Positions 1 through 62,568 of a stretch of 62,568 nucleotides of DNA are shown piece after piece. Within the stretch, counting starts at the first letter, position 1. Each line of letters opens with the position of its first letter. The position numbers were made by a program, and so were the translations under genes. This stretch comes from a virus (taxonomy: Duplodnaviria; Caudoviricetes): positions 1 to 62,568 of the IMG/VR virus record IMGVR_UViG_3300011417_000010; one strand, 5' to 3'. Below the pieces are notes generated by a model that did not search any database, was not told the origin of the DNA, and saw nothing but the letters and a program-made list of their open reading frames with translations.

Positions 1-2970
1 GACGCCGGCCCGGTGAACATCTCGCACGGCACCATTCGCGGTGTCGCCTGCATGCCGAACAAGATCAAGGGCGTCCACTTCGACGAGGAGAAGGGCATCC
101 TGCACACGCAGAAGGGCTCGTTCCCGCTCTACAACCCTGACAAGGGGTTCCAGATGAAGGAGGACGGTGCGGGCACTCCGCACTACGAGAACGGCGTGCT
201 CCACGTTGCTAAGGGCACCGACACGTCTGGCTTCCACAACGGTCCAAGCCCTGGTTTCCGCGAGATCTACAACTCGAAGCCGATCGAGGATTTTCACTCG
301 GGCAAGGTCATGCCGAACTGGGTGCGCAATCACGAGCTGGCGAAGAGCGGGAAGACGCCCGACGAGGTCATCATGCACGCGGCGGTATTCTCGATGCTCT
401 CGCCGAACACTCCCGTGCGCCCGCACGAGCTGATGTACTCACACATGGTCGACACGTGGGAGGATCTCGGCATCGACCCGCGCGACGAGCACTTCAAGAA
501 GGCGAAGAAGCACTGGTTGAACAAGGACCAGCCGAAGGGCTACCCGCGCCTCGCGACCGACTACTTCAAGACCCACGAGGACGTCCACCTGGGCAACGCC
601 AGTGAGGGTAAGGGCCGCGAGAAGGGCGACCTGATGTCGTTCATGCTCGGCGAGAACAAGTTCGCGAACATCTCGAAGTACCACAAGCTCCACAGCACGC
701 TGACGGACCTGGTGCGCAAGCACGGTCACGACGCGCGCTCCGCGACGGCGGAGCTGATGAAGATGAAGCAGGAGCACGGGAAGTGGAAGACCCGTCGCCA
801 GGTCTTCAAGTCCAAGGTGAAGCAGCTCGCGGTCGAAAAGATGGGGCTCAAGAACCACTTCTCCGACTTCGTCGGCAAGGCCGTCGAGAAGGCTCGCGCC
901 GCAGGCCTGATGGGTAAGAAGGGTGAGTCCAAGACGGGCGACTCCGCTATCAAGAAGCGCTTCGAGGCCGAGGCCAAGAAGAAGGGTTTGAAGAACGACC
1001 TCGACGACTACGCCGAGAAGGCGACCCAGAGCAAAATCGGTGACTACAAGGGCACCGAGGTCCCGGGGCTCGCCCCAAAGACGGGGCGCTTCACGTTCAC
1101 GATGCTCGGTGGCGGCAACAGCTTCGTCCCCGACACGCACATCATCCGCCACCTGTTCGGCATGGACAATAAGAAGGACAGCGACACCCTCGCGTACATG
1201 AAGTCCGTGTTGTGGAACCCGAATAACCACCACGTCCTCGAAGGCATGGACAAGTGGTACGCGAAGAACCACCCGGCTGCGCAGCTGATGCAGAACCACG
1301 AGCAGTGGGGCAAGCACTTCCAGGACGACAAGGAGCAGGCGAACTTCCCCGCGTTCTGGCGCCACTGGTGCTCGATCGCTCAGGACGAGCGCAACCGCGG
1401 CATGCCGAACCAGTCGGCGAACGAGTTCTCGACCCATGAGCCGTTCTGGCTCGGCATCCAGAAGTTTGTCAAGAGCGAGGCTCCGGACGAGCGCATGGTC
1501 GCGAAGATGATCGCGCTGCACGACCGCTACCAGAAGGACTACGGCGAGATCCCGGCGCAGATGATGTTCTTCCAGCACATCCTTCCCCACCTGTGGGAGG
1601 CCGCGGAGCACCGCCAGAAGCACGACGACCTCGCGGACTTCGCGAAGTCGATTGCGCACATCCACACACTCGACATCTCGCTCCGCAAGAGCGCTGAGGA
1701 AGCCGCCGTATCCCTGTACAACGACGCGATGGTGCCTACTATTCACGATGTGCACTACCACGTCGACGGGAACGAGCACCGTGCAGGTAGGTTCGTTATC
1801 CACAACAACCGACTCAAGCACCTGGAGGACCACCGTGGCCTACTGGAGCACCTGTTGCCAGAGGGCCCGGTGACCCTGAAGACCATCTCGGCCATCCACG
1901 GTCTGAAGATGTCGCCACACCTGCGCGTCTCGGTCGTGCCCGTCGAGACCCCGAAGCAGGAGCCGGCCACTAGGTCCCCCGAGCAGAAGGTCGCCGATGC
2001 GCAGCCCGTGCGACCGCCGTCGGTGTTCGAGTACCACCGAGCCGGCCACGACCACCCGCACACATTGGAGGTCAAGGACGGGCACTATATGCTCGATGGT
2101 GAGCACTTGTCCCACCCAGAGGTCCAGGCGATTTTGGAGAACCACAAATCTGGTGCTGCAACTATCCGCTACAGGTCTGGCGGGAAGTCGCCGATGGAAC
2201 AGATTAGGAAAATGGAGGAAGCTTTCTCACAGTTTCTTCCGATGAGGAAGGCCGAGGGCGAGTTCACGACCGAGGAGATGGTGAACCACGCTCGTCGGAT
2301 GGAGTCCATGGGTCACGTTCCCAAGGGCTACTCGGACACGCTGAACAAGATGCTCCACGAGGACACCCTCGTACCTGGCGTTGGTAACAAGGCCGCGGCC
2401 GGCCACTTCCTGACGAAGCAGAAGCCGGGCGTGTACGTTTCGATGGACGGCAACGACTTCGGCAAGGTCAACAAGGCCTTCGGCCAGCACGTCGGTGACC
2501 AGGCGATCACCGCGATGGGCGGCGCGCTTCGCTCGGCGTCCGACGAGGCGACCCCGGGCGTGGGCAAGGTGTTCCGCAACGGTGGCGACGAGTTCGTCGC
2601 GCACTTCCCGTCGCACGAACACGCCGCGAAGTTCATGCGCTCGGTTCACCAGAAGCTGCAGGACGTCCCAGCCATCGGTGGCGCCCACAAGCTCAGTTTC
2701 TCGTTCGGCTTCGGTACCGACCTGCATCAGGCGAACCATGCTCTTCTCGCGGCCAAGCAGCAGAAGGTCCACCCGACCACCGGGCAGGCTCTCTACGGTG
2801 TCGGCCAGACGCCGAACATGGCGCATTCGCTGGTGCCCGGCCACGAGGGCCCGCTTCCCGTGCACGACACGGAGAGCGAGATGATGCACCAGACGATGAA
2901 GGCGCCCGCGAGTGCTACGCCGAAGCCGATTCCGGCCCCGCCTGCGGCTCCGAAGTCGGCTGCTGCCTAA
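1..2970 (+). CDS. Large multidomain protein (probably 5'-truncated): HhH-GPD DNA glycosylase/AP-lyase-like domain + C-terminal GGDEF nucleotide cyclase domain
   Basis: Frame is open from base 1. VPGLAPKTGRF..VPDTHIIRHLF matches the HhH motif with catalytic Lys/Asp. SMDGNDFGKVNKAFGQHVGD..FRNGGDEF is a canonical GGDEF signature. Several LxKS/A motifs lie between the domains. Confidence 0.75.
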   Translation, partial: DAGPVNISHGTIRGVACMPNKIKGVHFDEEKGILHTQKGSFPLYNPDKGFQMKEDGAGTPHYENGVLHVAKGTDTSGFHNGPSPGFREIYNSKPIEDFHSGKVMPNWVRNHELAKSGKTPDEVIMHAAVFSMLSPNTPVRPHELMYSHMVDTWEDLGIDPRDEHFKKAKKHWLNKDQPKGYPRLATDYFKTHEDVHLGNASEGKGREKGDLMSFMLGENKFANISKYHKLHSTLTDLVRKHGHDARSATAELMKMKQEHGKWKTRRQVFKSKVKQLAVEKMGLKNHFSDFVGKAVEKARAAGLMGKKGESKTGDSAIKKRFEAEAKKKGLKNDLDDYAEKATQSKIGDYKGTEVPGLAPKTGRFTFTMLGGGNSFVPDTHIIRHLFGMDNKKDSDTLAYMKSVLWNPNNHHVLEGMDKWYAKNHPAAQLMQNHEQWGKHFQDDKEQANFPAFWRHWCSIAQDERNRGMPNQSANEFSTHEPFWLGIQKFVKSEAPDERMVAKMIALHDRYQKDYGEIPAQMMFFQHILPHLWEAAEHRQKHDDLADFAKSIAHIHTLDISLRKSAEEAAVSLYNDAMVPTIHDVHYHVDGNEHRAGRFVIHNNRLKHLEDHRGLLEHLLPEGPVTLKTISAIHGLKMSPHLRVSVVPVETPKQEPATRSPEQKVADAQPVRPPSVFEYHRAGHDHPHTLEVKDGHYMLDGEHLSHPEVQAILENHKSGAATIRYRSGGKSPMEQIRKMEEAFSQFLPMRKAEGEFTTEEMVNHARRMESMGHVPKGYSDTLNKMLHEDTLVPGVGNKAAAGHFLTKQKPGVYVSMDGNDFGKVNKAFGQHVGDQAITAMGGALRSASDEATPGVGKVFRNGGDEFVAHFPSHEHAAKFMRSVHQKLQDVPAIGGAHKLSFSFGFGTDLHQANHALLAAKQQKVHPTTGQALYGVGQTPNMAHSLVPGHEGPLPVHDTESEMMHQTMKAPASATPKPIPAPPAAPKSAAA

Positions 2971-3283
2971 GCTTCCGGCAGTTCTTGCAGGTTGTCCGCT
3001 TCCCGTCGAAGCACAGGAAGAGCGGTAGGATCTCGTCGCATGCGCTGCACTCGCGCAGCGCCTGCTCCTCGTTGCAGTACTTGCAGCACCCGTTCGAGTT
3101 CAGTGGCCGGTGCCTCATGCACTGGGCGCACACGGTTTCGTAGCGCTTCGAAAAGTAGTCCTCGGAGCGACACTCTTGGCAGCGGGAAGTGACTGGTCGT
3201 TTCCGGTCGGTGTAGTGCGCCTCATGGTAGGCGCTACGCGGCTTTAGGAGGCCGCATCCGGAGCACTCGAAGAGCTGTGGCAT
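2915..3283 (-). CDS. Cys-rich zinc-finger protein
   Basis: Six CxxC pairs; AAGGA RBS upstream; overlaps the 3' end of the upstream gene by ~55 nt. Confidence 0.55.
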   Translation of the reverse strand: MPQLFECSGCGLLKPRSAYHEAHYTDRKRPVTSRCQECRSEDYFSKRYETVCAQCMRHRPLNSNGCCKYCNEEQALRECSACDEILPLFLCFDGKRTTCKNCRKLRQQPTSEPQAGPESASA

Positions 3284-3400
3284 GTCCTTTCTCTAAGGTT
3301 GTGGCTGCTTGCCACACTTTTTGTTCCGGTTGACCGGCAATCTAAGACCTGCAAACGGACCGTTTCTACGTCCCCCCAGGATCTCAAGGAGAAAATTTCC

Positions 3401-3868
3401 ATGGCCGCCAACAAAAAGTGCCTCGCTCTCGCCGCCGAACTCGCCGACGAGCTTCGCAAGCGCGTTTCGAACTACGCCTCATTCACCGAGAACTTCAACG
3501 CCAACAACTTCCCCACCATCAGCCTGAACGACGACTCGGCCGCCACGACCGAGGACAACGTCTTCATCCGCGTTCGCCCCCGTGAGTGGGCGCTCGCGAC
3601 GGACGTCCTGGGCACGGCCCAGACGGTCTACACGCCCAGTGTGATCCAGATCGCCGTCGAGGGTCCCTCCTCGGGCGTCGGCCTCGGCCGCTTCGTCTCG
3701 GTCGCTCACCTCTTCGCCATCCTCAACGCCTGCGGCCTCCGTGGCACGCGCGTCGAGTACTGGTCGGAGACGAACGGCACGGTGCCCTCGGCCACGACGT
3801 TCAACACGGCTTCCAAGATGCTCGCCTCCTTCGAGGATCTCTACTGGAACATGCAGTCGTCGCAGTAA
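3401..3868 (+). CDS. Hypothetical virion/head-associated protein
   Basis: AAGGAG RBS before ATG 3401, AATCTA motif upstream, first gene of the scaffold-capsid operon, strong codon bias. Confidence 0.6.
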   Translation: MAANKKCLALAAELADELRKRVSNYASFTENFNANNFPTISLNDDSAATTEDNVFIRVRPREWALATDVLGTAQTVYTPSVIQIAVEGPSSGVGLGRFVSVAHLFAILNACGLRGTRVEYWSETNGTVPSATTFNTASKMLASFEDLYWNMQSSQ

Positions 3869-3897
3869 GCCTTCTGGCTTCCTGAAAGAGACAAACC

Positions 3898-4884
3898 ATG
3901 TCCATCAACGAGAAACAGCTCACTGACATCCTCTCGGAAGTCCAGAACGAGCTGGATACGATGATGAAGTCCGAGCTGGCAACGCTCGCCAAGGCGCGTC
4001 CTGGCGAGGAGACCACTGGCGAAGGCCAGGAGGACTCCTCCAAGACCGACCCGACGGGCGACAACACCAGCGCGGCTTCGGAATCGCCCGACGCGGCTTC
4101 GGCCGCGCCGGACGCAAGCGGATCTGATGCTTCGTCCCCGGCTGCTGACGCTTCGGCGTCGGCTCCCCCGGCCGCGGACGGCTCCGCCCCTCCGGCTGAC
4201 GCTTCGGCGTCTCCCGACGGTTCGGCTCCGGCCGACCCCGCCGCGGAAGCCGGTCCGATCGACCCGCAGCAGCTGATGGCGGAGTACGCCCAGCTTCCGC
4301 CGGAAGATCTGAAGGCCCACTACCTCGCTTGCAAGGAGGCCCTGGTTCAGGTCCTCGGCGCAGCGGGTGCGGATGACGGTTCGGCGCCTCCGGCGCCTGG
4401 TGCGGACGCTTCGGCGGCTGCGGCGGCTCCCCCGCCCGCAGCGGCTTCGGCTCCGCCTCCCGCTGCAGCGCCCCCGGCTGCTTCGGCTCCGCCTCCGCCA
4501 GACGAGACTGGCCCCACACTGAAGGCGGAGATCCCGTCTGGCGACAAACTGGCCAACCCGGGTCCCCCCAATGGTGAGAACCCGCTCCACAAGAGCGAGG
4601 CGTTTCAGGCTGCGGTGGATGCCGCTGTCGAGGGCGCCATCGGTCCCATCGTCAAGGCCGTCAAGCTGATCGTCGAGTCGCCCATGCGCAAGTCGATCGC
4701 CTTCGCCGCCGACCTCCCCAAGTCGGAGACGGTCGACGTGACCACCCTGTCGCGCGAGCAGATTCGCGCGAAGCTGAGCGAGAAGATCAAGGCAGGCAAC
4801 CTGTCCAAGTCGGAGAAGGATCTCGTGATCAACTTCGACACGGGCAAGGTGAAGGCCGACGCCGTCGCCCACCTGCTCAAGTAA
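3898..4884 (+). CDS. Putative capsid scaffolding protein
   Basis: Acidic, Ala/Pro-rich low-complexity protein directly upstream of the capsid gene; many xxKS/KA motifs (MMKSE, LAKA, LHKSE, MRKS, LSKSE). Confidence 0.6.
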   Translation: MSINEKQLTDILSEVQNELDTMMKSELATLAKARPGEETTGEGQEDSSKTDPTGDNTSAASESPDAASAAPDASGSDASSPAADASASAPPAADGSAPPADASASPDGSAPADPAAEAGPIDPQQLMAEYAQLPPEDLKAHYLACKEALVQVLGAAGADDGSAPPAPGADASAAAAAPPPAAASAPPPAAAPPAASAPPPPDETGPTLKAEIPSGDKLANPGPPNGENPLHKSEAFQAAVDAAVEGAIGPIVKAVKLIVESPMRKSIAFAADLPKSETVDVTTLSREQIRAKLSEKIKAGNLSKSEKDLVINFDTGKVKADAVAHLLK

Positions 4885-4924
4885 CCCCTGTCCCGAATAG
4901 ATCGAAAGAACATAGGAGAATCAC

Positions 4925-6310
4925 ATGTCCGTTATCGCAGAACTCCAGAGCCTTGTGAAGGCCCTCGAAGCCGGGGGTTACAACGCGGCACCGTCGACGC
5001 TGACTCAGGGCGCGGCGCTTCAGACCGAGGACCTGAGCAATGTCATGCAGGTCGTGACCTGGGATGAGTCCCACATCAAGCTGCAGAAGCTGCTGAAGGT
5101 CGAGACGTGCAAGTCCATGCTCGCGCAGTTCAACCGTCAGCTGTCCTACGGGCAGTTCGGTGGATCGGCCGTGCTGGAAGGTGGCATTGGTCAAGAAGAG
5201 ACTTCGGACGTCGTCCGTGTCGTGGTCCCCATGTGCTTCTACGCCCACACGCGTCGCGTGACGGTGCAGGCGAACATGGTGGCGACGTTCGACGGCACGA
5301 AGGCCGAGGATCGCGCTGCGGAAGACGCGGCGAAGAAGGTCTCGGGCGACATCGAGTTCGATTGCTTCCGCGGTCTCGCGGACTTCTCGAACGCTGGTGA
5401 GTTCGACGGCAACCCCCTCGCGACGGCCTCCATGCCGAACATGCACGGTCTCGACCTGCAGATTCGTCAGTCGGACGGTCAGCGCGCGGCGCACGACCTG
5501 ATGTTCGGCGAGTACGGCTCGGACGACACGGTCGTCATCTCGGGCGGTGGTCCTCTGACGCAGGACACGGTCGAGGACGCGAGCCTCCGCTCGTCGTTGG
5601 GCTTCGGCAAGGCCGACAAGCTCGTCGTCGATCCGGTCGTCCTCTCGGCCTACAACAAGATCGTCTTCGGCAAGGAGAAGATCATCCTCGCTGGTTCGCC
5701 CCAGGGCGCGACCGGTGGCGATCTGCGCAAGCAGTGGGTCAGCGGCGGCACGGTCGATGTCGAAGGCTCGATGTTCCTTCGTGGCAAGGCCAAGCCCCAG
5801 GCGCCCCGCGCCACGGGTCCCACGGCCCCCACGGTCGGCGCTGCGGCCTACACCGCGAACGGCACGCCGTTCCTCGCGGGCGAGGTCTACTTCTACAAGG
5901 CCTGCGCCGTGAACGAGATCGGCGAGTCGCCGCGCTCGGCCTACGTGACGGGCACGATCAGCACGGACGGTGATGACGTTCACTTCGACATCACCCCGGT
6001 GAGCACGACCCGCTACTTCAATGTGTACCGCACGCTGGCAGGCGGCGCGCAGGGCACGGAGAAGTTCATCGGTCGCGTGGTCGCCAACGGCGCCTCCGCG
6101 GTCACCTTCACGGACCTCGGGAACAAGATCCCGGGCTTCGTCACTGGGTTCCTCATCCAGGGCGACACGATGGCGATGAAGGAGCTTGCTCCCTACAGCC
6201 GTCTGAAGCTCGCGGTCACGGACCTCAGCCAGCCCGAGGCGCACTTCCGCTTCTGCTCGCTCGCGGTCATGCAGCCCCGCAAGAACGTCCTCGTCGACAA
6301 CCTGTCGTAA
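4925..6310 (+). CDS. Major capsid protein (SPO1/Twort-like HK97 fold with Ig/FN3-like insertion)
   Basis: 461 aa; N-terminus LVKALEAGGY..GAALQTEDL resembles Herelleviridae-type capsid proteins; YFYKACAVNEIGES is FN3-like; AGGAG RBS; terminator follows. Confidence 0.85.
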   Translation: MSVIAELQSLVKALEAGGYNAAPSTLTQGAALQTEDLSNVMQVVTWDESHIKLQKLLKVETCKSMLAQFNRQLSYGQFGGSAVLEGGIGQEETSDVVRVVVPMCFYAHTRRVTVQANMVATFDGTKAEDRAAEDAAKKVSGDIEFDCFRGLADFSNAGEFDGNPLATASMPNMHGLDLQIRQSDGQRAAHDLMFGEYGSDDTVVISGGGPLTQDTVEDASLRSSLGFGKADKLVVDPVVLSAYNKIVFGKEKIILAGSPQGATGGDLRKQWVSGGTVDVEGSMFLRGKAKPQAPRATGPTAPTVGAAAYTANGTPFLAGEVYFYKACAVNEIGESPRSAYVTGTISTDGDDVHFDITPVSTTRYFNVYRTLAGGAQGTEKFIGRVVANGASAVTFTDLGNKIPGFVTGFLIQGDTMAMKELAPYSRLKLAVTDLSQPEAHFRFCSLAVMQPRKNVLVDNLS

Positions 6311-6333
6311 GGACGGCGCCCCTCGGGGCGTAG

Positions 6334-6375
6334 CACGAAAGGCCCGTACAGAGCGATCTGGCGGGCCTTTCGTGT
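6334..6375 (+). terminator. Hairpin terminator after capsid gene
   Basis: CACGAAAGGCCCG..CGGGCCTTTCGTG inverted repeat; small CGCCC-CTCG-GGGCG hairpin just upstream. Confidence 0.7.
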
Positions 6376-6429
6376 ATCTGGGGCCCCGGATGGCTCGGAG
6401 TGTAAGAACGCCGCGTGGCGGGGCCACCC

Positions 6430-6438
6430 GATTCGCTA
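6430..6438 (+). promoter_or_regulatory. (A)GATTCGCTA motif, copy 1
   Basis: Intergenic, 10 nt before ATG 6449; the motif recurs 11 times in the window. Confidence 0.65.
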
Positions 6439-6448
6439 GAAATAGGGT

Positions 6449-6730
6449 ATGGGTTACACGCCCGAACAGCTCCGGAACGTCCAGAAGCAGGCGTTCCTCC
6501 TCTCCATGGGGGTGAACAAGCTCGTGGGCGACGATCCGACGCTCATGGTGGCGTGCCTGACCATGGCGGCCAGCTACGCGGCAACCCTTTCTGACGTCTC
6601 CTACGAGGAGATGAAGACGCTATTCGAGATGCATTACAAGACCGCTGCCGCCGACCTTGCGGCCATGGACGCGGCCGAGAAGACGGGGCTCGGAGTGCCC
6701 GTTGGCAAGACTCCGGAGGGCAAGCAGTGA
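6449..6730 (+). CDS. Hypothetical protein
   Basis: Follows the motif; typical codon usage; GTGA overlap with the next ORF. Confidence 0.6.
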   Translation: MGYTPEQLRNVQKQAFLLSMGVNKLVGDDPTLMVACLTMAASYAATLSDVSYEEMKTLFEMHYKTAAADLAAMDAAEKTGLGVPVGKTPEGKQ

Positions 6731-6903
6731 GCGACTGGCGTTTCTTTCTGGACTGGGTGCTCAACGGTCTAGTATGTCAGCTCTGTTCAGAGCGTACCGG
6801 TTTTCGTTTCCGTCGTGGTCTGTGCGACGTGTGCGAGACCGTCGAGTGGCTCAACAAACTTGAAAGACTGGTCCATGGCCTACAGAGTAAAGATCCTGGC
6901 TGA
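6727..6903 (+). CDS. Small zinc-finger protein (58 aa, below ORF-track cutoff)
   Basis: GTG overlaps the previous TGA; CQLC and CDVC pairs. Confidence 0.45.
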   Translation: MSDWRFFLDWVLNGLVCQLCSERTGFRFRRGLCDVCETVEWLNKLERLVHGLQSKDPG

Positions 6904-7750
6904 CAGCGTCGGCCCCAACGGTGTCCGCCTCACGACCTGGGAGCTGACCTACCCGCGCTTCGTCCACGCGGAGCTGATGACCCACCGACTGTTCTCGCGG
7001 AACAGTGCCAGCTCGCGCGCCATCCCGACGAAGAAGCTCATGCGCCAGATCCGGAAGGACCCGGCCATGCCCGTGTGGTGGGGTAAGAACCAGGCCGGCA
7101 TGCAGGCGCGTGAGGAGCTGACCGGTTGGCGCCTGGCGCTCGTGCGCCGGCTGTGGCTGTCCGCTCGCTGGGGCGCTCTGCTGGTGGCGTGGCTGCTCGG
7201 CGTTCTCGGGTTCCACAAGCAGATCGCGAACCGCGTCCTGGAGCCGTGGATGTTCATCACGGTCATCATGACGGCCACGGAGTTGGACAATTGGTTCAAG
7301 CTTCGCTGTCACCCCGACGCGCAGCCCGAGATCGGGTGGGTCGCGCAGGAGATGCAGCGTCAGTACCTCGCGAACAGGCCGCGCCGCCTTCATGCAGGTG
7401 AGTGGCACTTGCCGCTGATTGACCATCACGATGTGGTGCACCTCAACCCGAGGACCGATTGCTTGGTCTCCGCGGGCCGCTGCGCTCGCGTGTCGTACCT
7501 TACCCACGACGGTCGTCGCGACTGGAGCGAGGACGTATCTCTCGCCAATAAGCTGATGCAGTCGGGGCACTGGAGCCCCTTCGAGCACGTCGCTCAGGCG
7601 CTGCCGTTCTTTGGAGTCGTACCTCCCACGGGTGACAATCAGTGGACTGGTCACCCAGTAGCGACGGAGAGGGTTTGGTCTGGGAATCTCCGAGGCTGGC
7701 TCCAGTTCCGCGAGACGGTGGACACGAACTTCACCAAGGTAACCAGATGA
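6875..7750 (+). CDS. thyX: FAD-dependent thymidylate synthase (ThyX-like)
   Basis: HAELMTHRLFSRNSASSRAIP, SAGRCARVSY and HWSPFEH motifs typical of phage ThyX. Confidence 0.85.
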   Translation: MAYRVKILADSVGPNGVRLTTWELTYPRFVHAELMTHRLFSRNSASSRAIPTKKLMRQIRKDPAMPVWWGKNQAGMQAREELTGWRLALVRRLWLSARWGALLVAWLLGVLGFHKQIANRVLEPWMFITVIMTATELDNWFKLRCHPDAQPEIGWVAQEMQRQYLANRPRRLHAGEWHLPLIDHHDVVHLNPRTDCLVSAGRCARVSYLTHDGRRDWSEDVSLANKLMQSGHWSPFEHVAQALPFFGVVPPTGDNQWTGHPVATERVWSGNLRGWLQFRETVDTNFTKVTR

Positions 7751-7938
7751 CCACTTGCCCCTTCTGTGACAGCACCCGAGTTGACGCTGAGTACGTGGAT
7801 ATTGGCGTTGGCTTTCAGCAGGTAACTCCGTACACCTGTCTCGACTGTGACTCCCAGCAGATGAACCCATATCACGACAATTCTAGGGCCACCGAGGAGG
7901 AGCGGAGGTTTGGCTGGTGGAAGGGGCCAGATTCGTGA
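7747..7938 (+). CDS. Small zinc-ribbon protein
   Basis: ATGA overlap; CPFC..CLDC. Confidence 0.6.
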   Translation: MTTCPFCDSTRVDAEYVDIGVGFQQVTPYTCLDCDSQQMNPYHDNSRATEEERRFGWWKGPDS

Positions 7939-8132
7939 GCCCCGACGCTGAGGCGGACGCACTTGCGAAACGCCTAGACGAGATAGCGAAAGCGATCGAG
8001 GCTGGTGCGGACCCAATCTCTTTCCAAGGGGAGCTAGATCGGCTTCTCGGAACTGAGATGGAGGATCGCGACCATGAGGCGGAAGCTCACTGGGAAGAAA
8101 CCTACCGACGAAAGCCCGAAGAGCGAACTTAG
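7935..8132 (+). CDS. Hypothetical protein
   Basis: GTGA overlap with the previous gene; acidic and helical. Confidence 0.5.
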   Translation: MSPDAEADALAKRLDEIAKAIEAGADPISFQGELDRLLGTEMEDRDHEAEAHWEETYRRKPEERT

Positions 8133-8469
8133 GCTCGACGATCCAGCGACGCTGGACAAGATTCACGTCGCTCTCCGCACGATGCTGAAATCCGGTGAGA
8201 TCCACGGGTACGACTACTACAAGGCGCTCGTCGACCTTGCAGCTCGCTGGATCTTGCTAGGTCGGCGCGAGGACGCGGTCAGCCTGATCTGCGAGCTGAG
8301 CGAGGACTACGTCGAGCACGGGATGCCCGCCCAGATGGAGGCGGACCCCAAGTTCAAGCGCAAGGCACACGCCGTTGCAGCCTGGCTGGACCCCACCATC
8401 ACTGATATCTCTGACGACGACGTTGAGTTGTCGGCGATGTTGCTAAAAACTCCCGTCGCCAAGGCCTAA
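8074..8469 (+). CDS. Hypothetical protein
   Basis: GGAGG RBS; typical codon usage. Confidence 0.6.
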   Translation: MRRKLTGKKPTDESPKSELRLDDPATLDKIHVALRTMLKSGEIHGYDYYKALVDLAARWILLGRREDAVSLICELSEDYVEHGMPAQMEADPKFKRKAHAVAAWLDPTITDISDDDVELSAMLLKTPVAKA

Positions 8470-8472
8470 AAC

Positions 8473-8904
8473 GTGCCACTTTCGGATCCTGAAGAGCGAC
8501 GTCGATACGCTAAGGCGTATTACCAGAAGAACCGGGAGAAGGTTCGGGCGCAGGTCGATAGGTATAGGACGTCTTCGAAGGGGCTGGCCACTTCCGCAGC
8601 CTGGAAGCAGGCTCACGGTCAGTTTGAACGGCATGGACTGACGAAGGAACAGCATCAGCTGGTCTTGGACGAGCAGGGCGGTGTGTGCGCGATATGTAAG
8701 CTCCCTCCCCGGAAGGGCCAGTCACTGTGCGTCGACCACGACCACACTTGCTGCCCGCTTACGGGGTCGTCTCGGTCGTGTGGGAGGTGTTTTCGCGGGC
8801 TTCTCTGCCATAACTGCAACCAGGCTCTGGGCAAGCTGAATGACGACCCGGACCGCTTGGAGGCAGGCATTTCATACTTAAGACGAGGCCGTCGCAGCTG
8901 GTAA
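8473..8904 (+). CDS. Endonuclease VII-type HNH endonuclease
   Basis: QGGVCAIC..LCVDHDH..RGLLCHNCN motif. Confidence 0.85.
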   Translation: MPLSDPEERRRYAKAYYQKNREKVRAQVDRYRTSSKGLATSAAWKQAHGQFERHGLTKEQHQLVLDEQGGVCAICKLPPRKGQSLCVDHDHTCCPLTGSSRSCGRCFRGLLCHNCNQALGKLNDDPDRLEAGISYLRRGRRSW

Positions 8905-8934
8905 GTGTCGGTTTTGGGCGGCAATCTTACCTGC

Positions 8935-9336
8935 ATGCCCCTTAGCTGTCGTTTCCTCGCTGACGTCTCCGGCGTCAACTCCTTCGAGTACGCCGCCCAG
9001 GCCGAGATCTACCAGGGCGACGACGCAACCATCTACATCCAGCTGGTCGAGTCCGGTTTGGATCGCTCCGACCAGGGGTTCTTCCCTGCTGGCCGTCGTT
9101 ATTGTCCTCCTGCAAGCTCCACGCTGACGGTGCTGCTCAAGAACATCGATGACGCGAAGAAGGTGATCAGGGTCTGCACTCAGGCATACCCCACGCTGGA
9201 CGCATCGATCTGGTACATCACGCTCCTCCCGAGCGACCCGCTCTCTGGCACTGTGACCATGGAGGCTACGCTGGAGGAGCCCTCGCGCACGCTTCACTTC
9301 AAGAACGCCAAGGGTGTTCTGGTCCGCGTGAAGTAA
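8935..9336 (+). CDS. Hypothetical virion protein
   Basis: AATCTT 6 nt upstream; beta-rich; lies in the head/neck cluster. Confidence 0.55.
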   Translation: MPLSCRFLADVSGVNSFEYAAQAEIYQGDDATIYIQLVESGLDRSDQGFFPAGRRYCPPASSTLTVLLKNIDDAKKVIRVCTQAYPTLDASIWYITLLPSDPLSGTVTMEATLEEPSRTLHFKNAKGVLVRVK

Positions 9337-9525
9337 ATGGAGACGGACAAGGCAGTAGACAAGAACGACGAGGCGATGCGCCAGATGCTCATGAACCTCC
9401 ACGAGGACATGAAGGCGTTCTTCTTCGTCGACTATGACCAAGTTCAGTGGCAGGTCGTCTCCGAAGCCGCCCAGCTCGCACAGACCCTCACGTTGATGAT
9501 CCACCCCGAACTTCAAGACGAGTAA
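9337..9525 (+). CDS. Hypothetical protein
   Basis: Abuts both flanking genes. Confidence 0.5.
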   Translation: METDKAVDKNDEAMRQMLMNLHEDMKAFFFVDYDQVQWQVVSEAAQLAQTLTLMIHPELQDE

Positions 9526-9526
9526 A

Positions 9527-10375
9527 ATGGCTGATTACACCGACAGCAAGCCAGTAGTAGGCGACGTCTTCCCAATTGGGGGTGGCGAGTCTCCGTGGCT
9601 GCGCACTGAGCCGCTGATTACTCCGATTCAGCTGAAGCGTCAGCACCTTTTCGGCATCCCGCTTGTCTCCGGCATGAAGGACCCCATCACGGGCCGTAAC
9701 GACCGCCTCACCGACGACGACCTGAAAGAGTACATCGATACAGCGGTCGGCCTCGCTGAGCTGGAGACTGGTCTCACTATCTTCCCGACGAAGTTCAGCG
9801 AGAAGAAGCCCTGGGACCGCCAGGAGTACGACTCGTTCGGTTACTGTATTCTTCAGAAACGTCCGATCGCGAGCATCGAGCGGATGACTGTCAATCTCTC
9901 GAACAACGACACCATCTACGAGGTGCCGAACGACTGGATCGAGACCGGCAACCTGCAGTGGGGCCAGCTCAACATCATCCCGCTGACCATCGCGCTCACG
10001 TCGGGTAACGTCACTGCTATCCCGACGACCGCGGGCGGCGCCCTGCTGCTCTCGATCTTCCAGGGCAAGTCGCAGTGGGTCGCCTCGTTCTGGAGGGCCG
10101 ACTACACGGCCGGCTTCCCCGACGGGCAGATTCCCAAGGTCGTCAACGACCTCATTGGCTGCATCGCCGCGATGGAGGTACTGTCGCAGCTGGCGAGCAC
10201 CTACGGTCGCTCGAACGGCTCGTCACTCGGCATCGACGGCATGTCGCAGTCTGTGTCGACTCCCGGCCCAGAGATTTTCACGCCCCGCCTCAAGGACCTC
10301 GCTGCCAAGCGCGCGACCCTGATCGGCAAGCTGAAAAATCTGTATCACCTGAAGTTCTTCTCGAACAACGTGTAA
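9527..10375 (+). CDS. Head-tail adaptor / neck protein
   Basis: ADYTAGF..IPK..DLIG and SSLGIDGMSQS motifs typical of large-myophage adaptors. Confidence 0.65.
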   Translation: MADYTDSKPVVGDVFPIGGGESPWLRTEPLITPIQLKRQHLFGIPLVSGMKDPITGRNDRLTDDDLKEYIDTAVGLAELETGLTIFPTKFSEKKPWDRQEYDSFGYCILQKRPIASIERMTVNLSNNDTIYEVPNDWIETGNLQWGQLNIIPLTIALTSGNVTAIPTTAGGALLLSIFQGKSQWVASFWRADYTAGFPDGQIPKVVNDLIGCIAAMEVLSQLASTYGRSNGSSLGIDGMSQSVSTPGPEIFTPRLKDLAAKRATLIGKLKNLYHLKFFSNNV

Positions 10376-10379
10376 GCTC

Positions 10380-13274
10380 ATGCCGCAGGTAGCCCTCATC
10401 ACGGCCTACAATGGCAAGGGCCAGCTCCTCGTCGGCAAGCGAAACGACAATGAGCGGTACACCCTGCCGGGTGGCCACATCGAAAGCGGGGAGGACCCGT
10501 CCGCGGGCGCTCTCCGCGAGCTGTACGAGGAGACGGGTCTGCACGCGCAGAGCCTGTCCTTCCTGAGGCACTTCGTGACAAAGACCGGTGTCGAGCTTCA
10601 CTGCTTCAGTGCGTTCGTCACGGGCGAGCCGCACGGCAAGAACGACCCCGATCACGAGGTCAGCAAGTGGGAGTTCATCGACGTCGAGGAAGGTCTTCCG
10701 CCGAAGGTGTTCAACAACCTACACGGTCCCCAGGACGACGACAACCTCGTTACTCAGCTCTTCGACCTGCAGAAGGCAGAGGAGATGGGGCAGCGCGTGT
10801 GGCACTCGGACGGGAATGAGATCCACATCCCGTCGGAGATGCACCCGGACCGTCCTGCGTACGACGAGAACCACCTGAACGAGGTCCGCAAGACCTACAA
10901 GATGGACGTGCGACCGCTCAAGGTCGGGACCGAGCAGCTGACGACCACGCTGCCGTTGTCCAACCACGACCGTCACGACCTCTATCGCCGCATCTTTCGC
11001 GCGGGCGAGCACCTCCCGGCCATCGTCGTTGAGAAGACTGGCTCTGGGTATCGCGTCCTCGACGGGAACCACAAGGTCCACGCTGTTCGCTCCGAAGGTG
11101 GCGGCCAGATGGACGCCGTGGAGCTGATTCCTGACGAGATGCCACCAGAAATCCGCGAGGCGCACATGGCGAAGGCCGAGGACGAGGTCTACCGCCTACT
11201 CGACCACCCCAACGTCGCTGAGCGCACGATGGCGCTCAAGCTCGACTCGCTCCAACCGTCGCACCTTGACGCCGCTGCGCTCGACGCGGACCCGAAGGTG
11301 TACTCGGCCGCGATCGACCACGCCAAGTTCGGTCCGCTGCAGGGCCTACACCTCATGGAGGCGACGCAGGATAAGACCGGAGCGTTTCCCGCCAAGCAGA
11401 AGAATACGTTTCTCCAGCGTGGGGGCAGGGTGAAGCCCTACCACCTGACTGCGTACCTCAACTCCGCTCGGACTGCAGGTCACGACGAGTACGTGTGGGC
11501 TGTCGGGATGCTCACCTACCGTGGTACGCCTACGACCGACGCTATCTTGCGCAAGATCTACCTCGACAGCGGTCAGGTCGACTCAGCGTTGCGTCTCCAG
11601 GCCGTCGCCCACCCGAACGCCCCAGCCGACATCCTCGACCATGCCCTGGATTTGGGGTTCATGGTCCGCACGCCGGAGTCGTCCGAGTTCGCCAAGGGCG
11701 CGGCGGCGCACAAGAACGTGCTCAAGAGTTCGCTCGCTAGGATCGTCCACCGCGCAGCGGACCGCGGCGATGAGTACGAGGTCACTATCGCGCTCCATGC
11801 GCTGAGCAACAACACCGTCGGTGACGAGGTGGGTAGGTACCTTTTGACTCGCTCGATCGCGTCACCCACGTCGGCCGCCCCGCGTCTGCTCGGCGCGCTT
11901 CTGTCCGGTCCGTCCGGCACAAAGGAGCTGGCCGACGAAGCTCAGAAGCACCTTCAGCCGCAGGCCCTGCAGTACATCGTGGGCTCGCCGCACGCGGGCA
12001 CTGATGTGGTCGGAGCTGTGGTCGCCTCGGGCGACCCCGCCATGCTATCCAAGGCCATGGAGAGCCCGCACTTCGGCAACGAGCACCTCGCGCTGCTGGT
12101 GAAGCACGCCGAGGAGACGTTCGCGAAGTCGATCGACGAGAACGCCAAGGCGCTCGCGCAACACCCGGTGGTCTCGACGCAGCTCGGGTTCGACGAGACG
12201 AACAATCCTGCGTTTAAGGCGGCTAAGTTCTTGGCGATGGGTCAGGACCTCACCGACGAAGACCAGCGCCAGGCTCTCTACCACGAGGACGGCGACATGG
12301 AGCGAGCTGCGCTCCTAGCGTACGGTCTGCCCTGCACCGACGACAACCTGGCTGCGCTCCGCGCCGTCATGGACGTCCGCGACGTGAAGAAGAGCGCGCT
12401 GGACGGCTCCGTCCCCGTTGCGAACGCGGTCACCGCACACCCCGAGGGTAAGGACGTCGGTGACGCGATCGAGCGCGCCGTCAAGGACAACTTCGTGTTC
12501 CCAGTCGCGCTCGGTGGGAAGCACTCAGTCGGGTCAATGCTCGCTTACGACGACGAGACGCACACAACCTGGCTGCTCAAGTCGGGTAGTGGTGGCGCTG
12601 GCGGAGCCGCGGGCTCGAAGCAGGACCCCTCCAACCCCAACGCACGCGAGGCTGCATTCTACTACGTCGCGAAGGAGTGGGGGATTGAGAAGTGGTTCCC
12701 GCGCGCGGAGCTGCTACTGCTCGACGGGCAGCCGTTCGCCGCTCTCGCCCTGCTCCCGCTCAACTACAAGACGCTCGACAAGCGTGAGCACGATGACCAC
12801 GGCATCTCTCGCCGGATTCTGCACCCGATGCTGCACGACGGGACGCTCCACCAATGGGCGGTGATCGACTACGTGCTCGGCAACCCGGACCGTCACGGTC
12901 AGAACGTGATGGTAAACCCGAAGCACGATGTGCGGCTGATTGACCACGGCTCCGCGTTCGCGGGTTATTTGTTCGACCCCGCGCACGACCAGAACTCGTT
13001 CGTGCCGTACTACCTGCGCGCGTGGCACCTCGAAGGCTCGTTCAACCAGCTGCCGGCCGACCAGAAGCTGAAGGGCCTCCCCCGCGTGCACGAGGAGGTC
13101 GCGGTCAAGCTCACGGCCTGGATCGACTCCATCAAGGCTGACAAGCTCACCGAGATCTGCAAGCGCTACGGTATCAACCCCGAGCCCACGCTCACCCGCC
13201 TGGGCAAGCTCCAGGTAGCCGTCGCCAGCGAGCCAGCCGACCTGGCGATCAATAAACTTTGGGTCACGACCTAG
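10380..13274 (+). CDS. Multidomain protein: Nudix hydrolase + ParB-like nuclease + helical repeats + PI3/4-kinase/HipA-like kinase
   Basis: Nudix box GGHIESGEDPSAGALRELYEETG; ParB YRVLDGNHK; kinase DYVLGNPDRHGQN..LIDHG; domains separated by LQKAE, MAKAE, FAKS, VKKS. Confidence 0.8.
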   Translation: MPQVALITAYNGKGQLLVGKRNDNERYTLPGGHIESGEDPSAGALRELYEETGLHAQSLSFLRHFVTKTGVELHCFSAFVTGEPHGKNDPDHEVSKWEFIDVEEGLPPKVFNNLHGPQDDDNLVTQLFDLQKAEEMGQRVWHSDGNEIHIPSEMHPDRPAYDENHLNEVRKTYKMDVRPLKVGTEQLTTTLPLSNHDRHDLYRRIFRAGEHLPAIVVEKTGSGYRVLDGNHKVHAVRSEGGGQMDAVELIPDEMPPEIREAHMAKAEDEVYRLLDHPNVAERTMALKLDSLQPSHLDAAALDADPKVYSAAIDHAKFGPLQGLHLMEATQDKTGAFPAKQKNTFLQRGGRVKPYHLTAYLNSARTAGHDEYVWAVGMLTYRGTPTTDAILRKIYLDSGQVDSALRLQAVAHPNAPADILDHALDLGFMVRTPESSEFAKGAAAHKNVLKSSLARIVHRAADRGDEYEVTIALHALSNNTVGDEVGRYLLTRSIASPTSAAPRLLGALLSGPSGTKELADEAQKHLQPQALQYIVGSPHAGTDVVGAVVASGDPAMLSKAMESPHFGNEHLALLVKHAEETFAKSIDENAKALAQHPVVSTQLGFDETNNPAFKAAKFLAMGQDLTDEDQRQALYHEDGDMERAALLAYGLPCTDDNLAALRAVMDVRDVKKSALDGSVPVANAVTAHPEGKDVGDAIERAVKDNFVFPVALGGKHSVGSMLAYDDETHTTWLLKSGSGGAGGAAGSKQDPSNPNAREAAFYYVAKEWGIEKWFPRAELLLLDGQPFAALALLPLNYKTLDKREHDDHGISRRILHPMLHDGTLHQWAVIDYVLGNPDRHGQNVMVNPKHDVRLIDHGSAFAGYLFDPAHDQNSFVPYYLRAWHLEGSFNQLPADQKLKGLPRVHEEVAVKLTAWIDSIKADKLTEICKRYGINPEPTLTRLGKLQVAVASEPADLAINKLWVTT

Positions 13275-13284
13275 AGATTCGCTA
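13275..13284 (+). promoter_or_regulatory. AGATTCGCTA motif
   Basis: Exact copy, 10 nt before ATG 13295. Confidence 0.65.
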
Positions 13285-13294
13285 GAAATTGGGT

Positions 13295-13609
13295 ATGAAG
13301 TTCCTTCTCGCCTTTGTCCTCGCGCTCGCTCTCACCAGCTGCGCCACCACCGAAGCCTACACGGGTCCGGACTCTCTCACGCCTACCGTCGTGGACGAGC
13401 CGTATCGACACGTGAACTCGCACAACCCGCGAAACGTCTTCTGGGAGACACACCACGTGCTGGTCTTCAAGAACCCGCTCTACCGGGAGGTCGCGTTCGA
13501 CGTCGACTGCGAGAACAACTTCTTCCGCGTCGACGTGCCCGCGCGCACGGTGTCTCGCCTACTCCTCACTCAGGACGACGGCAGCTGCGAAGTCAAGCGG
13601 GTTCGTTGA
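13295..13609 (+). CDS. Lipoprotein
   Basis: Signal peptide with lipobox LTSC. Confidence 0.65.
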   Translation: MKFLLAFVLALALTSCATTEAYTGPDSLTPTVVDEPYRHVNSHNPRNVFWETHHVLVFKNPLYREVAFDVDCENNFFRVDVPARTVSRLLLTQDDGSCEVKRVR

Positions 13610-13868
13610 TCGGGCGCAGGTAGCCGCGCTTCGCGTCCAGCGTCTGCTCCAGCGCCAGCTTCGCGACCCGAAGCAGGCCGTGCTGGCCAGTCAGGTACCG
13701 GGAATCCTCGGTCCAGAAGACGTTCCACATGGGATTGTGGACTTCGTAGACCTTTCGGAGCATGACGTAGCCGACCGGCTGCCACTCCGGGATGAAGTCG
13801 TCCTCCCACAGTTCCAGCAGGACGTACGTCTGCTGGAAGTGGATCCAGCGACGTGCCCGTGGTATCAC
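13593..13868 (-). CDS. Hypothetical protein
   Basis: GTG start overlapping the previous stop in a minus-strand operon. Confidence 0.5.
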   Translation of the reverse strand: MIPRARRWIHFQQTYVLLELWEDDFIPEWQPVGYVMLRKVYEVHNPMWNVFWTEDSRYLTGQHGLLRVAKLALEQTLDAKRGYLRPINEPA

Positions 13869-14158
13869 AGGCGCCTCCGACGTGGTTTTCCCTTGTCGCC
13901 CACGACGAGCTTCTGCATTAGCCACGACACGACCTGCTCCATCGACATCTCGTAGGTCTTTCTACCACGGAAGGGGCGGATGCGCATTGTGAGGGCCTTG
14001 TCGATGGTGACGATGGCGTCGCGGGGCTTGCCGCCCTTGCCCAACCGAGCCGGTACCCGCGCGCGGAACCGGATGGTCTTCTTGACGGGCTCCAGTGGTG
14101 GCAGGGGCTCCTTCAGAAGCTCCCGCCCGGCCCGCTCCGCCTCTTCCGCGAAGGTCAT
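13865..14158 (-). CDS. Hypothetical basic protein
   Basis: AAGGAGG RBS. Confidence 0.6.
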   Translation of the reverse strand: MTFAEEAERAGRELLKEPLPPLEPVKKTIRFRARVPARLGKGGKPRDAIVTIDKALTMRIRPFRGRKTYEMSMEQVVSWLMQKLVVGDKGKPRRRRL

Positions 14159-14373
14159 ACATGTCCTCCTTGCGCAACCGTCCAGATGCGGTGCGCTTTC
14201 TCGGCCGCGGTCTCCTCGCGCGACGTGAATCCCCAGACCCGAGCCCCCGGCTTGTAGCGCTCGGGGTCGGCGGGGCCCAGGTCCACGGGCTCGCGCTGTT
14301 CTCCGATGAATGCCTTGGCGCTCGGGGCGCCCATCGACACTACCCGAAGGTAGAGGTCGTACTCCATATTCAT
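14155..14373 (-). CDS. Hypothetical protein
   Basis: ATGA overlaps at both ends; GGAGG RBS. Confidence 0.55.
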   Translation of the reverse strand: MNMEYDLYLRVVSMGAPSAKAFIGEQREPVDLGPADPERYKPGARVWGFTSREETAAEKAHRIWTVAQGGHV

Positions 14374-14840
14374 GGCGCCCTCCAGTACCCGTAGACGCAC
14401 CTGGTGCCCCCGCGAGAGGGGTCGTAGGTGTCGTGGACGACCCCGTCGATGACGGCGGACGAGTGTTTCGACAGGGACACCACCAGTCGGCCCTTCGGCA
14501 GTTCGTGCGAGCGCAGGTGGACCTTGCAGCCAGAGCCGATTTTCATGGTGGGGGTCCATACCCACCCTAGGCTCTCCAGGTAGCGGTTCTTGGTGACCTT
14601 GAACACGCCGGTTCGGGCGTTGCTGCGGCGACCCCTCCTGCGCTTGGAGCCGGGACGCTCTTTCTGGGCGTGCTGGTTGATGCCGTCATAGACGGTCTGG
14701 TAAGGGAGCCCTGTGGCGATGGCGATGGCCCTCGTCACGCAGTCCCCGGTCGAGCCATCGTAGCCGGCTGCCTTGCGGCCTCCGTCGTCGTACACCCACT
14801 TCCCGCTGTGGACGTGGATTGGTTCTGTTGTGGATTCCAT
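14370..14840 (-). CDS. Papain-like fold (Cys-His-Asp) phage protein
   Basis: GDCVTRAIAIATG..KHSSAVIDGVVHDTYD pattern. Confidence 0.55.
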   Translation of the reverse strand: MESTTEPIHVHSGKWVYDDGGRKAAGYDGSTGDCVTRAIAIATGLPYQTVYDGINQHAQKERPGSKRRRGRRSNARTGVFKVTKNRYLESLGWVWTPTMKIGSGCKVHLRSHELPKGRLVVSLSKHSSAVIDGVVHDTYDPSRGGTRCVYGYWRAP

Positions 14841-14846
14841 TCTTGT

Positions 14847-14875
14847 AAGGTAGCATGATCCCCCACCCGTGTCAA
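14847..14875 (-). promoter_or_regulatory. Sigma70-type (early) promoter
   Basis: TTGACA-17 nt-TACCTT with TG extension, 6 nt before ATG 14840 (leaderless). Confidence 0.6.
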
Positions 14876-14894
14876 CGGTAATCTTTTAGGTAAG

Positions 14895-15203
14895 ATGCAG
14901 ATCCGCCCTCAAGAAATTGACTACAAGAAGGACATCGGGACCCTGGACGGTCGCCCCGTCATCGAGCTTGGTCTCAAGGGCGGTCTGCACCTGGTGCTGA
15001 CCACCCACGGCCCCAAGATCGACTACCTGGGGGTCGGACCTCACCGCGCGGTCGCCCGGTTCATGGCCAAGAAGCGCCAGCCCAACATCCTCTTCACGGA
15101 GCTGTCGAAAGCCGACGACGTAGCTCCCGAGCACTTCCAGCACCTGGTTCCTCAGTACGAGGCGATGCTGGGTCAGCTCTGCGCGCTCAACCCCCGGAAG
15201 TAA
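14895..15203 (+). CDS. Hypothetical late protein
   Basis: AATCTT upstream; contains LSKAD. Confidence 0.6.
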   Translation: MQIRPQEIDYKKDIGTLDGRPVIELGLKGGLHLVLTTHGPKIDYLGVGPHRAVARFMAKKRQPNILFTELSKADDVAPEHFQHLVPQYEAMLGQLCALNPRK

Positions 15204-15206
15204 CCC

Positions 15207-16028
15207 ATGGCGGGGAGGCAGGCAGAGGGCAACGTCGATCTCAAGACGACCCTCACAACTGTCAGCTTCGACCCTGACGCTTTCGACGTCGCGATTCGCT
15301 CGCAGGGGGTCAAGCTGGTCCACATGCGCGCGATGAGGTGCCCCGTCGGCCTCACGGACAAGTATGATGTGCGCCGGACCGACCACGACCACTCTGGGTG
15401 CTCGAACGGGCACATCTACACGCGTGCCGGCGAGATCACGTGCTTGTTCATCAGCAACAACAACAAGCAGGACCAGTACGACACGGGCTTGATGGACGGC
15501 AGCACGGTGCAGGTCACTGCACCGTTCACGTACGACGAGTCTGACGTCGTAGTCGACGTCCTCCCGTTCGATCGCTTCTATCTCGAACAGGAGAATGTCA
15601 CTGTGACGCACTCACAGCTCGTCGAGGCGCACACGACGGGCCACGATCGCCTCGACCACCCGGTCGTCGAGGTCATCGACATCATCGACTCGAACGGCAA
15701 GCACCACAATCCTGGCGAGGTGTCGGTCGAAGCCGGTCAGGTCGTGTGGGCGAACCCGCTCCCGTACAATCTCGAAACCGAGAAGGGGATGATCTACGCC
15801 ATCCGCTACACGTATCGCCCGTACTGGTACGTGAAGCAGTTGATGCACCAGGTTCGCGTTGCTGGCGTCGACACCGTCGACGGTCGCGTCGTGAGACGGT
15901 TTCCCCAGCAGTGGCAGATGCAGCGCGAGTATATTTTCGAGAAGGTCGACAAGGATCCGGATGACCCGATGTCTTCGGAGCCACGTACCGTTAAGGGGCC
16001 GCGCCAAAGTTCGTTTGGACCGCGGTAA
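15207..16028 (+). CDS. Putative head-closure / neck protein
   Basis: RAMRCPV..CSNGHIY N-terminal motif and IRYTYRPYW, as in large-myophage neck proteins. Confidence 0.55.
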   Translation: MAGRQAEGNVDLKTTLTTVSFDPDAFDVAIRSQGVKLVHMRAMRCPVGLTDKYDVRRTDHDHSGCSNGHIYTRAGEITCLFISNNNKQDQYDTGLMDGSTVQVTAPFTYDESDVVVDVLPFDRFYLEQENVTVTHSQLVEAHTTGHDRLDHPVVEVIDIIDSNGKHHNPGEVSVEAGQVVWANPLPYNLETEKGMIYAIRYTYRPYWYVKQLMHQVRVAGVDTVDGRVVRRFPQQWQMQREYIFEKVDKDPDDPMSSEPRTVKGPRQSSFGPR

Positions 16029-16043
16029 TCTTTGAGGGTGTAG

Positions 16044-17048
16044 ATGTCTTTTAATCGCGCACAGTTCCTGATCGAGGTACTCGGTCCTGACGGCGCTCTC
16101 GCCCTCGCGAAAGCGGCTGCACGCTCAGAGTACCTAGCGCAGATGGTCGTGCCGCGCACGATCCTGGCGTGGCTAGAGGCAAACCCAGAGTTTGAAGGCG
16201 TGGTCCCAGGCGCGGATTTCGCGATCAAGTTCACGAAGAGCGAGGACGGCTTCTCTGGGAATCTCGGTGACTACCAGTTTCAGCAGGCCACGATCTTTCA
16301 CGTCGCGGGTGCTCTCGCGAGCGTGATGGAGCTGGATTCCCTGTCGTTCGGCAATGCTCGCAACGCAGAACTCACGAGGCTCGGCAAGTCCATCGACCTG
16401 ATGGCGAAGGTTCACCTCGTCTCGCAGCTCTCGAAGAGGGAGATCCTCGGGCGCGAGGAGTCGAGTCCTGGTGACGTCGGTGGCGAGTATTCTCGTCAGG
16501 AGATCTACCAGAACGACGAGCACTCGAAGGGTGAGATCCACAAGGATGAGAAGCCAGCTTCCACCAAGTGTCTTGAGTGTGGTGGTACCAAGAGTAGGCA
16601 CTACGACCGCCTCGTCGCTGGTATTGTTCTGAAGTGCAAGAACGACAAGTCCAAACAGTTGGAGAAGAAGGCGACCAGCATGGCTGGCGGCACTGGCAAG
16701 ACTGCCGGCCCTGTCGCCCCAGCGGCTCCCGCAGCCCCAACCGCCTCCGCCCCGCAGCACACGACTCCGCAGCAGCCTAAGCAGGCGCCGGGCTCCGCGA
16801 AGCCGCCGAAGCCAGCAATGGGCGGCAACACGATGAAGCTCACGCGCTCCGAGTCCAACGCTCGCTGCACTGTTTGCTCGCAGCCGCAGTTCCACCGCGG
16901 CTCGTTCGTCGGGTGCATGTGCTTCCGCGCTCTCGCGAAGTCAGTCACTGTGATCGGCCACGACCACGACCACGTGGAGATCCGTCTCGGCGATGGCTGG
17001 GATCGCGAGACTACTCTGACGCTGCTCGAAGCGTTCGGGAGGCGCTAA
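16044..17048 (+). CDS. Putative internal head protein with zinc ribbons
   Basis: AATCTT upstream; LAKA, FTKSE, LGKS, LAKS motifs; CxxC pairs. Confidence 0.55.
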   Translation: MSFNRAQFLIEVLGPDGALALAKAAARSEYLAQMVVPRTILAWLEANPEFEGVVPGADFAIKFTKSEDGFSGNLGDYQFQQATIFHVAGALASVMELDSLSFGNARNAELTRLGKSIDLMAKVHLVSQLSKREILGREESSPGDVGGEYSRQEIYQNDEHSKGEIHKDEKPASTKCLECGGTKSRHYDRLVAGIVLKCKNDKSKQLEKKATSMAGGTGKTAGPVAPAAPAAPTASAPQHTTPQQPKQAPGSAKPPKPAMGGNTMKLTRSESNARCTVCSQPQFHRGSFVGCMCFRALAKSVTVIGHDHDHVEIRLGDGWDRETTLTLLEAFGRR

Positions 17049-17552
17049 ATGAGTGCTGGACACGTAGACGCCCCCAAGTGGCAGGGGAAGTACCCCATGA
17101 CCGAGCCCGAGCACGCCGACGACCTGGAGATGCGCGCCGCGATCAACGAGCACCACCACCGCATGCCCCGTCACGAGGCTGAGGCGAAGGCGCACGAGGA
17201 CTACCGTCGCGACCAGGTCATCACGGCCGCCGCACATCACCTGCTTGGCATGCGAGTGGCGCACGCCGCGGGCAAGCTCGAAGACGCGAAGAAGCACGCG
17301 ACCATGTACGCGTTCGCGCTGCACCAGCTTGGCCACAAGGACCTGGTCACGCCGCCCGACGAGGTCGCTGACCGCGCAAAGAAGACGCCGTCGGACGACA
17401 TCGCGAAGTTCAAGGCCCACAAGGCCGACATGTACTCGATGCCGGAGCTTGGTGACAACGAGAAGCCGAAGTCGCGCGGCTCGCTGGAGCCCGACGTCAA
17501 GCGCGACGCGCAGGACATCCGCGACAAGCAGCTCGAAGCAAAGGCTGTCTAG
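17049..17552 (+). CDS. Hypothetical His-rich helical protein
   Basis: Abuts the previous gene; strong codon bias. Confidence 0.6.
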   Translation: MSAGHVDAPKWQGKYPMTEPEHADDLEMRAAINEHHHRMPRHEAEAKAHEDYRRDQVITAAAHHLLGMRVAHAAGKLEDAKKHATMYAFALHQLGHKDLVTPPDEVADRAKKTPSDDIAKFKAHKADMYSMPELGDNEKPKSRGSLEPDVKRDAQDIRDKQLEAKAV

Positions 17553-17935
17553 TGAAGCTCAGGCTGAAGCGGTTGTTCCAGGATATCGAGGTGGAGGGGA
17601 CGCCCGAGGAATGTGCAGCGTTTGTCAAGGCTCTTGAAACGGTGCAGCTAACGAGTCCTCTGTCTCTGCCGAACCCTCCGGTGTTTGTGCCGACGTTTCA
17701 GATCCTCGACGTCTGCCCGCAGGGAGGAGCGCACGAGTACCCTGAGGTATGGATGAGCGTGTCTCCTCCTGCTTGTCGGAAGTGCGGTCAGGCATCCGCC
17801 AGTCAACCGTACTGGACTGTGACGACGGAGCTGGTGAGGAATCCGGCGACCCCATATACGGTGACGAAGGTTGGCGCAGACGGATACGTCGCGCAGCCCG
17901 TAGGTCCGCCAGCACTCCAAGGCTGTACCGACTAG
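17552..17935 (+). CDS. Hypothetical protein
   Basis: TAGTG coupling; CPQGGAH..CRKC zinc-binding pattern; overlaps the antisense SLT gene. Confidence 0.5.
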   Translation: MKLRLKRLFQDIEVEGTPEECAAFVKALETVQLTSPLSLPNPPVFVPTFQILDVCPQGGAHEYPEVWMSVSPPACRKCGQASASQPYWTVTTELVRNPATPYTVTKVGADGYVAQPVGPPALQGCTD

Positions 17936-18335
17936 GGCGGCAGCCCCGCGCCGGCCGGTTGTACTTCGTGAGCCACCCGCTCGGGTGCTCGCACTGCTGG
18001 ACGAACGTCGCCAGGTATTCGGTGCTGATCCGGATGTTCGTGTTGACGTCCTCCAGCTGTCGCCTGGTGAGCCTCAGGTCGCGCCCCTGGATGGCCCCGT
18101 GGGGTTTCGGCTGACAGATGCCGATCTCACCGTGGGTCCCACGCGCGTGCTTCCTGAATTGCGACTCGTGGTAGCACTTCGCGGCCTCGATGGAGGCTGG
18201 AATTCCATAGCGCTTCGCCCAGTAGGTGAACGCGGTGGTTAGCTCACGCACGTACGGCGTGTTGCACCGGGCGTCGAGCTGCGGACCTACTTCAGCCGTC
18301 TGAACTAGACACGCGAGTATCACGAGTGGGTTCAT
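17625..18335 (-). CDS. Lytic transglycosylase (SLT-like)
   Basis: CYHESQF (catalytic Glu), GEIGICQ, NIRISTEYL and KYN motifs; AGGAGG RBS. Confidence 0.7.
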   Translation of the reverse strand: MNPLVILACLVQTAEVGPQLDARCNTPYVRELTTAFTYWAKRYGIPASIEAAKCYHESQFRKHARGTHGEIGICQPKPHGAIQGRDLRLTRRQLEDVNTNIRISTEYLATFVQQCEHPSGWLTKYNRPARGCRPSRYSLGVLADLRAARRIRLRQPSSPYMGSPDSSPAPSSQSSTVDWRMPDRTSDKQEETRSSIPQGTRALLPAGRRRGSETSAQTPEGSAETEDSLAAPFQEP

Positions 18336-18388
18336 GGGCAGAGCCTCCTACCCACCATCTTGCTCCCGGGGATCCCGGAAGTCAAGTT

Positions 18389-19591
18389 CTACTCGTAGTC
18401 CCGGATACCTTTCCCGATGGGAAAACGGGGCTTGCCGTCCGCGGTCAGGTTCTGGTACTTGACAGTCAAATCCTTGCCGATGAAGTCTTTCTTCGCGAAC
18501 AACTTGCGTCGGTAGTCGTAGCTCGCCTTCAGGCGCGCACCGAACCCGCGGGGGTCATTCCTGCCGGCCAGGATGTTCTCGACGATCTTGTCGCAGTCCG
18601 CCACATTCACGCCTGGCATGGCGCAGATGAACTTGGCGACCGTGCCGGTGTCCTTGCCGCGCCCGTCCGAGAACCCGATGATGACGTACTCGCCGTCCTT
18701 CCAGGTCTTCAGCTTCTGCAGGTGCCGCGAGCGTCGCCCCTCCTCGTAGGGACCGTCGTTGCGGACCATGGTCCCCTCGAACTCGTCCGCGAGGTTGTCC
18801 TCGTGGTGCTTCCAGATCTCCGTGTCGTCGACCGCGATGCGCGTGGGGACGAGTTTCAGTGGGCTGGCGTGGTCGACCTTCTCGAACAACTCCACCAGCT
18901 CGCCCCAGCGCTCTGAGAATGGACCCCTGTTCGACGGAAGGTCGTAGATCCAGTACTCCACGACCTCGTGACCGGGCACTGGTGCGGGTGGGCGCATCAG
19001 GGACATCAGGTCCTCGAAGTTGTCGCGGTAGTTGTGGTTGTACATCTCGCCGTCGAGTACCAGGGCCTTGTCGCCGAACGCCTCGCGTACGGCCGCCACG
19101 ATGTGGGGCATCGACCCGATGGTCTTGCGCGTGCGGGTCCAGAGTGCCCCGTCCTTGCTGATGCAGCGGTTGCCGTCCAGCTTGGGTTGGGTGAATACCG
19201 GGAAGACCAGGTCCTTCTTGTAGTGGGGATAGATATCGCTCGGAGCCAACATCGGCTCGATCCCACCCTTGATGATGGACTCGTCCACCTTGCCAGCCTC
19301 GGCGTCGGCCAGGCTCTCGACGTAGCCCTTCTTCTTCTGCTTGGTCCATTTCGCGGCGGCTTCTTTCTCGGCCTGCTCGTATGCGGAGGTCTCGTTCGCC
19401 TTGCCAGGGTTTTTTCCCTCCGAGACTACATCATGAGTGAATTGAAGCTTGCCTCCGACCTGGCCGTGAAGGGTGTTGATCCGCCCCGCGGTGATACCAC
19501 CGAAAGCTTGTGGCATCGCCTCGACAGAGATGGTCCACTGTTGGATGGCGCCCGTGTTGGTCTTCTGGTAGAGGGTCGGGAAGGTCTTCAT
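18389..19591 (-). CDS. ATP-dependent DNA ligase with WGR-like N-terminus
   Basis: QPKLDGNRC (motif I), LDGEMY, FEGTMVR, LQKLK, TVKYQNLTADGKPRFP. Confidence 0.9.
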   Translation of the reverse strand: MKTFPTLYQKTNTGAIQQWTISVEAMPQAFGGITAGRINTLHGQVGGKLQFTHDVVSEGKNPGKANETSAYEQAEKEAAAKWTKQKKKGYVESLADAEAGKVDESIIKGGIEPMLAPSDIYPHYKKDLVFPVFTQPKLDGNRCISKDGALWTRTRKTIGSMPHIVAAVREAFGDKALVLDGEMYNHNYRDNFEDLMSLMRPPAPVPGHEVVEYWIYDLPSNRGPFSERWGELVELFEKVDHASPLKLVPTRIAVDDTEIWKHHEDNLADEFEGTMVRNDGPYEEGRRSRHLQKLKTWKDGEYVIIGFSDGRGKDTGTVAKFICAMPGVNVADCDKIVENILAGRNDPRGFGARLKASYDYRRKLFAKKDFIGKDLTVKYQNLTADGKPRFPIGKGIRDYE

Positions 19592-19821
19592 TTGCACACC
19601 TTGAAGAAACGAGTGATGTCTCCGCTTGGGGTCGAGATCAGGCACCTAACGCGCTCTTCGTCGTCGTTGCACTCCAGGACGGTGCCGAACTTCGCGGCCC
19701 GCTCTTCGGGCGGTTGGCACGGGTACTTGTGGGCGCAGCCGCCAAACAGTATCGCGGCAAGGACGGCCAGCGTTGTAATGGTGACGATGAGACGGCCGTA
19801 AAGCACGACCTTGCGTGTCAC
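19588..19821 (-). CDS. Small lipoprotein
   Basis: Hydrophobic N-terminus ending FGGC; coupled starts and stops. Confidence 0.55.
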   Translation of the reverse strand: MTRKVVLYGRLIVTITTLAVLAAILFGGCAHKYPCQPPEERAAKFGTVLECNDDEERVRCLISTPSGDITRFFKVCK

Positions 19822-20606
19822 TCGCGGACGTCCCCGAACTGGACAGCCATCGCGTCTTCCACGCGGCTGTACAGGTCGTCGATCGTCGAGTCGTTCATGA
19901 TGGTGTCAGTATAGAAGTGATCCGGGATGCCGTCAAGCTCTTTCTCGCTGCGGTGCCCAGCGATCCCTGCCCTCATCTCCTCCTGGTTGGGGCGGTCGAT
20001 ACGGAACGCTGCCCCGTCTGCGAAGCGCACGCCCAAGATCTCGTTCCGGAAGCGACCGTCCGTGATGATTGCGTAGTCGTACGCAGCGGAGGGCGTCGCC
20101 TTCAGGCCGAACTCGCGCGTGTAGGTGTACCCGCCCTCCACGAGGGCGCGGCAGCGGCCCAGGGCGCAGTTGATCCACATCGAGGGAGACTGCTGGCGGC
20201 CCCACTCGGTGCCGAGGCTCTGCAGGACCGTCCGGGCCGAGATGCCGCCGTCGCGGTCGACGGCCTGCGTGACGTATGTCCTGAGCCAGGTCCTCAGATG
20301 GCCAAGGTCCCCATCGGGCAGGCCGACGTCACGCAGGAAGTCCCTCATAATCTGGTCGCGCTGGCCGTAGTGAGAGGAGTCCATCGGGTTGAACACCTTC
20401 AGCTCTGAGGCTGGGATCACCTTGTTGCGCTCCGCGCTCGGTCCCCACAGCTGTTCGGTCGTGAACCCGACGAGTTCCTTGGCGAAGCGCTTCATGGGAT
20501 CGGCCAGGGCGATGGTGACGCCGTTGAAGGTCTGGGCGATGTGGGCTGCGGCGGTGTCCTTACCAGAACCGGCCTTGCCGGAAACGATGATGATGGGCGT
20601 GGGCAT
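19818..20606 (-). CDS. Deoxynucleoside monophosphate kinase
   Basis: GKAGSGKDT P-loop, ADPMK, LQSLGTEWGR, ITDGRFRNE, HRSE. Confidence 0.9.
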   Translation of the reverse strand: MPTPIIIVSGKAGSGKDTAAAHIAQTFNGVTIALADPMKRFAKELVGFTTEQLWGPSAERNKVIPASELKVFNPMDSSHYGQRDQIMRDFLRDVGLPDGDLGHLRTWLRTYVTQAVDRDGGISARTVLQSLGTEWGRQQSPSMWINCALGRCRALVEGGYTYTREFGLKATPSAAYDYAIITDGRFRNEILGVRFADGAAFRIDRPNQEEMRAGIAGHRSEKELDGIPDHFYTDTIMNDSTIDDLYSRVEDAMAVQFGDVRE

Positions 20607-20628
20607 GGGTCTCTCCTTGCCCCATTCT

Positions 20629-20666
20629 TAGCGAATCTGGCGACTCCGGATCGCCAGTGTAATCTA
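20629..20666. promoter_or_regulatory. Divergent control region: AGATTCGCTA (minus), CTGGCGA/TCGCCAG palindrome, AATCTA (plus)
   Basis: Both motifs point at their flanking genes; 7-bp inverted repeat at 20637-20657. Confidence 0.55.
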
Positions 20667-20672
20667 CCTTAC

Positions 20673-21065
20673 GTGATCTCCTTCGACAAGAAGAACTACG
20701 CGAAGAATCAAGCGTTATACTTCGCCGGCCGGGTCGTATGGTTCCAGGAGGTCGAAGGGGGCGCCAAGAAGCTCGGGCGGGTGGTCGGCTACTACTACGA
20801 CATGGCCCAGATCCTCGTGGAGGTGGCGGGTACGACGCCCATCCAGTACGAGATCGACCCCAGTGGTCACGTGTTCACCATAGTGGTGAGGGCCCTTGAC
20901 ATGTCCAGTCCGTTCTGCTCCATCGACGTGTTCCTGCTGGACACGCGCTCGCCCAGCAGGTCGCCCCGGTACCCCCACGACTGCCCCAGGTGCCTGAACC
21001 CAGCCCTGATCATCTTCCGCACCGTCGAGTGCACGAACTTCAGCTGCCCCAACTACGTCCGATAG
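20673..21065 (+). CDS. Hypothetical protein with C-terminal zinc ribbon
   Basis: GTG 6 nt after AATCTA; CPRC..CTNFSC. Confidence 0.55.
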   Translation: MISFDKKNYAKNQALYFAGRVVWFQEVEGGAKKLGRVVGYYYDMAQILVEVAGTTPIQYEIDPSGHVFTIVVRALDMSSPFCSIDVFLLDTRSPSRSPRYPHDCPRCLNPALIIFRTVECTNFSCPNYVR

Positions 21066-21084
21066 CGGCAATCTTCAGGGTATC

Positions 21085-23112
21085 ATGGACGTTTACGTGT
21101 GCTGGGACGGTGACAAGATCGGCCGCAGGGTCGGGCGCGCTGTTTTGGGCAACGACGTCGGCGAAGTTCGCCGCGTGGACCAGGCCATCAACGCCGGGAA
21201 CGAGTTGTGGCGCAACTACGCCGTGAACAACGGCGGCTCGATCATCGAGATCGGTGGCGACGAGGGTCGCATCTCTGTTGATGCGTCCAAGCTGGCCGGT
21301 ATCCCCCAGGTCGCTGACCAGTACGCTCAGACCGTGGGCGCGACCGTGAGCGTGGGTATCGGCATGAAGCTCTCCGAGAGCGCGCAGGCTCTGATGGTCG
21401 CGAAGCTGCGCGGTGGGAACCATACGCTCGTCTGGGATAAGTCGATGCAGCCCGAGTACGACCAGGCCGCCAACCCGACGAAGACGGAGACGGACAAGCT
21501 CCACGAGGAGTACCTCGGGAAGGCCGCCAACGGCACCGCAGCGCCGAAGACGCAGACGGCAGGCGGTGAGGACGTCTCCCTCGTGCTCGCGCACAACACT
21601 AAGAAGCTCACCGGCCCGAACGCGGGGTTCTCGGTCCAGCACAAGCCAGGGTTCACCGACCAGAAGCCCTCCCAGGCTGCTGGAGCGCCTGAAAGTGCCT
21701 CCGACCCGAGCGCACCCGCCCCGCAGATGTCCAGCTCGTCCTCTTCGAGTCCCGACTTCGAGGGCCAGCTCCACGACGCGGCTCAGGGTCAGTCAGTCAC
21801 GGACGCGCAGTCATCCGACGCGTCGAAGGCGGACAACGACCAGCTCAAGAAGAAGCTCACCGACGCCCTGAAGAAGATCCGTGAGAACCTCCCGCTCATC
21901 GCGCAGATCCAGCAGCGCTCGCCGGAGGCCTACAAGGCAATCCTCGGTCTCGTCCAGGGTGTTATCGTGCTCGGGAAGCAGTTCATGAGCGCCCCGACGC
22001 CCGACGAGGAGCCGCAGCACATGAAGGAGGCTCTGGGCAAGGCTGAGGAGCCCCTGGAGAAGACCCAAGGTATGCCGACCTTCCCCAAGCTGGGTCTCGG
22101 CGACAACCGTCGCGAGACGCCGATTATCAGCACTCAGGGGGAGCTGAAGACGAAGACGGCGTCTATGAATGCCCACGCTGCTCGCGTGGAACCCACCGCT
22201 GCTCGTATGACGCCCGAGCAGGCTGGTAAGTCGGCAGCAGGATATACGAGTACCGTTCCGGGATCGCGCGTTTCGTACTCGCTCGACAACTCCCTCAGGG
22301 AGGCGCACGGCATGTCGGGTCCGCACGTGAGTCAGTTCAGTAATATGATTCACCAGCATCCCAACGCACCGCTGGCGACGCAGGAGCACGAGAACTTCCA
22401 CATGATGATGAATCGTGTGCAGGAGAAATACGGGCCTGAGGCGCGTAAGACTCTGGCTCGCGGTCTCTACCACTCGATCCCGGATGTGGATCGCAAGGCC
22501 GTCGATACCTTCACGGGCGCGCGCTCGCCGATGCACCCGTCACATCCCTACCTCCACGAGGAGAAGCTGGCCGTGCTGCACAACTACCTGAACAACCCAG
22601 GCGAGAGGCAGGCGTTTCACACGTACTTCAAGAACACGCCCGAGCAGGCCCAGGCGTTCGACTCTGCCATCAAGCGCGCTCACCGCCGCGTCCAGGAGGT
22701 TGCGCAGACCGTCGATGAAAAGTACCTGATGCCGCCTACGATGAAATCGGAGATGAGCGCGGAGTCCGACGAGTGCCCGAAGTGCGGCCACAAGGAGTTC
22801 ATCCCGCACAAGGACGGCAGCAAGACCTGCAAGGGCTGCTTCAAGGACTACAGCTTGGCGAAGGGCGACGTCTCTGGCGAGCTGCAGATGGCTGCGGCGG
22901 AGCTTCCGTCAGCTGGCTCTCCTGAGGACAAGCGAGCCCTGAAGCTACCGATGGGCGCCCTCGTCGACGGCAAGGTCAAGGTCAAGCACTCTGACGGCAC
23001 CGCTGGCTGGAAACAGGTTCAGTCTGGCATGATCCAGGCCCAAGACCCGGGCGTCCCGCTCTATGGGGCGAACAGTCACCCGGTCTCCTCTCGCGAACCC
23101 TCGTCCAACTAA
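21085..23112 (+). CDS. Multidomain protein: mCpol (minimal CRISPR polymerase-like cyclase) + HExxH metallopeptidase-like + zinc ribbon
   Basis: YVCWDGDKIGRRV..IGGDEG..TVSVGIG is the mCpol pattern; HENFH; CPKC..CKGC; LGKAA, LGKAE, TMKSE separators; AATCTT upstream. Confidence 0.7.
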   Translation: MDVYVCWDGDKIGRRVGRAVLGNDVGEVRRVDQAINAGNELWRNYAVNNGGSIIEIGGDEGRISVDASKLAGIPQVADQYAQTVGATVSVGIGMKLSESAQALMVAKLRGGNHTLVWDKSMQPEYDQAANPTKTETDKLHEEYLGKAANGTAAPKTQTAGGEDVSLVLAHNTKKLTGPNAGFSVQHKPGFTDQKPSQAAGAPESASDPSAPAPQMSSSSSSSPDFEGQLHDAAQGQSVTDAQSSDASKADNDQLKKKLTDALKKIRENLPLIAQIQQRSPEAYKAILGLVQGVIVLGKQFMSAPTPDEEPQHMKEALGKAEEPLEKTQGMPTFPKLGLGDNRRETPIISTQGELKTKTASMNAHAARVEPTAARMTPEQAGKSAAGYTSTVPGSRVSYSLDNSLREAHGMSGPHVSQFSNMIHQHPNAPLATQEHENFHMMMNRVQEKYGPEARKTLARGLYHSIPDVDRKAVDTFTGARSPMHPSHPYLHEEKLAVLHNYLNNPGERQAFHTYFKNTPEQAQAFDSAIKRAHRRVQEVAQTVDEKYLMPPTMKSEMSAESDECPKCGHKEFIPHKDGSKTCKGCFKDYSLAKGDVSGELQMAAAELPSAGSPEDKRALKLPMGALVDGKVKVKHSDGTAGWKQVQSGMIQAQDPGVPLYGANSHPVSSREPSSN

Positions 23113-23934
23113 ATGTTCAACATCAACGTCGACATCTCCGAGCTGAACGACCTGCTCGAAGTTGCGCCGGCACTGAAGAGGGTCGCTGATGAGGCCGCGC
23201 AGGATCTCGTCACGATGATCAAGGCGAAGGCGCAGGAGATCGCTGCGCAGAAGCTGCACTCACGCCTCAAAATGTACAACGACGCGTTGTTCATCGAGCG
23301 TGTAGACGACGACGCGTGGTTCGTCGGCATCCGCAAGGGCGCGCGCTGGATTGACGATGGGCAACCGGCTTGGGAGATGCTCCCGTACTTGATGGGCAGC
23401 AAGAAAGCTAAGCGCGCGAAGGATGGCTCGCGCTACGTCGTCATCCCGTTCAACAAGGGGCCGGGTACGGGTGGCGCAGCCACCTCGACGCAAGCCCAGC
23501 AAGACCTCGTCGGTGCCGTCAAGAAGGAGTTGAAGGCTCGCGGCATCCCGTTCGGAAAATTCGAGAAGGACGCCCAGGGGAATGACCGCATGGGCCGCCT
23601 CCACACGTTCAACATCACCAACGCCCCCAAGAAGAGGGACCCCGGCCCGGGTCAGCGCCGTGGTCCCACGGGCGAGGTTATGCAGGGGAACACCGGCACG
23701 CCATTCCTCACGGGCGTGACCATCTACCAGGCTAAGGGCAAGAACGGGAAGACCCAGCGCTCGATCCTTACCTTCCGCATCGCCTCAGACCGACACTCTT
23801 CTGAGGCGAAGTGGGAGCACCCCGGCAACGCGCCCACGAACATCTTGGAGCAGGCAGCCGAAGAGGCTGTCGAGATGTGGTCCAAGGAGATCGCCCCCGA
23901 CATCATCGACAAGGCGATCAGGGACGAGGGCTAG
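23113..23934 (+). CDS. Putative neck / tail-completion protein
   Basis: DGSRYVVIPF, LTFRIASD..WEHPG motifs as in large-myophage morphogenesis proteins. Confidence 0.55.
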   Translation: MFNINVDISELNDLLEVAPALKRVADEAAQDLVTMIKAKAQEIAAQKLHSRLKMYNDALFIERVDDDAWFVGIRKGARWIDDGQPAWEMLPYLMGSKKAKRAKDGSRYVVIPFNKGPGTGGAATSTQAQQDLVGAVKKELKARGIPFGKFEKDAQGNDRMGRLHTFNITNAPKKRDPGPGQRRGPTGEVMQGNTGTPFLTGVTIYQAKGKNGKTQRSILTFRIASDRHSSEAKWEHPGNAPTNILEQAAEEAVEMWSKEIAPDIIDKAIRDEG

Positions 23935-24272
23935 GAGCGGCCGGCGGCCTCGTCGTCTTCGGTGTCCCGCTCGATGTGATTTCGCAGTGTCAGGGTCGCC
24001 GAGTGGGCGATGTCGATCATGTCGGCTGTGCTGAACTTGTCCGTAGGGTTGGCGGCGTTGAAAGCCCGGCCGATCTTCTCCAGCTCGGCGATGATGTGGC
24101 GAATTCCGATGTGCAGCCACTCCATCCGGTAGTGCTCTGGTTCTCTCCCGGCCTCGATTTCCTCGTGGATGTAGTTCCGGAGCCTGATGCCGATGGCGAG
24201 CCGGTTCTTCTCGCTGGCGAGCACCTTGTGGAACGTCTTGACTGTGAACTGAATCTCGTCGAGGTCGCCCAT
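23931..24272 (-). CDS. Hypothetical protein
   Basis: Fills the intergenic gap on the opposite strand; typical codon usage. Confidence 0.55.
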   Translation of the reverse strand: MGDLDEIQFTVKTFHKVLASEKNRLAIGIRLRNYIHEEIEAGREPEHYRMEWLHIGIRHIIAELEKIGRAFNAANPTDKFSTADMIDIAHSATLTLRNHIERDTEDDEAAGRS

Positions 24273-24304
24273 ACTATTGAGATTGCGGGCACAATCTTTG
24301 AATC

Positions 24305-25312
24305 GTGGCCGAGACGGAAATCAAAGGCATTGCGCAGTCGGATGTCATCATCCGCGCGGCAATCCTGCAAGCTCTCGACAACATCTACAACGACCCGAGG
24401 CTCATCGACCAGGTCTTCCACTCGCTCGAAGAGGACGATCTCACGAAGGACCAGCTGGGTGCGAAGCAGATCGAGATGGCGAAGGACTGGTTCATCAACT
24501 CCCACATCCCGGTCGTGATGAACTTTCGCGCAGCCGAGGAAGCTGTTCCGTGCATCACCATCTCGCTGCAGGACTCGGTCGAGGCGGAGCAGACCCACGG
24601 CGACGTCCACTACGTCACGCAGGAGCCCACCGCAGGTGACTGGCCCGCGCTGACGGACCCTTTCTCGCCCAGGGCGTACTCGCCGACGTCGGGCATCATG
24701 CTCCTTCCCGACGACATCATGGGGGACACGGTTGTGGCGCCTGGGATGGTGGTCGTGACTCGCGCCGGTCGTGAGTACACGATCTTGGAGAACATGGGCG
24801 ATAATGAGATCGCGCTCGCGCCCTACACGAGTGACGACTTCACGAATGCCGTCATCAAGGGCACGACCGATCGCTACGTGACGACAATCGAGAGTGTCGT
24901 GTTCAGGGAGTCGTACCAGATCGGCATCCACGTGCAGAACGAGCCTATGAACCTACTCGTGCTCCACTCAATCTTGAAGTTCGCGCTGCTGAAGTACAAG
25001 CAGGACCTGTTGGAGGCTCGTGGCTTCGAGCGCAGTGTTCTCGCGTCGACCGACTTCCGTCGAAACCAGGAGTTCGACATGGAGCTGGTGTACTCGCGCT
25101 ATATCAACATCACCGGGTACGTTCGCCAGTCCTGGTCGAAGACGACCAAGGAGATGATCGGCGTTGTCAATCTGAAGGCGGAAGACGGCACCGGTCTCAT
25201 CGCTTCCGCCATCGGCGACGACACTACCGGCCGCGAGGACGAGTCGGTGAACGAAGATGGTGGCACTCCCCACGCTGACGACCCCTGGTCTGTGATTCCG
25301 CTGGATATCTAA
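24305..25312 (+). CDS. Putative tail terminator / completion protein
   Basis: PCITISL motif; positioned before the sheath; AATCTT upstream. Confidence 0.55.
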   Translation: MAETEIKGIAQSDVIIRAAILQALDNIYNDPRLIDQVFHSLEEDDLTKDQLGAKQIEMAKDWFINSHIPVVMNFRAAEEAVPCITISLQDSVEAEQTHGDVHYVTQEPTAGDWPALTDPFSPRAYSPTSGIMLLPDDIMGDTVVAPGMVVVTRAGREYTILENMGDNEIALAPYTSDDFTNAVIKGTTDRYVTTIESVVFRESYQIGIHVQNEPMNLLVLHSILKFALLKYKQDLLEARGFERSVLASTDFRRNQEFDMELVYSRYINITGYVRQSWSKTTKEMIGVVNLKAEDGTGLIASAIGDDTTGREDESVNEDGGTPHADDPWSVIPLDI

Positions 25313-25313
25313 C

Positions 25314-25919
25314 ATGTTTCTACTTCGAAAAGATGAGGTCGAGAACCACGACCACGCCATGTACTCCAACACTCCTCCGCAGTTGGAGGGTCACCCGCTC
25401 TTCTCGCGAGGTACCGTCGGCATCGTCTCGGCGGAGAAGCCCAAGTACCTCTCGGCGCCTGGCGGCACCGAGGGCATGAAGGCGGAGCTGAAGAACATGG
25501 GGCTGAACCACACTCCCTCGCACGGTGCGTACGCTGGTGACCGCATGTCGAGCTTCATCGTTCACAACCCGACTCGCGAGCAGATGTACCGCCTCGGCCG
25601 CAAGTTCGGTCAGGAGGCCGTGGTTTACTCGCAGGATGGTAAGCACGAGCTGCTCTATACGCATGGCCCGAACGCAGGCAAGGCTCACCGCTCACTCCCG
25701 TCGGTCCATTTCGGCGAGACGGAGCCCAAAGATTTTCACACGCACCTGCCGGGTGTCGGGTACGTAGGTCTCCACTTCGGGGATCAGATGCACGATACGC
25801 CCGTCAAGTGGACGATGCCGCTGGAACACCAGGCGACCCCCAACGACATGCCCCTGCGAAAGTTCGCCGCGGACCTCACCGAGGTGCTGCGGAAGCTGGT
25901 TCATAAGTACGGATCGTAA
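25314..25919 (+). CDS. DUF3293-like protein
   Basis: GIVSAEKP..GAY..SSFIV..LGRKFGQEAVVY pattern. Confidence 0.5.
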   Translation: MFLLRKDEVENHDHAMYSNTPPQLEGHPLFSRGTVGIVSAEKPKYLSAPGGTEGMKAELKNMGLNHTPSHGAYAGDRMSSFIVHNPTREQMYRLGRKFGQEAVVYSQDGKHELLYTHGPNAGKAHRSLPSVHFGETEPKDFHTHLPGVGYVGLHFGDQMHDTPVKWTMPLEHQATPNDMPLRKFAADLTEVLRKLVHKYGS

Positions 25920-25974
25920 AGCGGTTTTGTTCCGTTTGACACCTCAATCTTCCCCCCACTAACCGGAGACACCC

Positions 25975-27573
25975 GTGGCCGAGACAAAAACCTACACGCC
26001 CCAGGAAGTCATCGCGAAGCTCGCAGTGACTGTCAAGGAGACGTTGACGAAGTTCGAGGGTCAGGTTCAGGAACTCAAGATGCGCGAGTTGCAGCCGAAG
26101 GAGGGGAGGCTGGCGAAGCACGAGCTTTGCCCTCTCTGCGGTGGACCTGATCGGAACGGCGTTTGTGAGTGCCTGACGCTGAAGAAGAATGCCCAGATGG
26201 GCTACGGCTCGGGCGGCCAGAGTCCTCCCACACCTGGCCTTGGCCAGATGGGCGGTGGCGGCGCGATGGCGCAGGCCGAGAAGCCGATGAAGAAGGACTA
26301 CGGCGCTGGCCTCGCCGACACGAGCGCGCTTTCGAAGCACGTGCCGTCTTCGAGCGCTGCCGCGCTCGCTCCGAAGGCTCCCGCTCCGGCGACTCCCATT
26401 CACCAGGTCAACGCGGAGCTGGGCGGTGCGAAGTCGATCGCTCGCAGCCCGGTCGCTCCTGGCGGTAGCTTGGTCATGCCGAAGAAGTTCAGCATCCACG
26501 CCGCGGGTCGCGTAGGCAACCCAGAGCGCTCGGTGTCGGGCATGATCCCGAACGCGAAGGCCGAGAAGGAGATCGCTCAGACTCCGGCTGCCGTCGACAA
26601 GTCGATGCCCGGCACGAAGATGCCGAAGGCCGGCACGAAGATTTCAGCTCCGGGTTCGGGCGGCCAGATCCTCAAGAAGGACGAGGTCGCGTCGAAGCCC
26701 AAGGCGAAGGGCGCGTCGAAGCCCAAGGCGATGGCCGGCAAGGGTGTCGGCGGAAAGCAGCCTGTTGGTCAGGGCGGTGGTGACGCGAAGAAGATCGCTC
26801 CTGCTCCTGCCGCAAAGTCTCGCTTCGCTCCCGCTGCTGGCGCGCCTCCCAAAATGGACGCGCTCAAGGCCGCTGGCAACGCCGAGGTCGGTCGCATGAG
26901 GGGCGTTGCTCCCACGCAGCCCGGCAAGCTCCCGCCTCCGGGTGGGAACTCGGGGCTCCACGGTGCTGTCAAGCCGGCACCGGGTCAGGAATCTTACGAC
27001 GTCGACGTGTCAGACCTCGCGCAGCCCCAGCACGCCCCCGCGGGCAAAGGCCCTGCTGCCGCGATGAGCGCACGTCTCAAGTCGCCCGCGGCTCAGGCCC
27101 GCGCCACGGTTGCCGCTCCTCAGGCCGCTCGTCACGACGCCACGAACCTCGCTGCCGACAAGAAAGCTGGCGGAGTGGGCTTCCTGAACGCCCTGATTGC
27201 GAAGTTCCGCGGACCTCAGCCCGACATGGCCGGTGCTCTTGCGCCTCAGCGTTCGCAGCAGGGCCAGACGTCGAGCAAGCGTTTCCACGGTGCTCTCCCG
27301 CTTCGACGCAGCGAGAAGCCGGTCGCACCGAAGATCCACGTGCGCGACACGGGGGACAAGATGGACACCCTCTTCGGCCCCGAGCCGAAAGTTCTTCACC
27401 CTTCCGACAAGAAGCCCAAGCCCATGAGCAAGGGTGAAATGGCCCTCTCCAAGATGGGCAAATGCGCCATGTGCAGCAAGGCGGAGCACAACGGTATGTG
27501 CAAGGGCATGAACTCGTCGAATCACAACCGCACGATGCTCTCGATTGATCCTCGCGGCAAGAAGTCCCGCTAA
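25975..27573 (+). CDS. Basic low-complexity protein, putative internal head protein
   Basis: K/A/P/G-rich; small Cys clusters at both ends; many LxK motifs; GGAG RBS and AATCTT upstream. Confidence 0.6.
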   Translation: MAETKTYTPQEVIAKLAVTVKETLTKFEGQVQELKMRELQPKEGRLAKHELCPLCGGPDRNGVCECLTLKKNAQMGYGSGGQSPPTPGLGQMGGGGAMAQAEKPMKKDYGAGLADTSALSKHVPSSSAAALAPKAPAPATPIHQVNAELGGAKSIARSPVAPGGSLVMPKKFSIHAAGRVGNPERSVSGMIPNAKAEKEIAQTPAAVDKSMPGTKMPKAGTKISAPGSGGQILKKDEVASKPKAKGASKPKAMAGKGVGGKQPVGQGGGDAKKIAPAPAAKSRFAPAAGAPPKMDALKAAGNAEVGRMRGVAPTQPGKLPPPGGNSGLHGAVKPAPGQESYDVDVSDLAQPQHAPAGKGPAAAMSARLKSPAAQARATVAAPQAARHDATNLAADKKAGGVGFLNALIAKFRGPQPDMAGALAPQRSQQGQTSSKRFHGALPLRRSEKPVAPKIHVRDTGDKMDTLFGPEPKVLHPSDKKPKPMSKGEMALSKMGKCAMCSKAEHNGMCKGMNSSNHNRTMLSIDPRGKKSR

Positions 27574-27616
27574 CCCCACAAGACACAATCTTTCCTAACG
27601 ACGGAGATAGCTTAAA

Positions 27617-30127
27617 ATGGCTCTGAGTTTCGCAACCCCAGCTGGCGTGATGAAGATTCCCAGCGCTCGCTCGACCATCAACGTGGTCCAGCAGGCGTCT
27701 GGTCTCGCTACGACCGGCATCATCATGATCGTCGGTGAGGCGGACCAGGGTCCGGACTTCACGCAGGAAGAGGACCTGGCGGACAACCTGTTCGGCCCGA
27801 ACCAGATCGGTGAGGTCCGCGCCAAGTACGGCACGGGTCGCATCGTCGACGCGTTCAACGGCATCGCCGTCCCCGCCAACGACCCCCAGATCCAGGGTGC
27901 TCCTGCCGGCATCATCATCGTGAAGACGAACGCGGGCAGCAAGGCCGACGCGACGCTCACGAAGTTCGACGACACCGACTACGGTACGCTCGAAGACCGC
28001 ACGTGGGGCAAGCTCGGCAACCTGATCTCGTACCTCATCGAGGCCCGCACCGAGGAAGAGGTCCCGACCACGGGCGAGTTCGCCATCGCGCACCCGTCCT
28101 CGTCCACCAACATCTCTGTTCGCGTGAACGGCGGTACGGCTCTGTCCGCCACCCTCGCCGCGCTCGACAGCCCCGCCACGATGGCCGCCACCATCGGCGC
28201 GCTCGCTGGCGTCGACACTACGGGCGCTGTGTCTCGCGCGGTGCTCACCAACACGACCGGTACGCTCGCGATCACGGTCACGGTCGGTAACCACGTCACG
28301 ATCGACCGCAGCATCGCGTTCAACAACCTCCCATCGACGGGTGACTCGCTGTTCATCCCGACGACCTCGGCGATGGCGACGTCGAACGCTGCCGCGGCCG
28401 GTTCGTACATCGTGACGGGCGCCAGCTCGACGCAGATCCAGGCCGTCAAGGTCCTGGACGCGACGGGTGTGGCTACCATCACCCCGCCGACCAGCAAGGC
28501 CGCAACGGCCATCGTCGGCACGAGCGACGTCAACGCGTGGAGCCCCCTCGCGATCCACCTCGTCGAGTCCATCGACCCCCTCGATGGCTACGGCAAGAAC
28601 CTGCAGATCAACCAGCTGACCTCGGGCACCGACATCCTCGCGTCGATCTGCTACACGCTCAGCGACGCTGGTGAGCCCGTGGCGGTCGACTGGATCTCGA
28701 AGACGGCGGAGCCTCACCTGATCGTTTCGGAGTCGGAGTACTCGGTCACCCTGACCGAGGCGCGCCAGCTCGACAACATCACGAACGACATCTCGGCGGG
28801 CGGTACCATCGCGCTCAAGCTCGGCTACGAGGGCACCACCGGCTCGGCCGTGGTCGACTCGACGGACATCACGATCACCACGACTGGTGGCTCGACCCCG
28901 GGCACGCTGGCTGTGGCGCTCGCGGACTTCCCCAGCATCGCCGACCTCGCGTCCTACATCAACTCGTTCGCGGGTTTCACGTGCACCCCCGGCTCGGGCG
29001 TCATGGGCTCGCAGCCCTCGACCAGCCTCGACCAGGGCACGTTCGGCATCTGCTCGACCTTCAGCGACCTGACCCCGGGCCGCATCAAGCAGGACGCGTA
29101 CAAGCTCTTCAACACGCTGGCCAACGACGGCTTCCTCACGGAGCTGTCGGAGCAGGCGGACTCGGGTCTCCCGGCTCCGTCGGTGGGCCTCGCGTTCCTC
29201 ACGGGCGGCGCCAAGGGCGCGACGACGAACGCCGACATCCAGGCCGGGTACGACGCGCTCAAGATGGTCCGCGGCAACTTCCTCGTCCCGCTGTTCTCAC
29301 GTGACGCTGCTGACGACATCGCGGACGGTCAGACCGACGCGGCCTCGACCTACACGATCGCTGCGGTCCACGCTGGCGCTCGCTCGCACGTACTCCAGAT
29401 GAGCACGTTCAAGAAGGGCCGCAACCGCCAGGCGTTCCTCTCGATGCGCGACGACTTCGACGACGTGAAGGACGCTGCGACGGACCTGAACTCTGCACGT
29501 GTCTCGCTCACGTTCCAGGACGTGCGCGACCTCGACACCAACGGCAACGTGACCCAGTTCCAGCCGTGGATGAACTCGTGCAAGGCCGCGGGCATGCAGG
29601 CCGCGGGCTTCTACAAGGCCATCTTCAACAAGGGCATCAACATCAGCGGCGCCATCCAGGCCGCGACGGACTTCAACGACCAGGACGACGACGCGGTCGA
29701 GGAAGGCCTCGACGCCGGCCTCCTGATCGTCCGTCGCCCCGAGGACGGTGGATTCAAGTACGTGTCCGACCAGACGACGTACGGCAAGGACGACAACTTC
29801 GTCTACAACAGCATCCAGGCGGTCTACGCGGCGGACACCATCGCGCTGACCACCGCGAAGCTGATGGAGCAGGCGTTCGTCGGCCAGTCCCTCGCTGACG
29901 TGAGCGCCTCGCTCGCGCTGAGCACCCTCGAAGGCATCATGGAGAACCTGCGTCGGCTGAAGCTGATCGCGTTCTCGGACGACGCCCCCAAGGGCTTCAA
30001 GAACGCGGTCATCCGCATCAGCGGACCGGCCATGGTTGTCTCGGTCGAGGTGAAGGCGGCCACCGCGCTGTACTTCATCCCGATCACCTTCCAGGTGTCT
30101 CAGATCCAGCAGTCGGCCAGCTCGTAA
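27617..30127 (+). CDS. Tail sheath protein
   Basis: 836 aa; IMIVGEADQGP N-terminus, FLTGGAKG, C-terminal LYFIPITF; upstream of the tube gene. Confidence 0.85.
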   Translation: MALSFATPAGVMKIPSARSTINVVQQASGLATTGIIMIVGEADQGPDFTQEEDLADNLFGPNQIGEVRAKYGTGRIVDAFNGIAVPANDPQIQGAPAGIIIVKTNAGSKADATLTKFDDTDYGTLEDRTWGKLGNLISYLIEARTEEEVPTTGEFAIAHPSSSTNISVRVNGGTALSATLAALDSPATMAATIGALAGVDTTGAVSRAVLTNTTGTLAITVTVGNHVTIDRSIAFNNLPSTGDSLFIPTTSAMATSNAAAAGSYIVTGASSTQIQAVKVLDATGVATITPPTSKAATAIVGTSDVNAWSPLAIHLVESIDPLDGYGKNLQINQLTSGTDILASICYTLSDAGEPVAVDWISKTAEPHLIVSESEYSVTLTEARQLDNITNDISAGGTIALKLGYEGTTGSAVVDSTDITITTTGGSTPGTLAVALADFPSIADLASYINSFAGFTCTPGSGVMGSQPSTSLDQGTFGICSTFSDLTPGRIKQDAYKLFNTLANDGFLTELSEQADSGLPAPSVGLAFLTGGAKGATTNADIQAGYDALKMVRGNFLVPLFSRDAADDIADGQTDAASTYTIAAVHAGARSHVLQMSTFKKGRNRQAFLSMRDDFDDVKDAATDLNSARVSLTFQDVRDLDTNGNVTQFQPWMNSCKAAGMQAAGFYKAIFNKGINISGAIQAATDFNDQDDDAVEEGLDAGLLIVRRPEDGGFKYVSDQTTYGKDDNFVYNSIQAVYAADTIALTTAKLMEQAFVGQSLADVSASLALSTLEGIMENLRRLKLIAFSDDAPKGFKNAVIRISGPAMVVSVEVKAATALYFIPITFQVSQIQQSASS

Positions 30128-30161
30128 TCCACCGACGGCATCAATCTAGAAGAGGAAATCA

Positions 30162-30650
30162 ATGGCCGCTCCAAAAGTAATGAACGGTGCCCGCGCCAAG
30201 ATGGGCATCTACAACCCGACCACGGGTCAGACCAAGTACATCGGCATGTTCAACAACGTCTCGTACAACATGACGTACGAGACGCAGCCGGCGTACATCC
30301 TCGGGCGCTACTCGGCGGCCGAGGTGGACTACACGTCCATGGACCTCGTCGCGATCACGTGCTCCGGGTTCCGCGTCATCGACCACGGCCCTCACACCGA
30401 GGCCGCGGTTCCGCTGCTGCAGAACCTGCTCCGCTCCGACTACATCACGCTGGTCATCACTGACCGCCAGCGTGAGGCGACGGGTGGCGACGGGCGCATC
30501 GCGACCTTCACAAGTGTACGACCGACCGGCTACTCCACGACGATCTCTGCCAGGAACCTGGAAGAGGTCACGGTGACCTTCGTTGGGCTTCTCGTCAGCG
30601 ACGAGAACAACATCAACGTCGAGCACCCGACTGCGATGGACCTGCCGTAA
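30162..30650 (+). CDS. Tail tube protein
   Basis: 162 aa beta-rich protein directly after the sheath; terminator follows. Confidence 0.8.
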   Translation: MAAPKVMNGARAKMGIYNPTTGQTKYIGMFNNVSYNMTYETQPAYILGRYSAAEVDYTSMDLVAITCSGFRVIDHGPHTEAAVPLLQNLLRSDYITLVITDRQREATGGDGRIATFTSVRPTGYSTTISARNLEEVTVTFVGLLVSDENNINVEHPTAMDLP

Positions 30651-30690
30651 GAGGCACCTGGGACTTCTTCCTCCTTTCACCCAGCTGCCC

Positions 30691-31131
30691 TTACAGAGCC
30701 GGGATCTCCTTATCGGGATCCCGGCTCTTTTTTTGTCTGAAGTACGTTCTATTGCGATGGCAGTTCGCGCAAACTAGCTGACATTTTGCAATTTCTTTCA
30801 AGATTTTGTCCCGTGAGGCTCGGGGGCTCAGATAGGAGACGTTCCCGTTCTTCTTAAACCCTGGTAGGTGGTCGAAGTCCATGATCCACGACGGATACTG
30901 CACACCACAATCGGTACAAGGGCCATTCTTTATCGAATCAATCCATCGCGCTACGGCCCTCTTCTGCTCTCTGTTTTGTGTGCGATATTGGCGCTTATTT
31001 CGTTGGTAGTGGTCGTCTTTGTAGGCTTTTTGGCACACTCGACAGAATGGTTGAAGGCCGCTTTTGCTTTTCTTTCTAGCTGAAAAGGCTCCGGCCTCTT
31101 TGGATTCGTGGCACTTAATACATGTGGGCAT
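30691..31131 (-). CDS. HNH endonuclease (probable mobile homing endonuclease)
   Basis: CTDCG..MDFDHL..KCQLVCANCHR; visibly AT-richer than its flanks; AATCTT on the minus strand at 31140-31145. Confidence 0.85.
   Translation of the reverse strand: MPTCIKCHESKEAGAFSARKKSKSGLQPFCRVCQKAYKDDHYQRNKRQYRTQNREQKRAVARWIDSIKNGPCTDCGVQYPSWIMDFDHLPGFKKNGNVSYLSPRASRDKILKEIAKCQLVCANCHRNRTYFRQKKSRDPDKEIPAL
30695..30734 (+). terminator. Intrinsic terminator
   Basis: AGAGCCGGGATC..GATCCCGGCTCT stem followed by a T-tract. Confidence 0.85.
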
Positions 31132-31158
31132 ACTTTCAAAAGATTAGGATTGAAAGGC

Positions 31159-31187
31159 TTGACGGATCGGCGGAGATTCGCTAGACT
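31159..31187 (+). promoter_or_regulatory. Sigma70-like promoter containing AGATTCGCTA
   Basis: TTGACG-17 nt-TAGACT; the motif at 31174-31183 overlaps the -10 box. Confidence 0.55.
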
Positions 31188-31188
31188 C

Positions 31189-31752
31189 ATGCTTAGGATG
31201 GTCCGTACACTCACACTAGCTCTCGCCGCCCTGGTCGTGCCGGGGGGCTTCGTCGTGCTGGCCCTCTGGAAGCTCTTGGGGCGCCTCAGGCTGCGCCAGG
31301 ACGTCGGCCTGCCCCTCCACAGCCCTTCGGGGGCCATCATCCTCACTAGGAGCGACTGGGAGCGCCTGATGGAGCTTGCTCACCCCGTCCGGTGGGCCAT
31401 CACCAGGATGTACGACTGGCCCCGGCGCCGCCGTCTGGCGAAGCTCCCCAAGATGACGCACCGCGACGTGATCCTGACCTGGCCCTTCCGGGCCCTGGCC
31501 AGCTGGGTCGAGAAGAACCACGCGAAGGTCTGGGCGCCTCCCAGCGAGTCGGCCGATCCCCTGTACGAGAACTACTGGGCGGCCATGGCGGAGGTCAGGT
31601 CGCTGTACGCCTGGTGGCTCGCGCGGGACAAGCGCCTCAAAGATCTTGACGGCGAGGATCCCAGTGTGCGAGAATACGGTCTTGAAGCTATGAGAGAAGA
31701 GGACCAGCTGATGCTGGCCCGCTTGGTCAACGTCCGGACGTACCTGGATTAA
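31189..31752 (+). CDS. Hypothetical membrane-anchored protein
   Basis: N-terminal hydrophobic segment; start uncertain. Confidence 0.5.
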   Translation: MLRMVRTLTLALAALVVPGGFVVLALWKLLGRLRLRQDVGLPLHSPSGAIILTRSDWERLMELAHPVRWAITRMYDWPRRRRLAKLPKMTHRDVILTWPFRALASWVEKNHAKVWAPPSESADPLYENYWAAMAEVRSLYAWWLARDKRLKDLDGEDPSVREYGLEAMREEDQLMLARLVNVRTYLD

Positions 31753-31760
31753 GGAGATAC

Positions 31761-32300
31761 ATGAGCAAGCGCTACTACGCCAACTTCCCCGCGGCCCCCA
31801 CCGAGCTGGTCGCCCTCATCGCGAGCCAGGCCAAGATCCCGCACATCGTCGACGCCCGTGTCTCCGCTGACCACTCCGTCTTCCTCGACATCGCTCAGGA
31901 CCCCGACCACTTCGCTGGGTTCCTCCTGACGGCGAAGCACCTGGTCAAGATCGCCAAGCTCTGCGGCGTCCCAGTCGAGGACGTCTTCGTCGAGGCGGGT
32001 GCTGAGGAGAACACGGTGTCAGTGACGGTCTGGGCGACGCACTTCGACTTCAGCAAGTCTTTCATCGGCGGTCCGTACGAGGACTCGCTCTGCGACGCAC
32101 GCGCCGAGAAGGAGGTCGAGGAGATCGAGAAGGCGACGCGCCGCCTCGACAGGGTCATCAGCAAGTCGCACCTCAGTTCCGTGATGGAGACGTGCGACAT
32201 CCAGATTACCCTCCCGGGCGAGGAGGACTCGGAGGATATGATCGAGGCTACGCAGTCGATCATCGAGGTCAAGAATCGTGAGGACTGTTCGAAGAAGTAG
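31761..32300 (+). CDS. Hypothetical protein
   Basis: AAGGAG RBS; strong codon bias. Confidence 0.65.
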   Translation: MSKRYYANFPAAPTELVALIASQAKIPHIVDARVSADHSVFLDIAQDPDHFAGFLLTAKHLVKIAKLCGVPVEDVFVEAGAEENTVSVTVWATHFDFSKSFIGGPYEDSLCDARAEKEVEEIEKATRRLDRVISKSHLSSVMETCDIQITLPGEEDSEDMIEATQSIIEVKNREDCSKK

Positions 32301-32304
32301 CACC

Positions 32305-32574
32305 GTGGACGAGATTCCAAGCTTCGACTGTCCCGCCAAGGGTTGCAATGGTAAGGTGTTCCCCGTCGCGATGGACGGGCGGTTCTACATCCACCGCAAC
32401 ATGTGGATCAACATGCCCCGGACCTTCGTGATCCCGCGCTGCGACACCTGCGCGCAGGACTGGTTCACGAAGGACCTGGAGGTCGCGACGAACGAGGTCC
32501 TGGAAGCGGAGTACCAGATACACGCGGACATGATCAAGAAGGTCATCCAGAAGGCGCAAGCAAAGGTTCAATGA
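32305..32574 (+). CDS. YgiT/MqsA-type zinc-ribbon protein
   Basis: CPAKGC..IPRCDTC. Confidence 0.55.
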   Translation: MDEIPSFDCPAKGCNGKVFPVAMDGRFYIHRNMWINMPRTFVIPRCDTCAQDWFTKDLEVATNEVLEAEYQIHADMIKKVIQKAQAKVQ

Positions 32575-33056
32575 ACGCACTTTTCATCATCTCCTCCGTC
32601 GCTGCTGGCGTCTTCGGTGGCGTCTTCCTGCTGGTTCGCCGGCTCAAGCTCAAGGCCGCGCGTGAAGTCGCGTCGCAGACTCCGCCTGCCGAGTTCCTCG
32701 AATCGGTCAAGCGTGCGTTCCAGATCGTGTGGGTCGAGCAGTACGGCATGGACCCCACCAAAGCCTGGAGGATCACCTGGGTGATGGGGGATCGACTCAA
32801 CTGCGCCAGTGGTGACGGCTGGGTGGACTCTTACGGCAGGTGCGTGGCTGGGCTGTCGTGGGCGACCACACACACACACAGTATCGCCTACCGCCCTGGA
32901 CGCCCGATCTCGGATATGGCGTACGCGCACGAGCTGTGGCACGCCGTCGACGCGATGAATGGGCGGGACGACTCGAACCACACCGGCCCGGCATGGGCGT
33001 ACCCAGATGGGGCCGTCGTTCGCGCGAACCGCGCGCTCAAGGACGCGGGGCTGTGA
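32571..33056 (+). CDS. Membrane-anchored HExxH metallopeptidase-like protein
   Basis: N-terminal TM segment; AHELWH. Confidence 0.6.
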   Translation: MNALFIISSVAAGVFGGVFLLVRRLKLKAAREVASQTPPAEFLESVKRAFQIVWVEQYGMDPTKAWRITWVMGDRLNCASGDGWVDSYGRCVAGLSWATTHTHSIAYRPGRPISDMAYAHELWHAVDAMNGRDDSNHTGPAWAYPDGAVVRANRALKDAGL

Positions 33057-33403
33057 GCCTGACCATCAGGCCCGACACGGTCGTCGGTGTCATGCCGGCG
33101 ATGTCGGGAGGGGTCGAGCTTCCGTTCACCGTGTCCGCTGGCATGACCCGCTACGGGACCGACGAGGAGGCCACTCCTACACAGCCCGGTCTGGGGCGCC
33201 CGTCTACCGCTACCTACCCGCGGATCGCCCAGAACTCGAACCAGCCCTGCTACACCTGCGGGAAGAAGCCTGGGAAGGTCCTGGTCGCGGTCGTAGAGCG
33301 CTCGCCGACCGACCACATGCCCTGCTGCGAGCACTGCATCAAGTACATCCTGGGCTACGAGGTCGAGGTCGACGGGCACCTGACCCGCTTGCCAGAGGGA
33401 TAG
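33053..33403 (+). CDS. Hypothetical protein with zinc finger
   Basis: GTGA overlap; CYTC..CEHC. Confidence 0.5.
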   Translation: MSLTIRPDTVVGVMPAMSGGVELPFTVSAGMTRYGTDEEATPTQPGLGRPSTATYPRIAQNSNQPCYTCGKKPGKVLVAVVERSPTDHMPCCEHCIKYILGYEVEVDGHLTRLPEG

Positions 33404-33473
33404 CCCCGCAAACTCTGCGCTTTTGTCCCGAAACGGGTATCAATCTTCCCTTTACCCAAGGGAGATCCTGCCG

Positions 33474-33794
33474 ATGCCCACCCCCCACCCGCTGATCGGG
33501 GTCCACGAGGACCGCATCACCCGCCTCGAAGAGGACGTGACCGAGTGTCGCGTGGAGCTTGGCGTGTTGAAGTCGCAGCTGGCCTCTGGGATCGACATGC
33601 TGTCCCAGAAGTTGGATGACGTAGGCGAGGTCAAGACGCGCGTGGACGCCCTATTGCAGCACCACGATGTCGATGCTGAGGTCCGCAGTCAAACGCGCGA
33701 GCGTCGTGTTCGCTTCTTTAAGATCGGTGGCGTTGTCGTCACCGCGACCGCCGCAGTCGCCGGCCTCGTACTGAAGATCATCTTGGGGGAGTAA
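33474..33794 (+). CDS. Coiled-coil protein with C-terminal TM (holin/hemolysin-like)
   Basis: RITRLEE coiled coil plus C-terminal TM; GGAG RBS; AATCTT upstream. Confidence 0.55.
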   Translation: MPTPHPLIGVHEDRITRLEEDVTECRVELGVLKSQLASGIDMLSQKLDDVGEVKTRVDALLQHHDVDAEVRSQTRERRVRFFKIGGVVVTATAAVAGLVLKIILGE

Positions 33795-33798
33795 GCCT

Positions 33799-34125
33799 GT
33801 GGGCAAGACCAAGATCAAACAGCTCGTCCAGAAGAAGTGGAACCTCGGACATCTTCGATCGCAGAAGTTCGCAGGCCTTATTTTCTGCACCACGCTGTGC
33901 TTCTGCGCTGGGTTGTTTCAGTACAGTGAGCCGACGACCTCCGTGGTCATCATGGGCATTGTCGGATGCTTCACTGCGTTCGTTGGCGGTCGTGCGTGGA
34001 GCGACAACGCGGCCATGAAGTTTGGTGGATTTCCTCCCAACACGACTGACGACGAGGTCAGTGTCGTGCGCCGTAGGCCGAAGAAGAACGACGAAGAAAA
34101 GGACAAAGAACGTGAAGTCGATTAA
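33799..34125 (+). CDS. Putative holin
   Basis: LRSQKF followed by two TM segments and a highly charged C-terminus. Confidence 0.5.
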   Translation: MGKTKIKQLVQKKWNLGHLRSQKFAGLIFCTTLCFCAGLFQYSEPTTSVVIMGIVGCFTAFVGGRAWSDNAAMKFGGFPPNTTDDEVSVVRRRPKKNDEEKDKEREVD

Positions 34126-34549
34126 GCGAATCCTCAAGACCCAGCCCCCGACGATCTACAAGAGGGTCGACGAGGTGGAGGTTGGCGGTCCCATCGGCCG
34201 CTGGTTCCACAAGCACAACTGGGGCGCGATGACGATCCCGTTCCCGTTCTTCGTGCTCATCATGTACTGGAGTTCGGAGGACGCGCCCGACGGCGAGGTT
34301 CACCCGCTGGTGCGCGTGCACGAGTTCACTCACGTCGCGCAGGACCAGCTCGACCGCTTCTGGTTCGTGTCGTGGGCGAAGTACCTCTGGTGGCTGTTCT
34401 CGGGCGTGCCGTGGAAGAAGGTCTTCAAGCGCGAGATGGGCATCATCGATGGGTTCATGGACTCGTACTACCACGTGCCGTACGAGCAAGAGGCCTACGC
34501 CGTCGAGCAAGAGGCCGAAGAGAACGGCTTGCCCGCCTGGGCGAAGTAG
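34112..34549 (+). CDS. HExxH metallopeptidase-like protein (DUF4157-like)
   Basis: VHEFTHVAQ..PYEQEAY. Confidence 0.6.
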   Translation: MKSIKRILKTQPPTIYKRVDEVEVGGPIGRWFHKHNWGAMTIPFPFFVLIMYWSSEDAPDGEVHPLVRVHEFTHVAQDQLDRFWFVSWAKYLWWLFSGVPWKKVFKREMGIIDGFMDSYYHVPYEQEAYAVEQEAEENGLPAWAK

Positions 34550-34567
34550 AGTAGAATCCCGGTCGTC

Positions 34568-34741
34568 ATGGCCGTTGACCGCTACAAGAACAAGATCAAG
34601 CACGCTGCGTGGACGTGGCGCGAGGAGAAGGTCTCCCGCTACCACCTCCCCGCGCGTCGCAAGGATCGTGCGTCGGGGCGCAACGACAAGCGCTCCGCTC
34701 GTCAGGAAGACCGTCGCGACATTTTCGAGGAGTCAGAATGA
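34568..34741 (+). CDS. Small basic protein (57 aa)
   Basis: ATG 34568; ATGA overlap with the next ORF. Confidence 0.45.
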   Translation: MAVDRYKNKIKHAAWTWREEKVSRYHLPARRKDRASGRNDKRSARQEDRRDIFEESE

Positions 34742-34881
34742 ACCCGTTTCGCTACATCAAGGACCACGCTCCGAACCCAAAGAACTCCGATGGAGGAATC
34801 CTCGCTGTCGTTGGGTACTACGTCGCTATCCTGGCAGTGGCCGGTGGCGTCATCGGTCTGGTCTGCAAGATCCTGCTCTAG
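34738..34881 (+). CDS. Small membrane protein
   Basis: GAGGAG RBS; single TM segment. Confidence 0.5.
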   Translation: MNPFRYIKDHAPNPKNSDGGILAVVGYYVAILAVAGGVIGLVCKILL

Positions 34882-34969
34882 AAAATTTGACAGGGCGCGG
34901 ACACCCTTGGGTCGGGGCGCTTCAATCATGGGTTCAATCAACCTGGGCCTGTCCATTCACTTGACGTAG

Positions 34970-34990
34970 AGATTCGCTAGAGGTAATCTT
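34970..34990 (+). promoter_or_regulatory. Tandem promoter motifs for tRNA operon 1
   Basis: AGATTCGCTA-N5-AATCTT. Confidence 0.65.
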
Positions 34991-35002
34991 AGGATCACCC
35001 CG

Positions 35003-35050
35003 ATGTTCCGTCAGTTGCTATCCCCTTTGTCTCTGTTGCTGCTCGCGTAA
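35003..35050 (+). CDS. Putative leader peptide MFRQLLSPLSLLLLA (7 Leu) of the tRNA-Leu operon
   Basis: AGGA 8 nt upstream of ATG; lies between the promoter motifs and three tRNA-Leu genes; stop codon sits in the CTCGC-GTAA-GCGAG hairpin. Confidence 0.65.
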   Translation: MFRQLLSPLSLLLLA

Positions 35051-35093
35051 GCGAGTACAAGCACACCCGCGCGCGCAGCGCGCACAGAAATAG

Positions 35094-35177
35094 GCGATCG
35101 TGGCGGAATTGGTAGACGCGCGGGCTTGAGGTGCCCGTGGGCTAACGCCCGTGCAGGTTCGAGTCCTGTCGATCGCA
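35094..35177 (+). tRNA. tRNA-Leu(GAG)
   Basis: GCGATCG/CGATCGC acceptor; CGGGC-TTGAGGT-GCCCG; long variable arm; TTCGAGT loop. Confidence 0.92.
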
Positions 35178-35182
35178 CCCTT

Positions 35183-35260
35183 GCCACTGTAGCCCAACCG
35201 GAAGGAGGCGCTCCGCTCAGAACGGAGACAGTGTGGGTTCGAATCCCATCAGTGGTACCA
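35183..35260 (+). tRNA. tRNA-Leu(CAG), short variable loop
   Basis: CTCCG-CTCAGAA-CGGAG; TTCGAAT; encoded CCA. Confidence 0.88.
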
Positions 35261-35261
35261 T

Positions 35262-35335
35262 GCGCTCGTAGCTCAACTGGAAGAGGCAGAGGCTTCAAAC
35301 CCCTCGTGTTGTCGGTTCGAATCCGACCGGGCGTA
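35262..35335 (+). tRNA. tRNA-Leu(CAA), short variable loop
   Basis: GAGGC-TTCAAAC-CCCTC (C31:C39 mismatch); Leu-type D arm; A discriminator. An alternative register would give TCA. Confidence 0.7.
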
Positions 35336-35352
35336 CTTGACAAGCTGCAGAG

Positions 35353-35373
35353 AGATTTGCTAGACATAATCTT
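35353..35373 (+). promoter_or_regulatory. Tandem promoter motifs for tRNA operon 2
   Basis: AGATTTGCTA-N5-AATCTT, same spacing as operon 1. Confidence 0.65.
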
Positions 35374-35385
35374 GAGAGAAGTTCC

Positions 35386-35517
35386 ATGAACGCTGAGATC
35401 ACATCGTACGTCGGCAGCACGGGTCAACGAACCCGACGCCAGACGTATATTCAGCGTCATACCCAGCGCCCACGACAGGGTGCGTTCGACCGCTTCGATC
35501 CCACCAGGGATCAATAA
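35386..35517 (+). CDS. Putative 43-aa leader peptide of tRNA operon 2 (MNAEITSYVGSTGQRTRRQTYIQRHTQRPRQGAFDRFDPTRDQ)
   Basis: Lies between the promoter motifs and the first tRNA; composition matches the downstream tRNA set; embedded in a long hairpin. Confidence 0.65.
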   Translation: MNAEITSYVGSTGQRTRRQTYIQRHTQRPRQGAFDRFDPTRDQ

Positions 35518-35521
35518 GCGC

Positions 35522-35544
35522 AAAAAGCCGGGACGCCCGGCAAA
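35522..35544 (-). terminator. GC hairpin with T-tract on the minus strand
   Basis: AAAAA-GCCGGG-ACG-CCCGGC-AAAG on the plus strand. Confidence 0.45.
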
Positions 35545-35552
35545 GATCGAAC

Positions 35553-35626
35553 GGCACCCTAGCTCAGTCTGGTAGAGCGGCGCCCTGAAAAGGCGCGCGT
35601 CCCTGGTTCAAATCCAGGGGGTGTCA
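35553..35626 (+). tRNA. tRNA-Phe(GAA)
   Basis: GCGCC-CTGAAAA-GGCGC; canonical cloverleaf. Confidence 0.92.
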
Positions 35627-35634
35627 CTGCTCTT

Positions 35635-35709
35635 CCCGCTGTAAGCTTCCGGTGAGGCTGCTCCACTGTCTATGGAGTGAGACGAGTTCAACTCTCGTCA
35701 GCGGGGCCA
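35635..35709 (+). tRNA. tRNA-Asp(GTC)
   Basis: CTCCA-CTGTCTA-TGGAG; G discriminator; CCA. Confidence 0.88.
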
Positions 35710-35734
35710 GACATCCTCACCAACGCGTCGATCG

Positions 35735-35805
35735 CTGGGCGTAGGATATTGGGTATCTCCCGGTCCCGGAAGCCGGTTAAGCAGGTTCGATTCCTGCCGC
35801 CCAGA
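35735..35805 (+). tRNA. tRNA-Pro(CGG)
   Basis: CTGGGCG/CGCCCAG acceptor; loop CCCGGAA (C33). Confidence 0.8.
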
Positions 35806-35810
35806 CCCAT

Positions 35811-35884
35811 GGTGGCCGTAGTGTACTGGCTGTGCACGTCGTGCTGTGAACACGGAAGTTCCGGATCGTAACCGGACAGTCACC
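35811..35884 (+). tRNA. tRNA-His(GTG)
   Basis: G-1 and C discriminator; loop CTGTGAA; atypical T-loop ATCGTAA. Confidence 0.85.
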
Positions 35885-35919
35885 CTTCTTTGAAAATTAA
35901 ATAGCTGACCATGTTCTTT

Positions 35920-36003
35920 GGGGACGTATACCGGTAGAGGGCCGGGGCAGATTGTAAACCTGTCGTCTCGGCTCCGTAGGCGCAACTCCTACCGGCCCCA
36001 CCA
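35920..36003 (+). tRNA. tRNA-Tyr(GTA)
   Basis: Loop TTGTAAA; long variable region; ACCA end; atypical D and T loops. Confidence 0.75.
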
Positions 36004-36005
36004 AT

Positions 36006-36076
36006 GCTGGTGTCGTTCAATGGCAGGACACTCCCTTCGTACGGTAGAAATGAGGGTTCGATTCCTTCTTCCAGCT
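36006..36076 (+). tRNA. tRNA-Thr(CGT)
   Basis: Loop TTCGTAC; GCTGG/CCAGC acceptor with mismatches. Confidence 0.75.
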
Positions 36077-36083
36077 CAGCAGT

Positions 36084-36157
36084 GCCGGCGTCGTTCAACG
36101 GCAGGACAGCTGCCCAGTAAGCAGCCTATGAGGGTTCAATTCCTTCCCCCGGCTCCA
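36084..36157 (+). tRNA. tRNA-Thr(AGT)
   Basis: GCTGC-CCAGTAA-GCAGC; CCA; paralogous to the preceding Thr tRNA. Confidence 0.82.
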
Positions 36158-36163
36158 AAATAT

Positions 36164-36237
36164 TGCCTTGTCGTCTAGCGGCAGGATGCCTGACTCTGAC
36201 CCAGGTGACGATCGTTCGAATCGATCCGAGGCAACCA
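36164..36237 (+). tRNA. tRNA-Gln(CTG)
   Basis: Loop CTCTGAC; U1 acceptor; CCA. Confidence 0.88.
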
Positions 36238-36238
36238 C

Positions 36239-36309
36239 ACGCGAATAGTTCAGTGGCAGAACTGCCGCCCGATTAGCGGCTGACGAGGGTTCGATTCCCT
36301 ACTCGCGTA
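36239..36309 (+). tRNA. tRNA-Ile(GAT)
   Basis: GCCGC-CCGATTA-GCGGC (C33, U37); A discriminator. Confidence 0.75.
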
Positions 36310-36314
36310 CTCAT

Positions 36315-36389
36315 CTCGTCGTGGTGGAATGGACATCACGTAGCCCTGCGAAGGCTGAATTCCAGGTTCGACTCCTGGCGGCGAGACCA
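36315..36389 (+). tRNA. tRNA-Arg(GCG)
   Basis: TAGCC-CTGCGAA-GGCTG; CCA. Confidence 0.88.
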
Positions 36390-36390
36390 A

Positions 36391-36462
36391 CCCCTGATAG
36401 TGGAATGGACACCACGCTCCGCTTCGAACGGTGAAGTCCGGGTTCAACTCCTGGTCGGGGGA
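36391..36462 (+). tRNA. tRNA-Arg(TCG)
   Basis: CTCCG-CTTCGAA-CGGTG; D arm nearly identical to the preceding Arg tRNA. Confidence 0.85.
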
Positions 36463-36467
36463 CAAGA

Positions 36468-36539
36468 TCCCCTGTCGTCTAACGGCAGGATGTCGGCCTT
36501 TGACTCCCGACGATGCTCGTTCGAATCGAGCCGGGGGAA
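36468..36539 (+). tRNA. tRNA-Gln(TTG) with one extra base in the anticodon arm
   Basis: TCGGC-CTTTGAC-TCCCGA; D and T arms match the Gln(CTG) paralog. Confidence 0.75.
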
Positions 36540-36565
36540 CATTTTGAAAGGAGCGGCAGCGCGGG

Positions 36566-37093
36566 TTAGGACCCCGAGACCTCAGTGTCTCTGGTGGGGG
36601 TCGCCCGCGCTGCCGCGGGAGCGCCTACTGATTCGAGCGCGTACTCGGTACAGTCGCGGCATGGCTTGTCGCCATCGGCTTGGATGCAGTCGGCGAACTC
36701 GTGCGGCGTGCTCACCCACACGAACGGTCGCCAGGGCCTCGGGCCCTGCGGCTTGCGCACCCCGTCAGCCCCCGCCCTCCACCTCCCGGCACGCTTGTGC
36801 TGCTTGTCGGGGCTCTTCGGGTTGGGCACGCGCACAAACCTCTGGAACACGGTCGGCTCCTTCGATCCTGGCTTCACCGAGGTTTCCGCGGCCTGGTAGA
36901 AGCTCAGGACGTACTTCTCGCGATCCCCGTCGCCGGCCACGCCGCGGTTCAGCTGGCCCTTGTGCCAGGTGTTCCTGCGCTCCGCGCACGGCCCGCAGTA
37001 GGCCACGCCCCATCGGCGGTCGAAGTCGCCCGAAGCGGGGTGGTAGGGACCCCCACAACAGAAGCATCGCGTCGGTGGATCCGTGGTGTCCAT
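36566..37093 (-). CDS. Hypothetical protein with zinc finger
   Basis: CFCC..CGPC; sigma70 promoter upstream. Confidence 0.55.
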   Translation of the reverse strand: MDTTDPPTRCFCCGGPYHPASGDFDRRWGVAYCGPCAERRNTWHKGQLNRGVAGDGDREKYVLSFYQAAETSVKPGSKEPTVFQRFVRVPNPKSPDKQHKRAGRWRAGADGVRKPQGPRPWRPFVWVSTPHEFADCIQADGDKPCRDCTEYALESVGAPAAARATPTRDTEVSGS

Positions 37094-37102
37094 CAGACTC
37101 AC

Positions 37103-37142
37103 AATCTACTTGAGTAGACCCGATCTGTCAATAGATTCGCTA
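37103..37142. promoter_or_regulatory. Divergent promoters: sigma70-type (minus) and AGATTCGCTA (plus)
   Basis: Minus strand TTGACA-17-TAGATT (37131-37103); plus-strand motif at 37133-37142. Confidence 0.6.
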
Positions 37143-37150
37143 GGAAATAC

Positions 37151-37882
37151 ATGGGAGGCCCCTTGAAATCACTCCTTGCCGCGCTCGTGTTTTTGTTCAC
37201 CCTCTCGACTGCGCACGCGGCGGGGCTCACCCAGCCTCCCCCGTTCAACCCCGTCATCGTCCCCATGCTCTCGCCTCCCGTCGCGCCCTTCACCGCGCGG
37301 GCCGCGCCGGCAGGGGTGACGCCAGGCACCGTTCGCGCATTCCGTCTTTCAGCTCCGATCGACGCTGGCGCCGTCAGGGCGGTCACCGAGTTCTTGGAGA
37401 GGGCTCGCCAGGACCACACCGAGATTGTCATGATCGAGATGACGACCCCGGGCGGTAGCTACGGCGCTGGCCACGACATCTCGCGTCAGATCGAGAACTC
37501 TCCCGTCACGGTCGTATGCGTCGCCGACAGCATGGTAGCGTCCATGGGCCTCTACATCCTCCAGTCGTGTGACCGCAGGGTCATCACCACGCGTGGGATC
37601 TTGATGGCTCACAGCGCGCTCACGAGCACGCCCGAGGCGATGGAGAACGAGCACGACCTGCAGAACAAGGTCAACCTGCTGAAGGCGCTCAACCGAGCGT
37701 ACGGCAGTCACGTCGTCCTCCGCGCGAATATCACCATCGACCAGTACCTCGCCCGCATCGCGGACGGCAAGGAGTGGTGGATCAACGCCGACGAGGCCCT
37801 GAAGGTCGGTCTGGCGGACACCATCTGGAAGGGCACGCCCAGCGCCCTACTGAAGGCGCTCAAAGACGGCCAGAGGCCCTAG
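37151..37882 (+). CDS. ClpP/crotonase-fold serine protease with signal peptide
   Basis: TPGGS, VASMG (Ser), LMAH (His), EWWINADEALKVGLAD; signal peptide ending AHA. Confidence 0.75.
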   Translation: MGGPLKSLLAALVFLFTLSTAHAAGLTQPPPFNPVIVPMLSPPVAPFTARAAPAGVTPGTVRAFRLSAPIDAGAVRAVTEFLERARQDHTEIVMIEMTTPGGSYGAGHDISRQIENSPVTVVCVADSMVASMGLYILQSCDRRVITTRGILMAHSALTSTPEAMENEHDLQNKVNLLKALNRAYGSHVVLRANITIDQYLARIADGKEWWINADEALKVGLADTIWKGTPSALLKALKDGQRP

Positions 37883-38235
37883 CGGAACAGGTCCTGGATC
37901 GCCCTCAAGGGCTTGGTGGTCTTGTCCTCTAGACCCTTGAGTGCTTTCCGCAGCATCTTCTGGGCCAGACCCCACTCGAACCCCTCCTCCAGCACCGCGT
38001 CGAAGTAGGCGCCCAGTGCCTCGGCCGTGGCAGCGCTGTAGGCTGCTTCCACCGCGCTCGCGGCCATCGGCATGACGTTGTGCTCCAGCGTGTCGGGCTC
38101 GGGGCACTCCACCTGAGGTATGCTGCCACCGGCCTGGACCAGCATAGAGTCTTCGTACCTCCACCTACCTGTCTTGTTCGGGTCCGATAGTACGACCGAC
38201 CCGTCCGCCCGGATGTCGATGAGCTTCCGCGGCAT
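37879..38235 (-). CDS. Hypothetical protein
   Basis: GGAGAGG RBS. Confidence 0.55.
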   Translation of the reverse strand: MPRKLIDIRADGSVVLSDPNKTGRWRYEDSMLVQAGGSIPQVECPEPDTLEHNVMPMAASAVEAAYSAATAEALGAYFDAVLEEGFEWGLAQKMLRKALKGLEDKTTKPLRAIQDLFR

Positions 38236-38260
38236 TCTTTCCTCCTCCTAACGCTTTCCG

Positions 38261-38402
38261 TCAGGTTGGGTTCACCTTATCCCACTCTTCCAGATCTCGC
38301 AAGCATTTTATGCATACGGGATCTCTTCCTGGAGGCACGAACACGCCGCAGATGAAGCAGCGCGCCAGGGCGATCAGGTGTCGGAGGTCGTCGAGCCCCA
38401 TG
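38261..38402 (-). CDS. Small zinc-finger protein (start approximate)
   Basis: MGLDDL..CFIC..CIKC, the 3' end of the longer track ORF. Confidence 0.4.
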
Positions 38403-38841
38403 GAACCTCGGGGACGTGCTGCTTGAGCACGTCGCGCGCCTGGTATCGCGCCAGTGGGTCGTTCCAGAGACGGTTGAGGCCGCTCGGGTGTGGGAGCGAG
38501 ACGTACGTGTGCTCCAAGATCTGGACGGCCCGGAAAAAGGGGAGGTTGTTCAGGCCGAAGGCGGTCTTGACCTTGGTGCCCAGCATGACGATGGTCTCCA
38601 GGTGCTGGAGGTCTTCTAGCTTCGCAGCCTCGACTCGCGCGGCCCTCATGCCCCACTTCCCGGTGCACAGGTTCGCCTTCATGATCTGCTCGTAGTGCCC
38701 GTCGTTCAGGCCCAGGTGCTCGCGCAGGCGGTTGCCGGACGCGTGTCGCGGCAGGTGGAACAGCGCGAACGCGGGGCTCGAACCGTATGGGTTCGTCTCG
38801 CCGACCAGCAGTACTCGCCAGCAGGGCTGGTACTCGCTCAC
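38374..38841 (-). CDS. Uracil-DNA glycosylase superfamily protein
   Basis: LLVGETNP (motif A-like), IVMLG, LPHPSGLNR (motif B); GTG start overlaps the upstream TGA. Confidence 0.75.
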   Translation of the reverse strand: MSEYQPCWRVLLVGETNPYGSSPAFALFHLPRHASGNRLREHLGLNDGHYEQIMKANLCTGKWGMRAARVEAAKLEDLQHLETIVMLGTKVKTAFGLNNLPFFRAVQILEHTYVSLPHPSGLNRLWNDPLARYQARDVLKQHVPEVPWGSTTSDT

Positions 38842-39068
38842 TGGACCTTCGCCATCCGGTGGATGTCGAGCTTCGGGACGCACGCGATACCGGCGATGCT
38901 GAACTCCTCCAGCGGGTCGCACTCCATGATCGCAACCCACTCCAGCTCGCCCAGCAGGACCATCGTGGGCTTGCGGCCGTTCTCGACCATGAAGACCCTG
39001 ATCAGCTCCTCGACGTACGCAACGAGACCCAGCATCGCGTAGCGATGGACGATGTCCGTGTCGCTCAC
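38838..39068 (-). CDS. Hypothetical protein
   Basis: GTGA coupling at both ends. Confidence 0.5.
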   Translation of the reverse strand: MSDTDIVHRYAMLGLVAYVEELIRVFMVENGRKPTMVLLGELEWVAIMECDPLEEFSIAGIACVPKLDIHRMAKVQ

Positions 39069-39295
39069 TTGATGCGCTCTTCGAATTCGGTCTCGGGACC
39101 GAGCTTCTCGCCGCAGCGGTCGCAGCCGAGGACGTTGACACAGAAGTCTCCGCCCTCGTCGGAGTACCACTTGCGGCCGATCACGACGATGTCGTCGATC
39201 TGGTGCTTGCACTGCGGCCTCTTGCCGTTGATGCGCTTGCCGCCGATGTTGTTCAGGTCTCGGACGCCCTGGCGAGTGTACCCTGGTTTTGGCAT
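39065..39295 (-). CDS. Small zinc-binding protein
   Basis: GAGG RBS; AGATTCGCTA (minus, 39317-39326) upstream; CKH..CDRC. Confidence 0.55.
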   Translation of the reverse strand: MPKPGYTRQGVRDLNNIGGKRINGKRPQCKHQIDDIVVIGRKWYSDEGGDFCVNVLGCDRCGEKLGPETEFEERIK

Positions 39296-39324
39296 TCTGC
39301 CTCTCTTTTGATTGTATAGCGAAT

Positions 39325-40431
39325 CTACCTACCGCGGTGGCCGTCGATGACGTCGATCAGCAAGTCGTCGATGGCTTGCCGGTCAGGGTCGTGGCGCAGC
39401 GTCGAGTCCATGTACTTGTTGTCGAGGTCCGCCTCCATGTCTTCGGCCCAGTACATCAGGTCGTCGAACTTCCACGCCCCGTTCCGGATGGCCAGCAACT
39501 CCTGCGCGTCCGGGCGCTTGACGATGACGCCCTTGCCGTCCAAGATCTCGGTCGCCATGCGCATCAGGCGGACCAGATGCATGGCGTGCTTGGTGTCGTA
39601 GCCGTACTTGGCCTCCATGGCGGCGCGCTTCTCGTTCCGCTGGGACTTCCACGTCTGGTACTGGTGCCAGTTCGACATGGCGTTCCGGAACCGGCGCTCG
39701 TTGACGATGGTCGTGATCAGGTTCGCCGACAGCTCGTGCTTCTTGGCGACCTGCTCGACAAGCTCTTGGTCCTTGTCCTCGACCCGGTCCCGCGTGAAGC
39801 CCTCGCCCCCGAGCTTGTCGGCCAGTTTGTCGACCTCGGACGCGATGGCGTTCAGTTGGTCACGGTCCAGCGTTGGTGCGTCTGGGAGGCCGTAGTCCTT
39901 CCGATCGGGCTGCTTCTCCATGGGGTTCAGCAGCCAGTGCCGGTGCGACTTGATGCGCTTCAGCTGCGCGAACGCGTAGCCGGAGAATGTGAACTTCGCT
40001 TTCTTCGAGAGGAAGAGGTCGCGGTTGGCGTAGATCTTGTCGAACGCGCGGACCTCGGGGTGTTTCCACATGCCGGCGATGCGGTAGTTGCGGTCCTGCT
40101 CCCTAGGATAGATCCAGTCGCTCTGGTCAGTGTGCAACACCTCGATGATGTTCGGGTTGCAGTCCGCGGCGAGCTTGAAGAACTTCTTGATGTCGTAGAT
40201 GCAGGCGTCGCTGTCGCCGAAGCCCTTGTCAGCCTGCTCGAAGTGGTGCAGGTTCCCGAGGTAGTAGTTCATCGGGGCGATGCAGATCCCCTTGAAGTCT
40301 TCGTCGGAGCCATCGATGTTCGTGCCGTAGGCGTGCGACCCGTGGCGTGTCACGAAGATGGTCCGCTCCCTGAGCCAGGTCAGGTTGCCGCGGTAGTCCT
40401 TCCACTCTTTGTCGTACCAGTCGAAACTCAT
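39325..40431 (-). CDS. Pol-beta superfamily nucleotidyltransferase (RlaP/YcgL-like, RNA-repair associated)
   Basis: HGSHAYGTNIDGSDEDFKGI; CNPNIIEVL; GYDTKHAMHLVRL. Confidence 0.85.
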   Translation of the reverse strand: MSFDWYDKEWKDYRGNLTWLRERTIFVTRHGSHAYGTNIDGSDEDFKGICIAPMNYYLGNLHHFEQADKGFGDSDACIYDIKKFFKLAADCNPNIIEVLHTDQSDWIYPREQDRNYRIAGMWKHPEVRAFDKIYANRDLFLSKKAKFTFSGYAFAQLKRIKSHRHWLLNPMEKQPDRKDYGLPDAPTLDRDQLNAIASEVDKLADKLGGEGFTRDRVEDKDQELVEQVAKKHELSANLITTIVNERRFRNAMSNWHQYQTWKSQRNEKRAAMEAKYGYDTKHAMHLVRLMRMATEILDGKGVIVKRPDAQELLAIRNGAWKFDDLMYWAEDMEADLDNKYMDSTLRHDPDRQAIDDLLIDVIDGHRGR

Positions 40432-41729
40432 GCTGCCTTCTCCTTGTACTGCTCCCACAGGGCCTGTAGGGCGTGCTGCTTGCAGATCTCGATGAACTTG
40501 GCTGGCGACTCCTTGTTGTGATCCTGAGCGAGCCTGTGGGCGTCCACCAGGTTGTCTACGATGCGCTCCGCGATCTTGCTGCGGCCCTCCATGTCCAGCT
40601 CAGGGATCTCGATCGAGACGTCTAGTCGGCCCGGACGAGTCGTCGAGCCGTCGGGCAGAGGGGCTCCCAGCGCCTCGTCGATGTGCTCGGCGTGGTTGGT
40701 GGTCACGAACAACAGCAGGCCGTTCTCCTGCTCGATGCCGTCGAGGGCGTTCAGTACGATGGAGAAGTCCAGCATTCCCAACCTGCTGCAGTTGTCGCGG
40801 CCCTTGAACACGGTGTCGAAATCCTCCAGCAACACCACCCGCGGGTTGATGTGGCGGACTGATTCCCAGGCGGCGTTGAACTGGTTGTTGGTCATCTGCG
40901 AGAGGTCCATCACGATGATGGGGATGTCCAAATCCTCGCACAGCGCGCGGATCATGCTCGTCTTGCCGGTTCCGGGCTTGCCGTGCAGGAGGTAGCCGCG
41001 CCTCCACGGCAGGCTCCGCTTCGCGTACCACGTGCCGTGCTCCAGCCAGAACTTCACGTCGTGGTAGACTTTCTTGTGGGCGACGGTTTGGGACAGCCGC
41101 GCGAAGGCAGACTCGCGCTCTTGGATCTGCGGGTCCTCGACCTCGACGCTGATGGGCTCCTCGTCCTCGGTGAACTCCTTACCGATGGAGAATGAGTCGA
41201 ACTTCTGGGTGATCTTGTCTTCCTTGTGGTCTCCGCCGCCCGCTACGCGCATGACGTAGAACTTTCTCGTCCCGCTGTCGGAGCGCCAGTCGTCGTAGAA
41301 CTCGCCGGCTGCCCTCAGCAGGCCCTTCACGTCGACGGTGCCGCGTAGGAAGCGGACAGTGCACGCCTTGTCACTGCTTTTGCCGCCCTTGTCGACGAAG
41401 GGGGTGACGAAGATCGGTACCTTCTTGTAGAAGAACACGCTGAACGACCTGGTTGCGTTTCGGAAGAAGACGGACTTAGACCGCACCCCCACCTGCCGGT
41501 TTCGGCGCACGTAGTAGTCGTCGCCGAGGCTGACGTAGCGGCACTTCTTCCGGAGGTAGCCGATCACGACCCCCGAGAGTTTGCTCGCCTCATCGAACTG
41601 CATAGTGACGAACACCGCGTTGACCACAAGTATCAGCAGGGACTTGAGAGCGTCCTTGACGAGCTGGATCAAGACTGCGATAGCTGGCGACACGGCGAAT
41701 GCGAGCAGGGCGATCTCGTAGGTCTTCAT
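40428..41729 (-). CDS. BCS1-like AAA+ ATPase with N-terminal membrane segment
   Basis: PWRRGYLLHGKPGTGKTS, LLEDFD, LNALDG, TTNH, RPGRLD. Confidence 0.85.
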   Translation of the reverse strand: MKTYEIALLAFAVSPAIAVLIQLVKDALKSLLILVVNAVFVTMQFDEASKLSGVVIGYLRKKCRYVSLGDDYYVRRNRQVGVRSKSVFFRNATRSFSVFFYKKVPIFVTPFVDKGGKSSDKACTVRFLRGTVDVKGLLRAAGEFYDDWRSDSGTRKFYVMRVAGGGDHKEDKITQKFDSFSIGKEFTEDEEPISVEVEDPQIQERESAFARLSQTVAHKKVYHDVKFWLEHGTWYAKRSLPWRRGYLLHGKPGTGKTSMIRALCEDLDIPIIVMDLSQMTNNQFNAAWESVRHINPRVVLLEDFDTVFKGRDNCSRLGMLDFSIVLNALDGIEQENGLLLFVTTNHAEHIDEALGAPLPDGSTTRPGRLDVSIEIPELDMEGRSKIAERIVDNLVDAHRLAQDHNKESPAKFIEICKQHALQALWEQYKEKAA

Positions 41730-41839
41730 CGAAGTCTTAGAGTATCAAAATCATGGTGGTTCCGCAAGCATTCTTTTGGGCTTGACTTCGGGGATCCGGC
41801 GTGCGATCCTACGTCCATCACTGAAACCAAGGAGCCCGC

Positions 41840-42577
41840 ATGCCACTCGCCGTCGTCCGCACAATTCCCGAAGTTCCCTCCCGCCCCGACCTCGACACCA
41901 CCACCTACGCCACGAAGTTCGTGGAGTTCTGGCGGATGCGGGGGCAGAAGTACAACCCCCAGAAGCGCGTCGACCACAACCGCGCGCAGCTGAAGGAGCT
42001 GAAGGCCAGCGTCGCGGAGTTCGGCTTCGTGGACGCGCCCGTGCTGACGTCCGACTTCGAGATCATCGACGGCCACCGCCGCCGCGAGGTCGGGACCGAG
42101 CTGGGGAAGGTCGGCACCGTCTGCCGCATCGCGCCGTTCGATTCGACCGACCCCCGCGCCGACCTCCTCTACCAGCTGCTCAACACTGCGGAGGTCATGC
42201 CGACCCGCCAGAAGCTGGAGGTCGTCGCCAAGGGCGGCCCCGGCTCGAAGAAGACGGTCGCCCTCTGGAAGGAGATCCAGAAGTCGCTGGGGGCCGACGG
42301 GTTCTACATCGACCTGTTCGCCAAGCACGGCTACGTCGGTCAGCTGTGGAGCAACTGCCTCCGCGTGGCCGACCTGGTGTTCAACAACGGCCTGGTCAAG
42401 GACAGGGGGTCCCGCGAGGCCCTGATCCACCGCACGGTCATGAAGTGGCAGTGCACGGGTGACAAGCGTCAGGAGGCCCTGAAGATCTACTGCACCAAGA
42501 TCTCGAAGGCTGCCCCAGGCTTCAAGCTCCAGACCCTCTGGAAGGCGATCGAGAGCGGGGCCGATATCGAGGTCTAG
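41840..42577 (+). CDS. ParB/Srx-like domain protein
   Basis: LKASVAEFGF..PVL..IIDGHRR; AAGGAG RBS; TTGACT upstream. Confidence 0.75.
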   Translation: MPLAVVRTIPEVPSRPDLDTTTYATKFVEFWRMRGQKYNPQKRVDHNRAQLKELKASVAEFGFVDAPVLTSDFEIIDGHRRREVGTELGKVGTVCRIAPFDSTDPRADLLYQLLNTAEVMPTRQKLEVVAKGGPGSKKTVALWKEIQKSLGADGFYIDLFAKHGYVGQLWSNCLRVADLVFNNGLVKDRGSREALIHRTVMKWQCTGDKRQEALKIYCTKISKAAPGFKLQTLWKAIESGADIEV

Positions 42578-42602
42578 CACGGAGATTCGCTAAGAATAGG
42601 GC

Positions 42603-42965
42603 ATGAACAAGCTCTTCATGCTCGTTGCTTTCGGGGCCGCCCTCCTCGGGCGGCCGGCCGATGCGGGCGAGCGGAAGTATCGCGTCCGAGAGACGGAGCC
42701 GTACATCACCCACCAGTCCACCGACATGGTGACTCACCGTGATGCGTCCCCGACCTGGGAACGCCACATCTGGATCCGAAACCCATTCCGCGCGGCGGTC
42801 TGGGTGTACATCGAGTGTGTGGAGCATTTGACGATCAACCCCATCGGGATCGGCAAGCTGCACATCTCTGAGGTCGTGATCCCCGACATCGCTCCCGACG
42901 AGTCGTGCCTCCTGCACCACTGGTATCTGCAGGACGGCAAGTCCCCAAAGCAATGGAGTCCATGA
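42603..42965 (+). CDS. Secreted hypothetical protein
   Basis: Signal peptide; AGATTCGCTA at 42583-42592. Confidence 0.6.
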   Translation: MNKLFMLVAFGAALLGRPADAGERKYRVRETEPYITHQSTDMVTHRDASPTWERHIWIRNPFRAAVWVYIECVEHLTINPIGIGKLHISEVVIPDIAPDESCLLHHWYLQDGKSPKQWSP

Positions 42966-43300
42966 CCATGCCCGAGTCCTCCTTCAAGACGTTCCTCCAG
43001 AACTACCGCAAGCCGCTCACGGGCTCTGAGTCAGAGTCCGAGAAGCGTCTCTTCCTGATCGAGAACGAGGCGATGGCGATCGCCCACCGGGAGCTGGAGA
43101 ACGCATCGCTCGTGGCGCTGTCCTTCTTCCCGAAGGAGCAGCTGAAGATGGCGGACTTGCTGCACATCCAGAGCATGCTCGCCGGCCTCTACCCGCTCGC
43201 TCTGTCCGAGCTGGTCCAGCGCGGCGAAATCGAGATCCCCGTCCGCACCGCTTCCGCAACCACGCCGTCAGGGGGCCCTGTAGACCAGGGAGGTAACTGA
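42962..43300 (+). CDS. Hypothetical protein
   Basis: ATGA coupling; GGAG RBS. Confidence 0.55.
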   Translation: MTMPESSFKTFLQNYRKPLTGSESESEKRLFLIENEAMAIAHRELENASLVALSFFPKEQLKMADLLHIQSMLAGLYPLALSELVQRGEIEIPVRTASATTPSGGPVDQGGN

Positions 43301-43301
43301 C

Positions 43302-44141
43302 ATGCTCGGGGAAGTAGTCCTCGCACTCGCGCTCCTGGTACTCGACTTCCGCCTCCTGGGGTTCATAGACCGGCTCTTCAAGACGCCGTCGAACCACTTC
43401 AGGAACTTTATGTGGGCGTCCGTCTGCGTGGCCGCCCTCGCGGCTGGCCGCGCCTGGGGGATGAGCCCAGAGCACTACCTCGCTGGCGCCGGTCTCTGGG
43501 CGCTCTGTACGCTCGCGGTGTTCCCACTCGTGTTCGGCTTCCACGTCGCGCTGTTCTACACGTCGCGGCCGATCTTCGAGGCCCTGATGAATGCCTGCGT
43601 GGAGCGGTTGGACATCGTGAAGGACGGCAGCCTGTACCTGCGCCGCTGGTACCTCACGCCGAGATTCCACTGGCCGTCGTGGCTGCTCGATCGGCTGCCG
43701 GCGAAGCCGGCCTTCGCGCTGCAGTCACGCTACTTCTTGCACTGGATCCTCCGCTCCGACGACGATCGCGACCCGCACGACCACCCGTGGTCCTTCTGCT
43801 CGCGCATCCTCGATGGCGAGTACCTGGAGCGCGTGTGGTTCCCGCAGGACCAGTCCGAGATCCCACACGAGGTCCAGGTGGACGACCGCTACTTCCCGAT
43901 CATCGGGAAGCGCTACTGGGGTCGCCAGGCAACGCCCGGCACTGTGCTCTGGAACCACTGGAGTCACACGCACATGGTCCAGATCGTCGAGCCAGCTTGG
44001 ACACTGGTGTTCGCTGGACCGCACGAGCGGCCAGGGGACGACTACTGGGGCTTCTGGAAGATCCACCCCACCGACCCGAGTCAGGACGTGTGGACCCACA
44101 AGGCCGAGTACCTGGCCACGGGAGACGAGATCCGTACTTGA
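43302..44141 (+). CDS. Membrane-anchored cupin/dioxygenase-like protein
   Basis: N-terminal TM segments; YLRRW..LHWILRSDDDRDPHDHPW..HMV..WTLVFAGP..WGF. Confidence 0.6.
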   Translation: MLGEVVLALALLVLDFRLLGFIDRLFKTPSNHFRNFMWASVCVAALAAGRAWGMSPEHYLAGAGLWALCTLAVFPLVFGFHVALFYTSRPIFEALMNACVERLDIVKDGSLYLRRWYLTPRFHWPSWLLDRLPAKPAFALQSRYFLHWILRSDDDRDPHDHPWSFCSRILDGEYLERVWFPQDQSEIPHEVQVDDRYFPIIGKRYWGRQATPGTVLWNHWSHTHMVQIVEPAWTLVFAGPHERPGDDYWGFWKIHPTDPSQDVWTHKAEYLATGDEIRT

Positions 44142-44172
44142 TGCCGACCTCGGGCTGTGTTAGAATTCAGGG

Positions 44173-44664
44173 GTGAAGGTTATATTCCTAGACGTCGACG
44201 GCGTGCTCAACCAGAGCAGGCCGATCGGCGACGACTACGAGTTCTACTTGCCGAACTGGGTGCTTCCCAAGGCCATGGAGCACCTGAACATCATCATCGA
44301 GCAGACGGGCGCGAAGGTCGTTGTTTCCTCTACCTGGCGCATCGGCAAGAAGGTCGTCGAGCTGCGTGAGATGTTCGCCGAGGCCGGGCTCAAGGGCGAC
44401 ATCATCGACAAGACAGACCAGCTGGGCTGCGCGGCGCATGACCCGTTGCCGTGCCACGCTGCACACCGTGGCTCCGAGATCGCCGACTGGCTCCGCCAGC
44501 GCGAGGAGGACCGTGGCGATGTCGAGAGCTTCATTATCCTCGACGACGACTCCGACATGCACCCACACAAGGACCGTCACGTCCACACCGATTTGTACCG
44601 CGGCCTCACTCGCCGGAAGCGCGACGAGGCGATCAAGATGCTGGGAAGGAACAAAACCGCATGA
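44173..44664 (+). CDS. HAD phosphatase (Swiss-Army-knife RNA-repair-like)
   Basis: FLDVDGVLN, VVSSTWR, RGSEI..W, IILDDD. Confidence 0.85.
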   Translation: MKVIFLDVDGVLNQSRPIGDDYEFYLPNWVLPKAMEHLNIIIEQTGAKVVVSSTWRIGKKVVELREMFAEAGLKGDIIDKTDQLGCAAHDPLPCHAAHRGSEIADWLRQREEDRGDVESFIILDDDSDMHPHKDRHVHTDLYRGLTRRKRDEAIKMLGRNKTA

Positions 44665-44999
44665 AGACGCCGGTTGTGGAGAAGGTTTTCAAGATCAAGA
44701 TGACCACTGAGGTCGCCGCCTACACCAAGGGGAAGGATGTGGTCGGGCTCATCATCCCGCTCATCTTCGCCTCGGGAGACCGCCTCTGGATGGTCGAGTT
44801 CAACGGAGCGCCAACTGGCCGCGCGGATCTCTGCACCGTCATTGGCACGAGTGGCAATCTACTGCTCCTCGACAGGAGATTCTGCTGGCAGCAGGGGAAA
44901 TTCGACGACAACCTCGACGAGTTGTCCTTGACGGTTCTGCCCGATGCGTTTAAGATTCTAGACGGATCGGCCATCCCGGCCAAGGAGGAAAAGAAATGA
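44661..44999 (+). CDS. Hypothetical protein
   Basis: ATGA coupling at both ends. Confidence 0.55.
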   Translation: MKTPVVEKVFKIKMTTEVAAYTKGKDVVGLIIPLIFASGDRLWMVEFNGAPTGRADLCTVIGTSGNLLLLDRRFCWQQGKFDDNLDELSLTVLPDAFKILDGSAIPAKEEKK

Positions 45000-45184
45000 A
45001 CGAGAAGATTCATGAGAAGGTGGGCGAGAAGGTCGCCAAGCGCGTCTTCGATGACGCGAAGGAAGCGACCAAGAAGGCGCTCGACAACGTGCGCGAGGAC
45101 CTGACCGGACGCGGCTTCCGTAAGGAGGACGTCGATCCGTTCATCCGTCAGGGCGCGAGGGAGGCTGCCGACAACCACCGCTAG
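44996..45184 (+). CDS. Hypothetical protein
   Basis: AAGGAGG RBS. Confidence 0.55.
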   Translation: MNEKIHEKVGEKVAKRVFDDAKEATKKALDNVREDLTGRGFRKEDVDPFIRQGAREAADNHR

Positions 45185-45194
45185 ATCGTTTTCT

Positions 45195-45600
45195 GGGCCT
45201 GAACCGGTATCGACTGGTGAACAAGGAACTGAGACGCGTGCCGAGGTTGGTCATCAGGCCTCGTAAAAAGAAGACCAAAACACAAAAGCGAAGAACGATG
45301 AGTTCGACGTCCCGTTCGACCTGGTGGTCGCGGCGGGTTTCGGTGGTGGTCCCAGCGCTCGCGCTTGGAACTAACCATTGAAGATCGGCGAGTAGAGGTC
45401 CCAGGTACCTCGTCGATTCAAAACTAGGGAACGTCTAGTCGGAGCGAATCTGGCTTGTTCTTGGACGTAAACCAAGTGGTGGAGGGCGCCGGAAACGGAT
45501 CGTGGAGGTTCTCGACCTCCCGCCCCCGAAATCGAGAAACGCACGTATAAAGCTTGGTTACGAAGTCGCTAGGACCGCGGTTCGACTCCGCGCAGGTCCA
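45195..45600 (+). ncRNA. ssrA: tmRNA
   Basis: 5' GGGCCTG..GGTATCGAC pairs with 3' GGAC-CGCGG-TTCGACT-CCGCG-CAGGTCC-A, giving the G3:U70 Ala identity pair; internal tag frame 45288-45374 starts GCG after an A-rich stretch. Confidence 0.88.
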
Positions 45601-45653
45601 CTTAGTTTTACTGTAGCACTTAGATTCGCTAGATAATAACTTAAGGAGTACGC

Positions 45654-46076
45654 ATGTCTCAGAGAGAGTCCGTCCCGAACACCGAGGACTTCATCGTCCG
45701 CGTCGTCGGTGATACCACGGGTACCGAGTGGACCGGCAAGTTCACGACCAAGAAGCGCTTGTCCTTCAACGACCAGCTCCGTCGCGACCAGGCTCGCCGG
45801 CAGATGTTGGGTGACGCTCCTGGCAAGCCCAGCGAGCGCGCTGAGTCGATGGCGCTGATCTTCTCCGAGCTTCTGGTCCGTCTGACCACCGCCCCGAGCT
45901 GGTGGACCGACAACGACGAGGGGCGCACCCTGGAAGACGAGAACGCGGTCGTCGAGGTGTACGAGAAGGCCCTGGGCGTCGAGCGCAAGGCTCTCGAAGA
46001 GGTTCGGAAGAGGGCCGACAAGGCCAAGGAAGACCTCAAAGAGGTCGCCGTCGTCGACGAAGTCTCGATCAAGTAA
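45654..46076 (+). CDS. Putative tail assembly chaperone
   Basis: Upstream of the tape measure; TAPSWW motif; AAGGAG RBS; AGATTCGCTA at 45622-45631. Confidence 0.6.
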   Translation: MSQRESVPNTEDFIVRVVGDTTGTEWTGKFTTKKRLSFNDQLRRDQARRQMLGDAPGKPSERAESMALIFSELLVRLTTAPSWWTDNDEGRTLEDENAVVEVYEKALGVERKALEEVRKRADKAKEDLKEVAVVDEVSIK

Positions 46077-46101
46077 CCCGCCCGCGGCGTGAGACGCCGA
46101 C

Positions 46102-46629
46102 ATGGGATACTCAGAGATCGAGGCCATTGCGCTTCGCGACGTCTACCTAGACAGGCTGAAGCAGCCGGGAGTCTCACCAGACTTCCACCTACGGAGGATC
46201 TTCCGCGAGTACTCGCAGAAGTTTCATACTCCGCTGCACGTAGTGCACGAGCTGCCGCTGGAGTTCGTGTTCCAGGCGTGGCTGGAGGAGTACTACGAGG
46301 CGCAGGAGGTTGCTGACCTCCGTGCCGAGGTCGTGAGCATGACCAAGGACCCTGCCGTCCTCGCCGAGGAGCGCAGGGTCGAGGACGCCCGTGATGCCGA
46401 CACACACCTTTTCATCGAGGAGGAGCGCAAGCTCCAGGAGAGCATGAAGAAGATGGAGGAGGTCCTGCAGAAGTTCAAGCAGGTGGCAGCCCCTCTCGTC
46501 CCCCGCGATCGAGACGCGGAGCTGGTCATGTCCCCGGCCCCCAAGCCGGTGGAGCAGATCACTATGAAGTTCGAGGACGTGGACTTCGACGCCGACTCGT
46601 TCGGGCCCTTCGAGCCGCCTTCTAAGTAG
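46102..46629 (+). CDS. Putative second tail assembly chaperone
   Basis: Acidic helical protein between the chaperone and tape measure genes. Confidence 0.5.
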   Translation: MGYSEIEAIALRDVYLDRLKQPGVSPDFHLRRIFREYSQKFHTPLHVVHELPLEFVFQAWLEEYYEAQEVADLRAEVVSMTKDPAVLAEERRVEDARDADTHLFIEEERKLQESMKKMEEVLQKFKQVAAPLVPRDRDAELVMSPAPKPVEQITMKFEDVDFDADSFGPFEPPSK

Positions 46630-46660
46630 GCGCTTTCGCCCGCAATCTTAGGGGTAACCC

Positions 46661-49300
46661 ATGGCCGGCGCGGCAGACAAAACCATCAAGGTAACAATCG
46701 TCGTCGATCAGGCGGCGGCGGACAAGGCCAAGCGCGCGATCCTGGAGATCAAGCAGCAGGTCGACGCCCTCGTCAAGTCGACCCAGCAGCTCGGCAACTT
46801 CCTCGGGTCGGGCTTCACGAAGGTCGGGGCTCAGGCGTCGCAGCCTGGCACCAGCTCGATGACCCAGGTCACTCAGTCACGCGCGGGCGGTGGCGGAGCC
46901 CTGGGTGGAGTGACTCAGGCCCTCGCGGGTGGAGCCACTGCGAGCGCCGCAGCGATCAGGACCAGCACTCAGGCTGCGATGGAGAGCTACGACAAGCAGA
47001 AGCAGGGCTTGAAGAGCTTGGTGGCTGCGCAGCAGCAAGACGTCCAGCGCCTGGAGGGAATGTGGAAGCGTGCTGCCGACTCGATCGGTGGCCACATGCG
47101 TCGCATCTTCGCCGGCAAGGGTGGCGGCGGTGCGGCCGGAGCGACGGGTGGTGGCGCCCCCGGCGTGAGCAGCCCACCGACCGAGACCAGCGGTGGGGGC
47201 AGGGGCGGCAAGGGGCCACCCACGTTCGGGCAGGCCCTCCCGGGTGGCAACAACGGTTTCCTCTCTCAGATCGCCGGTCAGTTCGGCGTTCCCACCGGCA
47301 TGATCGGGATGGGCGGTGCGGTCCTCGGCGGAGCTAAGCTCGCGGGTGTAGCGATCGGTGCGTCTTACGGGAACGAGCACGCGAACGCGAAGCTCGACAT
47401 GGAGCGCAACTTCTTCGGCGTCGAGGCTCGCGGACGCATCGGCCAAACGCTGGGCCAGAACTCCCTCGCCATCCGCCACGGCGACATGGCCCGCGCGTAC
47501 GCGCTGCAGACGCTCTCCAGTGATAAGAATTTTCAGGCTATGTCGGGCGACCGGATGCTGATGCGTCGCGAGCAGATGTTGCGCCTGGAGAACGCTTCGA
47601 CGCTCGGTGAGCACATCTCGAAGGAGGGTGTTTTCAGCGGTACTTGGAACACTGCCAAGAACTGGCTCGGCAAGAAGCTCGGCAGCGACCTCGCGGGTAC
47701 GCAGATCGAGGGCGCGGGTGGTGGCGTCCTCAGTAGGCTCGCTGGTAAGGCCAGGGGTGTTGCTGCGAGGTTGGGTGCTCCGGTTGGTGGTGTGTTCGGT
47801 GGGGGCGGAGCTGGGCCGGGAACCGCGAACGTTGCTGGGGACGAGGCGCAGCAGGAGTTGGCTCGTGGTCGCGCGCTGGCGCAAGCTGCGGAAGATCGTC
47901 AACGTTACCTCGAAGCGGACATCGCCTCGCGCCCTGGGTTCAACGACCGTATTAACTCCGTTTACAACCGCGCGACCGGCGACTCGCAGCTCTACCGCGC
48001 GCTCGGCATGTCGGGTCGAGATATCGTACGCAAGCTCGCTGACGGGACCACCGAGCGCATGAACGCCGCGACCGAGATCCGCTCGCGCGCGGCAGCCCGC
48101 GGCTACACCGAGGGTGACTTCGCCTCGGCTGCCGGACAGCTCACGCAGTTCGGCCGCGGGTACCTCGGGCACTACGGCTCCGTCCTCAGTCCTCAGGCGG
48201 GGGGCTTGACGAACGCAGCCGAGATCATGGGCATGAGCGGCCAGTTCGGCAAGTTCGGCGGCCTCATGGGTTCGGCGAAGAGCGGCAAGGGCATCCAGAG
48301 CATGATCGGTCGCGGTGGTCTCGACATCACCGCTGGCGTGCACATGTCAGGCATGGGCTTGCAGTCCATGCGCGGCAACTTCCTCGGCGGTATGTCCGGT
48401 CAGGGTGGCAGCGGCCTGATGGAGACCTTGATGACGGCCGCGTACAGCGGTGGCGGTACTGGCGCCGACATGTACCAGTCCGGCATGGTCCAGGCCGGCA
48501 TGGGTCGTCGCCAAGCTGAGGCCGGTGGTGGAGTCGACCAGCTGAACAAAGCCCTCAACATCAACGCCGCGATGAAGGCGGCTCCGCAAGCTCCGTGGGC
48601 CGTTCGTAACATGCTGCTGGGTATGGACGAGACCCAGCTGATGGACATCGTCAAGGGCGGCGCGAAGATGATGCCGCAGGCCCTGCTTGACAACGGCATC
48701 AGTTTCGAGATGGTGCGCGACTACTGGCAGGCGAAGAACGCGACGAGTTTCGCGCGCTTCGGCCGCACTAACGAGTACGGCACCGCTGGTCAGCGCTCGG
48801 CCGTCGACCAGTACACGAAGGCCGGAGGCCTGGGCTTCTTGAAAGGGAAGTCGCCGAAGGAGGTCAGCAAGATCCTCAATGAGCTGGCTGGTGCTCGCGC
48901 GGGAGCGGGTGGTTCGTTCAAGGAGCACCGTGGGGCGCTGGAGCTAGAGCTGTCGGCTGCGGGCCTCAAGGCGAAGCCCAAGGGTGGGGGTGCTGGTCAT
49001 GCAGTCAGAGGTATCACCGAACAGGCGAACAAGGCGCACGGGCGCATCGAGCACGAGGTTGGCAAGAAGGAAGCGTCCGAGTCTGGCGTGTACGGCAAGA
49101 CCTTCGACAAAGCTCACGACACCTCCGACGAGGAGCAGAAGGCTGCGGACGCAGCCCAGAAGGGACTCGCGTCCGGCTCGAACATGGGCCAGGCAGTCAT
49201 GGACGTCAGCAAGGCGTTGAACAACTTCGTCACGGTGCTGCAGAACGTGGTCAAGGGCGCTGGCAGTGGCAAGCCCGGTCCCGTGGGTAAGTCGCGCTAA
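46661..49300 (+). CDS. Tape measure protein
   Basis: 879 aa, G/A-rich and helical; positioned before the hub; AATCTT upstream. Confidence 0.7.
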   Translation: MAGAADKTIKVTIVVDQAAADKAKRAILEIKQQVDALVKSTQQLGNFLGSGFTKVGAQASQPGTSSMTQVTQSRAGGGGALGGVTQALAGGATASAAAIRTSTQAAMESYDKQKQGLKSLVAAQQQDVQRLEGMWKRAADSIGGHMRRIFAGKGGGGAAGATGGGAPGVSSPPTETSGGGRGGKGPPTFGQALPGGNNGFLSQIAGQFGVPTGMIGMGGAVLGGAKLAGVAIGASYGNEHANAKLDMERNFFGVEARGRIGQTLGQNSLAIRHGDMARAYALQTLSSDKNFQAMSGDRMLMRREQMLRLENASTLGEHISKEGVFSGTWNTAKNWLGKKLGSDLAGTQIEGAGGGVLSRLAGKARGVAARLGAPVGGVFGGGGAGPGTANVAGDEAQQELARGRALAQAAEDRQRYLEADIASRPGFNDRINSVYNRATGDSQLYRALGMSGRDIVRKLADGTTERMNAATEIRSRAAARGYTEGDFASAAGQLTQFGRGYLGHYGSVLSPQAGGLTNAAEIMGMSGQFGKFGGLMGSAKSGKGIQSMIGRGGLDITAGVHMSGMGLQSMRGNFLGGMSGQGGSGLMETLMTAAYSGGGTGADMYQSGMVQAGMGRRQAEAGGGVDQLNKALNINAAMKAAPQAPWAVRNMLLGMDETQLMDIVKGGAKMMPQALLDNGISFEMVRDYWQAKNATSFARFGRTNEYGTAGQRSAVDQYTKAGGLGFLKGKSPKEVSKILNELAGARAGAGGSFKEHRGALELELSAAGLKAKPKGGGAGHAVRGITEQANKAHGRIEHEVGKKEASESGVYGKTFDKAHDTSDEEQKAADAAQKGLASGSNMGQAVMDVSKALNNFVTVLQNVVKGAGSGKPGPVGKSR

Positions 49301-51393
49301 TGCCTCGCTGTGGAGTCTACTCGCTCGCGCGAGACTATCACCCGGTCTCCGTCGACCCCAACGACGAGACGTCTCAGCCAGACCCGCGCGACAACGTCTA
49401 TGCGATGGACCCATACTGGGCCATCGCTGTCATCCGCCTCGGTGAGCCGCTGAGCTTCAACCGCAAGACGATGTCGTCGGACAGCAACGACCTCACTGGC
49501 GGCGCACTTCTGCGCGCGAAGACCCCGCTCGTTATCACCAGCGACTGCTTCCGCATCTCGGTGTCGAACCACAAGTCCAACCACATGAAGAAGCTGTCGT
49601 TCACGCTTCACGCAACGAACGTGAACTACTTCATTGAGGTCTTGCCCGACGATTGGGTCTTTGCGTGGATGATGAACAACCGCGAGGACTACCTGCGGGT
49701 GGTCAACAACATCGACCAGATCTCTATGAACCCGAGCACCGAACTCTCGGTCAACGACTTCAACGACGGCCTGAAGTTCGTCGGTCGCGTCGACGACGTG
49801 TTCAAGGACACCTCGGTGGTGGACCCAGACAGGGGCACCAAGGCCTCCGTGTACAACATCAGCTGCACCGGCTTCCGCGAGCTGGACACGCAGATGTTCT
49901 ACGACCCCGCGCTCGCTACGAGCGACGCCCAGGGCGGCAACTTCGGCTGGATGGCTCGCTTCGGCGTCTCTACCGACGCGCTCTTCGGCAGCGACGCTGC
50001 CAGGGGTGTGAAGGAGAATAACATCAACCAGATCATCCCCACCCTGCTGGACCTGATCGTCGGTCACGGCCCTCCGGCCTCGTCCAACATCTCGGTCGGG
50101 AAGCTCGACCAGAACCCCCAAGCTGGGGCTCGTGCTCGCGCGAGCAACGACCCTGGGTTCTCGTACCTGGTGCCGGTCAGCGTAGCTAACATCCTCAAGA
50201 AGAGTCAGTCCAGCAAGGGCGTGACGTCCTACGCCGACATCATGGAGCTTTGGACCGGCGTCCAGAGTTACGAGTCGAAGAGTGGGAAGACGATGTTCAC
50301 GCCGACGTTCAAGGGGAGCGATCAGCAGAACCGGAAGATCACCTCGGCTGGAGAGCTACTGGGCACCTTCCTGCCGTTCACGCTGGACTTCGCGAACCGA
50401 CCGCTGTGGAGCATCTTCCAGCAGTACGTGAATCCGGCCATCAACGAGCTGTACACCGCGCTCAAGGTGAACGATCAGGGTCGCATTGTCCCGACGGTCG
50501 TGTTCCGCCAGATCCCATTTACGACCGACGCGCTCATGCTACCGACCGACTCCAAGGAGACGGGCCAGTTCGGGCCTCTCCAGCCTGGCGCCGCGGACGA
50601 GTTCGTCAAGCCTGAAAACTCGGCGGTCAAGGTCACCAAGTTCCTCGACCTGCCCCGCTGGCACATCCCGGCCGCGATCGTGAAGCGCGCTCACGTCGGA
50701 CGCAGCAACGCGACCCGCACGAACTTCGTCCACGTCTACGGTTCCACCACCTACACGCAGAACGGTGGCATCCCGATCCAGTACCAGATGCTGACGAACC
50801 CGCCCGTGCGCGACGACGTCGACATCTTCCGCTCTGGCATTCGCTCGTACATGACCACCGTGGACTGCTGGGTCGACGACACCGTCGGCAAGGCTCCCGG
50901 CAAGTGGATGGCCCTAATTGCTGACTGGATGATGGGCTCGCACCTCACCTTCAGCGGCACCATCGACTGCTTCGGCATCCAGGCGCCGATCGCGGAGGGC
51001 GATAATGTGTCGTTCGACGGCGTCGTCTACCACGTCATGGGTGTCGACCACCACGCCAGCATTGATCCGGGCGGCAACAAGACCTGGGGCACCACGCTGC
51101 AGGTCACGAACGGCATGCGCGACATCAGCAACACCATCGAGCCGGCGTTCACCAAGAAGGACGTCCGCGGCGGGGCCCAGCCGATCTATCCGGGCATCAA
51201 CGTCCGTGACAATTCATTCCTCGACCCCGGTCTCACGGTGGAGCACGAGGGCACGACTGGCGACAGCACCTCGTGGGGTGACGACCCCAAGGAACTCCCG
51301 ACGGAGTCGCCGCTGGACCCCAGCGATGGTTCCGACCCCGGTCCAAGCAGCCAGTACCGCACGTCGAACAACGGCACGACCCCGACTCGCTAA
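49300..51393 (+). CDS. Baseplate hub protein
   Basis: Follows the tape measure; C-terminal FSGTIDCFG..GDNV..YHVMGVDH..TTLQVTNG pattern. Confidence 0.65.
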   Translation: MPRCGVYSLARDYHPVSVDPNDETSQPDPRDNVYAMDPYWAIAVIRLGEPLSFNRKTMSSDSNDLTGGALLRAKTPLVITSDCFRISVSNHKSNHMKKLSFTLHATNVNYFIEVLPDDWVFAWMMNNREDYLRVVNNIDQISMNPSTELSVNDFNDGLKFVGRVDDVFKDTSVVDPDRGTKASVYNISCTGFRELDTQMFYDPALATSDAQGGNFGWMARFGVSTDALFGSDAARGVKENNINQIIPTLLDLIVGHGPPASSNISVGKLDQNPQAGARARASNDPGFSYLVPVSVANILKKSQSSKGVTSYADIMELWTGVQSYESKSGKTMFTPTFKGSDQQNRKITSAGELLGTFLPFTLDFANRPLWSIFQQYVNPAINELYTALKVNDQGRIVPTVVFRQIPFTTDALMLPTDSKETGQFGPLQPGAADEFVKPENSAVKVTKFLDLPRWHIPAAIVKRAHVGRSNATRTNFVHVYGSTTYTQNGGIPIQYQMLTNPPVRDDVDIFRSGIRSYMTTVDCWVDDTVGKAPGKWMALIADWMMGSHLTFSGTIDCFGIQAPIAEGDNVSFDGVVYHVMGVDHHASIDPGGNKTWGTTLQVTNGMRDISNTIEPAFTKKDVRGGAQPIYPGINVRDNSFLDPGLTVEHEGTTGDSTSWGDDPKELPTESPLDPSDGSDPGPSSQYRTSNNGTTPTR

Positions 51394-51402
51394 GGAACGC
51401 AC

Positions 51403-52302
51403 ATGGGTCTCAACGTACTTCCAGGTCACGCCGAGGGTGGCTACATGCCCGACACCGGGCTGTCGGGGAACTACGCCCTCCGCATCGGCGAGGTGCAGAA
51501 CATCTACTACCCGCAGGACAAGGAGAACGTATCGAAGCTGTTCATCGAGTACCAGGTCCTCGTCCAGCACCGCGCGAACGGCACGGCCGTCACGAAGATG
51601 TACGACCACTGCCTCGCGATCGACCACCTCGCTGGCGTGGCGGACTTCTCGTACTCCACCTTCCGCGCTGACAACGCCGCGACCAGGGTCGAGGGTAAGT
51701 TCCGCAAGCCCGGCCTCGGCGCGCGCGTGATCATGTTGTGCATCAACGGCGAGTCGCAGAGCGCCGTCATCCTCGGCGGCATCCGCAACCCGATGATCGG
51801 CGCGAAGGACCAGAAGGACCTGGGCCACCATCACCACTCCTCGTTCAACGGCGTCGACGTCAACGTCAACAGGGACGGCGAGTTCACGCTCACGCGTGGC
51901 GGGGCCAACAAGCTTGACGGCAAGCTCGCCGACGGGGTCAACGAGGACTCGACCGGCACGTTCGTCACCTTCGACAAGGAGGGGAACGTCACCCTCTCCG
52001 ACAAGAACGGGGAGAACAAGATCTTCCTCGACCACGTGAACGGCAAGATGCAGGTGTTCACAAAGACGGAGATCGACCTCAAGTCGCCGAAGGTCCGCCT
52101 CGGTGACACCGAGACGACGGACCCGGCAGTCGGCGGCAACGAGCTGAAGCAGGTCTTGTCGGACCTGATCGACGCCATCATGGCCGAGACTCACCCCACC
52201 GCGGTTGGGCCCTCGGGCCCTCCCATCAACACCCCCCAGTTCACCAAGATCAAGGCCACGCTCCAGCAGATCTTGTCCAAGGTCGTGTTCGTGAAGATGT
52301 AA
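51403..52302 (+). CDS. Baseplate central spike protein
   Basis: OB-fold PGLGARVIMLCING..VILGG, beta-repeat, C-terminal THPTAVGPSGPP. Confidence 0.7.
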   Translation: MGLNVLPGHAEGGYMPDTGLSGNYALRIGEVQNIYYPQDKENVSKLFIEYQVLVQHRANGTAVTKMYDHCLAIDHLAGVADFSYSTFRADNAATRVEGKFRKPGLGARVIMLCINGESQSAVILGGIRNPMIGAKDQKDLGHHHHSSFNGVDVNVNRDGEFTLTRGGANKLDGKLADGVNEDSTGTFVTFDKEGNVTLSDKNGENKIFLDHVNGKMQVFTKTEIDLKSPKVRLGDTETTDPAVGGNELKQVLSDLIDAIMAETHPTAVGPSGPPINTPQFTKIKATLQQILSKVVFVKM

Positions 52303-52303
52303 C

Positions 52304-52846
52304 ATGGCCCTGAATCCAGCAAAGCTCAAGCAGGGGCTGGTCGATGTCAACGGTAGCGGCAAGAACTTCCCCAAGACCCCCTTGGAGGCCGCCAAGCGCT
52401 GGGCTCGTGCCTACGCCAGTTACGCCGCCGACGCCATGTCCCTCGGTGGTGCCGCTCCCGTCCCACTGACGCCGAACGAGGCGTCCCTGGCTGCGGCCCT
52501 GACGGTGGTGTTCTCCAACCCGAACAGCTTGCCGCCCCAGACCGCACAGGTATACGCGGCGGCGTTCACTGCGTTCTGGTTCTCGCCGCCAGTGGCCTTC
52601 CCGCTCACGCCCGTCGGTACACCCCTGCCACCACCTGTCCTGCCCGGGATCGTGACCGTGGTGGGTGGCTCGGCTGCCCTACCCGGGCTCCTCCTGGCCG
52701 CGTGGGCGTCGAACTTCGCCGCCCGAGCCCCCGACAGTGTGGCGATGACGAAGCTGGCCTCGGTCTTGGACACGTTCACACGCACGGTAATCGTGACGCA
52801 CCTGATCTCCGTCCCCGGCCCTCCCATCGTTGGCCCCATCAGCTGA
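52304..52846 (+). CDS. Baseplate-associated helical protein
   Basis: Directly after the spike; similar to the C-terminal domain of 54766..56895. Confidence 0.55.
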   Translation: MALNPAKLKQGLVDVNGSGKNFPKTPLEAAKRWARAYASYAADAMSLGGAAPVPLTPNEASLAAALTVVFSNPNSLPPQTAQVYAAAFTAFWFSPPVAFPLTPVGTPLPPPVLPGIVTVVGGSAALPGLLLAAWASNFAARAPDSVAMTKLASVLDTFTRTVIVTHLISVPGPPIVGPIS

Positions 52847-52863
52847 ACCATAATCTTTACCCC

Positions 52864-53241
52864 ATGATCGACACGATCTTGGGCCTCATGGAGGAGAAAG
52901 ACCTCGTCTGCGAGACGGTAGCTTTCGACGGGCCGGACTACTACGCGTTTGAGCGTCAGTATCGTGTGGCGGGACAGGGCGAGGTCGTCGCCCGCTACCA
53001 CGACGTCAAGTGGCAGAAGAAGAACGATTTCCTCGAATCGCCTGCCGTCGTCCTCACCTCCCGCGGCGAGATGTCGCTCGAAAAGCTGGAGAAGAAGACC
53101 GGCGTTAACGACGATGCTCGGGAGTACAGCTGCTGGGTGGAGTATCGCCCGGTAGGCGAGGAGGAGATCGTTCATCGCTCGGCCCACACGCGGCTCAAGG
53201 TTGTTCCACCCCCCGTTCTCTGCACCCCAGGACACTTCTAA
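52864..53241 (+). CDS. Hypothetical late protein
   Basis: AATCTT 6 nt upstream of ATG. Confidence 0.55.
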   Translation: MIDTILGLMEEKDLVCETVAFDGPDYYAFERQYRVAGQGEVVARYHDVKWQKKNDFLESPAVVLTSRGEMSLEKLEKKTGVNDDAREYSCWVEYRPVGEEEIVHRSAHTRLKVVPPPVLCTPGHF

Positions 53242-53696
53242 TGGCAAACACGCAAGCAATCTGCACCTCTTTCAAGACGGAGTTGCTCAACGGCATCCAC
53301 GCCTTCGGCACCACCGTCGTTCGCGGCGCGACCACGAAGGACTCCTTCAAGGCTGCGCTCTTCCTGGCTTCCGCCACGAAGAACTCCACCACTACCGTGT
53401 ACGACACGACTGGTGAGGTCACGGGTACGGGCTATACGGCAGGCGGCATCGCTGTCACGAACGGCAACGCCCCGTCCGCGACCGGCACGACTGCGTTCTG
53501 GACTCCGAGCGCTTCGCTGGTGTTCTCGGCCGTCACGCTGACGACCGCTTTCGACGCCGTCCTGCTTTACAACAGTACGCAGGGCGACAAGGCCGTCAGC
53601 GTTCACACGTTCGGTGCGCAGACGATCACCGCTGGCACGTTCACACTGACGATGCCGACGAACGACTCGTCCAACGCGCTCATTCGCATCGCGTAG
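53241..53696 (+). CDS. Virion structural protein (fibre/baseplate accessory)
   Basis: SFKTELL..FKAALF..EVTGTGYTAGG..AVLLYN pattern common in phage structural proteins. Confidence 0.65.
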   Translation: MANTQAICTSFKTELLNGIHAFGTTVVRGATTKDSFKAALFLASATKNSTTTVYDTTGEVTGTGYTAGGIAVTNGNAPSATGTTAFWTPSASLVFSAVTLTTAFDAVLLYNSTQGDKAVSVHTFGAQTITAGTFTLTMPTNDSSNALIRIA

Positions 53697-53698
53697 TC

Positions 53699-54085
53699 AT
53701 GGGCGCTCAAGGTACCGCGATCCTCGACTTCGGAGCGTTCCCAGGCGCGTCGCACGCGACGGTAGCGGTTACTGGGCAGTCCGGGATCGTCTCGGGGTCA
53801 CTTGTCGAGGCGTGGCTCAGGCCGGTGGCGACCGCCGACCATACCGCGGACGAGCACATGGTCGAGACGCTCAAGGTGTTCGCGCACAGCATCGTTGCAG
53901 GCAACGGCTTCTCGATCGACGGCTTCAATACCAGCCAGCTCAACGAACCGCTCGCGCCCGTCAAGGGCGCGACCGGCACGCTGGCCGGTGGGCTCTCGGC
54001 CCCGCAGGGCGACCAGCAACCAACGGCCGGCGGGATGGGGACGAGGATCTGGGGCGCCTGGACGATCGCGTGGGTTTGGAACTAA
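53699..54085 (+). CDS. Virion structural protein
   Basis: Operonic; small and beta-rich. Confidence 0.55.
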   Translation: MGAQGTAILDFGAFPGASHATVAVTGQSGIVSGSLVEAWLRPVATADHTADEHMVETLKVFAHSIVAGNGFSIDGFNTSQLNEPLAPVKGATGTLAGGLSAPQGDQQPTAGGMGTRIWGAWTIAWVWN

Positions 54086-54096
54086 GGAGATAAGCG

Positions 54097-54744
54097 ATGG
54101 GACTTCAGATTCAGGGCTTCAGCGGGATAATTTCCGAGGTCAGCGGGACCGCCTACCGCGCCCTTCGCGTGGAGAATCGTCCGCTCGACGTCGGGTCCCT
54201 TGGTGCCTACCGGATCGCGATGCAGACCGGCGTCATGGCTGCTGGTCTCGCGGCCAATAGCGAGATCTTCCAGTTTCGCTGGACGGACGCGACCAGGATC
54301 TGCGTGATCGAGAAGATCCAGTTTGACGGCGCGGGCTCCATCGTCGCGTTCGCGGCGGGGACGGCAATCTTCCGCGCCACCGTCGCGCGCGCGTTCTCGG
54401 CTGCCGGCTCGGGCGGCACTGCTGCTACGATCACTGGCAACAACCAGAAGCTACGCACGTCGATGGGCACGACTATTCTCGGCGAGGCCAGGTGCGCTAC
54501 CACCGCGGCTCTCGGCGCCGGCACCAAGACGCTCGACTCGCAGGACGTCGGCGCTGCGGTCGGCTCGTTCACGGCCGTGGCGGGGGTGTCGATTCCTCCC
54601 CAGCCCTTCATGGACGTCTATGCGGGCGGGCACCCGCTCATTCTGGTCCAGAACGAGGGTTTCGTGATCCGGGCAGCGGTCCCTGCGACTGGCACATGGT
54701 CAGCAGGCGTCACGGTGCACTGGACCGAGATGGCCGCCTACTAA
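54097..54744 (+). CDS. Virion structural protein (jelly-roll-like)
   Basis: AAGGAG RBS; PLILVQNEGFVIR..VHWTE C-terminus. Confidence 0.55.
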   Translation: MGLQIQGFSGIISEVSGTAYRALRVENRPLDVGSLGAYRIAMQTGVMAAGLAANSEIFQFRWTDATRICVIEKIQFDGAGSIVAFAAGTAIFRATVARAFSAAGSGGTAATITGNNQKLRTSMGTTILGEARCATTAALGAGTKTLDSQDVGAAVGSFTAVAGVSIPPQPFMDVYAGGHPLILVQNEGFVIRAAVPATGTWSAGVTVHWTEMAAY

Positions 54745-54765
54745 GTCGAGATATAGAGGCAGCGC

Positions 54766-56895
54766 ATGTCGCTGTTGCTTAGTCAGCAGGGTGGTGGCGG
54801 TGATCTAACGCTACCCATAACGGGCGTTCAGGCTGTCGTATCTGCCGGTACGCTCTCACCTGCTAATGCAGCTGCGCTCTCTGGCATCGTATCTACAGCC
54901 GCGCCCGGCGTGGTCGTAGCTAGCTTCAACCTAGCTCTTGCTGGGTCAGCCGCGACCGGTTCGCTTGGTACGCTAACTCCGTCGTCGAGCATTGCTCTTG
55001 CTGGGTCAGCCGCGACCGCGAACATCGGCACGCTGACTCCCAGTTCGACGCTTGCGCTGTCCGGGTCGTCCGCGACCGCTGCTCCCGGGACCCTAGTTGG
55101 GACCTTCAACCTAGCTCTTGCTGGGTCAGCTGTGACCGGATCGCATGGTAGCGTCTCTCCCTTCAGCGCACTGGCTCTGATTGGAACCGCTGCGACGGCT
55201 TTACCTGGGTCTGTCGCTTCTGCTGGTTTCCCCACCGGTATCACCACCACTTCCTCGCTCGGGACCCTTTCTCCCAGCTCGGGCGTGGCTCCGACCGGTA
55301 ATTCCGCAACCGGATCTTCTGGTTCCGTAACAGCCAGCACGAGCGTAGAACTTACTGGCAATCAGGCTACAGCCAGCGCGGGCGCGTTCGCCCCCGTCAG
55401 CAGCGTCGCTATGACCGGCAGCCAAGTTTCAGCTGTTGTCGGCAGCGTCACTCAGTCGTCGGCCGTACCCGTCGTAGGCACCGCAGCTACTGGCTCTCCA
55501 GGTACGGTCACCGCGGGCGAGACCGTTGCCACCACCGGCTCGTCCTCCACCGCTTCACCCGGGTCGGTCACGGCCGCCCCGAGCGCTGCGTTGACCGGCA
55601 GTCAGGCCGCGGGATCGCCTGGTTCGGTGGCCCCCGTGACGGAGACCTCGGGCGTCCAGGGCGCCAGTGCGGCAGGTAGCGTAGGCCCCGCGTCGTCAGT
55701 CGCTGCCACCGGCTCGTCCTCCACCGCGTCACTGGGCTCCGTAGCTCCGTCGTCGGCCGTACCACTCAGCGGTGCCGAGGCCGACTCGGCGATTGGTACC
55801 GTGCTCCCGTCCAGCGCCGTCGCGCTCACCGGAGCAGGTGCAGATGCGAGCGCCGGTAACGTGTCCCCGCAGTCGTCCGTCCCGCTCACTGGTGAGCAGG
55901 CCGCAGCCTCGGCCGGCACGGTGGGAGTCGCGCTCAGCGTAGCGCTGAGCGGTTCCGAGGCTACCGTCAGCGCCGGCAACGTGACCCCGCCCGGTGGCGT
56001 GGACGTCACGGGTGTAGGTGCGTCGTCGAGCGCAGGCTCCGTAGGCCCCGCGTCGTCGGTGCCGCTGGTCGGTGCCTCCGCCACCGCTACGCCCGGTACC
56101 GTCAGTCCCGTCACCTCCTCGGAGCTGGAGGGTGCGGGAGCCTCCGCCTCGCCCGGTGACGTGAGTCCAGGCCTCCAGACCGTCGGTGTCGAGGCACCCT
56201 CCAGCGCCGGCAACGTCGGTGCCCATATCATCGTCGCTCTCACTGGCGTCGGTGGCGTCACTTCTGCCGGGATCATCCTCCCCGCACATGACCTAGTCCT
56301 CAGCGGTGTCGAGGTCGTCTCCGTGCCTGGCGTCGTGGCCCCGCGCTTCTCGATCGTGCTCACCGGGTTGGTATCCACCGCCCTCGGTGGTACCCTCTCC
56401 CCGCCAGTCCCGGAGCCACCCACCGTGGTGCTCACGACGGCCATCAACGACATCATAACGTGCGGACCATCTCCCAAGAACACTTCTACTGCTGGTCGCA
56501 GCCTTGCAGCCTCCTACTGCGACTGGGCGATGATGTGTCGGAGCCAGCTAGGTGCCTACCCGAAGGGCCTGACCACGACCGGATACCTCTACTTGTCCCG
56601 CGAGCTTGGTCGCGTCCTTGGCCAGTCAGGCCCGTACCTCAATGTGGTGGCCCTTGAGTTCGCCAACGCCGTCGCCTCCATGTGGAAGTACAGCGGTGTT
56701 ACGTTCGGTGACGAGCCGGTCTTGACCACTCCCGGGACCCAGGACCTGGCGATGGCGATCTACGCGCTCGACCCCTACCTGCTGCTCCAGTCCGCGATTG
56801 GGCAGGACATGTACGACGGGTGGTACATCCTCTCTGAGGCCTTGATTCGCTTCACGATTAGGATGACGACCGCCAGCGGTCGGGTCACCTACTAA
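54766..56895 (+). CDS. Repeat-rich fibre protein (~17-20 aa tandem units) with C-terminal helical domain
   Basis: More than 25 LxGxxAxxxxGx(V/L)xP units; DNA repeats such as CTTCAACCTAGCTCTTGCTGGGTCAGC at 54924 and 55104. Confidence 0.7.
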   Translation: MSLLLSQQGGGGDLTLPITGVQAVVSAGTLSPANAAALSGIVSTAAPGVVVASFNLALAGSAATGSLGTLTPSSSIALAGSAATANIGTLTPSSTLALSGSSATAAPGTLVGTFNLALAGSAVTGSHGSVSPFSALALIGTAATALPGSVASAGFPTGITTTSSLGTLSPSSGVAPTGNSATGSSGSVTASTSVELTGNQATASAGAFAPVSSVAMTGSQVSAVVGSVTQSSAVPVVGTAATGSPGTVTAGETVATTGSSSTASPGSVTAAPSAALTGSQAAGSPGSVAPVTETSGVQGASAAGSVGPASSVAATGSSSTASLGSVAPSSAVPLSGAEADSAIGTVLPSSAVALTGAGADASAGNVSPQSSVPLTGEQAAASAGTVGVALSVALSGSEATVSAGNVTPPGGVDVTGVGASSSAGSVGPASSVPLVGASATATPGTVSPVTSSELEGAGASASPGDVSPGLQTVGVEAPSSAGNVGAHIIVALTGVGGVTSAGIILPAHDLVLSGVEVVSVPGVVAPRFSIVLTGLVSTALGGTLSPPVPEPPTVVLTTAINDIITCGPSPKNTSTAGRSLAASYCDWAMMCRSQLGAYPKGLTTTGYLYLSRELGRVLGQSGPYLNVVALEFANAVASMWKYSGVTFGDEPVLTTPGTQDLAMAIYALDPYLLLQSAIGQDMYDGWYILSEALIRFTIRMTTASGRVTY

Positions 56896-56912
56896 GCCCC
56901 AATCTTTGGGGT

Positions 56913-59237
56913 ATGGCGAATGAGGATTCGAACGCGGCGATTCGCGCTGCCCAGCTGGCCCAGGCCCAGGCCCGAGCCTCGGCCGCCTCTGCCAAGCTGT
57001 CGGAAACGCAGGCCCGGGACATCCTCGCTGAGATCATCCGCCTCACTCAGGGGCTCGATAGCGAGTTCCTGGAGGCTTCGAATAACCTCTCCGACCTCGA
57101 CGATGTGGTGGCGGCCAGGACCAACCTCGGTCTCGGGTCCGCGGCCTTGCAGCCGGATACGGCGTTCCTCCAGTCGGACAACAACCTCTCGGACATCACC
57201 GATGAGGCGCTGGCTCGTGGAGCCCTGGGCATCGGTACCATGGGCGTCCAGGACGCCGATTCCGTCTTCATCGAGGGTGGCAGGGTCATCGTCAGTGACG
57301 ACCCGGTGGACTTGCTGGAGGTTGCCACGAAGCAATACGTTGACGACAACTCTGGCGGAAGTGGCGGGGCCGACTGGACCGTCGGTATCTGCCGCATCTA
57401 CGCCATCGATTTTGTGAACGGCAACGACAGCAACCTTGGCTACGCTGACCCGGCGTCGTCGTCGAGCGTTGACTACGCAATCGCGTGTCAGCTGGCCGGG
57501 ACCCGCGCCCTCAAGACCTTCGCTGGCCTGGCCGCGATCTTTCCGCGCTACGGTAACGGTCGCCAAGTCGAGATCGTCGTGGCGAACGGTGGCGTCAACA
57601 TCAGCCAGACCTACAGCGGCGCGATCTCCGACTTCCTCGGCGGCAGCAGCGGTTACAGCGGCAGCTGCCCCACCGTCAGGGGTACCGGTACGAACACGAC
57701 CGCTGGTTGCGTCGCGTTCGATGGGTCGTCCGCTGACGTCACCTACCAGGGTGCCATCACCGGCACCGGCATGAACTCGGCTGGGTACAAGCCGACGGGT
57801 ACCCCCACGACCAGCGTCGTTCAGTGCGTCCTATTTGCTGGTGGTTCGCCCAGCTTCGCGACTGAGCTAGCGATCCCCTCCGGCCTCCGCGTGCGCTTCG
57901 ACGCCAACACCGCGACGGTGGCCCTGAGGAACGTCTGCCGCCACGTCTGCCAGGTCAGTGGCGGTGACACGCTTACCTGGACGACCGCCCTTCCTGCAAC
58001 GCCGACTAGCTCCGACGTCTTCTACATCGAGCAGGCGGGCTACACCTCCGGTGGCTTCGCTCTCGGATCTAACTCGAACGCCCGCAGCTCAAACATGCAG
58101 GTCAGCGGCGGGGCTTTCAGCAGCACCGTCACTACCGACAACATGCGGATCAACTTCACCGCGTGTCAGCTGGCGGGCATCACCTCGACGAACGACCTGG
58201 ACTGCACGCTCATTCAGACGTTCAACCACCCAGTCTATGGAAACCTCACCGTCGGGGGTAACAGGAGCAGCGGCTCCTGCATCTTCATCACCGCCCGCAC
58301 GTGCTCCGTGACCAACCTGGTGTCCACGGGTAGCGTCACCGCGACCAACGTGTCGACCTTCACCATGGGTAACGGCTTTGCGTGTTCTGGCACGATTGTC
58401 GTTTCGACGCCACTTGCCGGGGCCATGGGTGGTACTGGCGCAGTCGTTGGCACGACGGCCAGGCTGGTCAATAACTCGATCGCGTTCGGATCTAACGGCG
58501 GCCTCACTGGTGGCTACTACTCGATTCAGCAGCTCTCGGTCAACAACTCACCACTCCCCGGCATCTTCCTCCGCGCAGAAGGTCTCGTTCTCGACCTCGG
58601 TGCGCAGGCGACGACCTCAAGCTCGATCACTGGTTCTGGAAACGCCAACTACGGTCTTGACCTGTCCGAGGCTAAGAACTGCACGATCTTCATCAACGTC
58701 ACAAACCCTCCTACGCTGACTGGTACGCTCGGCAATGTCGTCATGGCGGACGGTCGTCTGCTCACGTGGACCCAGTGCGTGAACAGCGGGGCCGGCGTCG
58801 TCGACCAGGCCGGCAATCGCATCATTCCCAGCACCGCGACTTCGCTTGGTTACCGACAGCCGGCGCTCACCAAGCTGAAGTTTGCCGGTAAGCTGTTCGG
58901 TGGTGCTGGCGCGGCATTCACGTATATCGCCGACAGCATCGAAGCTACTGTGAACAACACGCTCCCGTTCAGGTACGGGACCCTTGGCTTTGCTGCTGTC
59001 TTTATCTACATCACGCCCATGGCCAACAACATGGCCAACGCCTGCACCGTCACCCTCTACAGGAACGGCAGCGCCGCTTCGACTCCGATCTCGATCCCGG
59101 CTGGTAGCACGGTTCAGGTCGTCGGCTCCACGATCGTCAACTTCAGCCACACCGACCAGTACGACGTCCGCGTAGACGTCGCGGGAGCTGACGCTGGCAA
59201 CTCCCTCACGCTCTCTGTCACCGTGGAAGGTTACTAA
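56913..59237 (+). CDS. Tail fibre / receptor-binding protein 1
   Basis: NNLSDL..ARTNLGLG repeats, ATKQYVD, beta-helix-like body; AATCTT upstream. Confidence 0.75.
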   Translation: MANEDSNAAIRAAQLAQAQARASAASAKLSETQARDILAEIIRLTQGLDSEFLEASNNLSDLDDVVAARTNLGLGSAALQPDTAFLQSDNNLSDITDEALARGALGIGTMGVQDADSVFIEGGRVIVSDDPVDLLEVATKQYVDDNSGGSGGADWTVGICRIYAIDFVNGNDSNLGYADPASSSSVDYAIACQLAGTRALKTFAGLAAIFPRYGNGRQVEIVVANGGVNISQTYSGAISDFLGGSSGYSGSCPTVRGTGTNTTAGCVAFDGSSADVTYQGAITGTGMNSAGYKPTGTPTTSVVQCVLFAGGSPSFATELAIPSGLRVRFDANTATVALRNVCRHVCQVSGGDTLTWTTALPATPTSSDVFYIEQAGYTSGGFALGSNSNARSSNMQVSGGAFSSTVTTDNMRINFTACQLAGITSTNDLDCTLIQTFNHPVYGNLTVGGNRSSGSCIFITARTCSVTNLVSTGSVTATNVSTFTMGNGFACSGTIVVSTPLAGAMGGTGAVVGTTARLVNNSIAFGSNGGLTGGYYSIQQLSVNNSPLPGIFLRAEGLVLDLGAQATTSSSITGSGNANYGLDLSEAKNCTIFINVTNPPTLTGTLGNVVMADGRLLTWTQCVNSGAGVVDQAGNRIIPSTATSLGYRQPALTKLKFAGKLFGGAGAAFTYIADSIEATVNNTLPFRYGTLGFAAVFIYITPMANNMANACTVTLYRNGSAASTPISIPAGSTVQVVGSTIVNFSHTDQYDVRVDVAGADAGNSLTLSVTVEGY

Positions 59238-59239
59238 GC

Positions 59240-61384
59240 ATGGCGAACGAAGACCTCAACGCAGCAGTCAGGGCCGTCCAGACAGCGCAGGCGCTGGCTC
59301 GCGCGGCTGCGATGGCTGCCAGGCTCTCGGAGGCGAACGCCCGAGAGATCCTCGCCGAGATCATCCTCATCTCCGGGGGTCTCGATGGTGCCCTGGTCCG
59401 TACGAACAACCTCAACGACCTCACCGACGTGCCGACAGCCAGGATCAACCTCGGTCTCGGGACCGCCGCGGTCCTCGACTCGGGAGACCTCCTACAGGCT
59501 GCGAACAACCTCTCCGACATCGTCGACGCCGCTGAGGCTAGGGACAACCTCGGCATCAGCACGTCGATCGGTAGCGCTGACTGGACCATCGACGTGTGTC
59601 GTGTCTACGCCATCAGCAACGCCACCGGCAGCGACCTGTTCTTGGGTTACGCTGACCCCACGACCACCGGCACCGCCGCATACGCCATTGGTTGCGCGGC
59701 TGCCGGCCTCGTAGCGAAGAAAACGTTCTCCGGCCTGGGCGCCATCCTCCCACGTGAGGGCGCGGGTCGCACGGCGGAGATTGTCATCGAGGGTGATGTG
59801 TCGTCGTACGCGGGCGACCTCACGACTCTACTGGCGGGGTGCACGGGGTACCTATCGATCACGGTCCGCGGTACCGGTACGAACACGACCGCTGGCTGCA
59901 CTGCCTTCGACGGGTCGGTTGCGGACTGCTTGTACTTGGGTGCCACGACTGCCCCCAGTATGAACTCGGCTGGGTACAAGCCGACCGAGGGCGGCACCAC
60001 GACCTCGGTCCCGTGCACGAAGTTCGACCTCTCGGCGGCTGGCTTCGCGGCGGAGCCGACCGTCTCGGGACACGGTTACCGAATCCGGTTCGACGCCAAC
60101 ACTCAGACGGTCGCTCTCCGGAACGCCACCTCTTACTTCTGCAAAGTAACGGGCAGTACACTCACTCTGGTAGCAGCGCTGGCAGCTGCTCCAGCCGCTC
60201 CAGTCGCTGGTGTCGGTGGAGACGTCTTCTACATCGAGAAGGCTGGCGTCACGTGGTCCGGCACTGCAGCGTTCCGAGGCTTGGGTGGCGGCCTGCTAAA
60301 CCTGGCGGGTGTCGGCTCTGCCACGACCTTGAATATCTTCAACGCCAACGTCAACAGTGTCTCGTTCTGCCAGTCGGGCACGAGCATGAGCTTCTCGGAC
60401 TGCGTGGTCTCACTCAATAGGTCGTACGCGCACCCCGTGCACGGGACCATTACGGCGAGCGGTTCGCGATCTGGGACTTCACTCACCGTTAATCGTTCGT
60501 TCGTTGCTGCCATTGGAATTACAAGTGGGACAAGCTCTAGCTTTGCTCAGTGCCCGTTCGTGTCTCTCGGGAACGGGTGTGTGACAGGGTCTGGGAACGC
60601 GTCATTCTCTCAGTGCCCGGCGATCACGTGGGGAAGTACTGGCGCTTCCCCTACCGTCGTGGCCCGTACGCTCGCAGGTGGTATCGTGCTCAACGGCTTC
60701 TGCTCGATCGGCTGCGGTCAGGGGGAGTTCAACGGCCAGACCGCAATTACGATCCTCGGCGCGAGGAACTTCGTGAACCTCGGCAACGCCCAGGGCAACA
60801 CGACACTTCTGTTCCCGTACGACGGAGTGACGAAGGGCTTCTTCTTCATCGACCTGCACAACGGCGGCGTCGCGAGCGGCGTCTTCCCGAAGGACACGCT
60901 CATCTCTATCAGGTCTGCAACGCCGCCTCCTGAAGGTGGCTTCGCAACCATCATCGGCGTTCAGAGCCAGGCCTCAAGCTGGGCGACCCTCATCAGCCGC
61001 GGTGGTGGTGCAGTGGACAACTCTTGGAACTACGTCTCCGTCGACGACGTACTCCTCTTCGTAGCCCAGAATAAGTTGGCGACGTTCCTCTCTGACTCTG
61101 ACCAGACGGTCGCGCCCGGCACGGACAAGGCCAGCGAGTACCACATGCGGCTCGTCACGACGGGGAATCGCAACATCACTACGGCGACTACGAGTGCCGT
61201 CGACAAGGACGTCGTCCGCTTCGTCAACTTCTCGTCGACCCACACCCTGCAAATCAAGGACGGGGCGGGGACAAACCTCTACCTGCTGCCGGTCGTCAGT
61301 GCGCAAGCTGCCAAGGCCGTCGACCTGATCTTCAGCTCGACTCAGTGGGTCGTGCAGTCTAGTTGCTGGGTCCCGGCGCAGTAA
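59240..61384 (+). CDS. Tail fibre / receptor-binding protein 2 (paralog)
   Basis: N-terminal half clearly homologous to fibre 1; different C-terminus. Confidence 0.75.
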   Translation: MANEDLNAAVRAVQTAQALARAAAMAARLSEANAREILAEIILISGGLDGALVRTNNLNDLTDVPTARINLGLGTAAVLDSGDLLQAANNLSDIVDAAEARDNLGISTSIGSADWTIDVCRVYAISNATGSDLFLGYADPTTTGTAAYAIGCAAAGLVAKKTFSGLGAILPREGAGRTAEIVIEGDVSSYAGDLTTLLAGCTGYLSITVRGTGTNTTAGCTAFDGSVADCLYLGATTAPSMNSAGYKPTEGGTTTSVPCTKFDLSAAGFAAEPTVSGHGYRIRFDANTQTVALRNATSYFCKVTGSTLTLVAALAAAPAAPVAGVGGDVFYIEKAGVTWSGTAAFRGLGGGLLNLAGVGSATTLNIFNANVNSVSFCQSGTSMSFSDCVVSLNRSYAHPVHGTITASGSRSGTSLTVNRSFVAAIGITSGTSSSFAQCPFVSLGNGCVTGSGNASFSQCPAITWGSTGASPTVVARTLAGGIVLNGFCSIGCGQGEFNGQTAITILGARNFVNLGNAQGNTTLLFPYDGVTKGFFFIDLHNGGVASGVFPKDTLISIRSATPPPEGGFATIIGVQSQASSWATLISRGGGAVDNSWNYVSVDDVLLFVAQNKLATFLSDSDQTVAPGTDKASEYHMRLVTTGNRNITTATTSAVDKDVVRFVNFSSTHTLQIKDGAGTNLYLLPVVSAQAAKAVDLIFSSTQWVVQSSCWVPAQ

Positions 61385-61388
61385 CCGC

Positions 61389-61417
61389 TTGACAGCCGAT
61401 CCCCAGCTTGGTAGGCT
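61389..61417 (+). promoter_or_regulatory. Sigma70-type promoter
   Basis: TTGACA-17-TAGGCT with TG extension, 6 nt before GTG 61424. Confidence 0.6.
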
Positions 61418-61423
61418 GGTCAC

Positions 61424-61699
61424 GTGCTGTTCAAGAAGCTTCCGCCTAGACCGCGGAACCGTATCCTGGCTTACATAGCCGATCCCAGTTTCGACGCGTG
61501 GCGGCAAGTCCGCGACATCCCCGTTTCGCCCGGCCTGAGTTTGTTCGACGTGGTGGAGAAGATAGACCGCGACTACAGCTGGATCGACTACAGCCACCCA
61601 TCCAGTATCCTGGTCGCCCGCGCCTCCGGCTTCGTCGCGAAGCGCGCCCAGGAGATGGACGAGTTCGACCTCTTTCCCTTGACTCAAGAGGATCCGTAG
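61424..61699 (+). CDS. Hypothetical protein
   Basis: Leaderless start after the promoter. Confidence 0.55.
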   Translation: MLFKKLPPRPRNRILAYIADPSFDAWRQVRDIPVSPGLSLFDVVEKIDRDYSWIDYSHPSSILVARASGFVAKRAQEMDEFDLFPLTQEDP

Positions 61700-61735
61700 C
61701 GTAAGATTCGCTATAGAGATAGTGAGGAGTTCGAG

Positions 61736-61921
61736 ATGATGCTGAGAGCGGATCGAGCCGAAGAGCGGAGGCAGACGGCGAAGGACCTCGTCGAGGAGCG
61801 CGCGAAGCGCTCGGCCGAGGACCAGCTGGCGCTGCTGGACCACAAGCTGGGTAAGGGTGTGGGCGCCGCCAAGGAGCGTGCTCGGCTCGTCCAGCAGATC
61901 GCGGACAGGAAGACCAAGTGA
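61736..61921 (+). CDS. Small charged protein
   Basis: GAGGAG RBS; AGATTCGCTA at 61704-61713. Confidence 0.6.
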   Translation: MMLRADRAEERRQTAKDLVEERAKRSAEDQLALLDHKLGKGVGAAKERARLVQQIADRKTK

Positions 61922-62124
61922 GGCGACTCTTCCTTCTCGCGCTGCTGGTCTCTGGCTGCAACAACTCCTGCAACAACGTCGGTGTCGCCCGCTGCGTGGA
62001 GCACTGCGAGCGGCTGGGTGCCATGGCGCATCTGTCAAGCATCGAGGACAAGGGTAACTTCTACTGCGTCTGTAAGTGGCAGATGAAGGACCTACCGTTC
62101 GTTCGCCAGCAACTGGATAAGTAG
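61918..62124 (+). CDS. Small Cys-rich lipoprotein
   Basis: Lipobox VSGC; GTGA overlap. Confidence 0.55.
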   Translation: MRRLFLLALLVSGCNNSCNNVGVARCVEHCERLGAMAHLSSIEDKGNFYCVCKWQMKDLPFVRQQLDK

Positions 62125-62384
62125 TGGCGAAGTCGAAGAAGATCCGCACCGCCATGCGCCGCTTCGTGTTGAAGCGGGACGAGGACGAGACTGGCATCTC
62201 GGGCACGGGCGTCGTCGCCGAGGGCGTCGAGTACTCGAACGGGCGCTGCTCGTTCACCTGGCTGACCCACCAGGAGGCCGTGAACAACTACGGCAGCATG
62301 AAGACCGTCGAGGAGCTTCACGGCCACCACGGCAAGACCAAGGTCGTCTACATCGACGCCAAGACCAACGGCCAGGAGGGCTGA
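62124..62384 (+). CDS. Conserved phage hypothetical protein
   Basis: RDEDETGISGTGVVAEGVEYSNG..W..HGH pattern. Confidence 0.65.
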   Translation: MAKSKKIRTAMRRFVLKRDEDETGISGTGVVAEGVEYSNGRCSFTWLTHQEAVNNYGSMKTVEELHGHHGKTKVVYIDAKTNGQEG

Positions 62385-62386
62385 AC

Positions 62387-62568
62387 ATGCGGACGTCCAA
62401 GGAGTGGTGGAATGGCGTGAAGAACGACCCGGACGCACTGATCCGCTGGCTGCGCAACCAGTACCACGGAGAGGCCATCGCGGCCATCCGCATGAGGAAG
62501 TTCGTGGAGAAGTTCGGTCACCAGGCAAAGTTCAACGAGCGTCGCACGGTCGAGGCCATCGCGCACCA
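62387..62568 (+). CDS. Ferritin-like phage protein (3'-truncated)
   Basis: AGGAGG RBS; MRTSKEWW..WLRNQYHGE; runs off the end of the window. Confidence 0.5.
   Translation, partial: MRTSKEWWNGVKNDPDALIRWLRNQYHGEAIAAIRMRKFVEKFGHQAKFNERRTVEAIAH

What the first reader, a model, noticed from the sequence alone, without database searches (positions are those of the whole stretch)
34970..36539. tRNA operons headed by leader peptides whose amino acids match the tRNAs downstream: candidate ribosome-sensed switch for phage tRNA supply
Seen: both tRNA clusters share one layout: tandem promoter motifs (AGATTYGCTA-N5-AATCTT), then a short structured ORF, then tRNAs. Operon 1 has a Leu-rich peptide before three tRNA-Leu genes. 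Operon 2 has a peptide built almost entirely from the nine amino acids of its 12 tRNAs, with no Leu. The match occurs twice with non-overlapping amino-acid sets. Known: leader peptides in trpL, hisL, leuL and thrL sense charged-tRNA shortage by ribosome stalling, and host defences often destroy tRNAs. Inference: the phage senses depletion of specific host tRNAs and raises or processes the matching replacement tRNAs on demand. I know of no described leader-peptide control of phage tRNA arrays. No plus-strand U-tract terminator is visible, so the output may be Rho-dependent or act through RNA processing.
Basis: partly seen in the sequence, partly recalled or inferred. Interest (0 to 1): 0.93.

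Follow-up and report, generated by a model that had tools for sequence, protein, structure and literature searches.

The report
Amino-acid-matched leader ORFs heading phage tRNA operons
In this soil phage and its close relatives, each block of tRNA genes is preceded by a tiny conserved reading frame built mostly from the amino acids that those tRNAs carry, which suggests that the phage uses the ribosome to gauge tRNA supply and adjust its own tRNA output.

Summary
The window is a fragment of an Mx1-like myovirus. Both tRNA operons start with the same promoter box, a short ATG ORF and conserved hairpins.

ORF1 has 7 Leu among 14 residues after the initiator and precedes three tRNA-Leu genes. 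ORF2 has 32 of 42 residues from the nine amino acids of its 12 tRNAs.

I found 16 such leaders in 9 related phage records. They comprise four operon types with different tRNA sets, two of which are not in the window. Fourteen of the 16 are enriched for their own set (p <= 2.5e-3). Each leader tested is the most extreme short ORF in its genome. The match is frame-specific, and ORF2 shows a coding substitution pattern.

In the second operon type, ORF codons pair with the 5' acceptor strand of the first tRNA in 6 of 6 records.

Four results count against a classical attenuator:
- there is no intrinsic terminator;
- there is no codon-level match to the anticodons;
- two long Leu-operon leaders are not Leu-rich;
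- more distant relatives lack such leaders.

Most likely this is a translation-sensed switch on tRNA maturation or transcription. Its direction and output are inferred. Seven literature searches found no description of it.

The parts
34961..34989 (+). Promoter region of tRNA operon 1. It has a -35-like hexamer (34961-34966), the general phage motif AGATTCGCTAG (34970-34980) and a -10-like TAATCT box (34984-34989, 17 nt after the -35-like hexamer).
   Evidence: Read. An AATCT box lies 7-24 nt before the ATG in 16 of 16 leaders. The consensus scan did not score it as a sigma-70 promoter.
35003..35050 (+). Leader ORF 1: 15 codons plus stop, with 7 Leu.
   Evidence: An ATG ORF ending in the same Leu-rich module and the same stop codon is kept in 7 of 7 records, with lengths of 42, 45, 48, 135 and 156 nt.
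35042..35055 (+). Hairpin 1 of leader 1: a 5-bp stem with a 4-nt loop that holds the ORF1 stop codon (35048-35050).
   Evidence: Read. The extended 7-pair stem is invariant in 7 of 7 records.
35069..35083 (+). Hairpin 2 of leader 1: a GC stem about 10 nt before the first tRNA, with no U tract after it.
   Evidence: 5 pairs, one of them with compensatory change in 2 records. One search finds no plus-strand terminator.
35094..35336 (+). tRNA operon 1: tRNA-Leu(GAG), tRNA-Leu(CAG) and a 75-nt tRNA homologous to Leu(CAA) of relatives.
35353..35372 (+). Promoter region of tRNA operon 2: AGATTTGCTAG (35353-35363) and the TAATCT box (35367-35372).
35386..35517 (+). Leader ORF 2: 43 codons plus stop. 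After the initiator, 32 of 42 residues come from the nine amino acids served by the operon.
   Evidence: The ORF is kept in 6 of 6 records (132-144 nt). Synonymous to nonsynonymous differences are 98:53 in frame, against 45:111 and 21:135 out of frame.
35466..35471 (+). Possible alternative partner (region 1) for the 5' strand of the long-range helix. It would form a 6-bp hairpin with 35478-35483.
   Evidence: Read from the alignment. The bases are nearly invariant, so there is no covariation. This part is inferred.
35477..35489 (+). 5' strand of the long-range helix P1, inside ORF2 (codons 31-35).
35497..35512 (+). Hairpin B inside the end of ORF2 (6-bp stem). The stop codon (35515-35517) follows 2 nt later.
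   Evidence: The consensus fold scores only 3 of its pairs (kept in 4, 6 and 5 of 6 records). In my reading of the alignment, the stem arms are kept in all six records while the loop length and the peptide there vary.
35527..35541 (+). Hairpin C between ORF2 and tRNA-Phe, with no U tract on the plus strand.
   Evidence: 6 pairs, two with compensatory changes. One search scores it only as a minus-strand terminator look-alike. The A tract that causes this is not conserved in relatives.
35547..35560 (+). 3' strand of helix P1: the last 6 nt of the spacer plus nucleotides 1-8 of tRNA-Phe (its 5' acceptor strand).
35553..36540 (+). tRNA operon 2, with 12 tRNAs: Phe, Asp-like (35634-35707), Pro, His, Tyr-like (35920-36003), Thr, Thr, Gln, Ile, Arg, Arg and Gln(UUG)-like (36468-36540).

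Best explanation
The short ORFs are translated leader ORFs that act in cis as ribosome-read gauges for the tRNA operons they head. Each leader is rich in codons for the amino acids whose tRNAs follow it. The time a ribosome spends on the leader therefore depends on the supply of those aminoacyl-tRNAs.

The ribosome's position decides how the leader RNA folds. In operon 2, a strand inside the ORF (35477-35489) can pair with the spacer and the first 8 nt of tRNA-Phe (35547-35560). That pairing excludes the tRNA's own acceptor stem, and so its folding and RNase P cleavage. A ribosome held on the dense run of cognate codons just upstream would cover this strand and let the tRNA fold.

My committed reading is control on demand: scarcity of these aminoacyl-tRNAs leads to stalling, and stalling leads to more matured phage tRNA. 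It would work through co-transcriptional RNA folding and processing, not through an intrinsic terminator.

- **Shown:** the anatomy, its conservation, the frame-specific amino-acid match in four operon types, the coding-type substitution pattern of ORF2, and the operon-2 helix.
- **Inferred:** translation itself, stalling, the effect on processing, the direction of control, and any effect beyond the first tRNA.

I put about 0.7 on 'a translated cis-sensor coupled to tRNA output of some kind'. I put about 0.4 on this particular output and direction.
For: **Conservation.** I found 16 leaders in 9 records: the window, L037, L038, L039, L041, L042, G004, G021 and G022. All have an ATG ORF that ends 5-43 nt before the first tRNA. 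All have an AATCT box 7-24 nt before the ATG.

**Match to the operon's own amino-acid set.**
- 14 of 16 leaders reach binomial p <= 2.5e-3, and the 4x4 table of leader types against tRNA sets is strongly diagonal.
- All 7 leaders tested are the single top-scoring short ORF of their size class in their genome. The classes hold 68 to 552 ORFs.

**Out-of-sample operon types.**
- G004 operon 3: 31/38, with 0 of 2000 dinucleotide shuffles reaching it.
- G021 and G022 operon 4: 23/32 and 25/34, with 2 and 0 of 2000 shuffles reaching them.

**Frame specificity**.
- Operon 1: 7/14 in frame, against 2/13 and 0/13 in the other two frames.
- Operon 3: 31/38, against 9/34 and 11/36.
- Operon 4: 23/32, against 13/31 and 13/30.

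**Coding signature of ORF2.** Pairwise single-base codon differences are 98 synonymous to 53 nonsynonymous in frame. In the shifted frames they are 45:111 and 21:135. ORFs stay open across five different lengths in operon 1 and four in operon 2.

**Co-variation.**
- L041 adds a tRNA-Cys to the Leu operon. Its leader has 3 Cys in 51 residues, while the homologous L038 leader has none (p = 0.014).
- The operon-4 leader resembles the operon-1 leader at its start. It is enriched in Ser, Pro, Phe and Tyr where those tRNAs join the Leu tRNAs.

**Helix P1 in operon 2.**
- It is predicted in 6 of 6 records, with 2 compensatory pairs.
- Its duplex energy is z -3.2 to -6.1 against shuffled ORFs, and 0-5 of 500 shuffles reach it.
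- The cognate first tRNA ranks 2nd of 13 and 1st of 31 as pairing partner.

**Negative controls** show the match is not a general property of ORFs next to phage tRNAs: Mx1, G008, G011, G012 and Streptomyces phage CeilingFan, where 0 of 15 upstream small CDS are enriched.
Against: - **No direct evidence of translation.** There is no clear Shine-Dalgarno sequence, and the predicted 5' UTRs are only a few to about 17 nt. Leader GC3 is 0.61 for ORF2, against about 0.85 in genes.
- **No intrinsic terminator**.
- **No codon-level match.** Codon choice fits the operons' anticodons no better than genome usage would (P = 0.36-0.99 in 7 of 7 leaders tested). For example, the operon-4 leader of G021 has 23/32 residues in the set but only 11/32 codons readable by the encoded anticodons. 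This is hard to square with a gauge for specific isoacceptors.
- **Two leaders do not fit.** The long operon-1 leaders are not Leu-enriched overall (L038 5/43, L041 6/50). Only their last 8 codons are.
- **Operon 2 owes part of its match to base composition.** Shuffles average about 0.60, and 16-67 of 2000 reach the observed value. The other frames score 21-29 of about 42.
- **The ORF-to-tRNA helix is significant only in operon 2.** Operons 1 and 3 do no better than shuffles (z +0.6 to -1.5). The own-tRNA rank is 4-16 there.
- **Limited reach.** Sequestering the acceptor strand would directly affect only the first of up to 12 tRNAs.
- **The direction is open.** By strict analogy with the trp attenuator, a ribosome stalled over the upstream alternative partner (35466-35471) would favour the sequestering helix, which is the opposite direction.
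- **The pairs are not phylogenetically independent.**
Confidence: 0.4

Rival explanations
1. The same translated sensor works in the opposite direction, as a stringent-like brake. When the matching amino acids are not charged, the ribosome stalls before it opens the leader structure. The sequestering helix persists and the phage makes less of tRNAs it could not charge anyway. Smooth translation of the leader licenses tRNA maturation.
For: - The match is at the level of amino acids, not anticodons. That suits sensing of amino-acid charging better than sensing of isoacceptor loss.
- A passing or terminating ribosome must unwind helix P1 and the hairpins at the stop codon.
- By analogy with the trp attenuator (recalled), stalling over the upstream alternative partner frees the middle strand to pair downstream.
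Against: - In operons 1 and 4, the cognate codons themselves lie on or next to the strand predicted to pair near the tRNA. A stalled ribosome would mask that strand rather than expose it.
- There are no data on direction.
Confidence: 0.15
2. Rho-dependent attenuation. The naked leader RNA loads Rho, which stops transcription early in the tRNA array. A ribosome that lingers on the leader hides the loading site, and transcription continues.
For: - There is no intrinsic terminator.
- The first 45 nt have more C than G in 15 of 16 leaders, and overall C/G is above 1 in 14 of 16.
- Leader peptides that act through Rho are known, for example tnaC, mgtL and speFL (recalled, not looked up).
Against: - The C/G bias is modest (0.91-1.78).
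- Leaders are short (82-197 nt from the ATG to the tRNA) and largely structured.
- In operon 4 the stop codon is only 5-8 nt from the tRNA.
- tRNAs fold quickly and make poor tracks for Rho.
- This model does not explain the operon-2 helix with the tRNA acceptor strand.
Confidence: 0.15
3. The leaders are untranslated 5' processing or stability elements of the tRNA precursors: hairpins that guide RNase P, E or III, or protect the released leader. On this reading the open frames and their composition are by-products of RNA-level constraints.
For: - The hairpins are conserved and some covary.
- After the conserved Asp-Pro of ORF2, the hairpin stays while the peptide changes.
- Leader GC3 looks non-coding.
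- There is no clear ribosome-binding site.
- Part of the operon-2 match comes from base composition.
Against: - The amino-acid match is frame-specific in operons 1, 3 and 4.
- The synonymous excess appears only in frame 0 of ORF2.
- The ATG and an in-frame stop are kept in 16 of 16 leaders despite length changes.
- Four different compositions follow four tRNA sets. RNA structure alone does not predict this.
Confidence: 0.1
4. The ORFs encode small peptides with a job of their own that are merely co-transcribed with the tRNAs. Their composition resembles the tRNA sets for another reason, for example because they are best translated once those tRNAs are supplied.
For: - ORF2 has a conserved C-terminal peptide motif under apparent purifying selection.
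- Small ORFs are common in phage tRNA regions.
Against: - Peptides of 13-15 residues made half of Leu, or of low-complexity composition, are unlikely to fold into proteins.
- Replacements between the G021 and G022 leaders stay within the tRNA set rather than keeping a sequence.
- Small CDS next to tRNAs in another phage show no such match (0 of 15).
Confidence: 0.08

Closest known systems
Ribosome-mediated transcription attenuation by leader peptides (trpL, hisL, leuL, thrL, pheL, and pheM of pheST); recalled textbook knowledge, plus the listing and abstract of PMC3082878 on pheL seen
   Same: - A very short ORF at the head of the transcription unit is rich in codons for the amino acid(s) that the downstream genes serve. 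Runs of four Leu or four Thr codons occur in some leaders.
- The ORF overlaps strands of alternative RNA helices, shown here for operon 2.
   Different: - The regulated genes are tRNAs, not biosynthetic enzymes or synthetases.
- One leader reports on up to nine amino acids at once.
- There is no hairpin-plus-U-tract terminator. In operon 2, the helix that competes with the leader is the acceptor stem of the first tRNA.
- The system is encoded by a phage.
Leader peptides that act through Rho or without a canonical terminator: tnaC, mgtL and speFL (recalled), and the polycysteine leaderless short ORFs of mycobacteria (bioRxiv 10.1101/834739, listing and start of abstract seen)
   Same: - A short ORF with little or no 5' UTR sits at the start of a polycistronic transcript.
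- Its codon content sets the expression of what follows, without a classical attenuator terminator.
   Different: - Those systems control protein-coding operons and each senses a single amino acid or ligand.
- Here neither Rho dependence nor any response has been tested, and the downstream genes are tRNAs.
T-box riboswitches
   Same: A cis-acting leader couples the charging state of a tRNA to the expression of genes of the translation apparatus.
   Different: - A T-box binds the tRNA directly through one specifier codon and needs no ribosome.
- No T-box or any other Rfam family apart from tRNA matched 34000-37500. The one other row is a chance-level antisense match far below its gathering score.
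Regulated tRNA arrays and phage tRNA clusters: the cryptic tRNA operon of Anabaena induced under translational stress (PMC8421152, listing and abstract start, passages by term search), and the tRNA regions of phage Mx1 and Streptomyces phage CeilingFan
   Same: - Long arrays of tRNA genes are expressed as operons.
- In the cyanobacterial case, expression responds to trouble in translation.
- Small ORFs lie interspersed in phage tRNA regions.
   Different: - The words 'leader' and 'attenuat' do not occur in PMC8421152.
- In Mx1, G008, G011 and CeilingFan, ORFs next to tRNAs show no amino-acid match.

Membership tests
Leader-peptide (ribosome-mediated) transcription attenuator, trp/his/leu/thr type | A short ORF at the 5' end of the same transcription unit, directly before the regulated genes. 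| tested here: met
   The ATG ORFs have 13-51 codons and end 5-43 nt before the first tRNA in 16 of 16 leaders. Each sits behind a shared AATCT box. Co-transcription is inferred from the layout.
Leader-peptide (ribosome-mediated) transcription attenuator, trp/his/leu/thr type | The leader is enriched in codons for the amino acid(s) to which the regulated genes relate. | tested here: met
   14 of 16 leaders are enriched for their own tRNA set at p <= 2.5e-3. The enrichment is frame-specific. Each tested leader tops its genome's short ORFs. It is not met at the level of codon against anticodon.
Leader-peptide (ribosome-mediated) transcription attenuator, trp/his/leu/thr type | Mutually exclusive RNA helices, one strand of which lies in or next to the ORF. 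| tested here: inconclusive
   In operon 2, the helix between ORF codons 31-36 and the spacer plus tRNA 5' strand appears in 6 of 6 records. It has 2 compensatory pairs and z -3.2 to -6.1. In operons 1 and 3 it is not distinguishable from shuffles. In operon 4 it is only suggestive.
Leader-peptide (ribosome-mediated) transcription attenuator, trp/his/leu/thr type | An intrinsic terminator (GC-rich hairpin followed by a U tract) between the leader ORF and the regulated genes. | tested here: not met
   There is no plus-strand terminator-like site in 34700-36800. In all relatives read, the hairpins before the tRNAs are followed by A- and C-rich spacers.
Leader-peptide (ribosome-mediated) transcription attenuator, trp/his/leu/thr type | Expression responds to the supply of the cognate charged tRNA. 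| not testable with these tools
   This needs infection or reporter experiments.
Rho-dependent leader-peptide attenuator (tnaC, mgtL, speFL type) | A C-rich, G-poor, unstructured Rho loading site that the ribosome can mask. | tested here: inconclusive
   C/G from the ATG to the tRNA is 0.91-1.78. The leaders are short and mostly predicted to be paired.
Rho-dependent leader-peptide attenuator (tnaC, mgtL, speFL type) | Termination depends on Rho. | not testable with these tools
T-box riboswitch | A specifier loop plus the conserved T-box sequence, as recognised by the Rfam model. | tested here: not met
   The Rfam scan of 34000-37500 at E <= 1 returned 12 tRNA matches and one chance-level antisense match (25.5 bits against a gathering score of 65.7). 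No T-box was found.
Phage-encoded tRNA gene array | Clustered tRNA genes on one strand of a phage genome. | tested here: met
   13 ARAGORN calls and 12 Rfam tRNA matches lie in 35094-36540. The contig carries a myovirus capsid and sheath, and its capsid protein is 56% identical to that of phage Mx1.

The most novel reading that the evidence does not exclude
This could be a new kind of attenuator in which the tRNA itself is the switch. Phage tRNA operons would carry 'amino-acid barcode' leader ORFs. The dwell time of the ribosome on them would gate co-transcriptional folding of the first tRNA, because a strand inside the ORF competes with the tRNA's own acceptor stem. That stem would take the place that the terminator holds in the trp attenuator.

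The phage would then top up exactly the families of tRNA whose charged forms run short during infection. The shortage could come from codon-usage mismatch, host shut-off or tRNA-cleaving defence systems.
Probability: 0.3. Interest if true: 0.95.

Novelty: new variant of a known kind. Interest (0 to 1): 0.87.

Why it matters
Phages often carry tRNA genes, and current debate asks why: codon-usage matching, replacement of degraded host tRNAs, or escape from anticodon nucleases. How phages regulate those tRNAs is almost unknown.

If the ribosome reads a leader ORF whose composition mirrors the operon's tRNA set, the phage has a built-in feedback on its own translation supply. That would extend the leader-peptide principle in three ways:
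- from amino-acid biosynthesis to tRNA genes;
- from one amino acid to up to nine at once;
- from terminator hairpins to the folding of a tRNA.

It would also make the question 'what are phage tRNAs for?' directly testable. The leaders state which shortages the phage cares about.

The rule is simple enough to search for in all phage and bacterial tRNA arrays: a short ORF, with a composition that matches the downstream tRNAs, directly before the first tRNA.

Tried and rejected
**Searches for close relatives**
- GenBank phages: megablast found no match. The distant mode found only tRNA-level hits.
- IMG/VR scan with the neighbouring ClpP-like protein: 0 relatives.
- IMG/VR scan with the HExxH protein: one 98% identical contig, L002, which ends before the leader.

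**Chance or unrelated hits, dropped**
- The promoter-pattern scan gave L003-L005, low-GC contigs without tRNAs.
- L040 holds an integrase next to a host-like tRNA-Leu at a contig end.
- L150, from the genome-contig scan, is a chance hit inside a gene with no tRNA.
- The last IMG/VR scan, with an operon-4 leader piece, found only G021 and G022 again.

**Relatives without matching leaders**
- Mx1: 37 ARAGORN tRNAs, fragmented, with no ATG ORF of 9 or more codons before its Leu pair.
- G008 and G011.
- G012: the candidate turned out to be a 79-codon ORF scoring 53/78, and 79 of 587 short ORFs reach the first score.

**Records that were uninformative or not examined**
- G009: its arrays cover nearly all amino acids, so the test says nothing.
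- G007 (4 scattered tRNAs), G005 (0) and G006 (1) were not scanned for leaders.
- G010, G013-G020, G023 and G024 were not fetched.

**Other negative or weak results**
- The helix between ORF and tRNA as a general rule is rejected for operons 1 and 3.
- A codon-level match to the anticodons is rejected.
- A Rho loading site judged by composition is inconclusive.
- RNA evidence is weak. Three metatranscriptome runs hold parts of the stretch as Logan contigs. One 243-nt contig, with 1 mismatch, covers 35484-35726. It runs from inside ORF2 through tRNA-Phe into the next tRNA. Contigs show neither ends nor strand, and DNA carry-over is possible. I count this only as compatible with an unprocessed precursor. 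No contig was laid on ORF1 or on the first 90 nt of ORF2, and by the tool's own warning that absence proves nothing.

**Literature**
- Seven searches and a term search inside PMC8421152 found no leader-peptide control of tRNA operons.
- The library lacks most subscription journals, and supplements were not consulted.
- No search returned a paper on the Mx1 genome.

- I made no structure predictions, complex predictions or protein-atlas searches, because they do not bear on the question.

Full report
**What the window is**

The window is a whole IMG/VR virus record of 62,568 bases, estimated 38% complete, with 62.7% G+C. It encodes a major head protein and a tail sheath. The head protein is 56% identical to that of Myxococcus phage Mx1, its only near relative among 50,697 GenBank phage records. 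So this is a fragment of a roughly 170-kb Mx1-like myovirus. The host is not known.

**Check of the observation**

ARAGORN finds 13 tRNAs on the plus strand between 35094 and 36540, plus a tmRNA at 45195-45601. Rfam confirms 12 of the tRNAs.

The first cluster holds Leu(GAG), Leu(CAG) and a 75-nt tRNA. ARAGORN calls this third one SeC(tca) in the window, but its positional homologues in six relatives are called Leu(caa).

The second cluster has 10 ARAGORN calls. Two more genes are added by homology:
- An Asp-like gene at 35634-35707, 89% identical over 36 nt to the tRNA-Asp called in G004.
- A Tyr-like gene at 35920-36003, which aligns with the tRNA-Tyr called in L041, L042 and G004.

The last gene, which ARAGORN gives a four-base anticodon, matches Gln(UUG) of G004.

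Each cluster is preceded by AGATTYGCTAG, then 4 bases, then TAATCT(T), then an ATG ORF.
- ORF1 (35003-35050) has 7 Leu in 15 codons.
- ORF2 (35386-35517) has no Leu. After the initiator, 32 of its 42 residues come from the nine amino acids.

The scan finds no plus-strand terminator.

Two corrections to the description:
- AGATTYGCTAG is a general motif of this phage. It has 11 sites with up to 1 mismatch, against 0.86 expected. Most lie in front of protein genes, several with the ATG only 9 nt after the motif.
- 76% is not 'almost entirely'.

**Relatives**

The small HExxH protein just upstream of the array has 7 homologues at 47-99% identity. An alignment of them pulled two JGI contigs, L037 and L038, with the same gene order.

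Patterns taken from tRNA-Leu and from the two leaders pulled L039, L041, L042 and L043. L043 lies in G004, a complete 182,279-base genome with terminal repeats.

The capsid protein pulled 22 IMG/VR relatives at 53-79% identity. I fetched ten of these records whole.

**The leaders are conserved ORFs**

All seven copies of the Leu operon keep three features:
- an ATG ORF that ends in the same Leu-rich module;
- the same stop codon, which sits in the loop of an invariant hairpin;
- a second hairpin that shows compensatory change.

ORF length varies (42, 45, 48, 135 and 156 nt), yet the frame stays open.

All six copies of the second operon keep an ORF of 43-47 codons. Between these six, single-base codon differences are 98 synonymous to 53 nonsynonymous in the ORF's frame. 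In the two shifted frames they are 45:111 and 21:135. That is the pattern expected of a translated sequence. The pairs are not independent, because the six sequences are related.

**Does composition follow tRNA content?**

*Operon 3.* G004 has a third array: Asn, Val, Val, Ala, then Lys, Met, Gly, Gly, Lys, Trp, Glu. It sits behind the same box and a 39-codon ORF.
- 31 of 38 residues fall in those eight amino acids (p = 2.7e-6).
- Even against the first uninterrupted block alone (Asn, Val, Ala), the score is 18 of 38 (p = 4.2e-4).

*Operon 4.* G021 and G022 have an array of Tyr, Phe, Pro, one or three Leu, and two Ser.
- It sits behind a -35-like hexamer, a 17-nt spacer, TAATCT, 7 nt and the ATG.
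- 23 of 32 and 25 of 34 leader residues fall in those five amino acids, against a background of 26% (p = 7e-8 and 9e-9).

*All leaders together.*
- 14 of 16 leaders are enriched for their own set at p <= 2.5e-3. The table of four leader types against four sets is diagonal, apart from the expected overlap of the Leu set with the set of operon 4.
- In all seven cases tested, the leader is the single best-scoring ATG ORF of its size class in its own genome. The classes hold 68, 115, 172, 326, 318, 476 and 552 ORFs.

*Frame specificity*:
- operon 1: 7/14 in frame, against 2/13 and 0/13;
- operon 3: 31/38, against 9/34 and 11/36;
- operon 4: 23/32, against 13/31 and 13/30.

*Dinucleotide shuffles that reach the observed score*:
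- operon 1: 10 and 5 of 2000;
- operon 3: 0 of 2000;
- operon 4: 2 and 0 of 2000;
- operon 2: 16-67 of 2000. Part of its score therefore reflects its C- and A-rich base composition.

*Two pieces of co-variation.*
- L041 adds a tRNA-Cys after the three Leu tRNAs and has 3 Cys codons in its leader. The homologous long leader of L038 has none. The chance of this is p = 0.014 at a 1% background.
- The operon-4 leader begins like an operon-1 leader. It is rich in Ser, Pro, Phe and Tyr where those tRNAs join the Leu tRNAs.

**Controls and counter-examples**

ORFs next to tRNAs do not show such matches in the more distant, AT-richer relatives with fragmented arrays:
- Mx1;
- G008;
- G011;
- G012, whose candidate proved to be a 79-codon ORF with 53/78 in a 12-amino-acid set, which is not unusual.

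The unrelated Streptomyces phage CeilingFan shows none either: 0 of 15 small CDS before tRNAs are enriched. The feature therefore belongs to one GC-rich subclade with compact arrays.

Results against a simple rule:
- The long operon-1 leaders of L038 and L041 are Leu-rich only in their last eight codons (5/43 and 6/50 overall). Their first 14 codons resemble the start of the window's ORF2. This points to exchange of modules between leaders.
- Within the leaders, codon choice fits the operon's anticodons no better than the genome's ordinary usage would (P = 0.36-0.99).
- Leader GC3 is low (0.61 for ORF2, against about 0.85 in genes).

The match is therefore to amino acids, or to codon boxes, and not to isoacceptors.

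**RNA structure**

In the second operon, a strand inside the ORF (window 35477-35489, codons 31-35) pairs with the last bases of the spacer and the first 6-8 bases of tRNA-Phe.
- The pairing appears in 6 of 6 records.
- Two of its pairs show compensatory change.
- Its duplex energy lies 3.2-6.1 standard deviations beyond shuffled ORFs, and 0-5 of 500 shuffles reach it.
- This helix and the acceptor stem of tRNA-Phe cannot both form.
- A nearly invariant segment upstream (35466-35471) could pair with the same strand instead. That part is my reading of the alignment and has no covariation behind it.

Single-sequence folds drew a similar long-range helix in all the Leu-operon and operon-3 leaders as well. 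There it is no better than shuffles, and the cognate tRNA is not the preferred partner (rank 4-16).

In operon 4, the last codons pair with the first 8 bases of tRNA-Tyr, with the stop codon in the loop. The support is only suggestive (rank 2 of 9 and 3 of 13).

The C/G ratio of the leaders is 0.91-1.78. That is too weak to argue for or against a Rho loading site.

**How it most likely works**

A short ORF whose composition mirrors the downstream tRNAs, in the right frame, in four versions, is best explained by the ribosome reading it. The speed of that reading then reports the supply of the matching aminoacyl-tRNAs.

There is no terminator, so the output cannot be classical attenuation. The one well-supported structural link is the operon-2 helix that competes with the first tRNA's acceptor stem.

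I therefore favour control of co-transcriptional folding and RNase P processing. A ribosome held on the dense run of cognate codons just upstream would mask the competing strand. In the window's ORF2, 12 of the 14 codons before the helix are cognate. With the strand masked, the tRNA can fold. This gives more mature tRNA when supply is short.

Other readings stay open:
- the opposite direction, a brake when amino acids are not charged;
- a Rho-dependent variant;
- an untranslated processing element;
- free-standing micropeptides.

Weights for these are given under the rival explanations.

No tool result shows translation, stalling, the processing effect or the direction. A 243-nt metatranscriptome contig that spans 35484-35726 is compatible with an unprocessed precursor, but it proves nothing.

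**Comparison with what is known, and novelty**

The design works like a leader-peptide attenuator but fails two of its defining features: the intrinsic terminator, and biosynthetic or synthetase target genes. I do not file it as a member of that family. It is not a T-box.

Seven full-text searches and one in-paper term search found no description of leader-peptide control of tRNA operons in phages or bacteria. The library is incomplete, and I could not consult supplements.

The nearest precedents are:
- the leaderless polycysteine short ORFs of mycobacteria (bioRxiv 10.1101/834739, listing and abstract start only);
- the stress-induced tRNA array of Anabaena (PMC8421152, listing plus passages). 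That paper does not use the word 'leader' at all.

I rate this a new variant of a known kind. If the tRNA's own acceptor stem really serves as the switch helix, it would be a new kind.

Noticed in passing
window 6429, 13275, 20628(-), 31174, 37133, 39316(-), 42583, 45622, 61704: The motif AGATTCGCTAG (up to 1 mismatch) precedes many protein genes. In three cases the ATG follows exactly 9 nt after the motif, which suggests a phage-specific promoter that yields leaderless or near-leaderless mRNAs. Relatives use a variant with A in place of the second C. Mx1 has no exact copy.
   Followed up: partly
window 45195-45601 (+); G004 97012-97394 (-): The phage encodes a tmRNA with a long tag peptide, and the complete relative G004 has one too. 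A phage that carries its own ribosome-rescue RNA next to leader ORFs that may stall ribosomes deserves a look.
   Followed up: no
window 35262-35336 and 36468-36540: These tRNAs are unusual. One is a 75-nt tRNA that lacks the long variable arm but stands where relatives have Leu(CAA); ARAGORN reads it as SeC(tca) here. The other is read with a four-base anticodon and is homologous to Gln(UUG). His, the Asp-like gene and the Tyr-like gene are missed by Rfam even at E <= 1.
   Followed up: partly
window 34112-34549 (+): A small protein of about 145 residues with an invariant HExxH motif sits directly upstream of the tRNA array in the window, L037 and L038. It has 7 metagenomic homologues and no Pfam match.
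   Followed up: partly
L038 7429-7563 and L041 7445-7600, compared with window 35386-35427: The long Leu-operon leaders of L038 and L041 start with about 14 codons that resemble the start of the window's ORF2. This suggests recombination of leader modules between operons.
   Followed up: no
window 10380-13274 (+) and 37151-37882 (+): The first is a 964-residue protein with an N-terminal NUDIX domain and a weak C-terminal match to PI3/PI4 kinases. The second is a ClpP/NfeD-like protease with a signal-peptide-like start, just after the tRNA array.
   Followed up: no
G004 74955-74975 (L045 about 2456-2476, minus strand): A copy of the general promoter motif lies between tRNA-Lys(CUU) and tRNA-Met inside the third tRNA array, and the tRNA starts a few bases after it. 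An 88-codon ORF and an HNH endonuclease gene also interrupt that array.
   Followed up: no
Mx1 record OR576727.2 56915-58564; CeilingFan record PV165877.1 80564-82192: Both unrelated tRNA-rich phages carry a Ro/TROVE-like RNA-binding protein gene inside their tRNA regions.
   Followed up: no

Follow-up and report, generated by a model that had tools for sequence, protein, structure and literature searches.

Codon-matched leader frames ahead of phage tRNA runs as candidate ribosome-mediated sensors of tRNA supply

A short open frame with a run of Leu codons (ORF1) lies directly 5' of tRNA-Leu genes in the stretch of phage DNA analyzed here (the window, 62,568 nucleotides), which represents part of the genome of an uncultured myovirus, a distant relative of Myxococcus phage Mx1. 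ORF1 is not unique to Leu. Judged from the sequences, it belongs to a wider family of codon-mirror leaders in large soil myoviruses. Through a translating ribosome, these leaders may sense the supply of cognate aminoacyl-tRNAs and thereby tune the expression of the phage tRNAs; a probability of about 0.5 was assigned to this reading, for which we infer translation, the direction of control, and the regulated step. Little is known of how phages control their tRNA genes, and sensing by leader peptides is not known from tRNA operons in general. A full-text literature search, supplements aside, turned up no account of leader peptides ahead of tRNA genes.

The frame and the genes behind it are as follows.
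35003 to 35050, + strand: leader ORF1, MFRQLLSPLSLLLLA and a stop codon, read from the sequence and conserved in 7/7 loci.
35094 to 35179, + strand: tRNA-Leu(GAG), found by ARAGORN and by the Rfam tRNA model (54.7 bits).
35183 to 35260, + strand: tRNA-Leu(CAG), found by ARAGORN and the Rfam tRNA model.
35262 to 35336, + strand: 75-nt tRNA with anticodon CAA (by homology) or TCA (by ARAGORN), found by ARAGORN and Rfam.

ORF1 starts at ATG 35003 and stops at TAA 35048-35050, and its codons are ATG TTC CGT CAG TTG CTA TCC CCT TTG TCT CTG TTG CTG CTC GCG TAA. On re-reading, the count given in the initial annotation was reproduced: Leu occupies 7 of 15 codons (TTG x3, CTG x2, CTC, CTA), four of them in a row. 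TTG had also been called uncommon in the surrounding genes, and it makes up 8% of the Leu codons in gene-like ORFs of the window, with CTA at 3% (54 ORFs, 16,653 codons). At least 7 Leu per 14 codons were present in 0.013% of 15,843 gene windows and at least 3 TTG per 14 codons in none of them, while only ORF1 showed LLLL or at least 45% Leu among the 127 ATG-ORFs of 10–25 codons in the six frames. Rare codons are over-used in both leaders of the window, namely TTG and CTA in ORF1 and CGA, CAA, CAT, TAT, and ATT in the second leader, ORF2. CTA is invariant in the ORF1 homologues, yet it is read by no phage tRNA. Of the three tRNA-Leu genes originally reported, those with GAG and CAG stand, and the third is probably also tRNA-Leu, as its homologues in six related loci are Leu(caa), with the caveat that ARAGORN calls it SeC(tca).

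ORF1 was found in 7/7 homologous loci, all metagenomic, with a length of 13–51 codons (13–15 residues in 5/7). Non-conservation of the Leu codons had been set beforehand as an observation that would speak against the leader, and they are kept in all seven loci. The homologous peptides were MIRHLLSLSLLLA, MKFHRLLSLSLLLLA (twice), and MFTRLLSRLSLLLA, together with 44- and 51-codon forms ending in RLSLSLLLA and RLSLLLA. Every homologue ends in ...LSLLL(L)A and has its TAA stop placed in the GUAA loop of a hairpin that does not vary, and TTG CTG CTC GCG TAA is invariant in 6/7 loci, with one CTG missing from the remaining one (L002). ORF1 persists in several loci in which the flanking protein is only ~50% identical. 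Searches for further members returned tRNA-level matches and no homologous leader in a phage DNA database, no further locus with the protease at 37151-37882 or with an exact 23-mer of the ORF1 start, and 0 matches in a 20-mer search of genome contigs. A tRNA-anchored pattern matched nine stretches (four already known and five by chance), and a promoter pattern matched at least 115 stretches; among the matches listed, 12 had a G+C content above 0.52 and none of these had a tRNA downstream.

The same loci bear on whether the frame is read at all. The RNA could be a structured, untranslated pre-tRNA 5' leader that serves processing or stability, with the open frame being incidental, and the near invariance of the Leu-leader nucleotides, third codon positions in helices included, would suit such a role. 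Moreover, open frames are common at 62% G+C (other frames of 81 and 90 codons are open in L003 and L016), and a strong Shine-Dalgarno sequence is absent. However, in a frame-blind nucleotide alignment all gaps within ORF1 were 3 nt, unlike those after the stop codon (1, 2, 3, or 4 nt), and CTTGCTATCC is conserved though it lies outside the predicted helices. Changes among loci include the synonymous TCC/TCG, TTG/CTG, and TCT/TCG. The fixed position of the start codon, the frame-specific composition, and the varied Ser codons described below also argue against an untranslated leader, which was considered very improbable.

The second leader of the window precedes a longer tRNA run.
35386 to 35517, + strand: leader ORF2, MNAEITSYVGSTGQRTRRQTYIQRHTQRPRQGAFDRFDPTRDQ, conserved in the 6/6 loci that reach this far.
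35553 to 36540, + strand: 10-tRNA array (Phe, Pro, His, Thr, Thr, Gln, Ile, Arg, Arg, plus one whose anticodon was called as four bases), found by ARAGORN and Rfam.

ORF2 sits before the Phe-Pro-His-Thr-Thr-Gln-Ile-Arg-Arg part of this array. Its pN/pS was 0.70 when read in frame, compared with 1.16 and 1.22 when the frame was shifted, and 16/42 of its codons end in A or T versus a gene mean of 6.3. In the window, 27/42 of its residues belong to the tRNA set of the Phe array versus 21/42 in each of the other frames; thus, part of the match is accounted for by A/C-rich sequence. ORF2 was also considered as a strict anticodon mirror, and this was rejected: the match was weak, as the window gave 20/42 strictly cognate codons versus 11 and 16 off-frame, and locus L011 gave only 15/46 versus 15 and 12. 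The Asp and Tyr counts of ORF2 did not follow whether a locus has tRNA-Asp or tRNA-Tyr.

Sister leaders were found in relatives. The tRNA-Ser genes there are preceded by MKRTSSSSPSSSSR and (M)KHLSSSSSSSSSSR, which carry 8–10 Ser in five or six different codons from both Ser boxes; thus, a nucleotide-level repeat or helix cannot explain the runs. In one genome only, a frame rich in Asn, Val, Ala, Gly, and Lys precedes the run Asn-Val-Val-Ala...Lys-Met-Gly-Gly-Lys-Trp-Glu, and in two relatives (G009 and G008) MVTRFSALLRLSSLRLPVCLSSYPASFSPSSYPSL, rich in Ser, Leu, Pro, Tyr, and Phe, precedes a Tyr-Phe-Pro-Leu-Ser-Ser run. The Ser leader was picked by rule as the first ATG at most 33 nt after AATCT, a rule that in L162 picked up the end of the preceding gene as well.

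The match was quantified in a complete relative (G001), with P values that overstate independence because the tRNA sets were drawn after the peptides were seen and the loci are related: Leu formed 6/13 residues of the Leu leader (P 2.4e-4), 32/45 residues of the Phe-array leader were in its set (P 3.9e-5), 31/38 of the Asn-array leader were in its set (P 2.5e-6; 9 and 12 of 38 in the other two frames), Ser formed 8/13 of the Ser leader (P 2.7e-7), and the 4x4 table gave a chi-square of 109.8 (P 1.6e-19). The adjacent tRNA-Ser(GCT) reads only 3/8 of the Ser codons in that Ser leader. In the more distant clade, 25/34 residues of the G009 leader were in the set (P 7.9e-9, to be read with the same reserve; 11 and 14 in the other frames) and 23/32 of the G008 leader, so the codon-mirror prediction held there at the sequence level. 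Overall, the composition of the leaders follows the downstream tRNA run in the read frame only for Leu, Ser, the Asn array, and Tyr-Phe-Pro-Leu-Ser, and more weakly for the Phe array. By eye, no cognate-rich frames were seen before the tRNAs of Mx1 (22 upstream gaps) or Karimac (8 gaps).

These comparisons weigh on two further explanations. Translation might be generic, melting structure, coupling ribosome and polymerase, protecting the 5' end, or arising as a by-product of a gene promoter, with the codon content going unsensed. The amino acids are indeed weakly constrained, as the ORF2 pN/pS and the range of ORF1 lengths indicate, and the leaders share their TAATCTT-ATG context with ordinary genes. 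Nevertheless, generic translation would leave unexplained both the retention of rare codons and the frame-specific mirroring of their own tRNA sets by five leaders, and it was judged improbable. The frames might instead encode small functional peptides, for example hydrophobic and Leu-rich or basic and RNA-binding ones, with the likeness to the tRNA sets being coincidental. ORF2 keeps the C-terminal motif GA[LF]DRFDP in 6/6 loci, and ORF1 ends hydrophobic. However, at the 13–15 residues seen in most loci ORF1 is too short to span a membrane, its conservation is confined to the part that overlaps RNA helices, no Pfam or PHROG family matched the four leader peptides, and five independent coincidences would be needed. 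This last explanation is hardly credible.

Promoter-like signals 5' of the two window leaders are as follows.
34962 to 34967, + strand: -35-like hexamer TTGACG, 17 nt 5' of TAATCT; TTGACA-17 nt-TAATCT stands before the leaders of G008 and G009.
34969 to 34981, + strand: recurrent phage motif GAGATTCGCTAGA, four exact copies in the window.
34984 to 34989, + strand: TAATCT, a likely -10 element, over-represented and also preceding ordinary genes.
35337 to 35372, + strand: second promoter-like region, TTGACA ... GAGATTTGCTAGA ... TAATCT, with the 23-nt repeat D12.

A consensus promoter scan did not flag TTGACG at 34962..34967. Near copies of GAGATTCGCTAGA stand before at least 10 gene starts in the window, and a second copy at 35352-35364 lies 5' of ORF2; the distance from motif start to ATG is 34 nt for both ORF1 and ORF2. 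TAATCTT occurs six times in the window versus 0.97 expected, and it is followed by ATG within 8–13 nt at the genes at 14895, 16044, and ~52867 and at both leaders. In all leaders, ATG or GTG holds a fixed place 3' of TAATCT. The initial annotation had counted a transcription start downstream of the ATG as a refutation. The best promoter-like site, TTGACG-17 nt-TAATCT (34962-34989), instead predicts a start a few bases upstream of it. The AGGA reported 8 nt 5' of ATG 35003 was located at 34991-34994. With TAATCT as the -10 element, the 5' UTR would be only ~5–8 nt and AGGA would lie at or before the 5' end of the transcript, and thus it is probably not a Shine-Dalgarno sequence.

The ends of both frames fall within predicted RNA structure.
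35032 to 35036, + strand: 5' strand of helix P1, UCUGU, within Ser-Leu codons, pairing with 35084-35088 in the minimum-energy fold.
35037 to 35063, + strand: hairpin P2, holding the last Leu codons and, in its GUAA loop, the stop codon; five core pairs are invariant in 7/7 loci.
35069 to 35083, + strand: G+C hairpin P3, GCGCGC-GCA-GCGCGC, in the minimum-energy fold.
35084 to 35088, + strand: 3' strand of P1, ACAGA, at -10 to -6 from the tRNA 5' end, in the minimum-energy fold.
35484 to 35552, + strand: three-way junction of the ORF2 leader (P1' 35484-89 with 35547-52, P2' 35491-35520, P3' 35527-41), from folding and covariation.

Two structural details of the initial annotation were recovered: the stop codon is seen in the loop of CTCGC(35042-46)-GTAA-GCGAG(35051-55), and TCTGT 35032-36 is complementary to ACAGA 35084-88 and pairs with it as listed. 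A helix equivalent to P1 was predicted in 7/7 loci, with 96.8% of P1 cells paired, and one pair of P3 is changed on both sides (C-G in four loci, G-C in two). This is the only double-sided change in the Leu leader, in which covariation was weak (31/500 shuffles reached the score). As its helices hardly vary, their conservation could be at the sequence level. In the ORF2 leader, the junction was the minimum-energy structure in 6/6 loci (z-scores -1.9 to -5.0), four pairs were changed on both sides, and 0/500 shuffles reached the score. The same three-way junction was predicted for both window leaders in every locus examined; in these models, the last codons of ORF1 and ORF2 pair with the sequence that flanks the first tRNA on its 5' side. 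Folded as single sequences, the Asn and Ser leaders did no better than shuffles (z -0.98 and -1.18).

Constrained folding gave a mean P(unpaired) for the -10 to -1 flank of 0.22 in the free RNA and 0.86 with a ribosome on Leu codons 11-14. The proposal that ribosome position remodels the pre-tRNA leader fits this model and the conserved junction, and it is retained as a prediction. A further pairing, of the first codons with the tRNA 5' half, appeared in the minimum-energy fold of leader plus tRNA in 7/7 loci. It is not claimed after a shuffle control, in which shuffled 5' parts abolished the acceptor stem in 15–79% of trials and gave as many pairs in 5–53%.

A mechanism for the sensor can be outlined from these elements. 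The leader would begin a few bases behind a sigma-70-like promoter, and a ribosome would translate it while RNA polymerase enters the tRNA genes. Its final codons, which are Ser-Leu-Leu-Leu-Leu in ORF1, would form the 5' strands of two junction helices, with the closing helix linking them to positions -10 to -1 ahead of the first tRNA. When cognate aminoacyl-tRNAs are scarce, as might occur when tRNAs have been lost, or early in infection if the host pool serves rare codons (TTG, for example) poorly, the ribosome would linger on these codons and block the junction, leaving the tRNA 5' flank single-stranded and accessible to RNase P. When they are plentiful, the ribosome would depart at the stop codon in the hairpin loop and the junction would close, with less maturation or survival of the precursor. 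The phage would thus control its tRNA supply by negative feedback. In this specific form, in which each tRNA run is autoregulated by a bespoke codon-mirror leader whose dwell time gates RNase P access or precursor survival through the junction, the proposal is tentative and somewhat less probable than sensing as such. The junction contacts only the first tRNA of each run; thus, RNase P control of a whole array is hard to picture.

The same sensor could have a transcriptional output, in which ribosome position would set read-through, via Rho or by non-canonical pausing or termination at P2/P3; only such a switch would control all 3–12 tRNAs of a run together. It would stand nearer to classical attenuation or to tnaC-type control. 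P2 resembles the pause hairpin of classical leaders, the G+C-rich P3 is at the terminator position, and C-rich unpaired linkers lie between them. However, no terminator was found by a scan of the + strand in 34000-37500; the sequence 3' of P3 is ACAGAAAUAG in the window, and at this position all loci are likewise U-poor and lack a U tract. Pairing of GCUGCUCGCG with the P3 region was found in the window only and is absent in L003, and by eye no conserved, mutually exclusive 2:3 pairing was seen. The stretch remaining single-stranded would be ~25 nt at most, a short one for the loading of Rho. A transcriptional output was considered unlikely, and control through the junction is preferred as the output of the sensor.

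The likeness to leu attenuators raised in the initial annotation holds in part: the short frame with a Leu codon run is present, but a terminator is lacking, which sets the leader apart from classical leu-type attenuators. The leaders resemble those of amino-acid operons (leuL, hisL, pheL, thrL, ilvL, trpL) in the short promoter-proximal frame with cognate regulatory codons, in favoring rare codons, and in a stop codon beside or inside a hairpin. Leaders for several amino acids also exist (thr, ilv). The operon leaders regulate biosynthetic enzymes, whereas the genes downstream here are tRNAs of a phage and not genes for amino-acid synthesis or charging, as an attenuator would have; moreover, here a U-tract terminator is absent, no conserved 2:3 antiterminator was seen by eye, and the predicted junction ties the codons to the pre-tRNA flank. 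T-box riboswitches are alike in that a leader RNA senses, through a codon, how much of one tRNA is available and regulates genes serving that amino acid. The T-box binds tRNA directly, without a ribosome, and has a Stem I, a specifier loop, and the T-box sequence, whereas the codons here sit in an open frame with a start and a stop. A cmscan search of 33500-38000 (E up to 1) gave only tRNA and one chance plastid match, with no Leu, His, Thr, or Trp_leader and no T-box, and a search of five related loci (E up to 0.1) likewise gave no leader family or T-box. In tnaC (Rho), mgtL, and mgtP, a ribosome stalled near the end of a short frame alters the downstream transcript without a classical terminator. 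The cues in those systems are free tryptophan, proline, or Mg2+, and the genes they regulate encode proteins. The likeness lies in stall-type control without a classical terminator; here, no rut-like stretch of sufficient length is evident.

'Regulatory' codons of attenuation leaders are defined in PMC1183508. Regulated tRNA arrays have a precedent in the Anabaena trn operon, described in PMC8421152 and PMC10272220 as an inducible, long tRNA array that responds to translational stress; control there is attributed to a protein repressor, TrcR, and a term search of PMC10272220 returned no mention of a leader peptide, attenuation, stalling, a uORF, or a small ORF. The tRNA runs of large phages are interpreted as codon compensation or counter-defense in PMC10264068, the opening of whose abstract concerns the tRNAs themselves rather than leader frames and how these are regulated. 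If depleted host tRNAs have to be replaced, a phage would have a reason to sense supply. If the reading is true, the logic of attenuation would reach from amino-acid supply to tRNA supply, and translation would control the maturation of a non-coding RNA, a ribosome-mediated feedback on non-coding RNA genes. Phage tRNA arrays would then be demand-driven, which bears on codon compensation versus counter-defense against tRNA-cleaving host systems: the phage would sense that the tRNAs of the host are poor or depleted by defense and respond by supplying tRNAs itself. As the elements are small (~100–250 nt) and modular, with at least five specificities, they could be tested with reporters and could serve as tRNA-charging sensors.

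Two metatranscriptomes shared 0.12 and 0.05 of words with the window. Their contigs are small and none crosses 34957-35043, and thus they are silent on the Leu leader; one RNA-library contig, which could be DNA carry-over, bridges 35484-35726, from the ORF2 end through tRNA-Phe. Spacing also varied among the leaders. The distance from TAATCT to ATG is 13 nt for ORF1 and 7 nt in G008 and G009, and the stop codon lies 5–8 nt from tRNA-Tyr in G009 and G008 and 10 nt from tRNA-Ser in L147 and L149, while the Ser leader of G001 lies ~102 nt from its tRNA.

Short leader frames rich in codons for the amino acids of the tRNA run behind them are conserved and extend to two clades and to five or more specificities. 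The frame proposed in the initial annotation as a Leu leader peptide (ORF1), which encodes MFRQLLSPLSLLLLA, was found in place together with its AGGA, its Leu codons, the hairpin with the stop codon in its loop and the pairing of TCTGT with ACAGA. The window, a linear virus contig and a whole record, was estimated by CheckV to be 38% complete, and it has a G+C content of approximately 62%, 13 tRNA genes and one tmRNA. Its nearest cultured phage by tail sheath was Myxococcus phage Mx1 (43.7% identity over the full length), and no close relative was found when an annotated phage collection was searched with the window. The main features are as follows.

27617–30127, tail sheath
34112–34549, conserved protein of 145 residues with an invariant HExxH (HEFTH), just upstream of the tRNA region, in no PHROG family
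35003–35050, ORF1, the Leu leader, ATG to TAA
35094–35336, two tRNA-Leu genes and a third tRNA gene, probably tRNA-Leu
35386–35517, ORF2, the Phe-array leader, 43 codons, 35 nt before tRNA-Phe
35553–36540, tRNA array starting with tRNA-Phe
37151–37882, head maturation protease

The Leu codons of ORF1 were unusual for this genome. TTG, described earlier as uncommon, made up 8% of the Leu codons in the 54 gene-like ORFs of the window, and CTA 3%. Seven Leu residues in 14 codons occurred in 0.013% of 15,843 gene windows, and three TTG within 14 codons in none of them. Moreover, of the 127 small ATG frames collected over the six reading frames, ORF1 alone contained LLLL. The codons TTG, CTG and CTC correspond exactly to the three downstream tRNAs, as had been noted. 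The first two of these tRNAs were confirmed as tRNA-Leu; the third (35262–35336) was called SeC(tca) by ARAGORN, but its homologues in five relatives were called Leu(caa). This tRNA is 75 nt long without a long variable arm and shares 84.6% identity with a "tRNA-Leu(tag)" of the same length in Streptomyces phage Karimac; in the related locus L002, a normal 85-nt Leu(caa) stands in its place. It may be a tRNA-Leu with a class-I shape or may read UGA.

Homologous loci were anchored on the HExxH protein and on an invariant 16-mer around the stop codon, which gave six further loci (L002, L003, L005, L011, L016 and L020/L026, the last within G001, a complete genome of 182 kb bearing terminal repeats). 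All seven loci had the tRNA order Leu(GAG)-Leu(CAG)-Leu(CAA), followed by the Phe-Pro-His... array, and an ATG frame ending 37–43 nt 5' of the first tRNA. The other loci encoded MIRHLLSLSLLLA, MKFHRLLSLSLLLLA (two loci), MFTRLLSRLSLLLA and two long leaders of 44 and 51 codons, with the ends KKRLSLSLLLA and ELPRLSLLLA. CTA and the series TTG CTG CTC GCG TAA were retained across loci, with L002 one CTG short. In a frame-blind nucleotide alignment, all gaps within ORF1 were of 3 nt, while those past the stop were of 1, 2, 3 or 4 nt, and synonymous differences (TCC/TCG, TTG/CTG and TCT/TCG) were present within the frame. As the Leu codons were kept in 7/7 loci, the gaps were of 3 nt and some changes were synonymous, the non-conservation named earlier as refuting the leader was not what was found. 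The N-termini of the long leaders, MSTETVI(T)SVGSTGQ (L003 6475–6606; L005), resemble that of ORF2, MNAEITSYVGSTGQ (35386–35430); 5' parts were apparently swapped between leaders or duplicated.

ORF2 was conserved in all six loci extending that far, with 43–47 codons and the C-terminus GA[LF]DRFDP. It is preceded by the second copy of a 23-nt promoter-region repeat (34968–34990 and 35351–35373), and the ATG lies 34 nt past the motif start in both copies. The pN/pS ratio was 0.70 in frame compared with 1.16 and 1.22 in the shifted frames, which points to weak constraint on the amino-acid sequence. ORF2 is rich in codons rare for the phage (A/T-ending, 16/42 against a gene mean of 6.3). Its match to the tRNA set (27/42 against 21/42 off-frame) was less frame-specific than that of the other leaders, part of it arising because the sequence is A/C-rich. 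Within the array, the tRNA at 36468–36540 was given a 4-base anticodon (ttga) by ARAGORN and is either a mis-call or has an 8-nt anticodon loop; the gene in the same place in L011, L016 and L026 is called Gln(ttg). The 107-nt gap between tRNA-Phe and tRNA-Pro (35628–35734) holds a conserved tRNA-like piece, with a weak tRNA-Sec match in L005 (8366–8440; 33.2 bits, E 0.007, under the gathering score).

In G001, four tRNA runs start behind an AATCT element, each with exactly one frame beginning within 33 nt of it.

Leaders of G001, the tRNA runs behind them, residues in their own tRNA set and binomial P (background, the window's proteome composition; amino-acid sets drawn after the peptides were seen)
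Leu: MFTRLLSRLSLLLA; before Leu-Leu-Leu; 6/13; P 2.4e-4
Phe-array: 46 codons, Thr/Arg/Gln/His/Pro/Ile-rich; before Phe-Asp-Pro-His-Tyr-Thr-Thr-Gln-Ile-Arg-Arg-Gln; 32/45; P 3.9e-5
Asn-array: MLTNTNVNVMIAEANKAEANVCAAGMGWAGGAKVEATLK; before Asn-Val-Val-Ala...Lys-Met-Gly-Gly-Lys-Trp-Glu; 31/38, a set that takes in tRNAs behind an inserted 88-codon gene (18/38 with Asn, Val and Ala only); P 2.5e-6
Ser: MKRTSSSSPSSSSR; before tRNA-Ser(GCT); 8/13; P 2.7e-7

The 4x4 table of leaders against tRNA sets gave a chi-square of 109.8 with 9 degrees of freedom, and the other two frames of the Asn-array leader had 9/38 and 12/38 residues in the set. Within the Asn run, a further promoter-like motif stands directly 5' of tRNA-Met without any frame. 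HNH-type endonuclease genes break up the tRNA runs of this genome. Through a neighbouring 141-residue protein, the Ser leader was also found in L149 and in L147 and L148, the last two having the same sequence in this region; it reads GTG-KHLSSSSSSSSSSR, with ten Ser using all six Ser codons, and its TAA, 10 nt 5' of tRNA-Ser(CGA), occupies the loop of GAGTCGC/GCGACTC.

The prediction of such matching held in a more distant clade, represented by two complete 169-kb genomes (G008 and G009; anchor protein 47–49% identical). Their run Tyr-Phe-Pro-Leu(-Leu-Leu)-Ser-Ser is preceded by TTGACA, 17 nt, TAATCT, 7 nt and an ATG frame. The G009 frame, MVTRFSALLRLSSLRLPVCLSSYPASFSPSSYPSL, had 25/34 residues in {Y,F,P,L,S} (P 7.9e-9; other frames 11 and 14) and the G008 frame, MVTRFSAQLRLSSLRLSVCPLSPSFSPSPYPSL, 23/32; they stop 5 and 8 nt before tRNA-Tyr, respectively. 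Inspection by eye of the tRNA upstream sequences of Mx1 and Karimac showed no such frames. Frame-specific matching was thus shown for five different tRNA sets, more weakly for the Phe array. Full-text searches of mainly open literature, covering main texts, gave no description of leader peptides before tRNA genes of phages or cells. Sequences flanking E. coli tRNA-Phe genes are reportedly the subject of old reports; a search of the open literature gave no paper tying pheU or pheV to a leader peptide.

The minimum-energy fold of both window leaders and all homologues was the same three-way junction. Helix P1 forms between codons near the frame end and the first tRNA's –1 to –10 flank, the P2 hairpin contains the last codons (the stop lying in its GUAA loop in the Leu leader and just beyond it in the Phe leader), and P3 is a G+C hairpin. 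Fold z-scores ranged between –1.6 and –4.2 in the Leu leaders; the Phe leaders gave –1.9 to –5.0. Of the Phe-leader cells, 96.1% are paired, and four pairs change on both sides (for example, CUCGACCG/CGGUCGAG against CUCGAUCG/CGAUCGAG, and GCCGGG/CCCGGC against GCCGAC/GUCGGC); its covariation score of 0.319 was reached by 0/500 shuffles, and slid controls gave at most 0.062. For the Leu leader, the share of paired cells is 98.3%, and one pair changes on both sides. This structure is conserved, though not proven by covariation, because the helices hardly vary and 31/500 shuffles reached its score. When leader and tRNA were folded together, the first codons (35000–35027) paired with the 5' half of the acceptor/D-arm of tRNA-Leu(GAG) (35092–35112) at 7/7 loci; shuffled controls did about equally well, and this pairing was rejected.

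Conserved frames with cognate, partly rare codons were thus accompanied by a conserved predicted junction in which the last codons are linked to the site where RNase P would cut the first tRNA. A ribosome on the frame would sense the supply of cognate aminoacyl-tRNA, and closure of the junction over the 5' flank would depend on how long this ribosome dwells at the last codons. Negative feedback, in which scarcity would keep the flank open and yield more mature tRNA, is favoured because it is the sole direction giving homeostasis and would explain why the codons match anticodons that the phage itself encodes. Remodelling of the pre-tRNA leader by ribosome position, as first proposed, fits a folding model of the window: the mean P(unpaired) of the –10 to –1 flank of the Leu leader was 0.22 without a ribosome and, in constrained folding, 0.54 with one on Leu codons 5–6, 0.86 on codons 11–14 and 0.56 when it stands at the stop codon. 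The Phe-leader values were 0.39, 0.61 and 0.45. Transcriptional output instead of RNase P control is a serious rival because, within a run, no tRNA but the first has this flank, which is the main weakness of the RNase P reading. A scan of 34000–37500 found no + strand terminator, a U tract after P3 was absent at every locus, and neither a leader nor a T-box family of Rfam matched. The proposed logic is shared with ribosome-mediated attenuation, but the leaders differ from that class in terminator and kind of regulated gene and, as judged by eye, probably in antiterminator, and they fall outside the T-box riboswitches outright.

In the window, TTGACG is followed after 17 nt by TAATCT, and TAATCTT occurs in six copies (0.97 expected), also before ordinary genes. 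If TAATCT is the –10 element, the transcript would start approximately 5–8 nt before ATG 35003 with the frame inside it, AGGA (34991–94) would lie at or before its 5' end, and the mRNAs would be near-leaderless. A start downstream of the ATG had been named as refuting the leader; the start predicted in this way is upstream, although its position is uncertain in some loci and needs mapping because of a structured insert of approximately 110–130 nt between the upstream motif and AATCTT in L005 (~7290–7430), L011 (~4945–5058) and L016 (~2590–2700, minus strand). The insert is conserved and helix-rich, matched no Rfam family and may be a new RNA element in the 5' UTR. One RNA-library contig spans 35484–35726, running from the end of ORF2 to a point past tRNA-Phe, and could derive from a co-transcript not yet processed or from DNA carry-over.

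Copies of the motif (G/T)AGATTCGCTAGA at 6428, 13274, 31173, 34969, 35352, 37132, 39327 (minus strand), 42582, 45621 and 61703 stand 3–35 nt 5' of gene starts. The motif often takes the form GATTCGCTAGAAATAGGGTATG, in which the ATG would follow a TAGAAA/TAGAAT-like hexamer at approximately 7 nt, and such starts may belong to leaderless mRNAs. The copy at 45621 follows the phage-borne tmRNA gene (45195–45601), which has an unusual predicted tag. At 30680–31110 (minus strand), an A+T-richer stretch with a reverse-strand open frame sits behind a hairpin that, with its T run, resembles a strong terminator.

What the first reader, a model, noticed from the sequence alone, without database searches (positions are those of the whole stretch)
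35386..35552. 43-aa multi-amino-acid leader peptide mirrors a 12-tRNA operon
Seen: downstream tRNAs serve F, D, P, H, Y, T(x2), Q(x2), I and R(x2). 32/43 peptide residues, and 28 of the last 30 (including 18 in a row), belong to this set, and all nine are present. The three amino acids with two tRNAs are the most frequent (R8, Q6, T6). Both isoacceptor codon types are used (CGA and CGY; CAA and CAG; ACG and ACC/ACA). Exceptions: one AGG and the Pro codons CCA/CCC are not cognate to the encoded anticodons. The ORF also folds into a long hairpin (ACGCTGA/TCAGCGT, TACGTC/GACGTA, CGGGT/ACCCG) plus three small hairpins. Inference: an OR-gate sensor for loss of any of nine tRNA families, broader than ilvGMEDA or thrL leaders.
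Basis: partly seen in the sequence, partly recalled or inferred. Interest (0 to 1): 0.88.

Follow-up and report, generated by a model that had tools for sequence, protein, structure and literature searches.

The report
Leader peptides that mirror phage tRNA operons
A phage related to Myxococcus phage Mx1 starts each of its tRNA gene clusters with a tiny gene whose peptide is built from the same amino acids as the tRNAs that follow, which points to an undescribed way of tuning tRNA supply by ribosome sensing.

Summary
The 43-codon ORF at 35386-35517 has 32 of 43 residues, 28 of the last 30 and 18 in a row from F, D, P, H, Y, T, Q, I and R. These are the amino acids of the 12 tRNAs downstream.

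It ranks first of 455 small ORFs in the contig. None of 9,767 structure-preserving shuffles reaches its count.

The pattern repeats independently:
- In the window, a 15-codon ORF with 7 Leu (35003-35050) precedes three Leu tRNAs.
- In the closest relative, G001, four leaders precede the tRNA units. A Leu leader precedes the Leu tRNAs. The orthologous nine-amino-acid leader precedes the same 12 tRNAs.
- A third leader there has 31 of 38 residues from N, V, A, K, M, G, W and E, ahead of exactly those tRNAs. A fourth has 8 Ser in 14 residues, ahead of tRNA-Ser.
- The leader-by-tRNA-set table gives chi-square 74.9, p = 2e-15.

Reading frames are kept in 11 leader sequences held as DNA and in 9 further metagenomic peptides.

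The RNA structure is also conserved. A hairpin holds the start codon. A three-way junction has a closing helix that pairs leader codons with the 5' acceptor strand of tRNA-Phe. There is no U-tract terminator.

Best reading: these are ribosome-sensed leader peptides that control tRNA operons. The output step is inferred, and I found nothing like it in print.

The parts
34971..34989 (+). Promoter-like phage motif GATTCGCTAGA followed by TAATCT, upstream of the Leu leader
   Evidence: The motif occurs 9 times in the window against 0.65 expected, always just upstream of start codons. A TTGACG lies 17 nt before the TAATCT.
35003..35050 (+). Leu leader ORF: 15 codons, 7 of them Leu (TTG x3, CTG x2, CTC, CTA), stop TAA
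   Evidence: It was the top hit of an unbiased screen of 191 ORFs upstream of tRNA runs. Orthologs exist in G001, L049, L052 and L053. Binomial P = 8.6e-5.
35040..35085 (+). Two hairpins after and over the end of the Leu leader. One is a 7-bp stem with a GUAA loop that holds the stop codon. The other is a 6-bp G+C hairpin with a 3-nt loop, followed by ACAGAA. End coordinates are read off the fold by eye and are approximate.
   Evidence: Fold. The second hairpin differs in sequence but keeps its pairing in G001, L052 and L053.
35094..35336 (+). tRNA-Leu GAG, tRNA-Leu CAG, and a third tRNA (35262-35336) that is the ortholog of Leu CAA with an 8-nt anticodon loop
   Evidence: ARAGORN labels the third tRNA 'SeC tca'.
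35354..35372 (+). Promoter-like motif GATTTGCTAGA followed by TAATCT, upstream of the 43-codon leader
   Evidence: TAATCT lies 11-16 nt before the ATG in the five leaders of the window and G001 and in two Leu leaders of relatives (L052 9 nt, L053 10 nt). L049 L1 has it 21 nt before the ATG. The L049 Leu and L052 L1 leaders have CAATCT instead.
35386..35517 (+). The finding: a 43-codon leader ORF (type L1) mirroring tRNAs for F, D, P, H, Y, T, Q, I and R
   Evidence: There are orthologous ORFs in G001, L049/L051 and L052, plus proteins P0002-P0006.
35386..35460 (+). Hairpin H1 with the AUG in its base, wholly inside the ORF (codons 1-25)
   Evidence: Folds. All four orthologs have the same architecture with largely different sequences.
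35461..35476 (+). C-rich single-stranded linker containing the conserved CCAGCGCCCA (codons 26-31)
35477..35560 (+). Three-way junction. P1 pairs 35477-35489 with 35547-35560, and its 3' strand includes the first bases of tRNA-Phe. P2 is 35491-35520 and carries the last codons and the stop. P3 is 35527-35541, a G+C hairpin with a triloop and no U tract.
   Evidence: Read off the alignment by eye, compensatory changes occur at three P1 pairs and two P3 pairs. A shuffle control for the tRNA-5'-strand pairing is reached in 0-9 of 100 shuffles in the four genomes.
35553..36540 (+). 12-tRNA operon: Phe, Asp, Pro, His, Tyr, Thr, Thr, Gln, Ile, Arg, Arg, Gln

Best explanation
The ORF at 35386-35517 is a real leader ORF at the 5' end of a phage tRNA transcription unit. 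It is one member of a set of unit-specific leader peptides in a clade of phages related to Myxococcus phage Mx1.

Each tRNA unit starts with a phage promoter motif, then a short untranslated stretch, an ATG and a 14-54-codon ORF. That ORF is rich in the amino acids, and largely in the codons, that the unit's own tRNAs decode. A ribosome translating the leader therefore moves at a speed set by the supply of those aminoacyl-tRNAs, and its position decides how the leader RNA folds.

In the 43-codon leader the last 12 or so codons form one strand of helix P1. The other strand of P1 is the spacer plus the first seven bases of tRNA-Phe. Without a ribosome the leader traps the 5' acceptor strand of the first tRNA. 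With a ribosome on codons 28-43 that strand is free to form the tRNA.

I infer that output is gated at the level of precursor folding or 5' processing, or possibly by factor-dependent termination. I do not think a classic hairpin-plus-U-tract terminator is involved.

Shown here: the anatomy, the composition match, the conservation of the frame and the conservation of the RNA structure. Inferred: translation, the coupling of stalling to output, and the sign of the response. I favour scarcity leading to more tRNA, but only weakly.
For: 1. Match in the window. The 43-codon leader has 32 of 42 residues after Met1 in the operon's set, and 29 of 42 codons are directly cognate to the operon's anticodons. 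It ranks 1st of 455 small ORFs. None of 9,767 structure-preserving shuffles reaches it. Binomial P is 2e-6.

2. Independent replicates with different amino-acid sets.
- Window Leu leader: 7 Leu in 14 residues, before three Leu tRNAs.
- G001 leader before Asn, Val x2, Ala, Lys x2, Met, Gly x2, Trp and Glu tRNAs: 31 of 38 residues in that set.
- G001 leader before the lone tRNA-Ser: 8 Ser in 13 residues.
- The 3x3 table of leader type by tRNA set gives chi-square 74.9, p = 2e-15.
- All 29 tRNAs that ARAGORN calls in G001 lie in these three clusters. Four units there start with a matching leader. The Arg TCT/CCT pair, which sits behind a 547-nt gap, has none.

3. An unbiased screen of 191 ORFs upstream of tRNA runs in 12 loci put these leaders in the top three places.

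4. In all 11 leaders held as DNA, the in-frame reading matches its own tRNA set better than both other frames.

5. The frame is kept.
- Four L1 orthologs differ by many insertions and deletions but all stay open.
- The P2 loop is 2, 3, 3 or 4 nt long, yet the distance from CCC to TAA is always 12 nt.
- Five further L1-type peptides (27-33 set residues each) and three further peptides of the N/V/A/K type (26-31 of 38-39) are predicted in other metagenomes.

6. Co-variation. The one Leu leader with 3 Cys codons (L049) is the one whose unit also carries tRNA-Cys. The three whose units were seen without tRNA-Cys (window, G001, L052) have no Cys codon.

7. Both window leaders sit 20-21 nt behind a motif that occurs 9 times against 0.65 expected and that precedes start codons of protein genes.

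8. RNA.
- All four L1 orthologs have the same H1 plus three-way junction, with compensatory changes in P1 and P3.
- Fold z-scores are -4.95 and -5.35.
- In all four, the ribosome-free minimum-energy fold pairs 6-7 of the first 7 tRNA-Phe bases with the leader.
- A 27-nt ribosome mask on the last third of the ORF releases them.
- Shuffled leaders reach that pairing in 0-9 of 100 trials.

9. The sequence is not an assembly slip. Contigs from other samples carry the same letters.
Against: - There is no direct evidence of translation or regulation.
- The AUG is paired in the base of H1 and the Shine-Dalgarno-like stretch is weak (GAG only).
- There is no U-tract terminator on the + strand. The scan found only a minus-strand site at 35541-35527. 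Relatives do use canonical hairpin-plus-U-run terminators elsewhere, so the output step is unknown.
- In the fold model only codons 28-43 matter. It does not explain the many cognate codons 14-27 inside H1.
- The pairing with the tRNA 5' strand is above chance only for the L1 type. For the Leu and N/V/A/K leaders, shuffles reach it in 26-56 of 100 trials, and the Ser leader does not show it.
- The mirror is imperfect. The long Leu leaders of L049, L052 and L053 have G/V/S/T/K-rich N-terminal parts with no matching tRNA downstream: 5-9 of 40-50 residues match.
- 5 of 8 Ser codons are UCN, which is not cognate to the anticodon GCU.
- 7 Ala codons in the N/V/A/K leader are not cognate to Ala CGC.
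- Pro CCA and CCC are never cognate.
- For the window ORF alone, dinucleotide shuffles give only P = 0.004-0.006.
- More distant relatives show no such leaders in the screen. These are Mx1, G005, G006, G008 and G009, at 56-65% capsid identity.
Confidence: 0.7

Rival explanations
1. The sensor is the same but the logic is reversed. This would be a phage-owned, stringent-like control. When the cognate charged tRNAs or amino acids are scarce, the ribosome lags in codons 14-27. P1 then closes on the tRNA-Phe 5' strand, and the unit's tRNAs are not matured. The phage would stop making tRNAs that cannot be charged.
For: In the fold model a ribosome at codons 1-27 leaves the leader paired to the tRNA 5' strand in all four genomes. 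Only a ribosome that has reached the last third of the ORF frees it. Most cognate codons of the 18-residue run lie in codons 14-31. That stable-RNA synthesis falls under amino-acid starvation in bacteria is recalled general knowledge, not tested here.
Against: The prediction rests on equilibrium folds, not on kinetics. The last 13 codons are also rich in cognate codons (F, D, R, F, D, P, T, R, D, Q), and stalling there would open P1. No data here can fix the sign of the response.
Confidence: 0.25
2. This is a structured non-coding 5' leader, for example a processing or stability signal for the polycistronic tRNA precursor. The open frame and its composition would be by-products.
For: The RNA structure is strong and conserved, with compensatory changes. 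The F-to-L change in the orthologs is one half of a compensated base pair in P1. The AUG is buried in H1. In 62% G+C DNA open frames of 43 codons are common: 81 ORFs of 30 aa or more lie in 6 kb.
Against: Structure-preserving shuffles do not give the composition: 0-9 stop-free shuffles per leader reach the observed count in the four L1 leaders, 0 in the N/V/A/K leader and 22 of 15,839 in the Leu leader. Four leader types with different structures each match their own tRNA set. The in-frame reading is best in 11 of 11 leaders. Insertions and deletions keep the frame.
Confidence: 0.08
3. This is a small basic protein with a job of its own, such as binding tRNA or RNA, that merely happens to be encoded ahead of the tRNAs.
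For: The C-terminal motif QGA(L/F)DRFDP is conserved in all ten L1-type sequences seen; in one of them (P0003) it ends at DRFDA. The peptide has 8 Arg in 43 residues.
Against: The conserved C-terminal codons are exactly the P1 and P2 strands, so RNA constraint explains them. The N-terminal halves diverge in sequence but keep their composition. The Leu, Ser and N/V/A/K leaders are unrelated peptides with the same positional rule. There is no Pfam-type family to test against, and peptides of 14-15 residues are unlikely to fold.
Confidence: 0.05
4. The match is a chance effect of A+C-rich local composition and of post-hoc selection by the first reader.
For: Dinucleotide shuffles raise the expected count to 25 of 42 and give P = 0.004-0.006 for this one ORF. 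The other + frames of the stretch also score 23 and 25.
Against: There are independent replicates with other amino-acid sets and other base compositions. The unbiased screen supports it. The ORF is conserved in relatives.
Confidence: 0.02

Closest known systems
Multi-amino-acid leader peptides of biosynthetic operons in enterobacteria (ilvL of ilvGMEDA, thrL). Recalled from general knowledge.
   Same: A short ORF at the 5' end of the transcript is rich in codons for several amino acids tied to the operon's products. It overlaps conserved RNA hairpins, and ribosome position is the presumed signal.
   Different: The regulated genes here are tRNAs, not enzymes. Up to nine amino acids are represented. 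No hairpin-plus-U-tract terminator follows. There is no match to any Rfam leader family at E <= 1. The host is a phage.
leuL and pheL single-amino-acid leaders, and the pheM leader of the pheST synthetase operon. Recalled from general knowledge.
   Same: The window's Leu leader ends in LLLLA. The G001 Ser leader looks like a single-amino-acid leader. pheM shows that leader peptides can control a component of the translation apparatus.
   Different: The target is the tRNA itself, so the sensed molecule and the product are the same species. The stop codon sits in a GNRA loop, and a G+C hairpin without a U run follows.
T-box riboswitches. Recalled from general knowledge.
   Same: The logic is the same: expression of translation-related genes is set by the supply or charging of a specific tRNA.
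   Different: T-boxes bind the tRNA directly without a ribosome or an ORF, and each senses one tRNA. No T-box match was found in 34000-38000.
Phage tRNA gene clusters (for example T4, T5, and Mx1 with 22 annotated tRNAs; PMC10720576, passages read)
   Same: A dense same-strand array of tRNA genes lies in a large tailed-phage genome. The nearest isolate by capsid protein is Mx1, at 56% identity.
   Different: I found no leader ORFs reported for such clusters. The Mx1 clusters themselves show none in my screen.

Membership tests
Ribosome-mediated transcription attenuators (trpL/leuL/hisL/thrL/ilvL type) | A short ORF at the 5' end of the transcript, upstream of the regulated genes | tested here: met
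   The ATG lies 20-21 nt after the phage promoter-like motif. The ORF ends 35 nt before tRNA-Phe. The Leu leader has the same layout.
Ribosome-mediated transcription attenuators (trpL/leuL/hisL/thrL/ilvL type) | The ORF is enriched in codons for the amino acid(s) that the operon serves | tested here: met
   32 of 42, 7 of 14, 31 of 38 and 8 of 13 residues in the four leader types. Chi-square 74.9, p = 2e-15.
Ribosome-mediated transcription attenuators (trpL/leuL/hisL/thrL/ilvL type) | An intrinsic terminator (G+C hairpin directly followed by a U run) between the leader ORF and the first gene | tested here: not met
   The P3 hairpin at 35527-35541 is followed by AAAGAUCG. The scan found no + strand terminator. 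The orthologs have ACAAAC after P3. Canonical U-run terminators exist elsewhere in relatives.
Ribosome-mediated transcription attenuators (trpL/leuL/hisL/thrL/ilvL type) | Mutually exclusive RNA pairings selected by ribosome position | tested here: inconclusive
   An alternative exists between leader-P1 and the tRNA-Phe acceptor stem and depends on a ribosome mask. It is not a terminator/antiterminator pair, and it is above chance only for the L1 type.
Rfam leader families (Leu, Thr, His, Trp and Phe leaders) and T-box | A match to the curated covariance model | tested here: not met
   cmscan of 34000-38000 at E <= 1 returned 12 tRNA matches and one sub-threshold plastid UTR match. No leader or T-box family matched.
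L1-type tRNA-operon leader (family defined here) | A 42-53-codon ORF ending in QGA(L/F)DRFDP plus 4 codons, followed by P3 and tRNA-Phe | tested here: met
   The window ORF aligns with G001, L049 and L052 and with P0002-P0006. The tRNA context was seen for four DNA loci only.
Phage tRNA operon | A same-strand array of tRNA genes with short spacers in a phage genome | tested here: met
   ARAGORN tRNAs (12 of them also match Rfam), and two more are identified by homology, all within 35094-36540. Capsid and tail-sheath genes lie on the contig.

The most novel reading that the evidence does not exclude
A clade of large phages, probably infecting Myxococcota, runs a private feedback circuit for tRNA supply. 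Every tRNA transcription unit carries its own leader peptide, and together these partition the amino acids: Leu(+Cys), F/D/P/H/Y/T/Q/I/R, N/V/A/K/M/G/W/E, and Ser. Ribosome speed on that leader gates maturation of the unit's tRNAs. The gate is an 'anti-acceptor' helix that holds the 5' strand of the first tRNA, not a transcription terminator. This would let the phage switch on exactly those tRNAs that run short during infection. Shortage could arise when host tRNAs decay or are cut by anticodon nucleases.
Probability: 0.35. Interest if true: 0.95.

Novelty: new variant of a known kind. Interest (0 to 1): 0.9.

Why it matters
Leader-peptide attenuation has been a textbook mechanism for fifty years. 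As far as I know, and as far as six full-text searches show, it has only been described for enzyme and synthetase genes.

Here the same kind of sensor sits in front of tRNA genes, so the molecule that is sensed is the molecule that is made. That is the simplest possible feedback loop on decoding capacity.

It also bears on an open question in phage biology: why large phages carry tRNAs, and when they use them. A leader tuned to the unit's own tRNAs suggests the tRNAs are made on demand.

The system is compact and modular, with four leader types and up to nine amino acids read by one ORF. It shows natural variation, such as Cys codons appearing together with a Cys tRNA. It can be tested directly with reporters, northern blots and RNase P assays.

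If the output really is control of tRNA folding through an anti-acceptor helix, that step would be new in itself.

Tried and rejected
- Close relatives in the INPHARED phage set by DNA: only scattered tRNA hits.
- The search for related loci with the neighbouring Clp-like protein: no relatives.
- Exact and degenerate DNA patterns from the leader and from the odd tRNA-Asp: in IMG/VR only G001; in the metagenome collection nothing.
- A pattern on the P2 hairpin brought seven loci. All are unrelated sequences without tRNAs.
- More distant relatives were searched for the cluster: G002-G015 by DNA, and Mx1, G004-G006, G008 and G009 by tRNA model. Their tRNA clusters were screened for matching leader ORFs and none stood out. 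This shows absence of evidence in those records only.
- A classic terminator/antiterminator reading was considered and dropped, because no U tract follows P3 or the Leu-leader hairpins.
- A Rho-loading (rut) explanation for the C-rich composition of the L1 leader was considered. It cannot explain the G-rich N/V/A/K leader or the Leu and Ser leaders.
- The idea that every leader traps the 5' strand of its first tRNA was tested and holds above chance only for L1.
- RNA evidence: one 243-nt contig of a metatranscriptome library covers 35484-35726 in one piece. That stretch is the leader's 3' end, tRNA-Phe and the Asp region. Contigs cannot show strand, ends or level, and DNA may be present in such libraries, so I give it no weight.
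- The habitat labels of the runs (freshwater sediment, groundwater) are noted only.
The genomic context of P0002-P0006, P0008 and P0010-P0012 could therefore not be seen.
- Supplementary files of papers were not opened.
Full report
**What the window is.** The 62,568-base record is the whole assembly held, at about 62% G+C. It encodes a major head protein (4925-6310, phrog_752), a tail sheath (27617-30127) and tail-fibre-like proteins, plus a Clp-like protease, 13 ARAGORN-called tRNAs and a tmRNA. By capsid protein its relatives in IMG/VR are mostly 130-182 kb contigs, so the window is probably a fragment. The nearest isolate is Myxococcus phage Mx1, at 56% capsid identity. The closest relative found, here called G001, is a 182-kb IMG/VR contig with terminal repeats and 79% capsid identity.

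- The ORF at 35386-35517 reads exactly as the finding says. It has 32 of 43 residues in {F,D,P,H,Y,T,Q,I,R}, 28 of the last 30 and 18 in a row, with 8 Arg, 6 Gln and 6 Thr.
- The codon statements are also right.
- ARAGORN calls ten of the twelve downstream tRNAs. Asp GTC and Tyr GTA are not called at default settings. They align with tRNAs that are called Asp GTC and Tyr GTA in G001, which has the same twelve tRNAs in nearly the same order; only the two Thr genes are swapped.
- The long hairpin and the smaller ones are in the predicted fold, which is far more stable than shuffles (z = -4.95).

**Is it more than chance?**
- Within the contig the ORF ranks first of 216 ORFs of 35-60 aa and first of 455 ORFs of 30-100 aa for the fraction of residues in the set. 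Only 70 of 59,082 stop-free 43-codon windows reach 32.
- The stretch is A+C-rich. Dinucleotide shuffles of the ORF itself average 25 of 42 and reach 32 in 0.4-0.6% of cases. On its own, after a post-hoc pick, that would be suggestive and no more.
None of 9,767 stop-free shuffles reaches 32.
- Against the amino-acid usage of 49 likely genes of the contig (set fraction 0.40), the binomial P is 2e-6.

**The decisive evidence is replication.**
1. *In the window itself.* The three Leu tRNAs at 35094-35336 are preceded by a 15-codon ORF at 35003-35050, MFRQLLSPLSLLLLA, with 7 Leu. It sits behind the same promoter-like motif.
2. *The Leu leader in G001.* The same Leu leader is there (6 Leu in 13 residues after Met1).
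3. *The L1 ortholog in G001.* The ortholog of the 43-codon leader is a 46-codon ORF with 32 of 45 residues in the set.
4. *A second G001 cluster.* It holds Asn, Val, Val, Ala, Lys, Met, Gly, Gly, Lys, Trp and Glu tRNAs. It starts with a 39-codon ORF, MLTNTNVNVMIAEANKAEANVCAAGMGWAGGAKVEATLK. Of its 38 residues after Met1, 31 are N, V, A, K, M, G, W or E, and only 4 belong to the other set.
5. *The lone tRNA-Ser GCT of G001.* It is preceded by MKRTSSSSPSSSSR, with 8 Ser.

Taken together, all 29 tRNAs that ARAGORN calls in G001 lie in these three clusters. Four units start with a leader that mirrors them. The Arg TCT/CCT pair, behind a 547-nt gap at the end of the second cluster, has none. The table of three leader types by three tRNA sets gives chi-square 74.9, p = 2e-15.

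An unbiased screen of 191 ORFs upstream of tRNA runs in 12 loci, including Mx1 and four more distant relatives, placed these leaders first, second and third. In all 11 leaders held as DNA the in-frame translation matches its own set better than either shifted frame; for example 31 against 9 and 12, and 8 against 1 and 2. Structure-preserving shuffles give P <= 0.0014 for each of the six leaders tested.

**More relatives and conservation of the frame.** A 22-base stretch of the Leu leader found four more contigs: L049 (identical to L054), L051, L052 and L053.
- L049, L051 and L052 carry the L1 leader ahead of the same kind of operon. The peptides have 45 and 43 residues and hold 32 and 31 set residues.
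- The four DNA orthologs differ by many insertions and deletions, yet all stay open. The P2 loop is 4, 3, 2 or 3 nt long, but the stretch from the conserved CCC to the TAA is always 12 nt.
- A profile search found five further L1-type peptides in other metagenomes, with 27-33 set residues each.
- A full-library search with the 39-residue leader found three further relatives, with 26-31 of 38-39 residues in their set.
- In L049, L052 and L053 the Leu leader is longer (41-51 codons), and its N-terminal part does not mirror the unit. That weakens a strict mirror.
- The L049 version has three Cys codons, and its unit alone carries a tRNA-Cys. The versions of the window, G001 and L052, whose units were seen without tRNA-Cys, have no Cys codon.
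- The N-terminus of the window's L1 leader resembles the N-terminus of those long Leu leaders, so it looks like a recombinant.

**Codon level.** In the L1 leaders 28-30 of 42-45 codons are directly cognate to the unit's anticodons under standard wobble, and nearly all same-amino-acid codons are cognate. The match is looser elsewhere. Five of the 8 Ser codons are UCN and 7 Ala codons are GCC or GCT, none of them cognate to the unit's anticodon. The leaders use rare codons more than the genes do. Examples are TTG x3 of 7 Leu against 8% in genes, CGA x3 of 8 Arg against 15%, and CAA x2 of 6 Gln against 11%.

**RNA anatomy.** All four L1 orthologs fold alike.
- *H1.* A long hairpin (35386-35460 in the window) has the AUG paired in its base. 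Its sequence differs widely between genomes.
- *Linker.* A C-rich single-stranded linker contains the conserved CCAGCGCCCA.
- *Three-way junction.* P1 pairs the codons for G-A-(F/L)-D-R with the spacer plus the first seven bases of tRNA-Phe. P2 carries the last codons, with the stop just after it. P3 is a 6-bp G+C hairpin with a 3-nt loop, followed by ACAAAC.
- *Compensatory changes.* Read off the alignment by eye, they occur at three P1 pairs (U-A/C-G, G-C/U-A, C-G/U-A) and two P3 pairs (G-C/A-U, G-C/C-G).
- *The Leu leaders.* They share the last module: a hairpin holding the final Leu codons with the stop in a GUAA loop, then a G+C triloop hairpin, then ACAGAC.

**Terminators.** No + strand terminator is predicted. 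P3 has a T run only on the opposite strand. Relatives have clear hairpin-plus-U-run terminators elsewhere, so this clade does use canonical terminators, and P3 is probably not one.

**A possible output step.** I folded the transcript from the presumed start to the end of tRNA-Phe.
- The ribosome-free minimum-energy structure pairs 6-7 of the first 7 tRNA bases with the leader in all four genomes.
- Masking 27 nt around codons 28-42 frees them. In the window, G001 and L052 this restores the native acceptor stem; in L049 it does not.
- Shuffled leaders reach this pairing in 6, 0, 7 and 9 of 100 trials.
- For the Leu and N/V/A/K leaders the same prediction is not above chance (26-56 of 100), and the Ser leader lacks it.

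I therefore hold the 'anti-acceptor' model for the L1 type only, and as an inference. It also leaves the cognate codons 14-27 inside H1 without a role. H1 may act as a pause or single-round device, as in classical attenuators (recalled), but I did not test this. The sign of the response is open. A lagging ribosome would leave P1 closed, while a ribosome stalled in the last third would hold it open.

**Comparison with what is known.** The sensor works like the leader peptides of ilvGMEDA, thr, leu, phe and pheST (recalled). It is not a member of those families. No Rfam leader or T-box model matches at E <= 1, and the defining terminator is absent.

Full-text searches found no paper describing leader ORFs before tRNA genes. 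The terms combined leader peptide, tRNA operon, phage, attenuation, ribosome stalling and myxophage. For some searches I saw only the listings and the starts of abstracts. For the Mx1 genome note (PMC10720576) and a 2026 preprint on myxophages I read the passages with 'tRNA'; neither mentions leaders. Subscription papers are not covered by these searches.

**Independent samples.** Contigs of three other DNA runs carry the region. Two of them span the 43-codon ORF with no difference, apart from A>C at 35503 in one of them. That change is Thr40 to Pro in the P2 loop, and both residues belong to the set.

**Verdict.** My confidence that the composition match is an evolved feature is about 0.9. 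That it acts as a ribosome-read sensor controlling tRNA output, about 0.7. That the output is the P1 anti-acceptor helix, about 0.35.

Noticed in passing
window 35262-35336: ARAGORN labels this tRNA 'SeC, anticodon tca'. It is the ortholog of tRNA-Leu CAA in G001, L049 and L052, with one extra T in the anticodon loop, giving an 8-nt loop. Contigs of two other runs that cover it list no difference there, so it is not an assembly slip of this record. Whether it decodes UUG, UGA or four bases is open.
   Followed up: partly
window 36468-36540: The last tRNA of the operon gets a four-base anticodon call ('ttga') and is the ortholog of Gln TTG in relatives. One contig of run X5 lacks one letter at 36506, in the anticodon stem. 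This is the second tRNA of the cluster with an enlarged anticodon loop.
   Followed up: partly
window 45195-45601: A phage-encoded tmRNA with an unusual 28-residue tag. A phage that carries its own ribosome-rescue RNA next to stall-sensing leaders may be worth a joint look.
   Followed up: no
window 6430, 13276, 31175, 34971, 35354, 37134, 39315(-), 45623, 61705: The motif GATTCGCTAGA (allowing one mismatch) occurs 9 times against 0.65 expected. It always lies 6-21 nt upstream of a start codon. It is probably the phage's own promoter element, and several genes would then be leaderless or nearly so. G001 has the variant GATTCGATAGA.
   Followed up: partly
window 35891-35904: The AT-rich 14-mer TGAAAATTAAATAG lies between tRNA-His and tRNA-Tyr. 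It is unique in the window. It is also found inside the second tRNA cluster of G001, and with one change at the same place in G001's first cluster. It could be an internal promoter or a processing signal.
   Followed up: partly
window 35527-35541, minus strand: Read on the opposite strand, the P3 hairpin is followed by TTTTT and scores as an intrinsic terminator. It could stop antisense transcription coming from the minus-strand gene at 36566-37102.
   Followed up: no
window 21085-23112 and 10380-13274: A 675-aa protein has an N-terminal minimal CRISPR polymerase (mCpol) domain. A 964-aa protein has a NUDIX domain and a PI3/PI4-kinase-like stretch. Both are unusual for a phage.
   Followed up: no
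window 35386-35427 versus L052 7429-7470: The N-terminus of the window's 43-codon leader (AEITSYVGSTGQ) resembles the N-terminus of the long Leu leaders of relatives (ETVISVGSTGQ). This suggests recombination between leader types.
   Followed up: partly
L023 2821-3242 (G001), between the Leu tRNAs and the L1 leader: G001 has a gene of about 140 codons plus a U-run terminator inserted between the two tRNA units. The window has only 49 nt between the third tRNA (end 35336) and the L1 ATG (35386). In the window the Leu unit may therefore read through into the second leader.
   Followed up: no
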